From positions 62,001 to 126,000 of the forward strand of contig JAAOMT010000566.1 of assembly GCA_016748015.1 (NCBI GenBank): DNA of 64,000 nucleotides. The letters are read 5' to 3'. This document shows positions 1 through 64,000 of the stretch, one piece after another (within the stretch, counting starts at the first letter, position 1; every line of letters begins with the position of its first letter). The notes under the pieces are model-generated. The model had not been told where the DNA came from. It made no database searches and saw only the letters and a program-made list of their open reading frames with translations. The position numbers and the translations under genes were made by a program. This DNA comes from Geosiphon pyriformis uo1 (taxonomy: Eukaryota > Fungi > Glomeromycota).

Positions 1-531
1 TCTGGGACAATTAATGGAGGTTTCAACAATAAGAGATCCATTGGTAACCAGCAAAATGGTCAGTTTTCGTCTGGTACAATTAATGGAGGTTTCAACGATA
101 AGAGATCCATTGGTAACCAGCAAAATGGTCAGTTTTCGTCTGGTACAATTAATGGAGGTTTCAATGATAAAAGATCCATCGGTAATCAACAAAACGGTCA
201 GTTTTCGTCTGGGACAATTAATGGAGGTTTCAATGATAAAAGATCCATCGGTAATCAACAAAATGGTCAGTTTTCGTCTGGGACAATTAATGGAGGTTTC
301 AACACTAAGAGATCTATTGGTAACCAGCAAAATGGTCACTTTTCCTCTGGTACAATTAACGGAGGTTTCAATGATAAAAGATCCATCGGTAATCAACAAA
401 ACGGTCAGTTTTCGTCTGGTACTATTAATGGAGGTTTCAACACTAAGAGATCCATCGGTAACCAGCAAAATGGTGATTTTTCGTCTGGTACTATTAACGG
501 AGGCTTTAACGATAATAGTAATCTCTATTAG
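1..531 (+). CDS. Kex2-processed repeat protein (KEP) paralogue 1, 3' part only (5' end outside window)
   Basis: Manual frame +1 translation (not in ORF track, no start codon): SGTINGGFNNKR, six full 23-aa units SIGNQQNG[Q/H]FSSGTINGGFN[D/T]KR, then SIGNQQNGDFSSGTINGGFNDNSNLY and TAG at 529-531. Same unit and C-terminus as 14960-15712. Confidence 0.93.
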   Translation, partial: SGTINGGFNNKRSIGNQQNGQFSSGTINGGFNDKRSIGNQQNGQFSSGTINGGFNDKRSIGNQQNGQFSSGTINGGFNDKRSIGNQQNGQFSSGTINGGFNTKRSIGNQQNGHFSSGTINGGFNDKRSIGNQQNGQFSSGTINGGFNTKRSIGNQQNGDFSSGTINGGFNDNSNLY

Positions 532-1135
532 GTATTATTGCGATGCATTCTATCTGATTAGTTTTTAAATAAAATATAGTTAATATAAGTTATGAAAATA
601 TCGAAATTAAATCTCAAATAGATAAAAAATGCCTTTTATAAATAGTTTTGCTTTCAATTCTGATAATAGACTTCTATCATATTAGATTTTAAATTTTGTT
701 ATTTGAAACAAATGACGTTATTTTTTTGGGGTTTAAAAATTTTCAATCAGTTGCAAATCAAGATAAATAGTTTTTATTCTTAATAAAAATGCAATTTTAA
801 TGAAATTGTAACAGTTGTAATATCATTCTTAAATAAAAAATATAACTGATTTCTTATTTTTAATGGATTATTCTTAAGATTGTTTTCATTTAACTATATC
901 TTATTCCATTCTTTTTTTCTCATCATCTCTCACCTGTAACAATATCATTACTGGAATTATAAAAATAAAACTTGGTCAATCAATATAATTTAGTTCAAAA
1001 AGTTTGAATTAACTTCTTATATAATAAAAAAACAACTCAATTTAAAACTTAAGAAATTCTAAAATAGTTGCTTTTCTCGGGAATTGGATATAATACCAGA
1101 ATAATAACCATATCTAATTTTCTTATTTAGTATTG
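532..1135 (+). repeat. 3' flank duplicated with 15713-~16300 (KEP gene duplication)
   Basis: Near-identical by eye for about 300 bp after the stop codon (gtattattgcgatgcattc...), then progressively diverging with indels to about 1135/16300. Confidence 0.85.
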
Positions 1136-1211
1136 AAACCTTCATTAATCAGACAAAATATATACATACTTTACCTACATTATCGTTGAAGCTGTCGTTA
1201 TTAGCACTTAC

Positions 1212-1212
<1 letters not shown>

Positions 1213-1272
<60 letters not shown>

Positions 1273-1289
1273 TTAATAATAAAAACAAC

Positions 1290-1325
<36 letters not shown>
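1213..1325. repeat. (AAT)n microsatellite, interrupted
   Basis: Directly visible; explains the spurious poly-Ile ORF 1149-1349. Confidence 0.95.
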
Positions 1326-1328
<3 letters not shown>

Positions 1329-2187
1329 GTTCAGTGTGTGATGAAACAATTAACTTTTTGAATTGATCATGAATTTAAAATAATATTAAGTTTACATTTT
1401 TACTTTTGGATTTTTTACACGATCAGCTTTAAATCAAAGAATAAAGTTCAGTTAAAGATTTTTTTGAACAGTATTTTTTATTGATCATTTATTGAATTTA
1501 AATATTTTAATAAAATGAAGCGAAATTAAATAAGGACAAAAATAAATGGGGCTTTTTTAAATCAATTTTCATTCTGTTGGAAAGAAATTTTAATATAGAA
1601 TTATTTATTCGCATAAAAATAAAAGAATTGCTGATTATTGAAGAATTTCTTCTTTTTTCTCAAGGATCTCTGATTTATTTTAACATCATCTTTATACCAA
1701 GCCAAAGATGAAGTAGTTTAGTGATGAAAAATTTGTTGAAATTTTCCAATGAGAAATCATTATAATATGGCTAAGAATTAGAAATCCACTAAAATATCGC
1801 GTTTTTTGATGATTACCATAAAAAGTATCCTTGGGATCCTTATGCCAAATCCTCTAGCCGCAATAGAATAATTTGCGATTCATTTTTATTTTAGAAAAAG
1901 ATATTTTTTGAAAATTAAAAGATAATGACAGAAATGGTTTTGATGTCTTTGATCTTTTTAATCAAATAGTAAGCCATTAATTTTAATTGATACACGAAAC
2001 TTTTTTTACCAAGTAAATTTCCCGAAAGGTAGAGCAGAATTTTAATTGAATGTCTTCAACCATTTTGTTATCTACATGTATTTTTCAATTCACGGTATTA
2101 TTTAAGAAAAGAAAATACCAAAGGAAACAATTCACTCAGGAATATTTAAAAGTAATTGTCAAAAAAAGATAAACTTTTTAACTCCTT

Positions 2188-3731
2188 TCATTGAACCGGA
2201 TAGAAATTTCTACAATCACCAAAAGTTGTGTCAAACCATGGACCAAAATTTGCACTGTCACTTGCACCATTTCTTCCTACATTGCATTCCTGAAAATAAT
2301 AAATACTTTTCAAATTAATGTTTTAAAATTTAATAATTTGAAAAATCATAATAAAACTTCAAACATTAACCGGATTTTCCCCGTATTGTTGACGACTAGG
2401 ATAATATCCAGGACACTTATAAACCGTATATAATCTATTTTCTCCAATTTCTGATTGCAAAGTTGGACATTCACAGTTGTCTCTGGGAATCCAATATTCA
2501 GTTTCGGTATGCCAATAATGTTCCCCGACAGCATCTTTTTTCGGGTATTGTGAAACAAAATCATTAGAATGTGTCACTCGAAAAATATGCAAATCGTTTT
2601 TATAGCGATAAAATAGTTGGGCAAATTTATTATTGCCAAATCGTGGTTGTCCAAAAGTTACAACTTTGCCAAAGATTCGTCGACCATTAGTTTCCTTTAG
2701 AGTAGCTCCATTTATCTGGGATGCTAGTATATATCCCATGAGATTTAATGCATATACTGTATTTAAGTTGAAAAAAAAGCGGTATGAGAATTTCAAAGTT
2801 ATTCCTCAAAAACCTTTAATAATTTTATAAAAGCCTACCTCCTCCAATTCCATGACCAGTAAAAATAACTTGAATTTTATTGCCACTGATTTTTTTGGTT
2901 AGATTTAATACAAAATTTAAGATCGAAATATGTGTAGTTTCACCACATTGTTTGGTGAAACTCTTATCTATCAAGATTTTTGTGCCCTTTTGAGGAAGGA
3001 AAAGGTGATTTTTACGAGTAACCCATTGTGTTCTTTTCAATTCCGGCCCTGGTAATTTTTGTTAAAAAAATGATTTTGTAAAATAAACGAATGAAAATAA
3101 AATTTCAGTTAATAATTGTGTCAAACTTTCAAATAAAAATATACCTCGAAAATAGCCAATTATATTTTCTTGATCGTCTAAAAATATGTCTACTACATAA
3201 TAATAATAATAATAATAATAAAAATAAAAATAAAAATAAAAATAATAAAATAATAATAATAATAATAATTATTAGAATAAGAATAAAAATAAGAATATTT
3301 ATTTTTACTATTTTTCAAAGAAAAGTCAAAATTCAGACTTGAAAAGAAGTTTTTCAATTCCTCAATAAAAGTGTTTTACCCAACATATTTTGTCTCGGAT
3401 AATTAAAAGGGGCTTTAACTTCCTTACAATACGGGATATTGGCAATTCTTGCCATTTTCTGAAGAAAATTTATTAAATTTTCATCAGTTACTAGCTCTTT
3501 TGGTGGTGATGAATTTCGAGGCTTGCCAAATCCTCCTGTACGTTTTGAGAGGTTGGATTGAAACTTTGTAAAGTTTGAAAATATATTTTCCGGAGAATAA
3601 ATTTTCGAGTGAGAAAAAGAATTGGAAATATTAGCTGAAGAAGAACTTGAATTATGAAGATAATAGTATGAAAATTTTAGCATAATGATAGATTGTAGTG
3701 AAAAATAAAAAAAAAGTTTCCAGCCTTCCAT
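2188..3731 (-). CDS. Class-3 lipase-like protein, probably secreted or membrane-anchored and catalytically dead; 5 exons, about 365 aa
   Basis: Exons 3731-3380, 3192-3145, 3048-2839, 2756-2371, 2289-2188 join in frame with GT-AG introns. Lipase_3 motifs: MARIANIPYC, GYFRG, IFTGHGIGG (GHSLGG elbow), VTFGQPRFGN, RVTHSNDFV, YWHTETEYWI, ECN...ANFGPWF. Hydrophobic N-terminus. Confidence 0.88.
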
Positions 3732-3901
3732 AGTTTCAGATTGTGTTGAATCGAATAGTTACTAAATAGAAGGGAGATTTCTTCCTAAATTTTTAGATTT
3801 TTGGCAATTAAAAGGAACCATATTAAAATTTGGTTATTTTCCTAGTTTTGTTGATGTTTGTTCGTTTCCATATCTGTGACCGTGGAGTTTAACCATCACC
3901 A

Positions 3902-3904
<3 letters not shown>

Positions 3905-3948
<44 letters not shown>
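3905..3948. repeat. (CAT)n microsatellite
   Basis: Directly visible. Confidence 0.95.
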
Positions 3949-3949
<1 letters not shown>

Positions 3950-4500
3950 GTTACTATACAGTAATTGATAATTTGGATGGTTTACCTTGGCCCGTGAATA
4001 TTCATATTTGATATATCTGATATTGCAATGCCGCATAAAATCACACTGTAGATCGGTGATACTTGATAAACTAATTGAAATTGTCATTTGACATGTTGAT
4101 CTGAGCACAACATAACATTGTTTCACTAAGGGCTGCTTAAATTGGTAACAATAATTTATTATCTATTAGTAGTAAATAAATAAACGCTTTTGAATTAGTC
4201 ACTCCCCATTATCAAGTATTATTTATTATTATTATTATTATTATTCTTATAATCCGTTTTTTATTGACTCCACTGATTACTTTGTTTCCTGTCTGGTCGT
4301 ATTACAATTCCTCTCCTGCTGTTACAGTCAATCTATCATAGCTTTCCCAATTTTTTTTGTCTCAATCGTTTTCAGCCTGTCGGTGCACCCCCACGGTTTT
4401 TGAACTTTTTTTTCTTCATAATTTAATTTCATTTGGAGAGTTTGTTCATTTCATAATTTAAAGTTTGAATATTATAACTCAGAATTTTGATCCTCACCTG

Positions 4501-4547
4501 GTGAGTGAGTGAGTGAGTGAGTGAGTGAGTGAGTGAGTCAGTCAGTG
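4501..4547. repeat. (GTGA)n tetranucleotide repeat upstream of the Rab-GAP start codon
   Basis: Directly visible. Confidence 0.9.
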
Positions 4548-4823
4548 ACTGTGGAGCCTCGCACTGATATTTCAAAACCAACTTTTGAACTGAATTTTTT
4601 TCCCTTCACTTTTTCGGTTTTTTTGGGCTACCACGTGACATTACCCATACCAACCCTTTATTACAATTTCAACGTTTTTAAACATTTCTCTTTTTATCAC
4701 AAATTATTCCCACTCCTTTTACTTCCAAAAATAAATTTTCATTCTTCCATCAATATCAAAATATATCTTTGAAATTTTAATTTTAGTTTTAAGCTTAAAC
4801 ATATAAGAAATATAAACGAGACT

Positions 4824-7800
4824 ATGCTTACAAAGGACCCAAAGGAACTTGAAAAGTTGCAGAAATTCGCCGAAGAAGGTAGTTTTTCGTTTTCTTTCAA
4901 AATTCCTTTTTGGCAAAGAATTTTTGGGCCTACTTTACCCAAATATTCAGATTGAACCTACCTACCTACCACTTACATACCCATAAATAGTAGCTTCTGA
5001 CAAACTTTTTCAATTTGTTTCAGGAGGTATAGGTGCTTGTGTTGCTAAACAGGATACCACCGCTAATACCGAAGATGATTTAATGTTTTTTGAAGGTTAG
5101 TCTTGAAGAAATTCGATTAGTATAACGTATTTGGTTTGTGGAAAATCTTGTTCGCTTCTGAATAACGATTAATCCTAAATATAATAAAGGCGACAAAATA
5201 ACCGTCCTGAAACATATCAGAGATGATTTATATTTGGTGAGTATTAAATGATTTTTATTTATTTACTCAAAATATTTATCCTGAGATCTTAAATTCTTTC
5301 ATTACAGGGCTATTGTGAGGGAGTGATAGGACACTTTTCAGAAAACACCGTCATTTTCAATACTGGCAATTTACCATCCCCTTCACTTTTATTCCCTCCA
5401 AATTCTTATCATGCTTCAAATCAAAATTCATCTTCATTAAAATCTCCATTCTCATCTATTGCATCCGCTTCATCATCCCCTTCATCATCCCCAACATCAT
5501 TGTCGTCTTCATTTGTGCCTCGTCGACAAAATTCTGTTCCTATATCTTCCAGTGGGTCTGTTGGCTTGATTCAATCAAAATACGGGCAACAAAACAAACA
5601 TACACCTAGAAGACAAAATACTTTTCCAGAGTTCCATCGGAAAGTTGATATTAATTCTCATTCTTCAACTGCTGGAGAACCTGGGCCATCCTCAAATACT
5701 TTTTTAACTAAAAAATCCAGTAGAACTTCTGTAGCTGAGATTGGTATATTTTCCTATTCTATTATTCTCCACGATAACCTTTCGTTCCTTTTAAAAAGAA
5801 TCTCATTTTTCAACTTAATTTAAATATAACTCACCATTTTTCACAGCTAACAATATCAACATTTATCAAAGTCCAACGAATCCAGTAGGAATCTTTGACA
5901 TTTCTCAATCACAACTATCAAGACCTTCTGCTGAAGGTTATTCAACATATCACCCTAATTATTCATCATCTGGTCAAACCTCACCGCATTCTAATAAAAG
6001 TTCACCCGGATTCTCGCTTCAAATGTCGGAGGTTCGAGCAGAAGCCATGAATAATGATATCCCCAAATCTTCGATGAGGCATTGGCAAAGTGCAGAGAAC
6101 TTAAAAAATCATAAGCATATTTCTTCACGAAAAGATTTTATTGTAAGAGCTAATAATCTCAATCATGTCAGAAATGATAGGATTCCTAGAATAGATGAAC
6201 AGATTCCATTAAGAAATGATCAGAATTGTTTGCAAGATCAACAAATTCTCCCCCCGACAAGATCTCACACACTACCGTTTAATCATCTTTTACAAAATCA
6301 AACTCCACATAATCATAAATATGATGGTCAATTGATGAGCGATCAAAGTGATCTTACCATCATAAGTTCATCCAATGTATCAAGCAGCCGTGGGAAAACA
6401 ATAGGTCCGAATATTAATGCTCAAAAACATGGAAAGAGGATGAGCATAACAATGACTAATGTTTCTACATTATCATCTACGAATTTTACATCAAAAACAC
6501 CGACAATACCTACAAGGGACGCTAGTATACCAACTGTTGTAATAGAAACTTCTTCAGACAATTTAAAATCAACTCTTGTTCCTTATGCCGAAAATGGTAG
6601 TACAGATCGTTCATCCCTTTTTGCTGTTGATACCAAATCATCATCGCCAAGTTCGACTCGAGATAATTTTTCTTCGTCACCAAAGCAAAATATTCTTCTA
6701 TCTAACCCTCCTTCAGGTGTTGATTTTCAGTGGCTAGTTGACTCTTCATCCTCAGATTCACAATCCTCTTCTCCGATATCACTTGCATCAAGTTCAATTA
6801 GATCGCCTCCATCGCCCCTTTCACAATCTTCCTTACCTCGTATTCTTAATAGTGAGGATGACGAGGAAGATGATCAAGAATCATTGATCGCATACTCATC
6901 CAGCCGCAATAAACGTAATGCAGCAATTCACAAACCAGTGACTGCCGTTAATCCACAAGTACAACGACAACAAAATCCTATAATACCGAGTTTAGTAGTG
7001 AGTCATGTTTCACTTTCTGACACGATGCCGACTTTAAAACGAGCTGTTGAACAATTGAGCTCGAAAGATAGTATTGATATTACATCTGATGAAGAAATTG
7101 AACCAGATTATACGGAAGCTAAAGCAAATGATGAGCGGTCAATAAACATTGTGAACGGTTCTACACAAAAACCGATGGCTCAGAGAAAGGAACAAATTCT
7201 GGCGATCGATGATTATGGTTTCGTTCTTGAAGTTTCAGAAGCTGAAATTCCTGAAGGTGGTGATCGGATTCAGAGAGTGTATGTTTTAATTTGTATGCTT
7301 AATGGAAATGGGGTTTGAGTGTCTATTTGGTGGAAATTTTGTCTCTTATTCGTCAATAGTGAATTCTTAATCAATTAAATATTATTTGAAAAACTTCAAC
7401 TCACCACAGGTTCCGGACACCTAAGGCTGACGAAAATAAAAGCCGTTCATTACGACTTTACCGTGAACGCGAAGTAAAATGGGTTAATATATTTACAAAT
7501 ATGGATACCTCAACAGCAAGGGAATCCCGAAGAGTATGCTAAGATTTTGCTCATTTTCAAAATGGAATTCAATATTTATATATTTATTACATTAGTAACC
7601 CCAATTTATCTCAAATTATAATTCGGAATTTATTTTATCCCAAGATTAAGAAATTAGTTCGTCAGGGTATTCCCGAATCTGTTCGGGGTAAAGCGTGGCA
7701 GTTTATGGCTGGTGCCGGAAAGTATCGAAAGCCAAAGGTTTATGAGGTGTGCCTCTGAAAAAAGGATATTTTGGAATTGCATTAAAATTTTTGGAACACT

Positions 7801-9159
7801 CGAAAGATTTTTTGATCTTAACTTGAATTTCTTCAATTTTAATATTTTAGGTTCTGAGGAAACGTGAAAGGTTACCAATATACGATGTGATCGAACGAGA
7901 TATTCATCGGTGTTATCCAGATCATATACAATTTAGAGAAGGCAACGGCTCGGGGTTAGGAAAAGTTTTATTTTTGGTTTTGTGGAAGTTTTAAAGCAAT
8001 AGCGTTAATTGTCTAAAATTTTTTGATGAGAAACATATCATTCGCTTTCTGATACTATTAATCCTCAATTTGCGGTTAATGAATTAGATCTGTTACTAAT
8101 CCTTATTTCAAAAATTCTTTATCAGCCAATCTGATCTACATGACATACTGAAAGCCTACGCTCATTATAATCCAGCTGTAGGATACTGTCAAGGGATGGG
8201 CCGACTGGTAGGGATGATGCTCATGCAAATGCCAGCTGAAGATACTTTTTGGCTCCTGGTCGCTACTATTGAAGAGTACATGAATGGATATTTTGGCCCA
8301 ACTTTGTCACAATTACGCATCGATTCAGTGGTGTTTGAACAATTGCTTGCCGAGCATGATCCTAAGTTGGCCCAGCATTTGGTGAGAAAAATAAAATTAA
8401 TTAATTTCAATTGCGTTTATTCACTTCAACTTTTTTGAGCTTCTTACAAAAATATTCTAATAATAATAGGCTGATAATGATATTGTCCCGTTGATGTATA
8501 TGACTCAATGGTTTATGACCATTTTCACAATGTCTTTACCTTGGGCTTCAGTACTTCGCATTTGGGATGTCTTTTATTTCGAGGGTAAGAACAAATGGAA
8601 TTGAAATTTGGCTCATCGTTTTGTTTCAACCTTAATGTATTCTCCTCTAAACCTATTTCAAATCTAATCACGGCAAAAACTCCCAACCTTACATCTAGGT
8701 GTAAAGCTATTCTTTCGTGTAGGGTTAGCAATAATGGACTGTACAAGAGACCACATTCTCAAAAAATGTCCTAGCAGTTCCGAGATAATGGATTTCCTGC
8801 TTCACATTCCACCTGAAATGCTCACACCCGACTTATTGCTTGATGCAGCATTCAATGTTCGATTACGAAGAAGTTCAATTAGACGATTGGCAAAACGAGT
8901 TGCTACAGAGAGTAATGGTGGATCAAGTGGGGTAGATGGGCATAGCGATCCTCGGCAGAATGGAAATGGAAGGAGTAGTCCCAATTCTTCGGTTAATCCG
9001 TTTGGATCATCACGAGATCAGGCCCAGATCAGGGGGAAACAAAGTAACTTAATTGGAGTTGGAACAAGTGGGTTTCAGACGCTGAAAAAGTCCAAAAGTT
9101 CAGAGGACCGGGTGAAAGTTGGTGGGGTAGAGTTTAAATTGATTGTTGACGGTTCTTAA
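4824..9159 (+). CDS. TBC-domain Rab GTPase-activating protein with N-terminal SH3-like domain (about 11 exons; internal boundaries approximate)
   Basis: Spliced N-terminus MLTKDPKELEKLQKFAEEGGIGACVAKQDTTANTEDDLMFFEGDKITVLKHIRDDLYLGYCEGVIGHF (SH3-like). Long Ser/Pro-rich linker, then IDDYGF, REVKW, VRQGIPESVRGKAW, IERDIHR (Arg finger), VGYCQGM (Gln finger), YMTQWFMTIF, LRIWDVFYFEG. Stop at 9159. Confidence 0.9.
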
Positions 9160-12149
9160 TGACCGAAAGAGATAACAAGATTAAAGAGTTAAGCTATTAA
9201 TGATGGAATTTTGGGATATTTTTAGTTAAATCTTATTCACAATGTATGTTATCGAATTAACAATGTAAATTATTATTAATATTGAATCATTTGAACAATT
9301 AGGAGTTGGTATTGGGAAAATTCCAGTTCACTGTAGGTTATTTAAAAAAAATTTACTGGCAAGAAAACATAGAAAATACATCAATAATTTAATTTCTTAG
9401 TAATTGCTAAATTAATTAGTTTGCAATTTGGTTTTTGTAAATTTGCTGAAATTCTTTACAATATGGGGCATTTTTGAAAATCAGTAAATGGTATATATTT
9501 TAATGCTGCTGAGATTTTACAATCTTGGTTATTACAATATTGCATTTTTTCAACATCAAATTTTCCCAAAACCGAAATAACATAATGTGATGTGATTTTC
9601 AAAATAGGTAAAATAATTTATTAAAAGCAAACATAAGTCAGGATTTAATTTTGAAATTGGAACATCTTCCAATTAAATGCAAGATCATAATTTCGTGTTG
9701 GGTATTTTCTCTCTAGCCTTTATCGTTGAAAAAATTTATCATCAGCAAAGTTTCAATAATTTGATATTCGAAATGCGAAGCATTTAAAGGATGAGTTTCA
9801 AAGCGATTGATAGAATGTTTAAGTAGTTTTCTAAATTGAGATCTTTGAGCACGAAACCAAGCAAATTCAACAGTTATAGCAAACTGAACTCAACACGGAA
9901 AAAAGTAAAAAGGGGAGTTTTTTAGTTTATCTGTATCGCAGTATTTTTCCCTGATACTAGTATAAAATTGAGTGTATTCAAAGATTTTTTGTCTTTTTCC
10001 GTCGCGTGTACCAAAAGGCAGAAAATTTTCATAAAATTCGTGTTTAATGAAAATCTTGAAATTTTAATTGGATAAAATTAGGTGACCGATTTCATTTTTT
10101 CCCCGAAAAGATAACGTTAAATTACTTTGAATAAAGTCCCTTTTCCTTTCTGGCAAAGTCTTCTCTCCCCCTTTTATTCAGATAAACGGTCACAAACTTT
10201 ATATTGTCTCATTTTCTTTTAAAAATTTTCTCCTAATGCCATAAAAAGGGAAATTGCCATCAAAGTTCTGTAATTCTAAAATTCCTTACGTAAACAAATT
10301 TTGTTTGTCTCGGATGTATTCTTACCCGATCAGCACACAAAATAAGCGTTCAGGGTTTGTACTCTAAAAATTCAATTGATCCAAATATGATGCAATGCAA
10401 TGCAATCCCATGTAAGATTAATTGCATAATAGTGTGAAATTTTGAAATTTTATGAACAGTGCAGAATTGCTTCGAGTTCCTCGATTAGGGGATTGAAAAA
10501 GTTATAATGTGAACCTAATTTTTTTAGTGAAACCTGAATTAGCATTTCAACCGATATGTCCTCCGAATACTTAGCACCCCTATCACTCTTAAGTTGGTCA
10601 TGGATTTTTCTTTGGCATTTTAATAGATTTCATTGTTCCTCTTTTTTACAATATCTTTAGTAAAAATAATTAATACGATATATATCGTGTATCATATGAA
10701 AAGACTGAAAAACCACATCACAGATATTTTCTCTAAAATTTAAAAAATTTAGCATCAAAGATCAATGCTAGATTCTTTATTATTAGACTCACATTTTGAA
10801 AATTTTCTCTATTTTATTGATGTTTCTTGAAGACCTTTTCTATGATTAGCGAATATTCTGAACTCTTTAGATTGATGTTGAAGTTCTCAAAGGGACTTTA
10901 AATAGATGTAAATCACGTAAGCAAAGCACAAAACAGAGAATTACCATGTGTGAAACACAAAGCACAGACTTGACAATGTGTTAGCATATCGCAAAACAGA
11001 TAATTTCCAAAACTGACACTTTGAACGCCTGTATGCGTGACTGCTCAATGGAAAACAGAGGTTTACCTCGTAGGAAGCTTTATTTCACTGCTTAATAGCA
11101 TGTAAAGCAATGGTAAATGCAAAATTAAATCCTAAAAACAGATGCTTGAAAAAAGTTTAAATCAAGAGCATAGATGGAAACCAAAGTATAAAGACATAGA
11201 CTTGACAATATGTATGCAGAGAAGGGATCTGAAAAATCTACAAGGATTTTCAATAATAAATAACTTTGAAATAATCATTTAACTGAAAATTCTATATATA
11301 TCTTTGAAGCATAGATATTAATAATAAATGCGAATATTAACTTTCAATCAATGCGCTTGATTACTCGATGAAACGTAGCAGTTTATTTTAGGATACCCCT
11401 CTTTATTTATTGAATAGAAGATAGAAAGATAACAGATATTCTTCATAATTGTGTTCTCACAAATAAAGCAACATCTAATGTTTTCAACTTTTGAAGGCGC
11501 AAAAATTGATTTTCTGAAACAAGATCTGAATCTAAACTCCACGTCAGGCCATTTAGTCGTAAAGTTAATGTTTTTTTTATGAAACAAATGATAGGAGATT
11601 TATAAACTTCAAATTTCATATTTTTTAACATTATGCAGATTATTATCGAATTTTCTTGGCTAAACTTACAATACCTCCTGGGAACAGTGAATCCAGCCAC
11701 ATTAATGTTTAAATGTCTTGAAAGGAAGAAGGCTAATTCTAATGATTTAAAAAAGTTATCGAAACTTGGGATCCGTAGGGTAACAAAGGATATCTCCAAA
11801 CGTTATAAGAAAAGTTGCATTTTCCAGATAATTTACGGCCAACTTGCTAAAAATCTTATACAACATCAAAGAAATTGAAGTTCATTTTATTCTTTTCTAT
11901 ACTTTTGAATAACAATTTATATAAATTTACTTTTCTCTTTGATATCCGATATCTTATTGACTGAGAATATGATTTGATATTAGAAATGTAAGCCTAAATT
12001 GATACAAACAAAAGAAATCTGACAAGAAAATTTTCAGTATTCAATTTTTCGTAAGGATAAACATATATACAATGATAAGGGATAAATACATTACCGAATC
12101 ATTTGTTCGTTAACATGATACGAAAAAGATATTATTATGATTAGAGTAA

Positions 12150-13020
12150 ACATTTAAAGAATATCGAAGAAATTGCTAAAGGAGGCTTTATAAAATTTAT
12201 AAAGCAACTGAAATTGATGGATGAATTAGTATGTGGATTATAAAAAATTATGGTGAAATGAAATATGAAAGATAAGGAAAGACTGATAAGTAACTTTTAA
12301 TTAACACAAGTTCATGTATTTTAACTTTTCTGAATGCTTTAAGAGATATAAAAAATTCAAGTAACATGACAATTCTTAGTTTGATCAAAATATAAATACA
12401 TAAAACCATGAATTATTTCAATACTTTTGAATGTAATTCTAAAATAGAAATAAACCTTTGTAGCTTGCTTAAAGATAGTAGCTGTTAACATTTAAATAAC
12501 TTGCTAAATTTAATATACATGAAAAGCTTTAAAAAAAAAATTTTTTATCGCCATTTTTATGATAGCTATTTAATTTTCCTTCCCATGAAAAAACCTTCAA
12601 TGAAAAGATATTGCTTAGAAGCTCATGATCACAAAAAGTGTGAAAGATACAAAGACAGTATCAAAAACAATAAATTCAATGACTTCAGGCATGCCAATAA
12701 AAAATATTTTAGTGGGAATTCAGCAGTCAACCATGAAAAAAATTCAATACATATTTCAGATAAAAATTAATAGAAAGATTAATTTAAAAAGTATAAAAAT
12801 TATAGTGAAAAGATAATCAAAAGAGGAGCGGAGAAAATTTTGAGCACATCTTGGGGAAGTTACTTGGAGCTTTTTCGGAGATAACTATAATTCGTCTGAA
12901 TTTAATCTTACAAAAATTTACATTGTTTTAATTTTAATTATTTTTTCTTAATGACTCAATAAATATTCAAGAGATATGATAGCATGGCAAATGGCTTCTG
13001 GGCTTGCTAGATTGAATAAA
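12150..13020 (+). pseudogene. Relics of a Glomeromycotina-type tyrosine-kinase-like protein kinase
   Basis: FKNIEEIAKGGF/KIYKAT..IDG-like glycine-loop text at about 12153-12222 (frameshifted) and IAWQMASGLARL (helix E-like) at about 12978-13013. No intact ORF. Confidence 0.5.
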
Positions 13021-13944
13021 TTAATAAATAAATAAATATTTCACCTATGTATGTATGCATGATGTTGAAAAGTTTGCAATATTCTGCCATAAAAAAAAGG
13101 CCTAAGAATTCTCTGAGTTCAGTTATATTTTGGAAACTTTGAAACTTTTTAACTTTCTTAAATTTTCAGGGTCTTATTTGATTTCATTCTTGCTAACTAT
13201 GTATCTGAAAAATGCCAAATTATTTTTTCCTAAATGGTATTTTTTATGTTTATTTTCAATTCCGTTTTTTGTGACCTTGTAAAATTTTTAATATTATTTA
13301 AACAAACAATAATTAACTTTCAAATGATTTTTATAAACCACACTAAAAAATTATTAATTAAAAAAAATTAAATTGAAGAAAGCATTTTTCTAAATTTTTT
13401 TGAATAAATTGATGGGTAATATATAATTATGTTTTTAATGGAAATAATATTAATTTATATAAGAAATCTTTCTATGAATTTAAAATTTTGGGTTTGACAA
13501 TTATTACAGCTTAATTTTTCACATTTAAATAAGTTAAAAAATCTGAAATTTTTATTAATGGTAAATAAATAGCTTAAATAACCTATATTTTAATTTTGTT
13601 TTTACTTGGAAATGTTTAAAATATTTATTTACGAAGGGTGGCCGTAAGTTACGAAACAATCAAAAACTTTTTATTTTAATAAATTAAAAAACTTTCACTA
13701 ATAAACTATTTTAACACGTATTTTTATTAATATACGAATTTTTGGTTCACGTGCATTAAATATCACGAAATCAAGAATTTTCTTTTTTTTTTCCCAATAA
13801 ACCGTTCATTCGATTTCCCATTATGGTTGCGGTGGTTTAGCCAATGGCGTATTTATGGTAATCAAGGGATCATAGTTGATTTATATTTAGAAGATTTTCT
13901 TGATTCAAATGATCAGCTAACTGGATTTATATCTATTGTTTGAA

Positions 13945-14286
13945 ATTTTATAAAAAACTTGAATCAATAGCACTTTGCTACAGTATAACTAAATGAGTAT
14001 ATTTTTAAATTGGAGAGATACTTAATTATATGCGTATTTTGCGTTTTACCAGGATCTATCGAGCACCAACCTATTCTTTCTCATCATGAAAATTTCAAAA
14101 AAAGGCTAGTGCTTGGTCATTCTTGCGGCCTAAATGAAACCTTTTCGATAAAGGTACAAGCCATCTTTTTCAAGGTTGATTTCAATGGTAACCGCATGCT
14201 TAGCGAAAACTTTGTTACCATAGGAGACCTAAATGAAATACCGAGAAGATAAACAGTCATATTTAAATTGAATTTGTTTCAAAATT
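13945..14286 (+). repeat. Diverged duplicate of the KEP paralogue-2 upstream region (matches about 14510-14817)
   Basis: Shared text such as aatcaatagcactttgcta...gtgcttggtcattcttgcggcctaaatgaaaccttttcga...ttgaatttgtttcaaaatt; weaker match from about 13795/14396. Confidence 0.9.
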
Positions 14287-14306
14287 NNNNNNNNNNNNNN
14301 NNNNNN
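14287..14306. other. Assembly gap (20 N)
   Basis: Directly visible. Confidence 1.
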
Positions 14307-14844
14307 ACTTGTTTAGCCAAGCATCAGGTAGTAACCGTTTATAGTAATACGAAAGTTTTCTAATATTAGGGTAATCATATCTATTTTTGATGCTCCCAAT
14401 AAACCGTTCGTTCCGTTTCCTATTATAGTAATCAACTGAGCGCATAACTTTATGGACTTTCAAATGCTTTTATCAAATGAAGTTTTGATTAATCAAACCA
14501 ATATAATCTATTTATAAAAAACTTTAAATCAATAGCACTTTGCTATAGTATAACTAAATGAGTATATTTTTAAAATTGCGGAGAATATATAATTATGCAT
14601 TTTACCATCTATCATCATGAAAATTTAAAAAAAAAGGTTAGTGCTTGGTCATTCTTGCGGCCTAAATGAAACCTTTTCGACAAAGGTAAAGCCATCTTTT
14701 TCAAGGTTGATTTCAATGGTAACCGCAGGCTTAGCGAAAATTTTGTTACCATAGGATACCTAAATGAAATACCGAGAAGAAAAACAGTCATGTTTAAATT
14801 GAATTTGTTTCAAAATTAAACCGATCATGAGAATGGGAAAATGG

Positions 14845-14851
14845 TATAAAA
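14845..14851 (+). promoter_or_regulatory. TATA box of KEP paralogue 2
   Basis: TATAAAA about 110 bp upstream of ATG 14960, followed by a pyrimidine-rich initiator-like tract. Confidence 0.65.
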
Positions 14852-14959
14852 GAAGAGGTTCGCCTGCTCAATATCTCTTCATTCACACTCTAAAACATCT
14901 AAAAGAAATCTTTCTAATACATTTTTTTAAAAGCCTTAAAAACACTAAGATTGATTAAA

Positions 14960-15712
14960 ATGACTGGTAAAATTTTTATTACACAAATTTGCACAGCTAT
15001 TTTTCTCTTGTCTACATTTTCAACGTCTAGTGCAGCTGCATTAAATGCAAAGAGGGGTATCGGTAATCAGAACAACGGCCAGTTTTCCCATGGTACTATT
15101 AACGGAGGCTTCAACCATAATGGTGATAGATTAGGATATAATTCCAATGCAATTAGTAACCAGCAAAATGGTGATTTTTCGTCTGGGACAATTAATGGAG
15201 GTTTCAACGATAAGAGATCCATAGGTAACCAACAAAATGGTGACTTTTCGTCTGGGACAATTAATGGAGGTTTCAACAATAAGAGATCCATTGGTAACCA
15301 GCAAAATGGTCAGTTTTCGTCTGGTACAATTAATGGAGGTTTCAACGATAAGAGATCCATAGGTAACCAACAAAATGGTGACTTTTCGTCTGGGACAATT
15401 AATGGAGGTTTCAACAATAAGAGATCCATTGGTAACCAGCAAAATGGTCAGTTTTCGTCTGGTACTATTAACGGAGGTTTCAACAATAAGAGATCCATTG
15501 GTAACCAGCAAAATGGTCAGTTTTCGTCTGGTACAATTAACGGAGGTTTCAATGATAAAAGATCCATCGGTAATCAACAAAATGGTCAGTTTTCGTCTGG
15601 TACTATTAATGGAGGTTTCAACACTAAGAGATCCATCGGTAACCAGCAAAATGGTCACTTTTCCTCTGGTACTATTAACGGAGGCTTTAACGATAATAGT
15701 AATCTCTATTAG
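14960..15712 (+). CDS. Secreted Kex2-processed repeat protein (KEP) paralogue 2, 250 aa, intronless
   Basis: ATG at 14960 (the track's TTG start is 3 codons earlier). Signal-peptide-like MTGKIFITQICTAIFLLSTFSTSSA, then LNAKR; 8 KR sites; 9 repeat-like units (2 divergent, 6 exact KR-flanked 21-mers, 1 terminal). Confidence 0.95.
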   Translation: MTGKIFITQICTAIFLLSTFSTSSAAALNAKRGIGNQNNGQFSHGTINGGFNHNGDRLGYNSNAISNQQNGDFSSGTINGGFNDKRSIGNQQNGDFSSGTINGGFNNKRSIGNQQNGQFSSGTINGGFNDKRSIGNQQNGDFSSGTINGGFNNKRSIGNQQNGQFSSGTINGGFNNKRSIGNQQNGQFSSGTINGGFNDKRSIGNQQNGQFSSGTINGGFNTKRSIGNQQNGHFSSGTINGGFNDNSNLY

Positions 15713-16342
15713 GTATTATTGCGATGCATTCTATCTGATTAGTTTTTAAATAAAATATAGTTAATATAAGTTATGAAAATATCGAAATTAAATCTCAAAT
15801 AGATAAAAAATGCCTTTTATAAATAGTTTTGCTTTCAATTCTTATAATAGACTTCTATCATATTAGATTTTAAATTTTGCTATTTGAAACAAATGACGTT
15901 ATTTTTTTGGGGTTTAAAAATTTTCAATCAGTTGCAAATTAAGATAAATAGTTTTTATTCTTAATAAAAATGCAATTTTAATGAAATTGTAATATCATTC
16001 TTAAATAAAAAATATAACTGATTTTTTATTTTTGATGTATTATTCTTAAGATTGGTTCCTTTAACTACATCTCATTCCATTCTTTTTTCTTATCGTCTCT
16101 CATATCATTACTGGAATTATAAAAATATAACTTGGTCTATCAAAATATTTTGCCTATATAATAAAAAAACAACTCAATATTAATTATTAAGCATTATTAA
16201 TATTGTATTTAAATTAAAAACTCTAATATAGTTGTTTTTAGTTAATTTTTCAAATGCCATAATAATAACCATATTTAATTTGCTTAATATTCAAAGCTCT
16301 ATAAATTATACTAAAAATATAAAGATTGAAACAATATTTATA

Positions 16343-17443
16343 GGGAATTGCTAAATCGACCCACCCGCAACACGAGATATTAATATATATAGAAATTCTA
16401 ATAAAATTAGTTTAATTAAAATAAAAAATAACTTTTTTCTATATAAAATTTAATATAGATTATATATTTAATTTTTTATTATGCCTTAAGTAATTTATAG
16501 TGTTTTATAATTAAAAAACACTTCGTTGTGGACAGGTCCGAATATTATGGCCTTGTTTTTTGCAAATTTTACATTTACGTACTTGAATTTGAGAAGAAAT
16601 ATTTTCAGCAATTTCAATTGGGATAAATTTCATTGAATAGATGATTCTTGATGAGCAATATTTTTTTTAGAGCGATTTAAAGCACCTAAAGAACATCCTC
16701 GAGTTCGTTGATTAAAAGGATTCTCAATTGCAAGAGATGTGGTTGAAATCTGATTTAATTGAGTCTATTTTTCGAAGATGTGTCTGTTCATTATAAAAAT
16801 TCTTTGAAATTGCATGTTTTTCAAGATCTTCCTGTCATAGTGCTGTTAAAATTGCCTTTGGTGCAATGCCTGCACTTAACATTTGTGAAACTAATACTTT
16901 CTGTTTGGATTTAAGTCATCGAGCAGTAGGATGTCTAGCAATATTATCAGATGGCTCATGATTATGTTCAGCATTGCGAACTGTTAAATGCCAGCATTTA
17001 TTAACTTTGAGTAATCGTTCATATACAGTAAAAGGGTAGTTTGTTAATAGAGTTGCTGTTTTTTATTGTCGACCTTCTAATACAAGTCTTTTAAAAACAT
17101 TATATTCATTTTCCTGATCACATTTGAAGATAATATGAGTATCATTGGCAGCAGAGCGTCATTTTGTAACTACATATCCTTGGGAGTATGTAAAGGTGTT
17201 AAGACTTTGTATCATCATCTCACAAGAGCTATATAATGTTTCTGGAGGTGGTAACATCATATGAATATAATCTGTAATTTTATAAAAAGATGTAATTATT
17301 TGTAAAATCAAAAGAAAACTTATTAATTTTATTCTAAAGTTCTTTGATTATAAACTTGTTAATATGTTCCTATATATAGTTGAATACGAAACTATGACGT
17401 AAATGATATCACATGTTGGGGGTGGGTCGATTTAGCAATTCCC
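16343..17443 (-). mobile_element. Defective Mutator-like (MULE) DNA transposon, 1.1 kb
   Basis: 38-bp TIRs (16343-16380 and 17406-17443, 35/38 match, GGGAATTGCTAAATCGACCCACCC...). 8-bp TSD TATTTATA (16335-16342, 17444-17451). Internal minus-strand stop-ridden frame from 17260: ..SQGYVVTK*RS..FKCD..YPF..WHLTVRNAEHNHEPS..HPTAR, the FAR1-type zinc-finger N-terminus of MULE transposases. No DDE core seen. Confidence 0.85.
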
Positions 17444-17699
17444 TATTTATATCTTCTATTATTTAAGTCTTAGTTAATAATATTTAGGGATTTTTAGCTG
17501 TTATGCTAGTTATCAAAAGTATTTTAATATTAAAACTTTTATTTATTGTATCCAAAAAATATTGGTGAAATTAATTATTACAATTTTTTATTTTATTATA
17601 AATAAAAAATAATTTTAAACTATTGTAATTTTAAATAGAAGTAATAAAATATGTTAATAATTAAATTATTAATTAAATTAATATTTAACTAAAATAATA

Positions 17700-18060
17700 A
17701 TAGGCGATAGGCTCGGGCATAGGAAAACAAAGCGGACCTGATATGGAGAAAATGAATATGACATTGGCAAAGGGTTTTGTATACAAAGAATGGCATATAG
17801 AGATTCGGGGACACCAAGGTGGCTGATACGAAAATCGTCGAGCTGGTAAGAAATTTCGTGCGCATGCATCGTGAGGAAATTTGGCTACCAACCGCCAAAA
17901 CAAGAGCCGATAAGGAAAACAACCGGAGAATGATGTGGAGGAAATAAGATTCAAAGGGCCACACTTAGGAAATGTGGTATGTGGCTGGGACATTTATGTG
18001 CCATGGGCGTGCGCAAACCGTTCCAAATGGTGACTAATATTAGTGCCGATTTCCGCGAAA
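17700..18060 (+). mobile_element. 3'-terminal fragment of a LINE ORF2 (different family from 49-55.8 kb)
   Basis: Translates (one frameshift) to LAKGFVYKEW / KIVELVRNFVRMHREEIWLPTAKTRA, aligning with LCKGFVFDE* / RIVSFVRGFCLAFRDNVWLVRARHRA of the large LINE. Confidence 0.7.
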
Positions 18061-18061
18061 A

Positions 18062-21000
18062 ATTAGTTATAAGAAACAAAAATGTTATTTGTTATAACCA
18101 AAACAATTAGAACAAATAAATTTAGAAAATTTAGATCTATTCCAACAGATATAAATTAAATTGTTGTTTAACAATTTTGCAAATATTTTTGCAAGTAAGA
18201 ATAAATTTGAGAGAATTGATATTATTTAATATTAAATAAAAACCAAAGATACTATATTAATTAAATAAAAAACATACAAAGTTTTAATTATTAGCTATAA
18301 AATTATTTGCCAAGAAATCAATTAAATGTTAAGCAATAGATTAATTTAATTATTTATAAGTCTATAGTTATTATTAATATTACTTGTTAAGAAAAAAAAA
18401 TAGAAAAATCTGTTTTTGTATAGACTATAGAAAGCTTAACAGTATTATTTGTAATAACAGTTATTTAATTTCACATATTCAGAAATTGTTTAATGCTTTC
18501 AAAAAAAATGGTTTTTAATATTGAATTTAGATAGTAGTTATTAGTATGTAGTCATAAATTCAAATAACAAGAAAAAAATGACATTTATCACAAAAGAAAA
18601 AAATTTTGAATTTAATATTATGTCTTTTAACTTAATCAATACACCAATCATATTCTAATAACTAATGAAAACTATTTATACAAAAATATTGTAGAAATTA
18701 ATAGTTGTATATTTAAATAACACAAATATATTTTTTAAAACATTTGATAATTATTTTTATTATCTTTAATAAGTATTTAAAAAGTTGAAAAGAGTCAAAT
18801 TAAAATTAAATATTATCAAGTGCTTCTTTAAAAAAACAGAGCTTAAGTTTTTGAAACATATTATTAGTAAAAACAATATCAAAACAGATTCAGACAAAAT
18901 TAAGAAAGTTAAAGATTTTTCAGTACCAATAAATTTTACAGAACTAAAAACATTCTGGAATTTGCTAAATATTACTGCCATTTTATTCACTATTTCTTTA
19001 AATTGACTTAACTATTGCACTAGCTTTAAGCAAAAACACAAAATATAAATGAACTGAACAATAACAAGTAGTTTTTAATACACTAAGAAAAAAGCTTGTT
19101 CAAGCTTTAATATTAATTTATCCAGATTATAGTAAATTATTTATAATTACAATAAATATATTAAACCAAATATTAAAAACAGTTTTATCTCAATAAAAAT
19201 TCAATAAATAAGAATATTTAGTGATATATGTTAGCTAAAACTTGAGTTTAATATTACTACAAATTTTTTTACTCTTTTTTTAATATTGTTAATACTATTA
19301 TGCTATTAATTTTGTTGTTAATAGAAGTTAGTAAATTTTTAATAAGCTAATTTTTTTTAAAATATTTTTTTATATTTTAAACTATATATGTTGTTGAATT
19401 TATAATAAAAAAGTCAATTCTGTACTAATTATATGTATATTTATTTTGTAGTAAAAATTGACTCTTTTACAGAAAAATTTTATCTGTAAGCTTTTTAAAA
19501 TATGTGTAATTACTTTGCTATAAAAGTTAATTTTTTTACAGAAAATCTTAATTGTAAATAACTTAATAATATAAAAAAAAATAAAAAAAAAATAAAAAAA
19601 TAAAAAAATATGTTAAGAAAGTTATTAACAGTAATTAAAATTAATAGCTAATCAATTTCAAATTTTTAGTATAAAATAAGTTTTATTAAAATTGATTTAT
19701 AAAAAAAATATTTTTTTGAAAAAAAAGCTCTTTTTTTATACACTTTATTGTAATATTTTTCTAATATTTTGGTAAATTAAAAATATTTTTTGTCAAATTA
19801 CAAGTTATTTTTACAAACTATAAATTATTTTGATAATCTGTTAAATATTTTGTCAAATTATTAAATATTTTAGCAAATTTTAAATGTTATATAGTTTAGC
19901 ATATTATATAATCTGATTATTGCAATTTGATTATATTTGTGTTTTATACAAATTGAGTTATTAATTAAATAATAATTTGGATAATTTGATAAGATAATAA
20001 GTAATAAATTAAAATAATAATATATATTAATTAATAATAAAAGTTATAAAGATAATTTTTTTTTAAATAATATCTCAAATTTCGACTAATAATATAACTT
20101 TTTCTCAAAACTAAGCTCTGTTAAAGTCCAAATACTGTCTGTAATTTCCAAATAGTAGTTCAAAATTATTGAGAAATTTGGTCTAAAAATTGTTAAAATT
20201 TCAGTTCTATAAACTTTTTAATATATTAAATCTTTAAAAGTTATAAAATTGGGTTTTATAAAATGTTTTTACAAGTATAAAATAGATTATAGAGTCTAAA
20301 AGCTGTTTTAAGTTTGTAATAAATATTTGTTGATTTGACTGTTGTTTTAAATAACTTCAGTAGTAAAATTTACTGTTTTAAGCCCTAGTTTTTTTTCATA
20401 AAGTGTTTTTTAAATATAAAAATATTTATAAATTAAAGAATATTTGTTGTTTTGTTTATTAAAACACTATTAAAGTTTTTGTTGAATTGTGGCATTTAGC
20501 ATAATATCAATAAGTATAAACATTAAATTTTCTCTTAAAACTTGCTTTAAAAGTTTTGATAAGTAAATTTCAAAATAACTTTTTGTGTTTCTTCTATAAA
20601 AGTAGTAATTTTGTAAATTTGTGGTTAAAGATATAATTAATTCTGTTTAAGTGTAATTAATATATTTTTTGTAATTATTATAGATAATTTAAGTAGTATT
20701 TTTAAGACTAATATTAATTTTGGAATAATTGTTGAATGTTTTAAAGAATAATCATAATTACTAATAAAATTATTAATAAATAAACTATTTTTGTTATGTA
20801 AGATTTTTATGTTATTTTTGTTTTGTTTTTTGTGCAGTTTTTGTGCAGTTTTTGTAAAATTGTTTCTAAAATATAAAAAAATAACTATAAAAAAAATTTA
20901 AATTTAAATATTTAGGTTTAGAAGTTGTTCAATAATAATTATTAATTTTAAGTTTTAAGAAATATCTTTAGAAATAACCAAAAAAAATTGTGTATCAATT

Positions 21001-24000
21001 TGTGAAATAAGAGATTCAAAATTAATTCTAAAATAATAGTATTTTAGTTTATTATCATATACAACTTTTTTTAAAATCTTATTATCAAGTTTTAACTTGT
21101 ATAATCTATTTTTTAAAATTTTGTATATATAAAATAGTTTATTCTATTTATGATTAAATTTTTTATTTTATTGTTTTTTAATCTTAATTTTATGTAAGAA
21201 ATTTTTATTTTTAACTTTAAATTTATTAATAATTATTAACAATTTATTGTTATGTTATTTTTTTTGTTGAATTTAAAAGTGTTTTATATAAGTGGTTGTA
21301 ATTTGTTATTTTGCTTCTATATATTAAGAAATGAATAAGCTTTTTTTTATAGTGTTTTTTAAAAGTTGTTTTTAATAATTTGTTGAATTAAATAAAATTT
21401 TACTGTAAAATTAATTAGTAATATTGCTGTTTTTTTATAAATTAAATTAAATAACATGTGTTTTATTGTATTTTGTTTTAATATTTTATATATTAATAAT
21501 ACTAATAGAATAAAAAGATTTTATTTTTGCTTAAAATTTGTTAAAACTTTGGCTAATAATTTACAAAGTATTTTATTAAAATATTTTACAAGCTTACAAA
21601 TAATGTTTTTATAAATAAAATTTGCAACTAATTTTGTATTTACTTATTGAATTATTCTTATTTTAAATCATTTAGTAAAATAATTTACTGCAATTGCAAT
21701 ATATTGGTTTTTATAAGTTGTAATAAATAGTGGTCCAATTAAATTGATATTAACTTAATTGAAGGATTATCTAACTTTAATTAGATTTAAAAATTTTATA
21801 GAACATATTTCTTTTTTTTTAATATTTATCACAAAATTTAACATATTTATAAATATTTTTTTTTATTTAGGACCAAAAATAGTGTTTTAATATTTTTTGG
21901 ATTGTACTATCTCTTTTAAAATATGCTAATAAAGGATTTGAAAACATATTATATAGAATTATTTTTTTTTATGTTTTTAAATTATTCTAAGTAAATTGTT
22001 TAGATTTTTATAATTTCAATAATAAATAATATTATTGTATATAAAATATTATTTTATTTAATATTATAGTCAATATGTTTTATTTAAAGACTAATTTTCT
22101 GGTATTATAAGTGTTTTCAAGTATTATTTAAGATTGTTATAGTTTTTAAGATCTATTTTTTGTTGTTTATTGCTGTTAATTAGATTTAAAATACAGATTA
22201 AAATGATAAAAAACCCAAATTACTGTTGTTGTTTCTAGTTTAATAGCAAAATAATTTTTTCTGCTAATTTTAGTGTTCTACTAATATAAGTATTTACTTG
22301 TTTATTGCTATTATTATTTAATTAAAATCAGAATAACACCAAAAATAATATATAAAAGCATTTATAATTAATTAAAATCTTTTGCTAAAGTCTAAATAGA
22401 TAAAAATTAGGACTGTTGTAAGCTTTTTCTTAAGAATTTTAAAAGTTTTTTGTTATTTTTTGTTTATTTGTATTCAATATTTTTGTTGGTTGGATAATTA
22501 AATAATTTTGTAATTTTTGATAATAAAATACTAATTCAGTAAATTTTTTAGTTTTATGGTATTTTATAAGACTTTGAAGTTTTTAACAATACTAATTTTT
22601 TTTGAATCAAGTTTAGCTCTTTTTTTACTAATAATATGATTTAGGAAAACCAAGCTGGTCTTTTTAAAATGACATTTTTTAATGTTTAATTTAAATTTTG
22701 CTTTTTGTAATTATTAAAAAACTTTTTGTAAATAAACCAAGTAAGTTTTAAATAATAATAAATAAATATTAATATTATTTAGATAAACAACTATTAACTT
22801 TTAAAAAATTTCAACATAAACAATATCCATAAGTTTTTAGAATGTTGTTAATATATTACATAATTCAAATAGCATTATAATAAACTTATTATTTTTTTTT
22901 AAGTGGTAAAAGCTGTTTTAAAGTAATCTTTAAGGTCTATAACAATTTGTTAATATTTATTTTCTAAATTTAATATTGAAAAGTATTTAATATGTTGTCA
23001 ATTTAGAATAAAAAATAAACATTTTTAATTATAATATTATTTAGTTAGTAATAGTCAACACAAAAGCAGATTTTTCTGTTTTTTTGATAAAAACTACTGG
23101 TAAAACTTAAAGACTTATTAATAATTAAATAAGTTTATTGTTAAATATACATTAAATTTTTTCGTAAATAAATAAATAAATATCTTTCAATAAAACTTGA
23201 TAGACTTGTTGCTATTTGGTTTTGTATCTTTTATATAAATTTGATGTTAAATTAGATTAGTTTTTTCCAAATTATTGTTGTTTTTAATAAATATATTTAC
23301 ATGTTTTATAATTAATTTTTTAAGTTGCTTTTATTGTTGTGACTCTAATTGTTTTATATTATTTCAAAATAATTTCTTAATTACAACATAATAGTTTTTA
23401 ATAATAAAGTTTGAATTAAATATTAAGAAAGAATATCTAATTATTTTTGTAAAATTTAAAACTATTTGTGACAGTTCTTGTTAAAAATTATTACTATAAA
23501 TAATTCCAATTTTTAAATAATTATCTAATATAATAGAGTAATTATTAAGATTGTAAAAAATAATATTGAATTTTTTATTCAACTTAAACATTTGTTAAAT
23601 AATATTAAGTATTAAGTAAATATATGCTTTACAAACTTTTTTAAAAAATAAAATAATAATAGTTTTTGGTAATTTGAAAATCTGATAAGATTGATTTTAT
23701 ACATAGAAAACTATATTTACTAAAATAATAAATTGTTTAATTGATCTAAAATCTTGAGTTTTTTTTTTACTTTTGCCAAGTTTTTTTTAATTTATAACTA
23801 ATTGCAAATCCAAAATGTTGATTAAAAGTAAATAGATAGCTTAAGCATTTTTTTTAGCATGTTTAATTATAAAAATGTTTTTAGTGTATTCTGTATTAAT
23901 AATTTCTTTTTTAATATTAATTTTTTTCTTGTTAATATAATTAAAAAGCAATTTGTATAATTGCTTTTGGGAGAATTTCGAAAACAATTTTAAGATTGAT

Positions 24001-27000
24001 TTTTGTGAGTGATTTTGGTTTTAGATAAGAATATTTTTATTTAAATATCAAAAATCATATTTTGCATCAATTTTATGAGCTTTTTTTGGTTTGATTCCTT
24101 GTTTATTGTTGTCAAAGTATTTAAATAATAGAGCAGATTGGTTTTTGGTAAGATAAATTAGAGTTGTTAAAACTTTTTCTTCAATTTCTCCAAATTCGAT
24201 TTCTTTTTGATCATTTTTAATGAATAATAATATATTAAAAACATAGCATTTAAGACATTATATATTATTACAAAGCATAATATATACTTTTTAAAGTTAA
24301 ATATTTATGTATTTTAATCATTATATTTAAGTTTTTTTGGAGAGATATGTATGATTAAAGGTCAGATAGTAAAGTTTTACTTTGTTTTCATAGTTAAATC
24401 TGGCTAATTCTATAGTGTATTTAATATATTCTACTTCTTTTATTTGATAAATGTTTTTTTGAGATCTTTTATTAATTATAATTATTGCAAATTTATAAAT
24501 TATTTCAATATTATGTAAATAATAATACAATTTGTTAAGAATATTATTGTATACTGCAGTAAAATATGTTCCATGTTTTATTTTTTTGAAAATAAAAAAA
24601 CATATTGATAAGTTTGATTGCAGACTTTTTTTCTTATTACAACATCAATTTAATTGTATTTTTAAACAATAATTCTTTATATATAAGAAAGAGTATATTG
24701 TTTTATTTTTTACTTTATTTTAGGTTGTCAAATTATTTTCTGTGGCAAACTTTATAATAATAATATGTTCATGTTTTATATTTTTTTAGGTAATATATAA
24801 ACTCTTATAAATAAAAGCTTTTTATTACAATTTTTATATTTAAATAGAATATAAGCCAATTGTTTTTTTGGTTTTAATTTTAAGTATAAAATCTACTAAA
24901 TATTAATTTATTTATTTGTTAATGTTAATATAGCTTATTAACTAAATTTTTTAGACTATAATAATATTAATTGTGGTTTTAAAGTTCGGAAAAATTGTTT
25001 TGTTTTTTTAGCTCAATTAGACCAAAAGTTAAGTACTATATAGATTTTAGTTATTAATTTTTTTTTCTTTGAATTTAAAAACTAGTGTTTTTTTTAATTG
25101 TTTGTTAAAAATATTACAAGTAGCAAATATTTAAATATATTGTCTTTGATAAAAAAAATTTAGCTTTTGGGTTTTTTAATTTAAATTGATATTAGTTTTA
25201 AAAGACCAATTATTTTTGACAAAAACTTAGTATTAGAATACATTTATAAAAAACTTTAATTAAAATAGTAATTTTATTAATAATGAAAAAAAAGTTGTCA
25301 ATTTTTTTTATGTATGTCTTTTTTATATTATTAACAGTTATAATAATTATTTGAACAAATCTGTTAATATTTTGCTTAAGTTGTTATATTAACTGATAAA
25401 TAATAATACTTTTAATAGATTTATTATTTAAAATTAATTGAATAGATTTTTCTTTAACTTTAGTCTTAGTATATATTATTATAATTGCTTTTTGTTCAAA
25501 AATTGATGTATTGTTAAATAAAAAAGATGATTTATTTGTTTTAAATTTAAATAAAAATATGTTTAAAATATTGGTGTTTTTAGCAATTTTTACTAATAAA
25601 ATTGTAGTATTGTTATAAAAAAATTTTGCTATTGTATTATAATTCTATCTTTTAAAAGTATAATATAGTAAAAATTTGCTATTGTAAAATAACTAAGTTG
25701 TATGTAAAAATATCTGAGTGGTTGTTAATTATTATTGTAAAGTTCTAATTAATTATTAAAACCAAATTTGTTATTGGTTAATTAAAAACAGTTTTGTAAT
25801 ATAAATTGGTTAGGTAAACCAATTTTTTTGTTGATAATTAATAACTTTAAACTAAAAGTAGTTAATAGTATTATTATAATTGTTGTAAAACAAACTGATA
25901 ATAAATAGATTAAAATTTTAATAAATAGTAAATAGATGATTATAGATTGTAAAATTGTTTTTTTTAATCTTTTTGTATTTTTCTGCAATTGTGTTTTCAA
26001 TGTTCAAAAATTCTATAATAATAATAATTTAATAATTGTGTTTGGTTGTTATTAGATAATAATAAAATTTTTTGGTTTTTTTTTGATGGTAGTTAATATT
26101 TTTGTTGTTAATTGGCAAAGTATGTTTTAACTTTCTTAATAAGTTAATTGATTTTTTTTTTGCTGCTAAACTGGTTTTTTTAATCGCAAAGTTGACAAGT
26201 TTGGTGTAATTTGCTTTTTTTATAGCCATTTTATAGTACTTAACATGTTAAATAACAGTAATTAAATTTGTTAAAGCATATAAGTAAACTTTTTTGATTA
26301 ATTTATTTTTTAGATTAGTAATCTTTTAATCCAAAATTTGAGTATTATAATAATAAGCATTTGTTTTTAATTGATAAATTTTTTGAAAAAATTTGTTGAA
26401 CTTTTTAATATAAGTTATAATAGATTCAAATAGTTTTTATTTAATATTTTAAAAGCAGTTTTGAAATGTAATTGAAGTATTGTTATTTGTAAACTATTTG
26501 TAAAAAGCATTTTTAAAAACTAATTAATTTGCAAAAAAAGTGGCCAAATTTTCGAATTATTTACCTACAGTTTTTATAAGAAAATAAGAAATTGTTCTTA
26601 AAATTCTTATTGTATTTTATCTATTTACATTTTCTGCTTTAGTAACTTAATCAAATCACTTTTGGAGACTGGTTTCAGTGTTTTTTTCAGAAAAATCAGA
26701 TATTTTTACAATATAAGTAATCATTTTTTTGTTTTTTTTGTTTTTTTTAATTGATTTAAAAACGTTTTTTTTATGAGCTAATGTTTTTAAATATTTATTT
26801 TGGTTTTTGGCTAAATAATTAAGAAAATTAATACTAGTATAAATTAATTTTAGCTGTTAAATAAGACTTTTGGTAATGTTTTTAAGTCTTAAAAATTGAT
26901 TAAGTGGTGAATTTAGTCTTTGTACTTGAGCAAGTAAAGCTAAAAAAAATGTAATTAAAAGTGGTAATTTAGTATTGGTTCCTTGTTTAGGTGTTTACAA

Positions 27001-30000
27001 ATGTTAAAAATTTGTTTTTGGTATATTGGGTGTTATATAAACTGGGTAGGTGTTTTTTTTTGCTTTGCTGCTTGTTTTTGGTTCTAATTCAAGTTTAAGA
27101 ACAAATTGTGAGTTAGCAGAATATTTTTTTCACAAAACTTAATAATATTGTATTCAAGTTTTTCGAAATAAATAGTATAAGTATTAGCATTAATATTTTT
27201 TAAATTTTTGTTCGAATAGTAAATTAAGTTTTTAAAAAAGTTTTACTTGACTTCTATAATATTGTAATTTCCAAAAAAATAATTGTTGATTCGATTTTCA
27301 ATGTATTAAAAAAGTGTTTTCTTAAAAACTGTAATTTTGTCTCAGATTTCAAATTGTTGTTTGTAATAGTTACCACTTTGATTTAATTGTTGCTATGTTA
27401 TTTCTAAAAAGCATCAAATATTACTTGAGGTTTTTTTACACTTTTTTTTATATTGTTAATACTGTTATGTTGTTAATTTTGTTGTCAATAAAAGTTAATA
27501 AACTTTTGATAAGTTAATTCTTCTTCTAAAGTATTTTTTATACTTTGAACTATGTATGCTGTTGGGTTTATAATGAAATAGCCAATTTTATGCCAATTAC
27601 TTATATAGTTACTTTGCAGTAAAAGTTAATTTTTTTATAGGAAAATCTTATCTGTAAGTTTTTTAAAAATATGTGTAATTATTTTGCTATAAAAGTTAAT
27701 TCTTCTACAAAAAATTTCGACTATAGACGACTTAATAATATAAAAAAAAAGAAAAAAAGAAAAGAATTTAAACTAAAAATTAAAAATTAAAAAATGTGTT
27801 AAGGAAGTCATTTCGAATTCAGGCCTAGAAGTTACTAATAATTACTAAAATTGATAGCTAATCAATTTTGAACAGAAATAATTAAGAATTTTTGTTCTTT
27901 AAAGTGAGTTTTATTGGAATTGATTTGTAAGAAAGATATTTAATAAAAAATTAATTCTGATTAAGATATATTTTTTTAAAGAAAAAAGCTCTTTTTTTAT
28001 ATAATTTATTATAGTACTATTTTATAATCTAACACTTTTTTCTTTTTTTAATATTTTGGTAAACTAAAGATATATTTTATCAAGCTACAAATTATTTCTG
28101 CAAACTATAAATTATTTTGGTAAACTGTTAAATATTTCATCGAATTATTAAATATTTCAGCAAATTTTGAATGTTATATAGTTTAGCATATTACATAATC
28201 TGATTATTACAATTTTATTACATTTGTGTTTTATACAAATTGAATTATTAATTAAATAATAATTTGAATAATTTAATAAGATAATAAATAATAAATTAAA
28301 ATAATAATAGATGCTAATTAATAATAAAAGTTATAAAGATAATTTTTGCTAAATAATATTTTAAATTTCGGCTGGTAATACCAGCCAAAAAAAATTATAG
28401 CACTTTAAAACTAAAATATTTAGTTATTTATTGGACTGTAATAAAATAAAAAAAATACTTAAGTCAAAAATTTGACATATATATAGACTACAAAAAATTA
28501 ATATTGATTCAAAAGCAAAAATTTGAAGATAATTGTCATATAAAATAGAAAATAGATTATTATTATTTAATTATACAGTATATTATAAAAAATGAAAAAA
28601 AATGAAAATACTAATGATTTATTCAAAATAAAATAAATCTAAGAACATTTTAATACTAAAAATAAGTCAAATTATAAATATATCAATATATCAATAACTT
28701 TAATATTATATTAATACTCAATAGTTTCAAAAAAATTATTTTAAAATAAACAAAACAATATAAAACAACAATCAAAATATTTTATTATTTATCAAAATAT
28801 ACTATATTAAAAAATAAAAAAAAGCCAAATCAATTACTTAAAGTAGTTATAGAACCAAAAAAAAACAATATTATATAATATGCATTCAGAACCAACAGCA
28901 GAATATTTTCATAAAGAAACTACAATTGAAAAAACCAGAAAATAACATTACTATTCATTAATATATTTAGACATTATTTAATATATTTAAAATTATAATG
29001 CTTGTTAAAAAAAAGAAAAACAAGACCCAATAAATTATTAAGACCAATAAAAGTAAGATAACTATTTAATTAGATTATAATTAACTTGGTAGAATTACTA
29101 ATAATTATTAATAAAGACAATAGATATATAGTAGTAATAATAAATTATTTTACTAAATAGCCAGAAGCTAAAACTATCCAAAAAGCCAATACAAAAACAA
29201 TAACAAAATTTGTGTACTAAAAACTAATTTTTTATTATAAATGTCCAAAAAAATTATTATTAAATTAAAAAACTTATTTTGTAAACAAAACATTAACAAA
29301 ATTAAGTCAAAAATTTGAAATAAAAAGATTATTATTATTACTGTATTATCTATAAAAAAAAATTGAATTAAAAAGTTCAATAGAATATTGTATAAAATAA
29401 TTGTTAAAATTAGCCAAAAAAATTAAAAAAAATAAGACTTGTTTATATTATTAATATTATTTGTTTATTAAACAACAAAACAAAATATAATTTAAACAAT
29501 ATTATTTAAATTGGTTTATAGTAAAATAATAATACTATTAATTAAGATAGATATTTAAATATATCTAATTAAACCAATAGCAAAAGCTATTTTTTAAGCA
29601 ATATTATTACAAAAAATATATAATTTAATAAAAACACTAGAAAATAAATAAAGAAAAGCAGCTAATAATATTTAAAAGTTACAAAAAAAACAAAAAAACA
29701 ATATAACAACTAGCTATTAAATAAACCAATTGAATTTAAAATTGGAAACAAAGTGTTTTTATATTATATTAAGACAAAAAAACAATAGAATAGAAAATTT
29801 AATCTCAAATAAGATAGTCTATTTTACATTAAAAAAATTTTAGGAAATAATATCTATAAATTAAAATAGAACAATAAAATTTTAGCCAAAACAACATATA
29901 ATAATTAACTTAAACCATATTATAATAGAATATTATTAGTTATTAATAACATTCTACAATTGGAAGTATAAAAAATATTAATTAAACCAGATAAAATTTC

Positions 30001-31600
30001 ACAAAATTTAAAACTAATAATAATTATTAAAGCAAATACATAAATCAAATTAGCCAAAAATATAAAAACCCAATATATATGACAAAAAAAAAGCAAAAAA
30101 ATAGAAATTATTAATAATATTTATTTTATTATTTAACAATTATTTTAACTTATAAAATATTAAGAATTAAACATAAAAATTATAATTAATAAACAAACTA
30201 TTTAATATAAAAACACAAAAAAGAAACAAGAGCTCTAAAATAATTAAAAATACCAAGTATATTTATTATTTAAAAATATAATAGATAAAATAATAATAAA
30301 AGTAAAAACAGTATTAAAAAATTCAATTAAGATTACAGTATATTAAAAGATAATCAAAAAAAATTGAAATTAATAAGTACAATAATTTTCCAAAAACTTT
30401 TGCTATTATTACTTAGAAAAACACATATTTAGAACTTGTATATAAATAAAACTAAGCAAATATTCAATTCAATTATATTATAACAAATAGAACAATTTAT
30501 GAAAAAAGACAGCTTAATTATATATACAAAAGCAATTTATTAATTACAAACAGGATTTCAAGATTGTTTAAAAATATTGTTATATTCAATAATAGATACA
30601 ATAACAATTAATTAATAAAAAAAATTATTAATGCTTAGTTCAAAGAATTACAGATTAAAATTAACAATGTAATTTTAGAAAAAGAAGTAATAAAGTTAAT
30701 TTAAAAAAAAATTGGAAAATTTTAATAAAGCTTAATATTAAAAAAAAGATAATATTACTTATATAATAATAGAACCAATAAGATAAATAAATAGCCAATT
30801 AAAAATAAACATAATAAAAACAAATTTTGAATTCTTTTTAATTAAATCTTAAGATTTTAGAATTCTAATAATACTTTTAATAGAAATTGCAGAATTTCAA
30901 AAATATTTATAGAAAAAATTCAAAAATTTCAAAAAATTTTATATAATAAAGATTATGTATATATAACAGTAAAAATAAAAATAAAAAAGACAAACCAGAA
31001 TTTAAAACAAAAATTCAAGAATTAGTTTTCTTTTTTTCTCTTTTACTTTTAAAATTAGTTTGCTATTACTTAAAATAAAATTATTTATTTATTAATAAAA
31101 TTATTAATTACTATTCAATTTATATTGTTATTATTATTTAATTAAATTATTTACTTTTTTAACCACATTAATAATTCATGTTAATAATAACTAATATTTA
31201 ACTATATTAAAACAATAGTTTTTAATTATAACTATTAACAAGATATTAATTTCTTAATTTTTTTATTCTTTTTATTCATTTTTTTTATTTGTGTATTTAA
31301 TAATTGATTAAGAAAAAGCATTAAAATTACAATATTAAAAATTATTTAATAAAAAATACCAAGATAAAATATAAATTAAATAATAAAAATTACTTACTAA
31401 AAAAATATGTTCACCAAATTAAATTAGTTATTATGTTAAAGAGTTAGATATTAAGTATTGTCAATTATTTGTTATTAAATCTTTCTTCCTAAAAAGTATT
31501 GTTAACTTATAATATTAAAACTTAAAAACAAAATTCATAAGCTTTAACCAATTCAAAGATATACTTTTAAAGTATTTTAGTAATTTAAACACTATAATTT
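18062..31600 (+). mobile_element. Gypsy A: 5'-truncated, heavily decayed Ty3/Gypsy (RT-RNase H 18062-19251, interrupted; RNase H-integrase from 28381; probable 3' LTR about 30753-31600)
   Basis: Collinear by eye with Gypsy B pol (18085 vs 38588; 28381 vs about 39758). 30850-31450 resembles 32960-33570. Ends approximate. Confidence 0.75.
19252..28380 (-). mobile_element. Gypsy D: full-length decayed Ty3/Gypsy nested in the RNase H of Gypsy A; LTRs 19252-20094 and 27419-28380
   Basis: Two direct repeats with TATTAC...(G/A)TAATA ends (decayed TGTTAC...GTAACA). PBS-like relic next to 27419. Gag relic MAIKKANYTKLVNFAI matches Gypsy C MTMEEANRTKLVNLAI. The host reading frame resumes at 28381. Confidence 0.8.
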
Positions 31601-31870
31601 AATTGTAAAATAAATTTTTTTATATTATTAAGCAAAGTATAAATAAAATTATTATTCAATATTTTGCTTAATTTAATTAAATTTACTGTTAGATTAAAGT
31701 AATTAAACAAGAATATTATATTAATTTTCATATTTTAAATCAATTTATTAGAGATTAAAAAGCAATATTTTAGAAAAAATATATTTTGCTGTTACTTAAA
31801 TAAAAAAAACCAATTCAAAACAATTAAAAAAAATGTAATTAATATATAATAACATAAAAAAGTGTGATAA

Positions 31871-31950
31871 TACAAAATAATACAGAATAATATGTAATAA
31901 TTCAAAATAATATAAGATAATACACAATAATATAAAATAGTACAAAATAA
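31871..31950. repeat. Degenerate 10-bp tandem repeat (TACAAAATAA-like, 8 units)
   Basis: Directly visible. Confidence 0.7.
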
Positions 31951-32955
31951 CTAATTATAACATAAATAATTTATTATAGCATAAAAGATCAAAACAATAA
32001 CAGAAATAATAAGTAATAACTAGTAATAACTAGTAATAACAAATAATAAAAAGCAATTTTGTAAAATTAGAAAATATATATAAAAATAAACAGTTTTAAC
32101 AAATAAAAAAAAACAAATAAAAAACAAGAACTTATTCTCTTAAAATTACATCTTATTTCTAACTTAATAAAATCTTTTATTTTAATTCTTTAATATTTTA
32201 TACTTATTATTAAATAAAATATTATTTAATTTACTTTTACATAATTTCAGAATTTGTATTATTAAAATTAAATTAATTATGTTTCTTATTCTTGTTTTAG
32301 ATCAGATATTTTTAGCATAAACAGCTTCAGAATTTTAATAATATAGGCTAATTACTTTTGATTATAGCTATTGACAATATTAATTTCTCTTTTTTTTTTT
32401 CTTATTTTTATTTTTTTTGAATTTTTTATTTTTTTCTGGTAAAGTAATAATGTTAAGAAAATTAATTGTTTGAGAATAAACTTTGTAATAGCTTGGTAAA
32501 AAAAAAGCTTTTCTTAGGTTTAAATATTAATTTTATCTTGTTAACTTATCAAAAAAACAAAAAAAACAATATTAAACTTTAGTAATTGTGTTCAATTAAT
32601 TTTAAAAAAATAGCTTATATATATGTAATTGCAAACAGTTAAACCATATTTCTGTGCTTTATAACTAAAAAACATTACAAATAAATTCATATATATTAAA
32701 AATCTTTAAAGACTAATCATATCAATCTGCTATTTATAGCAAACAAAAAAAATTCTCAAGCTTTCTTATTTAAATATAGAGCACTAAATATTATTATTAT
32801 ATCTTATTAAGTTTATTTGTAATACTGCCTACTTTAATTTTTTATTAGAAGTTATTACACTTAAAGCTCTTAAATTAATTAAAAAAAAGCTAATTATTGT
32901 TATTTATAGAATATAGAAAGTATATTAGCATATAAATTAGCCAACCAGAAGTAAC

Positions 32956-35900
32956 TGTAGTAAATATGGAATTCCAGAATTTCTCTCAGAGGAATTGCAG
33001 GATTCAAGGAATTTCAGAATTCTTGTACAAGGAATTGCAGAATTCCAGAATTCCAGGATTCCTCTCAAAGGAATTACAGAATTTCAGGAATTCTAGAATT
33101 TCTGGTGTGAAGAATTAAGGAATTGAGGAATTGCAATTATGTATATATAGTAGTAGTATTAGAAATAGAAAAAACAGATCTTTCAGTTTAGATTTGATCT
33201 TAACAACTTTCCATTCACAAATATCAATAAATAATTATTCACTATCTTAATCTACTCTTCACTATTAACATTTCATGTTAATAGTAATTAATACTTAACT
33301 ACTCTAAAACAATAGCTCTTGATTATGACTATTGATGGGATACTAATTTTTATCATCTTGGCTTATTTCTTTATTTTCTTTTATCTTTTTTTATTTTCTT
33401 TGTTATTTCTTTGTTTTACTAATTGATTAAAAGATTAAAGCACTAAGTTATTAATGTTATAAATAGTCTGGTAAAAGACCTCAAAGAAAGAATATATGAA
33501 TTGAAAATTTAAGGATAGCTTACCAGAAGGGCATCTTTGCCAAAATTACTGGCCACTATGCTGAGAAAAAAATTCAATAGAATTGCGATTCCAGGAGGCT
33601 ACTAAGAAGACAACAAATAAATCTCTGTCTATTATACAAAGAACTCAACCAAAACCTTCAGATAACAAAACCTGCAGATTACTAAAACCTTTGGAAACTA
33701 ACATCCTTACATTAATTAAGCACCAAGTTATAAATTTGTTATTTGCTTTGAGATTCTAAATAATCAACTATAACATTTGGTGCTTTTTGTGAAATATAAT
33801 CTTATGGAGAACCAGTACCAACAACAATCATTCAAAAATGGCAAAATCAGAAATCATAGGAGCAAACCATTTAAGATTCGCCAAATTCTTGTTTCAACAG
33901 TACAGCCAACAGTTAGGATTAAACAACAACCATTTTCCAGCAGAATTAGTCTTTAATTTTTACATCAATGATAAAATCACAGACTGCTTAGGAGGAACAG
34001 TTAATATTGAATCTGCAAAAAAAAATTTCTATGCAGAATTGTTTTAACATACCAGCTTACCAAGAAATTACAGTTTCACACCAATCATTAGGGAAATAAA
34101 TCAAACCATTGAAAAGTACACCCAACAACAATTCTCCATCACCTATGCAGACAAAGGCAAAGGAAGATTGCAAACACCAGTGGTAACACCCAAAAAGATA
34201 CAACCATCTACTTGGAAAAAAACCAGAGTTGAATCACCAACCAATTCATCATACCATTATATACCAGAAAGTGCCATCAATATTTCCTCAGCAGACATGT
34301 TTACATCAAACATGACATCAACCTTTGAATGATTCTAATTTCAAAGTAAACAAAAAAGAGCAGAGTTATTAGGATCATATGGCAAATATTTTGAAGAATT
34401 TAAATCACAATTACCAATGCCATCAGGATTTTGATTACCACCACCTCAACCAGATTTCGGAACTGTGAGTCTGTGGGAAGTAACTGAATTAGAGGAAGAA
34501 GAAAGTAAGAATCAGAAATTTACTTACCAAAACCTGATCTTAGAAAATCCGGAAGTTGAAACTCTGAACATTCAAACTCAGCAAACACAAAACAATCCAA
34601 ACTCCAAAATAATTAATCAGCAAAACTTACCTCCAGTAATCATTATTGATCAGCCACCAATTGAACCGATTATTAAATTGATTTAATAGCAGCCACTTCA
34701 GCAATCTATTCAACAATTGCTTCAACCACCTTAACAACAACAATTTCAACCACCATCACAACAACAACAACAAATGACATATACACCAATCACAAAACTC
34801 AAAAAATTCACTGGTAAAGAGGATGATGCCCAAGTGTGGCTAAACAATATGGAAAAAGCCATTGCAGCCAATGGATGGAATAACACTAGAGCCATGCAAG
34901 TTATTTCCTACTTTCTTCAGAATACTGCCAATTCATGGTATTAAAGCTTGGCCAATAAACCTCAAAATTTCAATGCATTTAAGCTTACATTTTTACAATA
35001 CTTTAGCAATAATAATAGTATCAACTGATTAGCCAATACATTTATTACTATCAAACAGAGAGACACAGAAGCAGTTACTACTTACCTAAGATGCTTCCAT
35101 AGAAATCTGTGCCAAATTCAGGCCATTCAAGCTGACTATTTTACAGTGCCACAAATTTTGAATCAATTTATTAGAGGTTTGCACAGTAGTATCCTCCAAC
35201 ACATATGTTTATTACACCCAGCAAACCTTCAAGCCACAATTACCAATGCCAGAGATTTTGAAGCTGCTGAATTAAAAGCCAATCATGCCCAAGCAGTAAA
35301 TCTAGTAATGAACAGATCATCTGACTTGGACTCCAAATTGAAGCAATTCAGTAAAACAATCAATCAGAAATTAGAGGAATATTTAGTTAACACCAATCAA
35401 GCCATTTATCAACCTCCATAACAATGCAACAATTAGGGAAATAGAAATTGCTTTTAAAATCAGTTATGTCTAGTATCATCCTTAATCAATCAACAATGAC
35501 AGCAGGAAACACGTGCATGTCACTATTGTGATAAACAAAAACATTTACAGTTTGAATACCATAAATGGCTAAGTGAACAACAATCAAGCCATCAGTATTA
35601 AAACTCTGATTGCCAAATCCAAACTCAGAATTACGTCAGTAATCAATCATAAGAGCCTTATCAACATCAATCATCTTATGTCCAAATGACTCTATCAATG
35701 TATCAAGCACCAATGATACAGCAATTATACTTACCTCCAATATATTAACTATCAACACTTATAATCTATCAATCACTGCAGTCTTAAATAATATATCAAC
35801 TCCAACAAATTTTAACACTACTATCAAACTCAGCCCAAATAACATCAGGAAACCCTAGATTAAGAGTTACCCAAAACTGGAGATCAGTGATAGTTGTCTA

Positions 35901-38900
35901 CTAACTAATCTCCAGCTTCTCAAACCAGTCATTGAGATCATGCCAACAGAATTCAAGAACTGGGTACACACAAAACTTGAGTTCTCAGAACTATTTAAGC
36001 CTTTTAGTAATACCAAAAGATGCCTCATCTAGCAAAACGGAACTCAATTAAAATAAACCACTTATTAGCAATATTCCACCAGCCACCATCATAGAAGATG
36101 AGTCACTTATAGCTATATTTCTTTTCAAAATAGAAGAACCATCAGAAACACCTTTGTTTAGTGGAACTGCACTCGAAAAAAAACGCATCACTGTAATATA
36201 CACTAATGTCAAAGTTAATGGCCACTCCATTAAACTAATCCTCAATAGTGAATCAACTGGCAGCATCATCATAAGACAACTCATGAACCAATTAGGTTAC
36301 TGAGTTGATTGAACTGCCAGTACAAGAATCATCATGGCAAATAAAGCGACTAAAACTCCAATTAGCAAAATTAATGACTTCTCCATCAAAGTCAATAGTA
36401 TTATAGTACCAATCAAGGTACTAGTCATGGAAGCCACCCAATACCAAACACTCATTAGTAATAACTGGCTGTTCAAAACCAATGTGGTACTTAATTAAAC
36501 CCCCCAAGAACTTCAGTTAAGCCAGAACAGCTAACATAAGAGTACCAGCTTCTTGTGACCACTTTAAACCAACCATCATGCAACCACTAATCAAACTAAA
36601 AGAAAAAGAAACTAAATCTACTTGGAAAGCTTATCAAGTTTCTTGGGCCAACAAAAATTACAACAAGCTGCTGCCAGTATCTTCATAAGACAACCAAGGA
36701 AAAGGAAAAAGAAGAGAAGAACTTACCTGAAACACTGACCAATTATCATGGGATAACAATAATTAAAGCAAGTTATTATCAATTTGGATCTGGGAAGAAA
36801 AGAGAAAAGAGAAAAAAAAGGAAAGCAAAAACACACAAGACCCCAACCCTATGTATATTTTATATTCGGCACCACAACCACAAATCAGTTACCGTCAATT
36901 CAAGCTAGTATATGTTGATTGTGACAAAAAATTATTGACAATAGGCACATGCTGTAATGACAATAAGGAATACCAAATGGCAACTAAGTTTTATTGCCAC
37001 CCATGCATTATTAAACACTTTAAAAGACCAAAACAAGTTGAAAAATAGGATAATAAATCATGCTTGGCTTGTGGAGAAACACTTCTAGACAAAAAAATGT
37101 GGAACAACATTCCTGGGCAAAAAAGAATGTGCAATAAATTGTGTCAATACATGATTTTAATAAGTGACTGGGTTAGGAAAAAAATATTAATAGAAGCCAT
37201 CTAAAAAAAAGCTGTGAAACATTTGGACAGATGCCCCCATGATAACAATGAAATCTGGCAAATGGCACTTGCCAAAATTGAAGGAGCATCAACAGAAGAA
37301 ATAAGAATGATCAAAAATAATCCACCAGAATCCATAGAACTTAACTGAGGCTCAAACCCAAATATTATCCTAGAATCTATGGACCCAAAACAATTCTATG
37401 AGCATTATTAGGAATTAGCACTTATTAAAAAAGAACAAGAGCAGTGTTTAAAGCAGTTGAATACTCAATTATGTCAACATTGCTTAATTTCCTATGACTT
37501 TCAATATTGTAATAAGTGTGATCTCATTTACAATCTACCACTACACATGATCTACATAATTTCAAAAAAAAAAAACCCAATCAGCAGCTATGGATTGGAA
37601 TCGGAATCACTATTCAATTCCAATTCAAACTCTGACAATGATAACAACAAAAATAACAGTTCCAGCTCCATTTAAAATGGCAATGAAAACTATGATGATT
37701 CAAACTCTGATTTAAATCCAGAAATATACATTGCACTTCCTGATCTCACCAAGAAGCAAGAACTGAAATGGTTCAGTGATAATAACAAAAATATTATGTC
37801 AGAACATGCACATAATACTGATACAAGATTTGATCTAAAATATCTTAGAAAAGACACTATCAAATTAGAACCACATTTGCGCACATATATTGATCTCAAA
37901 ATAGCACTGGAAATCCCAGCAACAACAATGGTTCAACTAGCATTTAGAAGTAGTTTAGCAAAAAAAGGAATCAATATTAGAAAAGAAATAATTAATGCAA
38001 AATATATAGAAAACATTATTGTAATGCTACAGAATGACTCTGAAAAGGCCTATATTATAGAACTAAATGAAAAGATTGCACAGGCAATATTCTTATCTTT
38101 GGTGAAAATAGCTCAGTTAGTATCAGTGGGAAACAGAGAAAAATTAGAGATTACAGCTAGAGGGATACAGGGTTTTGGATTAATAGATAGAATAGATGTA
38201 TTAGTTAATATAGCAGAAGAAAAAATTGTTGACAAGAAAAAAATTATCTCCACCTCTCAATCAATTTCCATTCCACCATATAACCAGTACATGGTAGTTA
38301 TAGAGAAAAAAGTAAAAGATCAAATTCAAATTTTTGAGACAAAAGCAATACTGTATAAATCAAAAAAAATTGGATTAGTCAATCTACACATACCAGCCAA
38401 GAACCACAGTTATATTAAAATTCCTATTTACAACAACATGGAAAATGTCATCAAGATACTAAAAAGAACTACTATTGAATACTTAACCACCAAAATTGAA
38501 AACCAACTGCCAGATACTATTTCAGACTTTCCACAACTGTGTGAATATATAGATATCATATCACAAACAATATACAGACAAAAAAAATGTTATTTGCTTC
38601 AACCAGAACAATTGGAACAGATGAACTTGGGAAATCTAGACCCACTACAATATATGTAGCTTAAGATGTTACTCAACAATTTCAATAACATTTTTGCCAG
38701 CAAAAATAAATTTGGCAGAACCAATATCATCCAACATCAAATCAAGACTGGAGATGTAATGCCAATTAAACAAAGAGCATACAGAGTACCACCAGCCAGC
38801 CATGAGATCATTTATCAAGAAATCAATAGAATGCTTGACAATAGGTTAATTCAGCCATCAATAAGCTCATGGTTGTCACCAGTGGTATTAGTCTATAAAA

Positions 38901-41454
38901 AAAATGGAAAAATCTATTTTTGCATAGATTACCAAAAACTGAATGGAGTAACAAAAGGAGATAGCTACCCAACTCCAAATATCTAAGAACTTTTCGATGC
39001 TTTTGGAGAAAATAAATGGTTCTCAACTTTAAACTTAGACAGCAGTTATTGACAAGTAGCCATAAAACCAAAAGATAAAGAAAAGACAGCTTTTACAATA
39101 TGAAAAGAGAATTTTAAGTTTGAAATAATGCCATTTGGCTTGATGAATGCTCCAGCAACATTCTAATGGCTCATGGAAATTGTCTATACTAGACTACTGT
39201 GAAAATCAGTAGTTGTATACTTGGATGACACCAATGTGTTCTCAGAAACATTTGATGATTATCTGCATTATCTTCAACAAGTATTTGAAAGACTCAGATG
39301 AACAGAATTGAAATTAAATGCAAATAAATGCTTCTTTGGCAAAAGAAAACTCAAGTTTTTGGGACATGTTGTAAGCAAAGATGGTATCAAAATAGATCCA
39401 AATAAGATTAAAATTGTTAAAACTTTTTAGTACCAAATAATCTTACAGAACTAAGAGCATTCTTGGGATTTGCTGAATACTACCACCATTTTATCAAAGA
39501 CTTTTTCAAAATAGCTCACTCACTACACCAACTTTAAACAAAGAACACCAAATATAAATGGACTGAAATCCAACAAAAAGCCTTTGACACACTAAGAAGA
39601 AAACTTATTCAAGCCCCAGTATTAATCTATTCAGATCACAACAAATCATTTATCATCACCACTAATGTATTAGGCCAAGCATTGAGAGCAGTACTATCAC
39701 AGAGAGGACCAGATGGAAGAGAACATCCAGTAGTTTATGCCAGTAGAAACTTAAGTTCAGCCAAAAAAAACTATAGAACTCCAACATTAAAACACTTAGC
39801 AATCTATTGGGCTGTTATTAAATAGAAAAAATACTTAAGTTAAAAGTTTAATGTGTACATTGATCACAAAGGATTAATTTCAATCCAGAAGCAAAAATTT
39901 GGAGACGATTGCTATATCAGATGGAAAATAAAACTTTCACTATTTAATTATATAGTACATTATAAAAAAAGAAAAAAAAACAAAAATGCCAACAGATTGT
40001 TACAAATGAGACAAATCTAAAAACATTTCAACCCAAAAATATAACAAAAAATGAATATACAAAAATACCAATAACTTTAACATTATATAAATACTCAATT
40101 GTTTAAAGAAAAATTATCTCAAAAGGAACAAAACAACAATCAAAATACTTTATTAATTACCAAAATATATTTTACTGGAAAAACAAAAAAAATTCAGATT
40201 AACCAACCAGAATAATCACAGAACCAAAAAAAGAGACAATATTATTTAACATACACTCAGATCTAACAGCAAGACATTTTCATAAAGAAGCAACAATAGA
40301 AAAAACCAGAAAAAGATACTATTGACCATCAATATATCCAGACATCATCCAATATGTTCAAAATTGTGATGCTTGTCAAAGAAAAGGAGGAACAAAACCC
40401 AGTAAACTATTAAGACCAATTAAAATAGGACAACTATTTAATCATATTAGAATTGACTTAGTCAGACCATTAACAATTACTAGCAAAGGCAACAGATATA
40501 TTGCAGTACTTATGAATTATCTCACAAAATGGCCAGAAGCAAAAGCCATTCAAAGAGCAGATGCAGAATTTGTTGCCAAATTTGTTTATCAAGATTTAAT
40601 CTATTAACATAAATGTCTAAAAAAACTATTATCAGATCAAAGAACTCACTTTGTGAATAGAACATTGGCAGAATTAAGTTAAAGATTTGGAATAAAAAGA
40701 CCATTATCATCATCATATTATTCACAAACAAATGAGTTAGTTGAAAGGTTTAACAGAACATTGTGTGAAGCCATTGCCAAAATCAGTCAAAAAAACCAGG
40801 ACAAATGAGATTTAATTATACCATCAGTATTATTTACTTATCAGACAATAAAACAAGCCACTATACAAGCAACACTATTCGAATTAATATATAGTAGAAC
40901 AACAACATTACCAGTTGAGATAAAAGTCAAAACATATCCAACAAAACTAATAACAGAAGAGAATTTTCAAAGAACATTGTTAAGAAGAACATATAACTTA
41001 ATAAAAACACTAGAAAACACATGGTGAAAAGCAGCTGATAACATCTAAAAGTTACAAGAAAAACAAAAAAAAAGACATGATAACCAACTAAAGAAACCAG
41101 TTGAATTCAAGATTAGAGACAAAGTACTTTTATATTGTATTAAAGTGGAAAAACAATGGAATAGAAAATTTGACCCCAAATAGGACAAACCATTTCACAT
41201 AGAAAATTTTTTTGGAAATAAAGCTTATAAATTAAGGTTAAACAACAAAATCTTAACCAAAGCAGTACATAGTAATCGACTGAAATAATATCATCATATA
41301 GTATCATCATCTACCAATAATATTCTGCAATTAGGAGTACAGAGAATACTAGTTAAACCAAATGAGATTTTACAAGATTTAAAACTAATTATAATCATTG
41401 AACCAAACACATAAAATTGAACAACTAAAGAGTATATAAAAACACAGTATATGC
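32956..41454 (+). mobile_element. Gypsy B: Ty3/Gypsy with 5' LTR (about 32956-33775), PBS, gag, protease, Cys-rich region, dUTPase, RT, RNase H, integrase; pseudogenised; 3' end cut by Gypsy C
   Basis: TAACA|TTTGGTGCT at 33771-33784; gag FTGKEDDAQVWL and QILNQFIRGL; protease LILNSEST; dUTPase RSSLAKKGI/IAQ/RGIQGFG; RT SPVVLVYKKNGKIYFCIDYQKLN, MPFGLMNAPATF, YLDD at 39218-39229; RNase H YASRNLS; integrase H-H-CDAC. Many premature stops. Confidence 0.9.
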
Positions 41455-44400
41455 TGTTATCAGACAAAATTAGAGATATTATTTAGCATGAAATTATTTT
41501 TATAATTCCTATTATTAATTAGCATATATTATCATTCAAAGTATCACTTATTACATTAGCAAAATGTTCAAAATTATTATTTAATTAATAACCCAATTTG
41601 CACATAACATAGATGTAATCTAATTGCAATAATCAATTATGCAATACCCCAAACTATGTAACATTTAAAAAGTTTGCCAAAATTTGTAGAAATTCGCTGA
41701 AATAATTGAAATATCTAATAGTTCACAGAAATAACTTGTAGTTCGCCAAAATGTATCTTTAGTTCAACAAAATTGTAGAAAATAGCAAAGTTCAAGTTCA
41801 TAGAATAGTGTTATAACAAGTTGTATAAAAGAAGAACTTCTTTCTTCGAGAAAATATATCTTACTTTAGATTTATTACTTAGAACCATTTCTACACACAC
41901 AAAAAGAAATAAATATCAAATAATTCGAAAAACCAAATTTTTTAATTATTGCACTTGGAAAAATCTCCAAAACCCAACTAACATTTCGAAATTAATTAGC
42001 TACTAATTTCAGTAAACTGTTAGTGACTTCAGGTCTGGATAAAAAACGTTTTCCTTGACAAAATTCTATTTTTTTTATATTTTTTTTATTTTTCTTTTCT
42101 TTTCTAATTACAATCATTAAAGTAGCCTACAGACAAGATTTCTGTAAAAGAGTTGACTTTCACAGCAAAGTAACTACACATTTTTTTAGTAAGCTTCTAG
42201 ATGAGCAATTTCTGGGAAAGAGTTGATGTTTACTACAATGTAACTACATAAAGTAACTGGCAAGAAATTGGCCATTCCATTTATAAGCCCAGCAGTTCAA
42301 ATTATAGGAGATAATTTGAAGATAAATTCAGTTACTGGAGGTTCAACCACATCCAGAAAACGTAAATTCACAGCAAACAGGCATCAACAACATTTAAGAA
42401 AAGAGACCAAAAACCTCCAATAATATTTGGTGCTCTCTCATGAAAATAACACAGTGACAACAATTTTAAAAGTGGTGACTCAAACAGATTCAAGAACTCT
42501 AGAGTATTATCAGTTAATCTACACTCACTGCAAGCAGAGATTTAACATCCCAAACAAAATTGAAACATTCAAGAAAACACTTTACCAATACATTGAAAAT
42601 CACATCAACAATTATCTTTTTGGAGACTACAATATTTCAGAAGTTAGACACAACTTATATGAAAGCTTAGTACATCACACTCATCTAAACACTCAGGATT
42701 TTAACAATCAAACACTTGAAACATACTTCCAAGAACTCAACTTCAATATCATTCAGTATTGTAAAGAGAATTACCCAATAAAACAGAAATTTTCTCTTGG
42801 TTTTGAATCAGAAACAGAAGAAGGAAAAGGAAAAAGGAAACAAAAACTCAGAACTACTCCCAATACATCTAAAACCACTGCCAAACATTTACAAACTCCA
42901 GAACAAGGAACCAGCTTTAAATTACCACTCTCAATTACATCATTTCTAGCTTTACTTGCTCAACTGCAAACACCAAGCTCACCTCTTATTTGATTTTCAA
43001 GAATAGAAGATTTTCAGTCACCCAAAGCCTTATTCAACAACAAAAACCAATATCAACTAGCACCAACTTTCTTGATTACCTACAGAAAAATGAAAGTAAT
43101 CATTCAGAAAGCTTAAAAAGTGAAAAAACTGAATCAGAACAAGAAACAGAAGACTCAAAAAACAAAGAAAAAATGGCCTCCACATATATCGCAAAAATTC
43201 CTGAGTTCACAGAAGAAGACAGCAAAACCAGTCCTCAAGAATGGTTTGACAAAGTTTTAAAAGCAGGAGATGCAAATGGTTGGAATGCTGCCAGAATGTT
43301 AAAAGCAATTCCATACTTCTTACAAGAAATGGCTGGTGAATGGTTTGAAAACTTGGAAGCCCCACCAGAACACTGAGAAGTATTCAAAACTGCTTTCCTA
43401 GAACAGTTCACTAACAATAACACTTCCATTACCCTTCAAAATTGGTTCTGAAATATCAAGCAAGAACCAAATGAATTAGTTATGACCTATCTTAGGAAAT
43501 TCAACAAACTGCTTAGAAGGATTTGCCAATTAAAAACCAATGAATACTACTCCAATGCACAAATTTTGGATCAATTCATTGTTAGACTAAAAGACAAACT
43601 CATCAAGAAAGTTTATTCACATGCACTAAAAAATTTAACCACTGCTATTCAACAGGCGAAAAACTATGAAATGACTATGGAAGAAGCCAACCGTACCAAA
43701 CTTGTTAACCTGGCTATTGGAGAAACCAGCTTAGCAGCTAAAAAAAAGATTGACCAATTAACCAAGAAAGTTAAAAACTACTTCACCAATTAACAGCAAC
43801 AACAGCAGCCATAGCAATCACAACAACCACAAAGATACCAATCCTCACAACGACGCAATCAAAACAACTTTGGACCACCATCCAATAACCAAATCCAAAA
43901 TTGTCATTATTGTGGAATTCCAGAACACTGGAAATACGATTGTAGAAAATTGCAATGAGACCAACAACAAAGAAATAATCAATGTTACCCTCCACCACAG
44001 CAATTTTATTATCAACCACCACCACCAACTTACTATTCACCAAGATCCCAATACCAAAGTAACTATTATCAACCTGTTTCACAGCCAATCCAACAGCAAT
44101 ATCAACAACCACCCACACAATATTATCAAGTACCTGCTCGAAAATTAATTCCACAAAATCAATTTACATCACAAAACCAATACCAAATAAACAACAATAG
44201 GATCAATTTGAACAACCAATTGGTTTCCTGAAATTCAGCTCAACCAAAACCCAACCATTATTATACTCAACTTAGTTATCTTACGATGCCAAAAAAACAG
44301 AATTTTTGCCATACTGTACTTTTAAAAGGTAGAGCTGCAGCACAACAACAAAACCCTTCCTATACTTCTATCACAATCTCACCAGCCAGAATTGCTGAAA

Positions 44401-46987
44401 ATGCCAACCTTTCAAATATATTTCTTTTTGAATTTGAAGCAAATGAATCACCATTCTTGCTTAGCAATGCAGCGGCTAACGAGCAAAAAGCCATCACTGC
44501 AATGTACACAGAAGCTGAAATAGAAAGAAAGCCAATTCATTTAATCCTAGACAGTGAATCTGCTGGAAGCATCATTATATATCAATTGATACAGCAGCTA
44601 AAGAAAAATGTTGACCAACCAGCTCAGACAATCATTGTTACTGCCGATGGCATGAAAAAGACTCCAGTAGGAAAGATTGACAACTTTCTATTCACAATTG
44701 ATGGAATCACCATTCCAGTCAAAGTTCTGATCATAAATGCTTCCCAATACCAAGCTCTCGTCAGAAATGATTGGCTCCAAAAAGCCAATGCTAATCTGAA
44801 TTGGGAGACACAAGAGTTAACAATCTTCTACCAAGGACAACATGCCCGAGTACCTGCCACTTGTGGTACATTCAACAAACGCTCTGAAAAAGTCCCAGCT
44901 TTTGAATTTGAACCAAAAGAAGAAAAACCCATTATTGAAACATTTATGGCACTTGAATCAACTTTCAATTGGGCTGATAAAACTGAACAACAGTATTTTT
45001 CAACATATGATTCCCTTGAAACAAAAGAACCAGTAACACCTGGATGGAATGTCTTCTATTCAAAACCAAAACCACAAAAACAATATTTTTACATTCCACT
45101 CAAATACAAAGATTGCCACAAAAAACTTTCATCAATGAGAGCCTGCATTTTACCTGAAGAAGAATATGAAAATCATACTTGTTATTACTGCAAGGCTTGT
45201 CATAGAGAATGATGGGGCCATCTAATAAAAAAAAATAGAAAATGGGACAACACTCTTTGTTTGACTTGTAGAGATATGCTATCAGAAGAATGCAATTGAA
45301 TTGATATAGCAATGAGAGGAGGAGTCTGTGATCAAACCTGCCAATATGCTTTATCAATTTCAGAAAAAGTCAAAAAAGGAATACTTTTTAATGCTGCTTA
45401 TAATAGCATTCTCAACAAACTGTACTATTATCCTCATGATGCCGAAATGATTTTTGATTTAGCAATGGCTTTAATTAATGGAGCCACTCAAAAAAATGTT
45501 TGTCAAATGAAAGAATCAGAATACATTGTATACACCTTTGAAATCACTGGATACAACTACAAAGATAAAATAAAAGTATATCACCAAATTGCCAGTCACA
45601 CCTACCTGACCAAAGAAGCTCAAGCTCAATGGCTAGAGCAAATGAACATTAAATTATGTGAGGAATGCATAATGCCTTGTGATAAACAATGATGTCCTGA
45701 ATGCTATGCTCTTAGTATTCCCTTGCCCAGCGAAAGTGATGAATATGAAATTGAATTCAGAGAACCTGAAGCAATAGAAGAAATAAAAGTCACACCTGTC
45801 TATCTTATTGAAAATCAGCCTGCTTTACAACTCAAATACTTCAACAACAATGGACAAGAAATAAAGCCTGAAAAAGCCCACAAAATTGATGCTGAATATG
45901 ATCTAAGATATTCAGGAAAAAACACCTTTACTCTTAAACCTAAATCGCTTACAAAAATCAACCTCAAAATTGCCCTCGAAATCCCACTAGAAGCAATAGT
46001 CCAAATCACTTCACGATCATCATTGGCAAGCAAAAAATTAATATTAGAAGAAGAATCATAGATACGGGATATACAAGAGACATTACAATCATGTTACAAA
46101 ATAAAACCAATAAACTTTTTCAGATTGAACATGCCAAAAAAATTGCTCAAGCTATTTATTTACCCTTAATTAACATTTCGGGTTTACAATTAGTCAGTCA
46201 AAGAGAACAATTGGGAAAAAGTGAAAGAGAAACCAAAGGTTTTGGTTCAACTGGACGATATACAGTTCCAGTAAACATAGCTCTTAACAAACAAAATGAA
46301 TCTCACCAGATTCTATGACTCTCACAACCAATCACTATTTCACCCTTTGGAGAACATCTGGAAATCTACACCTGTCCAAAGCCAACAACCACACAACAAA
46401 TTTTTGAATCCAATGAACAAGTCTGCTTGGAACATAATATCTCGATCCCAAACATTTATATTCCAGAAGGAACAAAGAAAGTTTAAGTTACTTTTTACAA
46501 TTCCAAGAATTATCCCATAGTTTTATTAAATAACTTAGAAATTGGAGTCATTCACAGTAACATCTTTCAACAAGAACTATCCCAAACAGTTTCCAATTTC
46601 TCGGAAATTATTGAACATTCACTACCAAAAATCAACCCAAACCCCAGTTCTGAAAACTACCATGTTGTCATGGAAAAACTATCTCGAATCAACATGGGAC
46701 AACTTGAACCACAACAACAAAACCAGCTCAAAGAGCTAATTGTGGAATTTGCCAATATCTTTGCTAAAAACAACAATGACTTAGAAAGAACTGATTTAAT
46801 TCAACACCAAATTTATACAGAAGATGCTAAACCAAAGTAACAACAAGCCTACTGAGTTGCTCCAAAAAGTCACCAATTTATCCGAGAAAAAGTACAACAG
46901 ATGCTTAACAATGGGCTTATTCAACCATCAATAAGTCCATGAGCCTCACTTGTGGTCTTAGTTAAAAAGAAAAATGGAAAGATATGT
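41455..46987 (+). mobile_element. Gypsy C: Ty3/Gypsy (same family as D); 5' LTR 41455-42425, PBS, gag, protease, Cys-rich region, dUTPase, truncated at start of RT
   Basis: LTR begins TGTTAT and is the reverse complement of D's LTR. Gag IPEFTEED..PQEWF, CHYCGIPEHWKYDC knuckle, protease ILDSESAGS, dUTPase KAHKIDAEYDL/RSSLA/ERETKGFGSTG, RT start VVLVKKKNGK. Confidence 0.9.
42428..42445 (+). promoter_or_regulatory. Primer-binding site of Gypsy C
   Basis: TGGTGCTCTCTCATGAAA two bases after the LTR end; related TGGTGCTTTTTGTGAAA at 33778. The priming tRNA is possibly elongator Met (inference). Confidence 0.75.
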
Positions 46988-49030
46988 AGGTTTTTAATTA
47001 CAATTATAAAAAATAGTAAATTTTATAGATATTTGAATATTATTCTGTTAATGATCAAATTTTTTGGCTTTAGTCTTAAGAAAACAAATTTAAATATTAA
47101 GTTTTTTTTATTTATAATATTATATAAAGCTATTTTTAACAAACAGTTTGTGTATTTAGTTTTGGTAATATTATAGTTTATTATTAAATACAAAATCAAA
47201 TTCAGTTTTATTATTAAAAATATATACAAAAATAAAACTGTTTGATTAAAAAAAGATTAAAAAATAAGTCTAATTATTTAAAAAATTTTCAAATAAGACC
47301 ATATATTACTTATTATTATATAATTTAAAAACATTTAATCAAATTTAAACTAAAAATAAAGTGTCTTTAATTGTTTGTTTTATTAATACTAAGAACATTT
47401 TAAACAAATTATTTAAGCACAAATTATTGAATTTATAAGTTTTGAATTAAATTTTTTTAAATTTTTTTTGGTTTTTAGTTAAATTTAAAATTAACTTTAT
47501 AAACAAAACATCACAAAAATATTTTTAAACAATAAAGTTTTTCTGATTATTAATATACTTAATACTTTTTATTTTAAGCATAATATTTCTGTTTTAGATA
47601 TATTAAGATCTCTGGTATATTTCAAAATTGTTTAGTTTTTTAAGTATTTTGGCAATATTTTTGCTGATTAATTGCTAAATAATTATAAACAATATTTTAA
47701 TTAAAAAAACCTTTATTATTAAAAACACATAAATTTTAGAAATTTAATTTTTTTATGATTTATTTATATTAAAGATTTTATTGTAAATAATAATTTAATT
47801 AATAAATTTTTACTGTTTTTAAAATGTTTTTTAAAACAAATATGTGCTTTGGTTTTTATTTGCTTTAGTTTACAAATTGTTTTTTTATTAAATATCTTAA
47901 TTTTTATAAATAAATTTGTTAAAAATTTTGAATTTTTTAAAACTGTTAATAATATTACTGTTTATTTTTCTAAGATTAATTTAAGCATTAATATAAAAAT
48001 ATATAATTTGTTGTTTTTGATTTTAACAGAAATATAAATTATTGTTTTAGCACTTAAGTATATTCTAATTTTGTTTGATTTTTTGATTTTTTTTAATAGC
48101 CAAGTGTTTTTAAATTTTTGTTATGCTAAATTTTTATTAAAGTATTCTAATTTTTATAACAGTTGCTAAATTAAATACTATCATATTAAAAATTTAATCA
48201 AATTTAAGAGTATTTTATATTAATTAAGTAAAAATTAAAGACTATTTTAATATTATAAGTAATAAATAAGCCAATATATTAATAAATTTAATTATGTTTT
48301 TAAATTTTGTTTTTTTAGTAAATGTTAAGAAAGAGTTTTTAATAGTAAAAAATTAAGTAATATTAAATAATACATATTATTTGATTAAGTTAATAAATAA
48401 TATTATAAAGTATTTTTTTTAAGAGATTGGTCTAAATTGTAAAGTTGTAAATTTTTTTTTATTGATAATATTAATTAATATTTTATTGCTTTTGTTTAGT
48501 ATTTTAATTTCTATATAATTATTAATTATATAAATAAATATACTGTTAATATATATATATATATAATAAAAGTTTTTTATAAAATATTATTAATTATTAT
48601 TTATAAATAATTATATAATAGAAATATTCAAATATATTATATATATACTGTAAATAAGTAAAGTTTTTATATCTTTATTTGTAGTTTAAAATTTGCTATT
48701 TGTTAAGAATTGATAAATAATTAGTTTATTTATTGGAGATTTTTAATTAATATAAGTTTAATCTTATTAATAATGCTTTAATTATTGATTTTAGATTAGT
48801 TTAATGTCAATTTGTATTAATTAGTAAAAATTAAGATAATTTTTGATAATGTCAAAAGTACTATATTAAAATTAATTAAGTTTGTATATAATTAAGTTAT
48901 TAATTATAGAGATTGTATATAGTTATTGAATTTAAAATTGTAAGTAAAAAATAAAATATAAAAATTTATTAGATAATAAAAATATAGAATATATTAATAT
49001 AGTGGATTTTTTAGCTATAGTATTTTATAA
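46988..49030 (+). mobile_element. 5'-truncated, extremely AT-decayed LINE ORF2 relic
   Basis: First 200 bp translate ITIIKNSKFYRYLNIIL...SLKKTNLNIKFF..ILYKAIFNKQFVYLV..KIKFSF, aligning with ISIAKRGESHRYLGIFL...SLAKAQADVRFF..VLRKAISDKQCAYLV..RTQFSF of the neighbouring LINE. Right end approximate. Confidence 0.7.
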
Positions 49031-52000
49031 TTTTTTTTATTTTTTTTATTTTAACGAGTGAGGTCCAAATGCGACCTAATGCTATACATCATACAAATAA
49101 TCTAAACTAGATACAAATCATGCGCTTTCTACACGTGACCAGCCACTCGAGCCAGTCAGGATTACACTATACACTTATATGCACAGAAACTGGATCTCCA
49201 ATACCTGAAAAAAATAGACAAAACTTACGAAACCTGAAACCAACTCCAAAAGCCTCAGCCACCCCCAGCAATCTGACCACACCAGCTGAAAACACCATAG
49301 GCAAACCAGAAATTGAAGCAGGAGCGGAGCCATCACGTGGAATCAAACCATGCCTTTCCATAAATGCTCGGTGTCTGGCCCGGACCAACCAAACATTATC
49401 CCGAAATGCTAGACAAAACCCACGCACAAAGCTCACAATCCTTCTAGCATCTTCCTTAGAATCTTTAAAGACCAAAACAGACTCATGAAATCATTCATCA
49501 AAAACAAAGCCCTTACACAGAGCAACACCAACTCCAACCTCAAAAACACAAGAAGCCAAGGCCTGTAAGACACATGAAAAAGAGCGAGAAAGACCAAAAA
49601 GAGTCTCCCAAGCTGAAGCATGTGCACCCAACAAACAAGCACGGCCAATGGCATCCTGAAGACACGAAAAGACATGATCCGAGGTCTCAACGTCACCACA
49701 AAACAGACAGACCATACTGAGGTATCTCCTATCATATAAACGCTTGCACACAGCAACAGGAAGCTGATGATGGAGAGCCTTCATAAAGTAAGTACAATAG
49801 CCTGCCGTGTGCATGCTGGTAAAACTGGATGCCAAATGAGAATCGGGATGTCATACCATAGAAGACTTAGACCAATTGATATCAGCATGTAAACTATCAT
49901 CCACAACATGAGAACCAACTTTAATCTCCCAACGAGCTCGATGTACTGACTGAAAAACATTACGAACAAAGTGTCTAGAGTTACCAGAAACTGCCGTACC
50001 ATCAGCACATAGAAAACGTTCACTGACTAAATGAGGTAGGTGCCAAGCAGAGAGAGCAGTGCCTTTGGCAAGCATATCAGTATGCTTGTTGTCTGAGACA
50101 CCTGAATGACCTTTTACCTTAACCCAATTCACATCCAAATTCTTTTGACGAATGACAGTGACAATGTGATGACGCTCGATCCAACAGCGGTTCCTGAAAT
50201 CCAGACAAACCAGCAAAGACTCTGACCTGTATGCATCCAAAGCAGCCTGGCTATCCAAGAACAAGTCAATCGAATGAAAAAAAGAAACACACTCAAGGGC
50301 CAAAGCTATGGCTTGCAGTTCTGTCAGAGTAGAAGAAACCAAACCAGACACCTCAACACCCAAACCCAAGTTAATGTTCTCAAAAAAAATGGCAGCACCT
50401 GCTCTCATGTCAACAGTGCCCAGACCAGAAAGAGATCCATCCATATACACAGAAAGGTGGGCAGCATCAATGGTCGGCAAAGTGTCACGAATCACACCAA
50501 AATCATGAGAAAGACGAATATCAGACACAGCATGACCATCCATCAAAGAAAAACTTGAAGAAAGAGGCACAACGCTACCAAGAAAGCGAACGGAAAGATT
50601 AAACCAGAAAGGGACTGGGCCACGAGGGTCCAGCCTCTTCCAATGCCTGAAGGTCCCCCAATTGAAAACATCACCATTACAGTCACAAAGCTGTTCCACA
50701 AAAGCAATTTCATAACGCCTGAGTGAAGAAACGCACTTGAAAAAACAGAATTCACCAAGAACCAAAGACATAGGAGTACCATGCCAACAACGAAAAGCAC
50801 AAGCTAAAGGGCCTCCCAAAAACAAATCACACCCAGAAAAAATGCGAACCACACCCACCAAAAAATTATCCAAGGGACTGATACCAACACGAGCCAGAAA
50901 CAGCAAGGAATGACGAGGATGCCAGCTGAGAACCTGGAGGTCATGAGACTTATGAGAAAACAAGTGACCCAAGACACCAGTAGAATTTGCAAAAGCAACA
51001 ATGGAGGCCGATTTACTCTCAGTCTGGATCTGTTTGAAAGTTTTTAAATTGTACAAAGAGGAGTAATGAAGTGCATCACTGGGAAAATCATGTGGCAATC
51101 CAGACTTAGACTTTAAGACCTTGCATACCAAAGCATCCCATTTATTACAAACACCAACAGAAATGAAACTGAACTGAGTCCTGTAGCTGACAATAGGGAA
51201 AAGAACTGTAGACACCAAATAAGCACACTGTTTGTCTGAAATCGCCTTTCTCAAAACAAGATTCACAAAAAATCGTACATCAGCCTGAGCTTTAGCCAAG
51301 CTAGGCTTTGAAAGACCCTCAGAAGACAAAAAAATACCCAAATAGCGATGAGATTCCCCTCTTTTGGCAATGGAAATAGGTGCACTATTGATAGTTAAAT
51401 GAGGATCCAGCACCCAGCAATTGATGGAGATGGCCACCGTTTTGTCATTGTTTACAGAAATATCGTTAAACCTAAAAAACTCACTAGCAACATCAAGGAT
51501 GTATTGTGTAGCAGCCTGGCTGCTACCAACCCAAATAATATCATCAACAAAAGTGCTGGCAGCAAGAAATGAAGACAGTCCAGCTTGAGGATCCACCCGG
51601 CCAGTTCTTGATATGAAATTAGAATTCAACCTGTAGCCATACACACTATCCTGTCTCTTGACCTCACACAAAAGTGAATCATAAAAAATATGCCAGAGAA
51701 GAGGCGAGAAGACTTCTCCCTGATCCAGCCTATTGTGGACACAATACCCATCAGTCAAGCCAAAGTCAGTCATCACTCTGTTGATGCGACCATTGTGAAT
51801 ACTGCCAAAAAATCTAATAAACCTGTCACACATTTTAATCCTGACTAGACTCCTCCTAAGATGTTCCCAACCCACTGAGTCATAAGCCTTGTGCATGTCC
51901 TATAAAACCAGCCAAAGTTCACGGTTCTTCTCCAAGACATCCTCAACCACAGAACCAATAGCAAAAATGGGAGACTGCATCATCATACCCTTCAAAACCG

Positions 52001-55000
52001 AAAAATTGTCCCCACAAAGAACATCAAAAGTGCTGCAAGCCAAAAAGATCCTATCTGAAAGGATCTTGAAGAAAATCTTGTGGGCCGTTTCAATTAAAGC
52101 TATAGGATGGGTGTTTGTGAGAACACCCTCTTATTCATATAGTTTAGGAATCATCAAAACCCAAGCTTCTCTCCAAGGCCCAGGGACCAACTCACCAACC
52201 AAACAGAAATTCAAGAACACCAAAAGCATATCCAAAACAGATTTGTCACAATGTTTCCATAATTCGTTGGAGATACCAAAAAGACCAGCTGCTTTTCCAT
52301 TAGGAAGATCCTTAACAACAGCTGACAACTCATCAAAACTAATTGAACACATGACATCAGAGAAAGCACCATCGAACACATAATTCAGAGGCCAATATTG
52401 ACGAGCCCAATCCTCAGACAAATCAGACACCACCTCACATTTTCTGGTTCATCCCTCCATAATTTCGTTCACCTTAGACTTAACCAACACAGGCTCTAAA
52501 ATCAACTCATCTTCTACAACCAAATGATCTAGAACCACCTTGCAAAAAGGATGCTCCAAAAACACTCCTAATAGTGTGACCCTTGTTCAGCTCAAAACTT
52601 TCCATCCTCTTACCAATAGCCTGCTTGATCGAGGATTTCTCAGCACGCTTGGATTCCACTAATTTGAAGGAGTGGTATGATTTTCTTGCCTTGGCCAGTG
52701 CAGAACAAATAAGATCAAAACTAGAACCTGAAAGAAACAGAGACTTAACCGCTGATGCACCAGGGGAGTCGAGTCTGTGCCACACCTCCAACAAAGAAGC
52801 AAAACCATCACTAGAAGCCAAATGCGAAGCCTTGACCAGCTTAGAAACCAGCAGCTCCAGCTTGTGAAACCTAGAAGAAGTCTTGGTAAACACGCCATCA
52901 AAACCTTTGAACCATTTTTTTTTAAATGTACCACCTGCTGAAAGAACCATAATCTTGTGAACAATGTCCCACATAGTGTTCACATCAGAAAATCTTACTG
53001 CCACACCAAAAGCATCTGAGAACATAGAGACATTAGCAGCTGAGGCATCCCTGAACTCCAACCACTTAGCTTTACTGGCACTATTGATGTCAAACTTCCA
53101 ATGGTCTTTATTCGCTTGCTTGTGAAGAGAATTCAAACGCATATCCAAGAGCCTGCCCAAACCCAAATCCACTGAAACAGCCTGATGGTCTGTGTCAAAA
53201 TGCTCACTGACATTCAAAACTTCACGACACACTATTGCATTGACAAGATTCGAGGAGACAAACACATAATCAATTGTTTTCTTAACACCCCTAGAATTTT
53301 CCCAAGTGGGCATTTTTGCAGCTGGGCTACCAACTAAAGAATTGACCAGACCCAAATCAAAGCATCTTTTGAAACTCGCATTTTTATGAGAGCCGTCTTC
53401 ATTGAAATCGCCCCCAAGAATAATGAAAGAAGATTCGTTGACAGCCTTCACAATGAGAGAATTAATCTCACCAGCCTGAGAGAACCAAACCACCGAAGAA
53501 GCACCAGCATAAAGCCCCAAAATTGACACAGAAAGTTTACCTTCGAAAAGTAATTTAATGGAAAGGAGCCGACCAGGCACCTCAGAAACCTTGCACACAT
53601 GACGAGCCAAAGAAATGTCTATGATAACAGCAACACCCGCACCCAAGTGACCAGAGTCCAAACCAGAAGTGAACACTTGGATACCATTGAACTTGTCTGC
53701 AATCCACAGATGAACCCTACTTCTTAATTTCGTTTCAGTAACAATAGAGACCAAATTGTTCATTTCCTTATGCCACCTAATAATGTCCTCTTGCTTAGCA
53801 GGATTGTTCATGCCCCTGACGTTGCACATAGCAACTTTTCAGACTAAACTGCTCATTGGGTAAGGGATAGAGACACTGAAAGCACACCTATACTATCCAC
53901 TTTGGCCGAAAAGCCCAGAACCGTCTCCATTAAACACTTCATGCTGTCTTCCAGCTTAGACACCGAAGATACATCAAAAGACACTGCTCCCGCGACATTC
54001 CCACCACTAGTGGACACACTTGAACTCTCACTCATCACTACATTTGCCTCTTGATCCTGTGATGAAGGGGTCACCAACGGCTGACATCCAGGGCTAGGCT
54101 GGGGAACCATTGGCCCAAGTGCATTCAATTTCTTAGCCAGCTTACCAACTTGCTCCGCGAGGCTGGCGAGATTGCACTCAAGAGCAGCGAACCTATTGTT
54201 GACTTCCATCGCCACCTGTAGGGATGGCTTCATCTCCAAAAAGGAGCCATTATTTATCACAATGTTCTGATCAGAGAAAGGGGGCAAAGAACACCCGCAA
54301 GCAACCTTTGCCCAAGAGAGACCACCAAAAAAGACCAGACGGGCGACTGGAGCCGAGCGTTTGGCATAGATGGTTGCTAGCCTGCTTTTATCCGTATCCG
54401 AGAAAACCCTACGCAGCGAACTACCAGAAGATAATTTCCCACCAACTGCACAACCCAATGACGTGTGACCCAATTTCTCATACTTGGCGCATTTAGCAAA
54501 AATGAGGCAAGACCAGCGGAGATTGGTGTTCCTGAGTACTGGTGTGGTTTCCACAGCAGCATCCAATAATTCAGCAGAGTCGAAACAAACAATAGCACAC
54601 CTGGTCCGAGCATACATAACAAAATGATAATCAATGACACAAGTTTTTCCACCCACAAATCTAACAAAGTCTCAGATATTATGAGTGGTGGTCCCCATCG
54701 GCAATGTGTAGAGCAGCGCCTTATGTTGGTCCCTCACATCCCACGCTTCCTTGTCTGAATCAGCCCTAGCCACACATACAGCATCTTTCCCGATTAAGAT
54801 GGACCACTTAGCTGCGGCCAAATCAGCTTGATCCGATCATTCGAATTCCACCATTGCCTTCTGCCACAGCCCGATCAACTGTATCTTGATCGCCTTAATA
54901 ACTCCAAACTCGGATAGCACAGCGCGCACAGCCTCAGCTGATGTTCCAACTGGAATTTTTTTCACAACCACAGCCTGATCTGATCGCCCAGATAATTTTT

Positions 55001-55790
55001 TAAGATCAGTGTTTACCATGATATTCGCACCAGTAGCCTTTTCAGTGGCCTTTATTAGACCTGATTCGGAAGTGAATGTCGCTCTGATGATCCCTGAGAA
55101 TTTTAAGGGGGTAGATGCCCCCCCAAAACCATTAATTCCAGAAAATAAACCCCTGATCTTCTTGAGCTTCTTCTGGGCCGAATTTCTTTCTACCACTTTC
55201 AGATCCAAATTCAAAGCAAATGACTTCCTAACCAAAACATTGACCAGGTTCTTAAGAGGAAGGGGAAGTACCAGAGAGGCATTCAGAAAAACATCATTGT
55301 TATTATTGTCATTCAGGAAGTCGATCTTTCCCAAAGGTTTACCCAATGCTTTCCTAGTTGTCAACCGTGAACCTTTCGGCGTTTGATCCAAATCTCCACC
55401 AACGAGTACACCACCTTCATCATAATCGAAACTTGTCTCCTTAACAAGACATTCCTCTTCCATATCAACACTGTCAGATTCTGTGGTATCATCAGTCTCC
55501 AAACCCCATGAACGACCACTATGCACTCTAGCAGAACTCTCTTCAGCACCAGCATTGTTCTCAAGAACACTGCCTCTTCTCTTTTTCCTTGACAGAACAG
55601 CCTTGAAACCACCCTCAGAGCCAGAACTTTTAACCATCTGTTTCATGACAGCAATACTAGGGCCAACAATGGCCTCGTAATCAAGCAGAAATGATTTGAA
55701 TTTATCATACTGAATGGTAAAAAACTTCTTTCAAGAAACTTTTGACTCTTTTTTTTAGGATTTGTGGAGGAACGAGAGAAAGAAGTTTTT
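49031..55790 (-). mobile_element. Near full-length non-LTR retrotransposon (LINE) with ORF1 and ORF2 (APE endonuclease, RT, RNase H, C-terminal Cys/His motif); mildly pseudogenised
   Basis: ORF1 about 55646-53853 with knuckle CAK(Y)EKLGHTSLGC. ORF2 53856-49167: CNVRG, VTETKL, ILGGDFN, TIDYVF, TDH (APE); KAYDSV, QGEVFSPLLW, FVDD, YLGIFL (RT); YMDGS, ELQAI, DSQAA, VKGHSG (RNase H); CLFC..DHVFSC. Decayed poly(A) at 49031-49052. Confidence 0.93.
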
Positions 55791-56904
55791 TTTTTTATAA
55801 TATTATATATATTTATTAAGAATAATTAAAAAATATATTATTTGTTTTGAATTAAGAGTTAGTTATATGTTTTTTAACAATATAATTAAAAATAAAAGTA
55901 TTTAAAAATATTAACAAATTATTTTATAATATTGTATAATAAATATAAATAAATAAATAAATATATATATATATTAAAACGTAATTAATTTTGGTTTTAT
56001 AATAAATAATAAATAATAAAAAACAAATTAAATTAAATAATATAATTAAATATAAATTTGTTTTTAATTTTGAAAACATATTGTTATTGTTATTATTATT
56101 TGAACCAAAAAAATATTGTTAATTATATATTAAATTAAAACTAATTGTTTTTATTAATATAATAAATATAAAAGTATTAAAAAAAAGCTGGCTTAAAAAC
56201 TGTTTTTATTATCAAAAAAGCTTTTTTTTGATTGTTGTTTTCTTAATTATAATAACAAAAACAATGGTTATTTTGTTTTAACTATAAACATAAATTTACA
56301 AAATTAAAAACAAAATTTTATTTTTATTTATTTTTTAATAAATTTAAATTATTTTAAACATATTATATTTTTTTTATTTATTGTATTATTTTTGAATGTT
56401 TGATTCAAAAAAAATATTTTTTAAGTTTATCTATTTTTAAAACATATTTAAATTATAATATAATAATGTTTATTTTAAATTTTATTTTATTTGATTGAAA
56501 AACCATTATTATGTTTATGCACAATTATAAAATATTCTGTTTAATATTTTCTTTTTTTTTGTCAAGATTCTAAAATCTTTTTTTAAAAGTTGTAACTTAT
56601 AAATAATGAAATAATGTAAAAGTGTTAATTGCTTCTTTCAATACAATTAATTAATGAGGCATACAGATTTCGAAGAAATTTTAAAATTTTCTAATCTTTA
56701 TAATCAGTATAGATTCTTAATTTTCTACACATATGTTTTATCTCTAAATCAAGTGACTGGAATATTTATTGACAATCATATAGGTATACTAATTAACGGC
56801 AGAACATTCATCAAGTTTTATTATTTTATTTATTTATTTATTTATTTTATATTCCGTCTTTAAAATCAAAATTTCTAATAGAAATCAATAATTTTGAATC
56901 ACTG

Positions 56905-56955
<51 letters not shown>
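56905..56955. repeat. (AAT)n microsatellite followed by GAA and AATAAAT repeats
   Basis: Directly visible. Confidence 0.95.
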
Positions 56956-56956
<1 letters not shown>

Positions 56957-59211
56957 GAAGAAAGAAGAAGAAGAATAATAATAATAAATAATAAATAATA
57001 AATAATAAATACTAAATATTTCTAAAACGAAAATCAAAAATTTAAAAACCCATTGTAATGAACATCGGTGTCTTTTAGACGGAAATTTTCTCACACTTTT
57101 TTTGATTAGTTTTGAAAGTTCGGTTCAATTCAAATAATTACATAATCTGATTTTTTTGACAGATTTGTAACACATTGGCTATCAGTTATATGGTATTAAC
57201 TATATATTGCCGGAGAACGTGCACTGAGACACATTTTGACAGCACACGTGAGTAATATGCATATGCAAAAAGAAGAACAAGGGACCATGACAGCCAATAT
57301 GACATCAAGCATAAATAATACAGAATAAATGCTAGAAAAGCGAAAATTTAAGAAAGAGGCTTTTTGTATGGATGGGGATGGGGATGGGGATGGGGAGGGG
57401 GTATTTTTTTGTATGGTGTTACTTTAATTGAAATCTATACCTTTTCAGGCAAGAGTTTTTTTTTTTTTACCTTTTTTTTACCCCACTTTTTTTCTCGTTT
57501 TTCATGCTAGTTTTTATTTTTTATTATTTTTTTTTTTTACAAGACCCTGTCAAAAAAAAAAAAAACGTTTCGTGTAAGCTTATGAAAATTCAAAATTTCA
57601 GCGAACTGTTTAATCGATATCTTTCTTCCTAAATATATAAACCATTTAATCAAAATTTTCTATTTCGTGAGTATAATAATGGTTGAACAAGAAATATTAC
57701 TTTTTTGTTTTGTGGGAAAAAAAAATTTGATAACTGGGTTTTTTTTTTGACATTCAAATAAAGTTTCTTCGTTTATAGTTTGAAAAAACCTGGGTGAAGT
57801 TGAAAACAAAATAATTAGATTTTCCGAAAAGTAAAAACAAATACAAAGAAAAATCAAAATAAATAAACATCCAAAATGAAATATATATATATATATATAT
57901 ATCATAATTGATAAACATCAAAGTATTTGGTAAATTAAGTCACATGCACTCATCTTACTTACCTCAGATGAAAAAGTGAAAAAAAGTGAAAAAGTGAAAA
58001 AGTGAAAAAAAAAAGTTTCAAAACTGTAATAGACCGATTGGAAATTTTGAGAGACAGACTGTGGGAAAGAAAAAATCGGTGAAATACGGAAATTCGATGC
58101 AATGACCATAACACTAAAATCCTAAACAGGATTAAAGACAAGAAAAAAGAAAAAAAGAAAAAAGAAAAAAAAATAAGCTACTTGGGTATGGTTGAATGAT
58201 GATGATGATATTTGATAAGATTATCAAACAAGAATTGAAAGTTACGTTTCTCAAATGAAATTCATCCAAATCTGGATTAACATTCCAATAATATTAATCC
58301 CTGTCTGTCAACTCAAAAAAAAAAAAACCTTCAGCCAAATATTCTAATCTCTCAAAATCAGTTTCACAAACATATGAAAAAAGTTTTCTGCTTTATGGGT
58401 CGTGGTGTAACTAGCTTGCATGAGCAAAAGAGGAAGCCCTTTCCACAATACTTTACTTTTACCTGTTGTGAAACCCCCCATACATCATTCTACTATTTAA
58501 ATTAGTAAATATATATATATATATATATATATTTATTTATTTACTAATTTAAAATAGTCTCACGCACATAAATCTACAGAGTATCTCAATTTCATCAATT
58601 ATGCGCTGATATTCGCGTTTTGTAATTCCGTCGTTCTTTTTACTTTATTTTATTGTAGTTGAATTCACAACCTACAAAAATAATAATTAAATCGTCTTGA
58701 ATTTAACAACTTATATAAAAAAAACTTACTTTATTCTCGCTCAAAAATCTTTCTTACTTGTCTAGTCATCTAAAATTTTTTTAAATCATATAAATAAATT
58801 TTTTTTTTCCTCACCGTTTAAGGAAATTTTTCAAAGTTATCCAAATCTTTTTTATTGATCTTGACTGATAAAAACCCGGCGTCACCGATGAAGTTTCTGC
58901 CACTTTTTTAACAATCCCATTCTTGTAATTTTTTCTATTTTTCGCACGGATTATTCTTTAGGGAAATTCTTTTATCTTCTACGCGTTCATTCATCTTTGA
59001 TTTTCAAAAAAAAAAAAAAAAAAAAAAACGCGAGACGTGTTTCTTTATGATAAACCATTTTTTTACCTTTAAAACTTCGTTTGCTGAAAAACAAAAAGTC
59101 TTTTCAAATAGATAGTAGACGCGACAAAGACGCGACTTTTTTTCGTACTTAATCAAGTCGAAATAAACGAACAGTCGATAATATTATACGCGTCAAAAAT
59201 TCATTCATAAT

Positions 59212-60232
59212 ATGGATAATTCTTCTTCTACTTTTCCCAAATCTTCCCAACAACAACAACAACAACAACAACAACTACTATTACTACAACAAATCTCAAA
59301 TCAAAAATACTTTTTCCCTCCTGCAATGAGTCAACAACCTCAGATTTATGAGGAACAAGCATTTGAACATCGTTATAATCAATTTATTGCCAGTAATAAC
59401 AATCTTGATACTTTGTTAAACGCGATAGAAGTTGAGCCTATCAGTTTAAGCCCGAAAAAATTACCCAAATTTACAAATCTTCAACAATTCCAAGACAACT
59501 CTTTTTTCAATCAAGATTTCAAAAATAAAAATTTTAAAAAAAGGGAACTACAATCTAATTTGAATCATCTACAGAAACAACTTCAAGAATCAAATCAACA
59601 AGATTCATTATTATTATTAGAACAAAACCCTCAGATCAATAATAGACTCTTACCTCCACCAGCTTCCGTCGCAACAACTTCACTCATTTCATCCGCCACA
59701 ATGTCAATTGCATCATTAATTGAAGTTGAAAATCAACAATTAAACAAAAATTCGGAAATCCATCACAGTATAAATCCTTCTTCTTGTGCAACAACACCTT
59801 CTCTTTCACCTCCACCCTCAAATCCTATAACCCCAAAAGATACCTTAAATGGTTTATCCTTTTCCAATTTAACCCTTCCTTCTGTTCCAATGTCTTTCTC
59901 CTCAACAAATGATTCGATTTCTTTACCAAGACTTTCTGGTCTCCCTTCTACTCAAGGCAATGTTTTTCTCAATACATTTTCTTTACCTAGTGTGAACCAA
60001 GCTGTTGGTGATGTTGATCGTACAAGGTGTTCACCTCCACCATCAGCTAACTCACCACCTCCATTGATCACCTCTTCCAATAAACGCAAATGGGACTCTG
60101 ATGACGAGATACGTGTAGCAAAAATTCATCGATCAATGGTTCAACCTAACATGATTCGATCAGAAGAATCTTGTCTACCCAATATTTCTATCATCAAAAT
60201 TGAACCTCAACTTTCATTAAATTCACCTTTCA

Positions 60233-60269
<37 letters not shown>

Positions 60270-61540
60270 TCAACAACAACAACAACAACAGCAAACACAC
60301 CAATCCCAACTTACTTCTGACTCTTTTCAAATGACATCTATAACTTGTCTGCATGCGTCTGTCGCTCAGAAATCTTATGGAAGTGAAAAAAGGTTCCTAT
60401 GTCCACCACCAGTTGTCATCGTTAACCAACCTAATCCCAGTTTAAATGGAAAACCTGAATTAGCAATGTCTGTAGTTTGTGAAACTGGTGATCGATCAAT
60501 GGAACAAAAAACAATGTTAGATGAAAATATGAAAGGTACTTTCAAGTATCTACATGTCAGTGGAACTGCAAAAGCCAAACAATTCGCCTTAAAATTAAAA
60601 GTCTTCAATAAGAATTCCACAATTCCATATGCCACGTTTGATTCCGGTCCAGTTACTATTATATCTAAACCTTCGAAAAAGACTGCAAAAACTAGAAATG
60701 TTTCTTCTTGCATCTTATCCGGTTCACCAATTTCCTTGTTCAATCGTATCAATTCTCAGACAGTTCGTACGAAATATATGGGAATTGAAGCTGGTCATTT
60801 ATGCGCTAAAAATTCTTCCTGGGCACCTTTCATCATTACTGTTATCAGCAGTCCAACTCCTATTTTACCGGCTCCAATTACGAAATCAAACAACAAATCT
60901 TCTCCCAATGCTGCCATCACCACCAATTCCGGGGCATCTCCAATAACTTATGGATCTGAAATCATTATCACCGATCCTATCACTCGTGTTTCATCTGATC
61001 GTTTGATAATACGCAAAGTTGAAAAAGGACGTATCGCTCAAGGAGCTTTTGGTCCAGTTAGTCAAATGCAAAAGATTGCTTTAGAACGGGTTGGTACAAA
61101 CGGACAAAATGCCTATTACTTAAGTGCAGCTGGTCCGATTTCTATGGATAGTCCTCAATCACAAGATCAATGTACAGTTAGTGGTGCTTCCCCTTATCTC
61201 GGTTATCAACCTTCAAGAGTTGTACATATGCAAACTGTCGGTTCTTCCAAAATGGAAATCGATCCATTCCTTATCAACATGCAAAATGGCTCAACTGTTA
61301 GCGATGTAATTTCTTCTTCAATTGTTGAAGAAGTTGATGATTACTTATGTTGGACTATCGTTGGAATTTGTAAGTATCAATCTTGATTAAAAATTGCTTT
61401 TTCAATTAAATTGATTATTGATATCATATTAATGAAGATTTCCTTAATAATTCATCATCTAAGCTCAATTCAATTGCACCTATTTCGAATCCTATCCAAA
61501 TTCTCATTCATCATCTGCCCCTCCTTCTCAAACTCATTGA
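59212..61540 (+). CDS. Fungal CSL-family (LAG-1/RBP-J/Cbf11-Cbf12 type) transcription factor, about 744 aa; exons 59212-61369 and 61464-61540
   Basis: Low-complexity poly-Q/S N-terminus; LHASVAQKSYGSEKRFLCPPP, FKYLHVS, IISKPSKK (N-terminal DNA-binding domain); ISLFNRINSQTVRTKY, ITYGSEI, LIIRKVE, PVSQMQKIAL, CWTIVGI|SQFNCTYFE (beta-trefoil). GTAAGT..AG intron in phase; TGA at 61538-61540. Confidence 0.9.
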
Positions 61541-64000
61541 TGCCCCAAATTAAACCTCCTTCTAAAACCAATATCGATCAACCTATTTCCGATGTTAACT
61601 TCAGCCCTGATTTACAATGCCACGACAAAACCGATTTTTCGCATCTTTATAATCTCAACCAACCAACCAACCACAAATGGTGGTACAAAGTGGTTCATAC
61701 TCGTTTAATTAGACGATTACCATCAACTTTAGCACAAAAGCAGCAAGGAAGTGGTTCGTCGTCAAATGATACTACCTTGATTGTTGAAGTACTATTAAGA
61801 TTTGCAAATCATCATGAATTTCCATTACCGACAATTTTTCGAATATTTAATTTTATTCACAAGAGTTGATGGAGTTTGTTTATCATTCTGGAAAATCAAT
61901 TTTTTGTTAAAGAATTATTATCAAAGATGTTGTGTTACGGATTAAATTAACGATTCCCCTCTGTGGGGAATTAGAGTGGCTTAGGAAACACCGAAAAAAC
62001 ATTGGGTTTAATATTTTTCATTTTCTCTAAAAAAATTTACAATTTCTTCGCTATTTCGCTTTCCTTTTATCATTACATATATACAAAAAATCTAGATTTT
62101 AGTTGGGTGGTTGCCATAATTGGATACCCTGAAATATTTACAATATCTTTTGAAATTCCCTTCAAATCACCAAAAAAATTAGAATCACCCAACATTTGTT
62201 ATATAGTATTAATCCCATTCATTCGCATGAACATATTTTTTCATTAATTAGTAGTACTATTAGGTTTTTGTTTCATACAATACAAGATGACTCATGTTTT
62301 GTTAACAAAATTCTCCATAAAAAACTTTTTTTAGGGGCGGTATAAAATTATGTATTGGAGTTTTTTGTATGTTTGTCTGGTAAATTCTTTAAAATGAGGA
62401 GGAAACAATAAAAAATTTGTACATATTATTCTTTACACAATTTATCTGTTCGAATTTTGGTTAAAAAAAGTTTGATGTACTTTCATGTGAAATACTGCAA
62501 ATATTGATAACTCGAATCGTCACAATTTCATATAATTCTATTTAGTATTTAGCAATTTGATGAGAATCATCCAAATATTAAGGAACGTGATGACAATAAT
62601 TGATATTTGAAAGTTGACATCTGTTATGATGATTATAATGTTGTGTGTTAGGAAAGGTCGAAATTTTGATTTGGTTTGATCTTTTTAATTTGTTATCTAA
62701 TCAATTTATGATGATGATGATGCTGCATGTACTTGAATTAAAAACCGTGCATGCATCAGTATTTAAGATCAATTGAAATTAATTTTCAATTGAGATTTGA
62801 TGATATTTAGATATTTTTAATCAATATCTCGTATCGTATCGAATCGTATCGAAAACATCTTTGTGATGATTAAACTATAGGTCACACTTTAAACACGCGC
62901 TGCCTTATACTTTAAAAACCTTGCTTTTTTTTAAACTTTTCTCCAAACTATTAGTACCACAAACACCGCTTTTCCGGGAATTATCACAAAAGCGAACGAA
63001 AGACAGATAACATTAAAAGATAACCTTTTATAAGATTAAGTTGAGTTTTTGTGTACTGTAGAGTTAAACGGATGATCAAATTCTGAGACAATTGAATGAT
63101 ACACCGGGTAATTTAGGCAAAAAATGTTGATCATTGTTATTTTTGCTTATGGTCCCCAAAATAATTAACTTTTGGGAGTGAGAGATACTAAAAAAAAACA
63201 AAAAAAACAGAATCAAAAGATCTAGGAAAAACAAATAATGCCCATTATTACTTCAAAATTTGACGCCAATTAAAACATATAAGCATATATCATAATATTA
63301 ACCGTAAACATCATCTAAGACATTTCTGGTATTAGACCGACCGATTGGAAATTTTTTACCGAGAGAGAACGCGCTGAAAATTTATTAGCTTCAGTAGGTT
63401 CCAAAATCAGATTCAGTAATTTAAAAATCAGGTTGTTCAAAAAACAATGTCACATGAAATGAAATTTAATCCTTAAAATTTTGGCGGCGCCGCATGGTTT
63501 TTTAAAAAGGTTCAAAGGCATAAGCGGTGGCAGGAAGGGCAGTACAAACGGATCACCTTTTTGTAACGAGCCACAATAAACATTATTAAATCGATTGAGC
63601 ATGAAATCTGATTAATTGGATGTCATTGCACGCGCTAAATCAACATTCAAAAGGATGAGGCGAAAAAATAATAGGCGTTTTTTATTTAATTTTTCAGTTT
63701 TTTTGACGCACTGTAATAGATATCAATCACGTCATTTTCTCACGCTTCGTCACGGTTGTCGGCGTCGATCATCATTCTGGGAATTTTAGGAAGATCCCGT
63801 CTTTCTGGACGCACAAATCGAAGAAATTGAATGGAGTTTTTCCGTATTGTCAATTTTTCATGTTTCGAAGATTTGGGATAAATATTTCAAACAACAATAA
63901 AAGGTAAATTAGAATGAAAATAAATTAAAAAAAAAACTGTGGGTTTATGAATAAGCAACAATGTGTTTTCTTTCTATCATTTCTACTCCAGCTCCTTCGC

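Follow-up and report, generated by a model that had tools for sequence, protein, structure and literature searches.

A candidate KEX2-processed precursor of Asn/Gln/Gly-rich peptides and its paralogue family in Geosiphon pyriformis

The alpha-factor precursors of Ascomycota consist of a signal peptide followed by tandem peptides separated by KR, and they are processed by Kex2 and Kex1. Rep1, from the basidiomycete Ustilago maydis, has the same architecture as the precursor described here. Repeated sequence is also found in functional amyloids, among them the CsgA repeats of bacterial curli and the prion domain of HET-s, an intracellular protein in which two 21-residue pseudo-repeats occur. To our knowledge, Geosiphon pyriformis is the only Glomeromycotina fungus that houses cyanobacteria. 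The species is used to study how arbuscular mycorrhiza arose, and we know of no function for any of its related Gly/Asn-rich KR proteins.

KEX2-processed repeat proteins (KEPs) are defined by a signal peptide together with three or more near-identical internal repeats that are separated by KEX2 sites and cover at least 15% of the protein (PMC6339444). They have been found in nearly all fungi, including many in Rhizophagus irregularis that are Tyr-rich and mostly bear STE13 signatures (PMC6339444, PMC5293756). According to the published account of Rep1, this protein is processed into 11 peptides, which form amyloid fibrils on the hyphae (PMC3133707). As described in PMC8786786, Gly/Asn-rich secreted proteins have been reported in Paraglomus, Ambispora and Geosiphon, and Gly/Asn-rich proteins of this sort are predicted to be amyloid-prone. 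The same article describes three Geosiphon cDNAs, GpRIC1-3 (GenBank MH580277-9; Hoffrichter 2018 thesis), with KR motifs that were suggested as Kex2 sites; expression of the three was very high, at 22.3, 5.0 and 3.0% of the reads in one cDNA library. The name that the thesis gave to the Geosiphon RIC proteins ties them to the cyanobacterial symbiosis (PMC8786786). Because a thesis, GenBank and PMC8786786 thus document Gly/Asn-rich KR "RIC" proteins of Geosiphon, the general kind of protein studied here is already known. The original prediction that KEPs of this non-Dikarya lineage are barely characterised has to be narrowed accordingly: Rhizophagus KEPs have been catalogued (PMC5293756, PMC6339444) and Geosiphon RIC proteins are described in PMC8786786, but for the peptide family itself the statement stands. 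The family is unannotated and uncharacterised, and its precursor type is well known.

The gene studied here was found in a window of 64,000 nucleotides, the whole stretch of Geosiphon DNA that was analysed. It encodes a signal-peptide-like N-terminus (by heuristic inspection), a short pro-region and at least three near-identical repeats with KR between them, features shared with KEPs, as is the presence of a kexin gene in the genome, and its predicted membership of the KEP precursor type is well supported by sequence. Rhizophagus KEPs are distinguished by their Tyr richness and, mostly, by STE13 signatures, whereas the Geosiphon precursor has neither. The signal peptide and KR-separated tandem peptides recall alpha-factor precursors; however, the pro-region is only 5-7 aa long, the predicted peptides, of 21-52 aa, are longer and low in complexity, the copies are far more numerous, and no STE13 X-Ala/X-Pro spacer follows KR; the residues in that place are S-I-G-N, with A-I-G-N in the W-type paralogues described below. 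We propose Rep1 as a working model on the grounds of architecture and composition. The resemblance to curli and HET-s, an analogy only, lies in Asn/Gln/Gly-rich repeats of about 21-23 residues and in a two-repeat-plus-linker arrangement as in the predicted 52-mer; the Geosiphon precursor gave no Pfam or sequence match.

Among the described proteins, GpRIC1-3 come from the same species and likewise combine a signal peptide with Gly/Asn-rich repeats containing KR, a likeness drawn from the published description only, in which GpRIC2 and GpRIC3 have 456 and 470 aa as against 250 aa in the studied precursor. With the pattern DGSFNGN, taken from a Paraglomus protein, we found Gly/Asn-only precursors in the Geosiphon genome, built of 67-100 aa modules ending in HKR, and these fit the published GpRIC description better than the studied gene does. 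BLASTP of the studied protein against one of them (L022) gave no alignment, and no protein named RIC was among the matches of the protein-collection searches. The gene may be a GpRIC, a GpRIC paralogue or a member of a separate subfamily. Inspection by eye showed that the core pattern IG..N..NG.F..G[ST][IL]NG is shared with Pabra_AGL1 of Paraglomus, as given in the supplement of PMC8786786, and this resemblance makes a common origin of the studied core and the Pabra_AGL1 repeat plausible.

Layout of the precursor and its predicted peptides

The 250-aa frame runs uninterrupted from the ATG at 14960 to the TAG at 15710-15712 of the window (Table 1), with an A at position -3 of the start codon. 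By rule-of-thumb inspection, the precursor begins with a lysine (K4), a 16-residue hydrophobic core (Kyte-Doolittle values up to 2.1) and the small residues S-S-A-A-A, and signal-peptide cleavage would be expected after A25, A26 or A27, leaving 5-7 residues of propeptide ahead of the double unit. Tandem Repeats Finder reported a period of 69 bp at 15152-15696, with 7.9 copies, 90% matches and a score of 845. Direct reading of the frame, the repeat analysis and residue inspection agree, and they confirm the architecture first proposed, namely 69-bp KR-separated units behind a signal-peptide-like N-terminus. Eight KR sites are present (after aa 32, 86, 109, 132, 155, 178, 201 and 224), and K and R are confined to them throughout the mature part with the one exception of R57, which lies in the 12-aa linker of the double unit. 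In-silico cutting after KR divides the protein into a pre-pro piece of 32 aa, a double unit of 52 aa, six 21-mers and a C-terminal peptide of 26 aa, an exact match to the products that had been listed from the sequence.

Table 1. Coordinates of the precursor gene and of related features in the window
Feature	Position	Strand	Basis or remark
Paralogous precursor gene, 3' part; at least 9 units, ends in DNSNLY and stop	1..531	+	5' end missing owing to a 20-N gap that directly precedes the window
Orphan copy of a promoter region of the family, extending into the assembly gap 14287-14306	13947..14306	+	99.4% identity over 340 bp to the region upstream of paralogue geneB
Family-conserved promoter and 5' leader block	14756..14959	+	Alignable throughout the family, even in the divergent W-type genes and the one on C778
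TATA box TATAAAAG, 115 bp 5' of the ATG	14845..14852	+	Direct reading
Complete intronless CDS, 250 aa and TAG stop	14960..15712	+	Sole frame with a purifying-selection signature and without stops
Signal-peptide-like segment, aa 1-25	14960..15034	+	K4, hydrophobic core, small residues S-S-A-A-A; heuristic
Short putative propeptide closed by the first KR site, aa 26-32	15035..15055	+	In-silico KR cleavage
Predicted 52-aa double unit and KR; two cores bridged by linker HNGDRLGYNSNA	15056..15217	+	In-silico cleavage
Six 69-bp units, each a 21-aa core and KR	15218..15631	+	Tandem Repeats Finder, in-silico cleavage
Final core and tail DNSNLY, predicted 26-aa C-terminal peptide	15632..15709	+	In-silico cleavage
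AATAAA, polyadenylation-like signal, about 40 bp past the stop	15749..15754	+	Direct reading

Nine cores make up about 80% of the protein. The six 21-mers represent four sequence variants that differ in residues only at core positions 9 (Q/D) and 21 (N/D/T), and synonymous changes are found at 8 codons among the six 69-bp units. In composition, the mature part is dominated by Gly (21.6%), Asn (20.6%), Ser (12.4%) and Gln (10.1%); Cys, Pro, Met, Glu, Trp and Val are absent from it, as is the N-x-S/T sequon. Asn and Gln together account for 31-38% of the predicted peptides and Gly for 19-24%, and none of the peptides has a basic charge. The calculated monoisotopic masses are 2126.925, 2126.962, 2139.957 and 2140.941 Da for the four 21-mer variants, 2741.207 Da for the 26-mer and 5383.367 Da for the 52-mer, and deamidation at Asn-Gly would be expected to add 0.984 Da. 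The C-terminal peptide has no hydrophobic tail and therefore no GPI signal.

The upstream block, of about 200 bp, is kept across the family even where the coding part is only about 70% identical, and sequence farther upstream is divergent. TATAAA is present in four of the five aligned family promoters, the fifth being interrupted by an assembly gap. Among the ORFs checked in the window (those of at least 150 aa, those of at least 90 aa in the first 15 kb, and the eight longest by Pfam), none encodes a tailoring enzyme. Retroelement ORFs are also present in the window.

A paralogue family under purifying selection

The NCBI protein G9A89_006378 of Geosiphon pyriformis maps to contig C580 with 99% identity over its exons, which identifies the genome as that of this species. 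We surveyed the genome (128.3 Mb in 792 contigs) for further members and found at least six loci with at least 71 peptide units, arranged in clusters. Cluster 1 (C549:58.7-62.5 kb) comprises a minus-strand gene with a single frameshift, an intact 242-aa gene and a gap-truncated gene that reaches into the window, and the studied gene sits 15 kb beyond it. Cluster 2 (C549:396-404 kb) consists of W-type genes, in which core position 10 carries W or N in place of F. In these genes KR is present after alternate cores only and the linkers between cores are KR-free, so that the predicted products are two-core peptides of about 52 aa. A further member, on C778, is a 92-aa gene with a single double unit. 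In addition, the 242-aa gene has a duplicate on C727, and one decayed fragment lies elsewhere. Several of the loci have intact ORFs. The signal-peptide-like segment is conserved in all paralogues, and all of them keep a dibasic site directly after it, as AKR, SKR or PRR. Two distant secreted relatives (L015 and L016) have three copies of the core pattern G-N-x-N-N-G-x-x-S-x-G-x-I-N-G, none with KR, ahead of a C-terminal part that is not repetitive.

The W-type and C778 paralogues contain double units only, and for this reason the double unit is probably the older form, from which the KR-bounded 21-mer would have been derived and then amplified. Paralogues with KR only after every second unit also imply at least one product form besides the 21-mer. 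Moreover, because W-type genes have KR only at every second core and the distant relatives share the core motif without KR, the core may by itself constitute a structural repeat.

Core units were gathered genome-wide (at least 71 in frame), and 61 were compared after the C727 duplicate had been left out. In the predicted reading frame, these 61 units gave pS values of 0.39-0.67 and pN values of 0.04-0.13, with zero stop codons, and dN/dS was 0.08 within F-type units and 0.16 within W-type units. Comparison of F-type with W-type units in the same set yielded a pS of 0.63, a pN of 0.13 and a dN/dS of 0.10. The remaining five frames had dN/dS values of 0.3 to 2.9 and contained stops. A stop-free frame with a dN/dS of 0.10, as against 0.31-2.9 with stops elsewhere, places the repeat ORF far beyond chance. 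Fourteen of the 20 core positions are invariant across the 61 units, although their codons vary. The peptide reading frame is under strong purifying selection, and the gene is a real, strongly conserved gene of G. pyriformis.

Short-read DNA unitigs of run X1 cover the gene and its flanks. Word depth in this run is about 27 in the unique flank, about 82 in the three-copy 5' part and about 1900 in the repeat body, a pattern roughly in line with about 70 units, summed contig depth being a crude guide. Run X2, whose sample is shared with X1, contained coding-repeat pieces only; one short X2 contig with a paralogue variant has a word depth of 22,000, which fits neither a DNA nor an RNA reading cleanly.

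Relatives, predicted folds and processing enzymes

Word-indexed protein searches with the 250-aa protein and a 356-aa W-type paralogue as queries found nothing, and neither did exact-product look-ups of three family members or exact-sequence look-ups of six ORFs. An exhaustive phmmer search against 1.84 billion representatives returned 26 weak hits, the best at 5.7e-14. By Pfam, the ten best are MORN, LRR, WD40, CAP and other repeat proteins; because they are a mixture of repeat proteins, we attribute these hits to periodicity and composition noise and reject them as homologues. Pfam analysis of the precursor gave sub-threshold noise only. A MORN repeat protein, with its 23-residue repeat, was considered separately and rejected, as no Pfam MORN match appeared even at E up to 1. 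The best score in the ESM Atlas, 0.75, was uninformative, and a scan of JGI metagenomes produced 268 pattern matches, none of which was confirmed. The core motif had no match in those supplementary tables of the two KEP catalogues (PMC6339444, PMC5293756) that were searched. The core had been predicted to be unlike any described peptide, and these tables, in which the motif was not found, and the protein and metagenome searches, which yielded no relative, bear this out within their scope. The protein collection searched includes annotated Geosiphon proteins, yet the ORFs of the family are absent from it, and the family thus appears to be missing from public proteome annotation.

AlphaFold modelled the uncleaved precursor as a low-confidence beta-solenoid (pLDDT 59.8, pTM 0.62) in which KR falls in mid-strand. 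The KR-free relatives were modelled as a different, hairpin sheet (pLDDT 51.5), which disagrees with the precursor model, and both models are too uncertain to build on. Foldseek comparison of the precursor model with the PDB gave no significant match, the weak rows being beta-helix proteins.

A kexin gene is located at C608:603.8-605.7 kb on the minus strand and encodes a Peptidase_S8 domain, a P-domain (P_proprotein match of 53 bits) and, after it, a stretch rich in Ser and Thr, a transmembrane segment and an acidic tail. The gene is interrupted, and its three open-frame pieces were searched separately rather than as a joined model. S10 carboxypeptidase genes are also present in the genome. 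Searches of the genome for UstYa/DUF3328 (PF11807) gave no match, an absence that is only suggestive given that the control genomes were silent too. The same holds for class I and class II hydrophobins, where no genome match and equally silent controls amount to weak evidence, and for the fungal FAS meander domain, which had no genome match and for which the controls were silent as well.

Possible functions of the released peptides

From established Kex2/Kex1 biology, we infer that the precursor would enter the ER, that kexin would cleave after each of the eight KR sites in the late Golgi and that a carboxypeptidase would remove K and R from the resulting ends. One 52-mer, six 21-mers and one 26-mer, all neutral to acidic, would then be released by secretion. 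The explanation that we consider best, and probably correct, is that of a secreted KEP-type pre-pro-polyprotein. The function is put forward more tentatively, as on its own less likely than not: the Asn/Gln/Gly-rich peptides may assemble in bulk into an amyloid-like material at the surface or at an interface, in a manner that would be Rep1-like rather than hormone-like. Such a role is suggested by the high copy number of the units together with their content of Asn+Gln (31-38%) and Gly (19-24%), by an invariant spacing of Gly, Asn, Ile and Phe as in beta-arch formers, and by the two-core 52-mers that are predicted as the only product of the probably older paralogues. A more specific form of this idea, which we regard as speculative and on balance doubtful, is an extracellular functional amyloid in which each 21-mer would contribute one rung to an Asn-ladder beta-solenoid, and each 52-mer two rungs and a loop; this would be a secreted eukaryotic counterpart of curli and HET-s, and it could replace hydrophobins or form the matrix of the fungus-Nostoc interface. 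If the peptides do form a self-assembling surface material, they would reveal the means by which a fungal lineage that appears to lack hydrophobins covers its hyphae or the interface with its symbiont, and if the secreted-amyloid reading is true, the many Gly/Asn-rich KEP families of the genome would represent a lineage-specific toolkit of secreted amyloid peptides.

Other readings of the locus account for parts of the same evidence. The Kex2-released peptides could be diffusible signals, pheromone-like or of the quorum type, or effectors acting on Nostoc, plants or microbes, with the multiple copies raising the dose. This would agree with an architecture found in alpha-factor and in KEPs proposed as signalling peptides (PMC6339444), with an extremely conserved core that has just two variable positions, as for a ligand, and with the thesis name of the related proteins, which, as given in PMC8786786, points to the cyanobacterial symbiosis. 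However, the core of the studied subfamily is low-complexity Asn/Gln/Gly sequence that lacks charge, Cys, Pro and Trp, a genomic total of at least 71 units points to production in bulk, two-core products of 52 aa are unlike known fungal peptide signals, and the STE13 spacer is missing; we consider a signalling role unlikely. Were the peptides nevertheless signals, they would be candidates for communication between the fungus and its cyanobacteria. Less probable again is a mostly uncleaved, secreted, beta-rich repeat protein (a solenoid or hairpin array) acting in the wall or as an adhesin, with KR as surface residues. The near confinement of K and R to unit-boundary KR, the retention of KR, SKR or PRR behind the signal peptide in all members and the kexin gene in the genome all speak for cleavage, and the structural case is divided: the repeats are modelled as a regular all-beta array with a pTM of 0.62 and the weak Foldseek rows are beta-helix proteins, but pLDDT reaches only 59.8, KR lies in mid-strand, no structural match is significant, and the KR-free relatives come out as a different and less confident hairpin sheet. 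Further points in favour of an uncleaved protein are the KR-free linkers between W-type cores and the distant secreted relatives, which carry the core motif without KR and add a non-repeat C-terminal domain.

Two further readings are far less probable. We consider it very unlikely that the gene is a functionless repeat ORF that was amplified recently and is unexpressed or decaying. A neighbouring paralogue is frameshifted, a decayed fragment exists elsewhere, the ORFs of the family are absent from protein collections that include annotated Geosiphon proteins, and an RNA run with the stretch of the gene was not found, all of which would favour this reading; against it stand a dN/dS of about 0.1 between subfamilies with synonymous sites near saturation (pS 0.63), intact ORFs at several loci and a conserved promoter. 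The least probable reading, and one to which we give almost no weight, is a RiPP precursor of the dikaritin (ustiloxin/phomopsin) type. A signal peptide and KR-separated repeats are common to both (PMC6339444, PMC7329392), but the 21-mer has no Tyr, UstYa/DUF3328 has no match in the genome (weak evidence, as the controls were silent), and no tailoring-enzyme gene was found among the window ORFs checked. The likeness to alpha-factor and dikaritin precursors drawn in the original prediction therefore holds for the architecture, and does not extend to the STE13 X-Ala/X-Pro spacer, to Tyr in the 21-mer or to a UstYa partner.

The locus offers a clean, testable case, with exact predicted peptide masses, a kexin gene in the genome and a family absent from the public proteome. 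The locus also illustrates how repeat-rich secreted genes are systematically lost from the present assembly and its annotation, gaps, a frameshift and absent gene models being the causes.

Relatives of the precursor gene

Among the neighbours of the precursor gene, we found a paralogue with about 14 cores. Its reading frame is shifted once, past the fifth core, and from there a different frame runs through to the usual DNSNLY stop. This gene is either a young pseudogene, or the frameshift is a homopolymer assembly error. The window holds a 340-bp copy of a family promoter region (positions 13947-14306). It is 99.4% identical to sequence upstream of the 242-aa paralogue, the intact gene in the family cluster at 58.7-62.5 kb of contig C549. 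At the assembly gap that this copy abuts, at least one further precursor gene has probably been collapsed or lost.

Two secreted proteins encoded elsewhere in the genome (L015 and L016) contain the core pattern GN.NNG..S.G.INGS.N three times and have a signal peptide in the style of the precursor family. KR sites are absent from both, and a C-terminal part with Cys is conserved between them. The precursor family may descend from such non-processed proteins, or they may be its cousins.

Features located in the window and in the Geosiphon pyriformis genome (G000; C, its contigs; L, loci extracted from it)
Feature	Position	Strand	Remark
Paralogue, ~14 cores	L011:2755-3848 = G000:C549:58754-59847	-	neighbour of the precursor gene
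Assembly gap, 20 N	window 14287-14306		directly abutted by promoter copy
KR-free secreted protein	L015:1117-1743 (G000:C549:424.6 kb)	+	
KR-free secreted protein	L016:934-1473 (G000:C549:275.8 kb)	-	
Gly/Asn precursor	L022:1288-2220 (G000:C771)	+	
Gly/Asn precursor	L019:1210-2418 (G000:C370)	+	
Gly/Asn precursor	G000:C773:421.6-422.3 kb	-	
Two ORFs	window 2359-3731	-	between precursor genes
Retroelement remains	window 37796-38659, 44286-45212, 49851-55646		
724-aa ORF	window 59212-61386	+	LAG1 DNA-binding and beta-trefoil domains

Precursors made almost wholly of glycine and asparagine

The three Gly/Asn precursors are of the secreted type, consist nearly entirely of these two residues and are built from modules of 67-100 aa, each ending in HKR. 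They are families separate from the 21-aa-core precursor family. A DGSFNGN motif is common to them and one Paraglomus protein, and they are likely of the published GpRIC type, the Gly/Asn-rich, KR-containing Geosiphon proteins (PMC8786786). When the genome was searched with one annotated Geosiphon protein, 82 Gly/Asn-rich places were matched genome-wide.

Read depth in run X2

In X2, one of two read runs of the same sample, a short contig over window positions 15093-15179 reaches a word depth of 22,000; at 15155 it has G, the variant of a paralogue. Depth on the repeat body of the precursor gene was only 30-130, and its unique flanks had nothing in this run. This pattern fits neither a low-coverage DNA nor an RNA library.

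Other features of the window

GC content is extremely low at 18001-32000 (13-20%, compared with ~30% elsewhere), and GC skew changes sign within this stretch, at ~28 kb. On the + strand, the retroelement remains comprise a dUTPase and an aspartyl protease ORF of retroviral type; the - strand holds a LINE-like set of endonuclease, reverse transcriptase and RNase H. From its domains, the 724-aa ORF is a CSL-type transcription factor. The ORF pair at the other end of the window resembles, by eye, exons from a class-3 lipase-like gene.

What the first reader, a model, noticed from the sequence alone, without database searches (positions are those of the whole stretch)
15218..15709. The peptide core looks like an amyloid/beta-arch former rather than a cyclised RiPP or pheromone
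Seen: the 21-mer is an internal pseudo-dimer, SIGNQQ-NG-Q-F / SSGTI-NG-G-F-N. It is nearly uncharged, has no Pro, Cys, Tyr or Trp, no X-A/X-P Ste13 spacer, and no N-x-S/T sequon despite many Asn. No DUF3328/UstYa, tyrosinase or other tailoring gene is visible in this window. Established: N/Q/G ladders with spaced hydrophobic residues typify HET-s 21-aa repeats, RHIM/PP motifs and curli repeats, and Ustilago Rep1 peptides are Kex2-released wall amyloids. Inference: proteolysis-triggered functional amyloid, with KR linkers keeping the precursor soluble.
Basis: inference. Interest (0 to 1): 0.8.

Follow-up and report, generated by a model that had tools for sequence, protein, structure and literature searches.

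The report
Geosiphon secreted repeat-peptide precursor; amyloid untested
This is a real, unannotated gene of the fungus Geosiphon pyriformis for a secreted protein that is probably cut at Lys-Arg sites into many copies of one Asn/Gln/Gly-rich 21-residue peptide; the idea that these peptides stack into an amyloid stays plausible but could not be shown or refuted by computation.

Summary
**The gene.** The array at 15218-15709 is the repeat part of a 250-aa ORF (14960-15712, +). It has a signal peptide, a Lys-Arg pro-site, one 54-aa two-module unit, six 23-aa units ending in Lys-Arg, and a terminal module.

**What held up**
- The composition claims hold: no Pro, Cys, Tyr or Trp, no sequon, no Ste13 spacer.
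- No UstYa or tyrosinase match was found in the window, in 20 kb to its left, or in the genome.

**What did not hold up**
- The "pseudo-dimer" and the missing sequon are no more than chance gives.
- AlphaFold2 gives a weak solenoid-like model (pLDDT 59.8). The meaningless antisense reading of the same array folds far more confidently (89.5), so the model is no evidence.
- No amyloid family, solved structure or outside relative matches.

**New here**
- The 20-aa module is the true unit.
- It also occurs as two-module peptides, and uncut in two annotated Geosiphon secreted proteins.
- Five of its positions never change, and variable and fixed positions alternate as in a beta-strand.
- Purifying selection is strong.

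**Verdict.** It is a lineage-specific Kex2-processed repeat protein. Self-association of the peptides is my leading reading (about 0.35), and true amyloid is untested. The scan noted this cluster before on neighbouring DNA. Schultz et al. 2022 already raised amyloid for Gly/Asn-rich Geosiphon proteins.

The parts
14827..14959 (+). Conserved promoter-proximal region and 5' leader, with a TATA-like box about 105 bp upstream of the ATG
   Evidence: the alignment of upstream DNA from four paralogues, including the two divergent ones, is nearly invariant here, although coding dS between them is 0.56-1.0.
14960..15712 (+). Complete intron-less ORF of 250 aa plus stop: the repeat-peptide precursor
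   Evidence: It is not present in the public protein collections searched.
14960..15040 (+). Signal peptide (about residues 1-27), read by inspection
   Evidence: a short basic N-terminus, a hydrophobic core of about 14 residues, then small residues. No signal-peptide predictor was available. The same leader is conserved in paralogues.
15041..15055 (+). Short pro-segment ending in the first Lys-Arg site
   Evidence: A dibasic site (Lys-Arg, or Arg-Arg in L010) is kept at this place in all four aligned paralogues.
15056..15217 (+). 54-aa two-module unit: module, 11-residue linker, module, then Lys-Arg. No internal dibasic site
   Evidence: The same format is the only unit in L006, L009 and L010.
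15218..15631 (+). Six 23-aa units, each a 20-aa module plus one variable residue plus Lys-Arg
   Evidence: Within this gene only positions 9 and 21 of the unit vary.
15632..15709 (+). Terminal module with a 5-residue tail and no Lys-Arg
14..568 (+). 3' part of a neighbouring paralogue of the same subfamily; its 5' part is lost in an assembly gap
   Evidence: L002 ORF 2389-3093.

Best explanation
The locus encodes a Geosiphon-specific secreted Kex2-processed repeat protein.

**Shown**
- An intact ORF with a signal-peptide-like leader.
- Eight regularly spaced Lys-Arg sites.
- A kexin-type convertase gene elsewhere in the genome.
- A conserved promoter region.
- Strong purifying selection on the peptide.

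**Inferred**
- Kexin cuts after each Lys-Arg in the late secretory pathway, and a Kex1-type carboxypeptidase trims the two basic residues.
- This would give about seven neutral or weakly acidic 21- to 26-residue peptides and one 52-residue two-module peptide.

**Most likely mode of action (inference, about 0.35)**
- The 20-residue module is a beta-rich structural repeat. It stacks on like modules when they are joined in one chain, as in the two uncut paralogues.
- After cleavage the one- and two-module peptades act by associating with each other, or with module-bearing paralogues, at the hyphal or bladder surface. The product would be a self-assembling extracellular material.
- It could also be a nicked stack that never falls apart.
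- Whether the assembly is a true cross-beta amyloid is untested.
For: **Gene and processing**
- ORF, leader and Lys-Arg spacing.
- Kexin gene: Peptidase_S8 exons at C608:605309-606087 and a P domain at C608:604583-604753.
- Promoter and 5' leader conserved across paralogues.

**Selection**
- dS is 0.56-1.0 against dN 0.13-0.21 between subfamilies.
- 14 of 20 module positions are invariant over 31 modules, and most of them show synonymous codon variation.

**Module as a structural unit**
- It occurs singly (23-aa units).
- It occurs as pairs with an 11-residue linker: the first unit of every family member, all units of L006 and L009, and the sole unit of L010.
- It occurs three times, uncut and without Lys-Arg, in the annotated hypothetical proteins G9A89_004911 and G9A89_004885. 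BLASTP to the window protein gives E = 2e-11.
- Across all of these, N4, S11, I15, G17 and N20 never change. Positions 10, 12 and 14 vary freely and accept charged residues, while 11, 13 and 15 are fixed. That is the alternation expected of a beta-strand with one constrained face.

**Composition**
- 38% Asn+Gln, 24% Gly, no Pro, net charge 0 after Lys-Arg removal.
- A prion-propensity score is 0.11-0.19 for cores against 0.03-0.09 with Lys-Arg attached (scale from memory).

**Precedent**
- Ustilago Rep1 peptides are Kex2-released wall amyloids (PMC3133707).
Against: - There is no direct evidence of cleavage, expression or assembly. No RNA run was listed.
- The AlphaFold2 model is weak (pLDDT 59.8, pTM 0.62). 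The antisense control scores 89.5 and 0.82. AF2 is known to invent solenoids for repeats (PMC11795689).
- Foldseek finds only weak beta-helix hits, all with E above 0.4.
- Pfam listed no amyloid family at E up to 10, and no PDB chain matched.
- There is no hydrophobic aggregation hot spot, and GRAVY is -0.88. The product would not be an amphipathic, repellent-type coat.
- About half of the copies carry Asp at position 9 or 21. In-register stacking of identical copies would pile up like charges.
- Near-identity of the copies is equally typical of ligand precursors.
Confidence: 0.35

Rival explanations
1. Soluble extracellular signal or effector peptide. The precursor is an amplification device, as for alpha-factor, that delivers many copies of one sequence-specific ligand. 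The ligand would be sensed by the fungus itself or by its cyanobacterial partner.
For: - The architecture matches catalogued Kex2-processed repeat proteins, which are frequent in Glomeromycotina (PMC6339444).
- The copies are nearly identical and under strong purifying selection.
- The core is hydrophilic and has no aggregation hot spot.
- No tailoring enzymes were found, so the product would be a linear peptide.
Against: - There is no Ste13 signature. According to PMC6339444, most Rhizophagus precursors have one.
- The same module is released singly in one subfamily and as a 52-aa pair in another, and it stays uncut in two paralogues. Such changes of format are unusual for a receptor ligand.
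- The residues conserved across the whole superfamily are Asn, Gly, Ser and Ile. These are typical of turns and ladders rather than of a binding epitope.
Confidence: 0.3
2. Non-amyloid hydrophilic matrix material. The released peptides or the precursor stay disordered and act in bulk, for example in water retention, adhesion or as a gel. This is what has been proposed for Gly/Asn-rich disordered secreted proteins of early-diverging Glomeromycotina.
For: - Schultz et al. 2022 (PMC8786786) describe Gly/Asn-rich secreted disordered proteins in Paraglomus, Ambispora and Geosiphon (GpRIC1-3, with Lys-Arg sites).
- This protein has a low-complexity, hydrophilic composition.
- Its AF2 confidence is low.
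Against: - Disordered bulk material rarely keeps 14 of 20 positions invariant at dS 0.56-1.0.
- The alternating pattern of conservation points to a defined strand.
- No relation to the GpRIC proteins was detected.
Confidence: 0.2
3. Intact beta-solenoid-type secreted protein that is not cleaved. The Lys-Arg pairs would be surface residues of a folded repeat protein such as an adhesin or an ice- or surface-binding protein.
For: - AF2 gives periodic short strands, three per unit.
- The weak Foldseek neighbours are all beta-helices, including antifreeze and ice-binding proteins.
- Uncut paralogues exist.
Against: - Lys-Arg is kept after every unit in a secreted protein of an organism that has a kexin gene.
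- The uncut paralogues lack Lys-Arg exactly at these places.
- AF2 evidence is void for repeats (PMC11795689).
Confidence: 0.1
4. Precursor of a cyclised or otherwise modified RiPP.
For: The general architecture of the precursor is shared with ustiloxin-type precursors (PMC7329392).
Against: - The core has no Tyr.
- No UstYa/DUF3328 and no tyrosinase were found in the genome, and none in the scanned flanks.
- According to PMC7329392, DUF3328 genes lie on average about 3 genes from the precursors they serve.
- A 21-aa core is far longer than the known 4-residue cores.
Confidence: 0.03

Closest known systems
Kex2-processed repeat proteins (KEPs) of fungi, as catalogued by Le Marquer et al. 2019 (PMC6339444) and Umemura 2020 (PMC7329392)
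   Same: A signal peptide, tandem near-identical units each ending in Lys-Arg, and a small intron-less gene in a paralogue cluster. Such proteins are frequent in Glomeromycotina.
   Different: The core peptide has no detectable relative outside Geosiphon. It has no Ste13 spacer and no DUF3328 neighbour. The gene is absent from the public annotation.
Ustilago maydis Rep1 repellents
   Same: The precursor is cut at Kex2 sites into many peptides that stay in the wall and form amyloid fibrils (PMC3133707).
   Different: There is no sequence similarity. Rep1 peptides are 34-53 aa and form amphipathic films that make hyphae hydrophobic. This core is 21 aa, strongly hydrophilic and Asn/Gln/Gly-rich. 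Assembly is untested here.
GpRIC1-3 and other Gly/Asn-rich secreted proteins of Archaeosporales and Paraglomerales (Schultz et al. 2022, PMC8786786; Hoffrichter 2018 thesis, cited there)
   Same: Geosiphon secreted proteins that are Gly/Asn-rich and carry Lys-Arg motifs. That paper already discusses amyloid-type properties on the grounds of composition.
   Different: GpRIC2 and GpRIC3 are 456 and 470 aa. Neither the word searches nor the profile search linked them to this module. I could not confirm that they are in the libraries searched.
HET-s prion-forming domain and related fungal amyloid signalling motifs
   Same: Resemblance only. The repeat length is about 21 residues, with conserved Asn and Gly and spaced hydrophobic residues. 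The 54-aa unit has two modules joined by a loop, like the two pseudo-repeats of HET-s (this comparison is from my own knowledge and was not tested).
   Different: Pfam listed no match. HET-s-type motifs are cytoplasmic and paired with NLR receptors, whereas this protein is secreted and has no such partner.
Sup35 Asn/Gln-rich steric-zipper segments
   Same: Module positions 3-8 form a Gly-Asn-Gln-Gln-Asn-Gly stretch that resembles the classic zipper heptapeptide of yeast Sup35 (from my own knowledge, not tested).
   Different: This is a short resemblance in composition. There is no homology and no evidence of zipper formation.

Membership tests
Kex2-processed repeat protein (KEP) | N-terminal signal peptide | tested here: met
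   By inspection only: a basic N-terminus, a hydrophobic core, then small residues. The leader is conserved in paralogues. No predictor was available.
Kex2-processed repeat protein (KEP) | Tandem near-identical units separated by dibasic Kex2 sites | tested here: met
   Eight Lys-Arg sites. Six 23-aa units, one 54-aa unit and a terminal unit.
Kex2-processed repeat protein (KEP) | A kexin-type convertase in the organism | tested here: met
   Peptidase_S8 exons lie next to a P_proprotein domain on C608.
Kex2-processed repeat protein (KEP) | Actual cleavage and secretion of the peptides | not testable with these tools
   No RNA or proteome data could be reached.
Ustiloxin-type RiPP (dikaritin) precursor | DUF3328/UstYa gene nearby, a tyrosinase, and a Tyr-containing core | tested here: not met
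   No UstYa or tyrosinase match in the genome (the controls were silent too) or in the flanks. The core has no Tyr.
Alpha-factor-like pheromone precursor | X-Ala or X-Pro Ste13 spacers after the Kex2 site | tested here: not met
   Each unit starts Ser-Ile, or Ala-Ile in subfamily B.
HET-s-type, sigma, PP or RHIM amyloid motifs | Match to the family profile | tested here: not met
   Pfam scans of the precursor, the paralogues and single units at E up to 10 list none of these families. HMMER's filters drop most matches above about 0.1.
HET-s-type, sigma, PP or RHIM amyloid motifs | Cytoplasmic motif paired with an NLR or effector partner | tested here: not met
   The protein carries a secretion leader. 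Genome-wide matches to the module are all small secreted ORFs.
Curli (CsgA) repeats | Match to the curlin repeat profile | tested here: not met
   Not listed in the Pfam scans.
Functional amyloid in general | Cross-beta fibrils (ThT or Congo red binding, 4.7 A reflection, detergent insolubility) | not testable with these tools
   Only proxies were run. The composition is favourable. The hydrophobic hot-spot scan is negative. AF2 is uninformative.
Rep1-type repellents | Sequence relation to Rep1 | tested here: not met
   No relatives at all were found outside Geosiphon.
GpRIC / Gly-Asn-rich secreted proteins of Glomeromycotina | Sequence relation to GpRIC1-3 | tested here: inconclusive
   No hit was found in searches whose length range includes 456-470 aa. 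The presence of GpRIC proteins in the libraries was not verified.

The most novel reading that the evidence does not exclude
A lineage-specific beta-solenoid-type repeat protein has been turned into a 'pre-cut' building kit. By placing Lys-Arg sites between rungs, Geosiphon would secrete single-rung and double-rung peptides. Once the basic residues are trimmed, these would re-stack without covalent links into an extracellular cross-beta material, possibly templated or capped by the uncut paralogues. This would be a second, independent and hydrophilic case of Kex2-released functional amyloid in fungi, and the first in an early-diverging, cyanobacterium-hosting lineage.
Probability: 0.2. Interest if true: 0.75.

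Novelty: new member of a known kind. Interest (0 to 1): 0.4.

Why it matters
Only one Kex2-released wall amyloid, Ustilago Rep1, is established. A hydrophilic Asn/Gln/Gly-rich example in Geosiphon would show that fungi use proteolysis more widely to switch on self-assembly outside the cell. It would also give a small, easily synthesised model peptide.

The family offers a natural series: an uncut three-module protein, a two-module peptide and a one-module peptide. That series makes the idea directly testable. Geosiphon is the only fungus that houses cyanobacteria inside its cells, so a lineage-specific, strongly selected secreted peptide family is also a candidate for surface or symbiosis biology.

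If the peptides turn out to be soluble, this is one more orphan repeat-peptide precursor missed by the public annotation.

Tried and rejected
1. **AF2 of the precursor as a stand-in for a stack of peptides.** It gives a solenoid-like but weak model. I rejected it as evidence after the antisense ORF of the same array, window:15131-15658:-, folded with pLDDT 89.5. This agrees with PMC11795689.
2. **Foldseek against the PDB.** No hit below E 0.4.
3. **Relatives.**
   - Word search with the window protein and with L006: none.
   - Profile of the two-module unit against 1.84 billion representatives: none.
   - Genome contigs and metagenome contigs: none.
   - PDB sequences: none.
   - ESM Atlas: no usable hit.
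4. **RNA evidence.** No run was listed.
5. **Pseudo-dimer and sequon arguments.** Shuffle tests put both at chance.
6. **Link to heterocyst-pattern peptides of Nostoc.** I considered this from memory for the linker. I dropped it because the motif is not conserved among the paralogues.
7. **RTX-like or antifreeze-like motifs.** Considered by eye and not matched.
8. **Not available.** AlphaFold-multimer stacks of the free 21-mer, ArchCandy, Waltz, TANGO and PLAAC.
10. I reran it by reference.

Full report
**What is there**

The window is very AT-rich, at 13-43% GC. It is part of contig C549, 451 kb, of a 128-Mb assembly. Two annotated proteins encoded on the same contig are named "hypothetical protein [Geosiphon pyriformis]".

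A 69-bp tandem array of 7.9 copies with 90% matches lies at 15152-15696. It sits inside one uninterrupted ORF, 14960-15712 on the + strand. The 250-aa product has these parts:

- a leader that looks like a signal peptide
- a short pro-segment ending in Lys-Arg
- one 54-aa unit made of two modules joined by an 11-residue linker
- six 23-aa units that each end in Lys-Arg
- a last module with a 5-residue tail

The finding's coordinates cover the six units and the last module.

**Check of the observation**

The compositional statements are correct for this gene:

- The mature part has no Pro, Cys, Trp, Met, Glu or Val.
- Tyr occurs only in the linker and the tail.
- There is no N-x-S/T sequon and no Ste13-type dipeptide after Lys-Arg.
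- The trimmed core is 38% Asn+Gln and 24% Gly, with net charge 0.

33% of shuffled cores also lack a sequon. The internal "pseudo-dimer" is matched or beaten by 62% of shuffles, and a repeated gapped tetrad occurs in 21% of them.

The absence of tailoring genes holds and extends further:

- ORFs of 100 aa or more in the first 34 kb of the window, plus three of the longer ORFs beyond that, give only a Lipase_3 fragment, a dUTPase and retroelement domains.
- ORFs of 90 aa or more in the 20 kb to its left give only Lipase_3 fragments.
- The whole genome gives no six-frame match to UstYa/DUF3328 or to tyrosinase. The caveats are that genes match exon by exon and that the prokaryotic control genomes were silent too.

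**Is the gene real, and can it be processed?**

The 130 bp upstream of the ATG, including a TATA-like box about 105 bp upstream, are nearly invariant among four paralogues. Their coding regions differ by dS 0.56-1.0.

A kexin-type convertase gene is present. Peptidase_S8 exons lie directly upstream of a P_proprotein domain on contig C608. I searched those exons separately and did not join them.

No RNA run could be listed, so expression and cleavage remain inferred. The gene and its close paralogues are absent from the public protein collections.

**The family**

The genome holds several copies.

- *Subfamily A:* the window gene; copies at C549:58-63 kb, of which one runs into the window start and one is frameshifted; and a C727 copy.
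- *Subfamily B:* C549:396 kb and 403 kb. These consist only of 54-aa two-module units.
- *C778 gene:* a single two-module unit.

Every member begins with a two-module unit. The 21-mer is therefore one format of a 20-residue module and not the basic entity.

Two annotated secreted proteins, G9A89_004911 and G9A89_004885 (P0001 and P0002), carry three degenerate modules. They have no Lys-Arg between the modules and a Cys-containing C-terminal part after them. BLASTP of the window protein against P0001 gives E = 2e-11.

**Selection and pattern**

Over 31 modules of the cleaved subfamilies, 14 of 20 positions are invariant, and most of them show synonymous codon variation. Between subfamilies dN is 0.13-0.21 and dS is 0.56-1.0.

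With the uncut paralogues included:

- N4, S11, I15, G17 and N20 never change.
- N7, G8, G13 and N16 almost never change.
- Positions 10, 12 and 14 vary widely and accept Asp, Lys and Glu, while 11, 13 and 15 stay fixed.

This alternation, with conserved Asn-Gly pairs at regular spacing, is what a beta-strand and arc repeat with one constrained face would show. It is suggestive and is not a formal test. The pattern used to collect the modules fixes some positions in advance.

**Tests of the amyloid reading**

- *Family membership.* Pfam lists no HET-s, sigma, RHIM, curlin or other amyloid family for the precursor, its paralogues or single units at E up to 10. No PDB chain matches the module profile.
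- *Hydrophobic aggregation scan.* There is no hot spot of five residues, and GRAVY is -0.88 (scale from memory).
- *Prion-type composition score.* Cores score 0.11-0.19, units with Lys-Arg 0.03-0.09, and the whole mature precursor 0.05 (scale from memory, calibrated for much longer windows).
- *Structure prediction.* AlphaFold2 on the precursor, a natural covalent stack of the peptides, gives three short strands per unit. Mean pLDDT is 59.8 and pTM 0.62. Foldseek finds only weak beta-helix neighbours, all with E above 0.4.
- *Control.* I folded the antisense ORF of the same array, which has no biological meaning. It gave an all-beta repeat with pLDDT 89.5 and pTM 0.82. Pratt et al. 2025 report confident solenoids for 41% of random perfect repeats (PMC11795689). 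The model therefore says nothing.

**Literature**

- Rep1 of Ustilago is cut at Kex2 sites into peptides that form wall amyloid (PMC3133707).
- Kex2-processed repeat proteins are numerous in Rhizophagus, mostly with Ste13 signatures (PMC6339444).
- DUF3328 genes accompany 22% of such precursors at a mean distance of about 3 genes, and cyclisation uses Tyr (PMC7329392).
- Schultz et al. 2022 (PMC8786786) describe Gly/Asn-rich secreted proteins of Geosiphon, GpRIC1-3, known from cDNA clones and carrying Lys-Arg motifs. They note that such compositions go with amyloid properties.

The general idea is thus already in print, although not for this gene. My searches did not link this module to the GpRIC proteins. 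Another note of this scan describes a different Asn/Gly Kex2 precursor elsewhere in the genome.

**Reading**

That this is a secreted Lys-Arg-processed repeat precursor is well supported, at about 0.85.

How the peptides act is open. I put self-association of modules first, at about 0.35, for three reasons. The same module, with the same fixed residues, exists in covalent tandem, as pairs and as singles. A single 20-residue rung cannot keep a fold alone. The composition is also favourable.

| Reading | Confidence |
|---|---|
| Self-association of modules | about 0.35 |
| Soluble sequence-specific ligand | about 0.3 |
| Disordered hydrophilic matrix | about 0.2 |
| Uncut solenoid protein | about 0.1 |
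| Modified RiPP | about 0.03 |

**Verdict**

The exclusion of RiPP and pheromone types holds, and the amyloid claim is untested.

This is a new, unannotated, lineage-specific member of a known kind of gene. Interest is moderate. The family's natural series of uncut, two-module and one-module forms makes the hypothesis easy to test at the bench.

Noticed in passing
L012:1117-1743 (+) = C549:424.6 kb; L013:1234-1773 (-) = C549:275.8 kb; a further fragment at C549:283.7-284.0 kb: Annotated hypothetical proteins G9A89_004911 and G9A89_004885 have the same leader and three degenerate copies of the module without Lys-Arg. The modules carry N-G-S sequons, and a conserved Cys-containing C-terminal part follows. 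They have no relatives outside Geosiphon.
   Followed up: partly
L006 (C549:403.3-404.3 kb) and L009 (C549:396.2-397.0 kb, beside a long N gap): A second subfamily is built only of 54-aa two-module units, with Trp or Asn at module position 10. The L009 copy is interrupted by an assembly gap and changes frame.
   Followed up: partly
L004/L005 = C549:58754-59847 (-): A subfamily-A copy whose N-terminal half and repeat half lie in different frames. It is either a frameshifted pseudogene or an assembly error inside the repeats.
   Followed up: no
window 14010-14260 and the N run near 14263-14463: A second copy of the promoter-proximal segment abuts an assembly gap. The antisense ORFs at 14117-14260 and 14615-14791 are near-identical. 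This fits another note of the scan that a further gene copy is hidden in the gap.
   Followed up: no
window 2359-2796 (-); L020:879-1295 (-); L018:5845-6228 (-): Lipase_3 (class 3 lipase) fragments are interleaved with the peptide-precursor genes over at least 25 kb. Another note of the scan calls them pseudo-lipases.
   Followed up: no
L015:1217-1465 (+) = C357:377.7 kb; L014:1484-1750 (+) = C354:105 kb: Other small ORFs share the same signal peptide and Lys-Arg pro-site, but are followed by unrelated sequence. One is Cys-containing and one looks degenerate. The leader seems to be reused by several secreted-protein genes.
   Followed up: no
window 18001-32000: A 14-kb stretch has extremely low GC (13-20%) and strong, sign-switching GC and AT skew. 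No ORF of 100 aa or more lies in it.
   Followed up: no
window 37796-38659, 44286-45212, 49851-51896: These ORFs carry dUTPase, retroviral-type aspartyl protease, and reverse transcriptase plus RNase H domains. They are retroelement remains in the GC-richer right half of the window.
   Followed up: no
L003 = C727:169198-169923 (-): This copy scores exactly like the C549:60936-61661 gene, with a further fragment at C727:172 kb next to a gap. It may be a duplicated or allelic contig.
   Followed up: no
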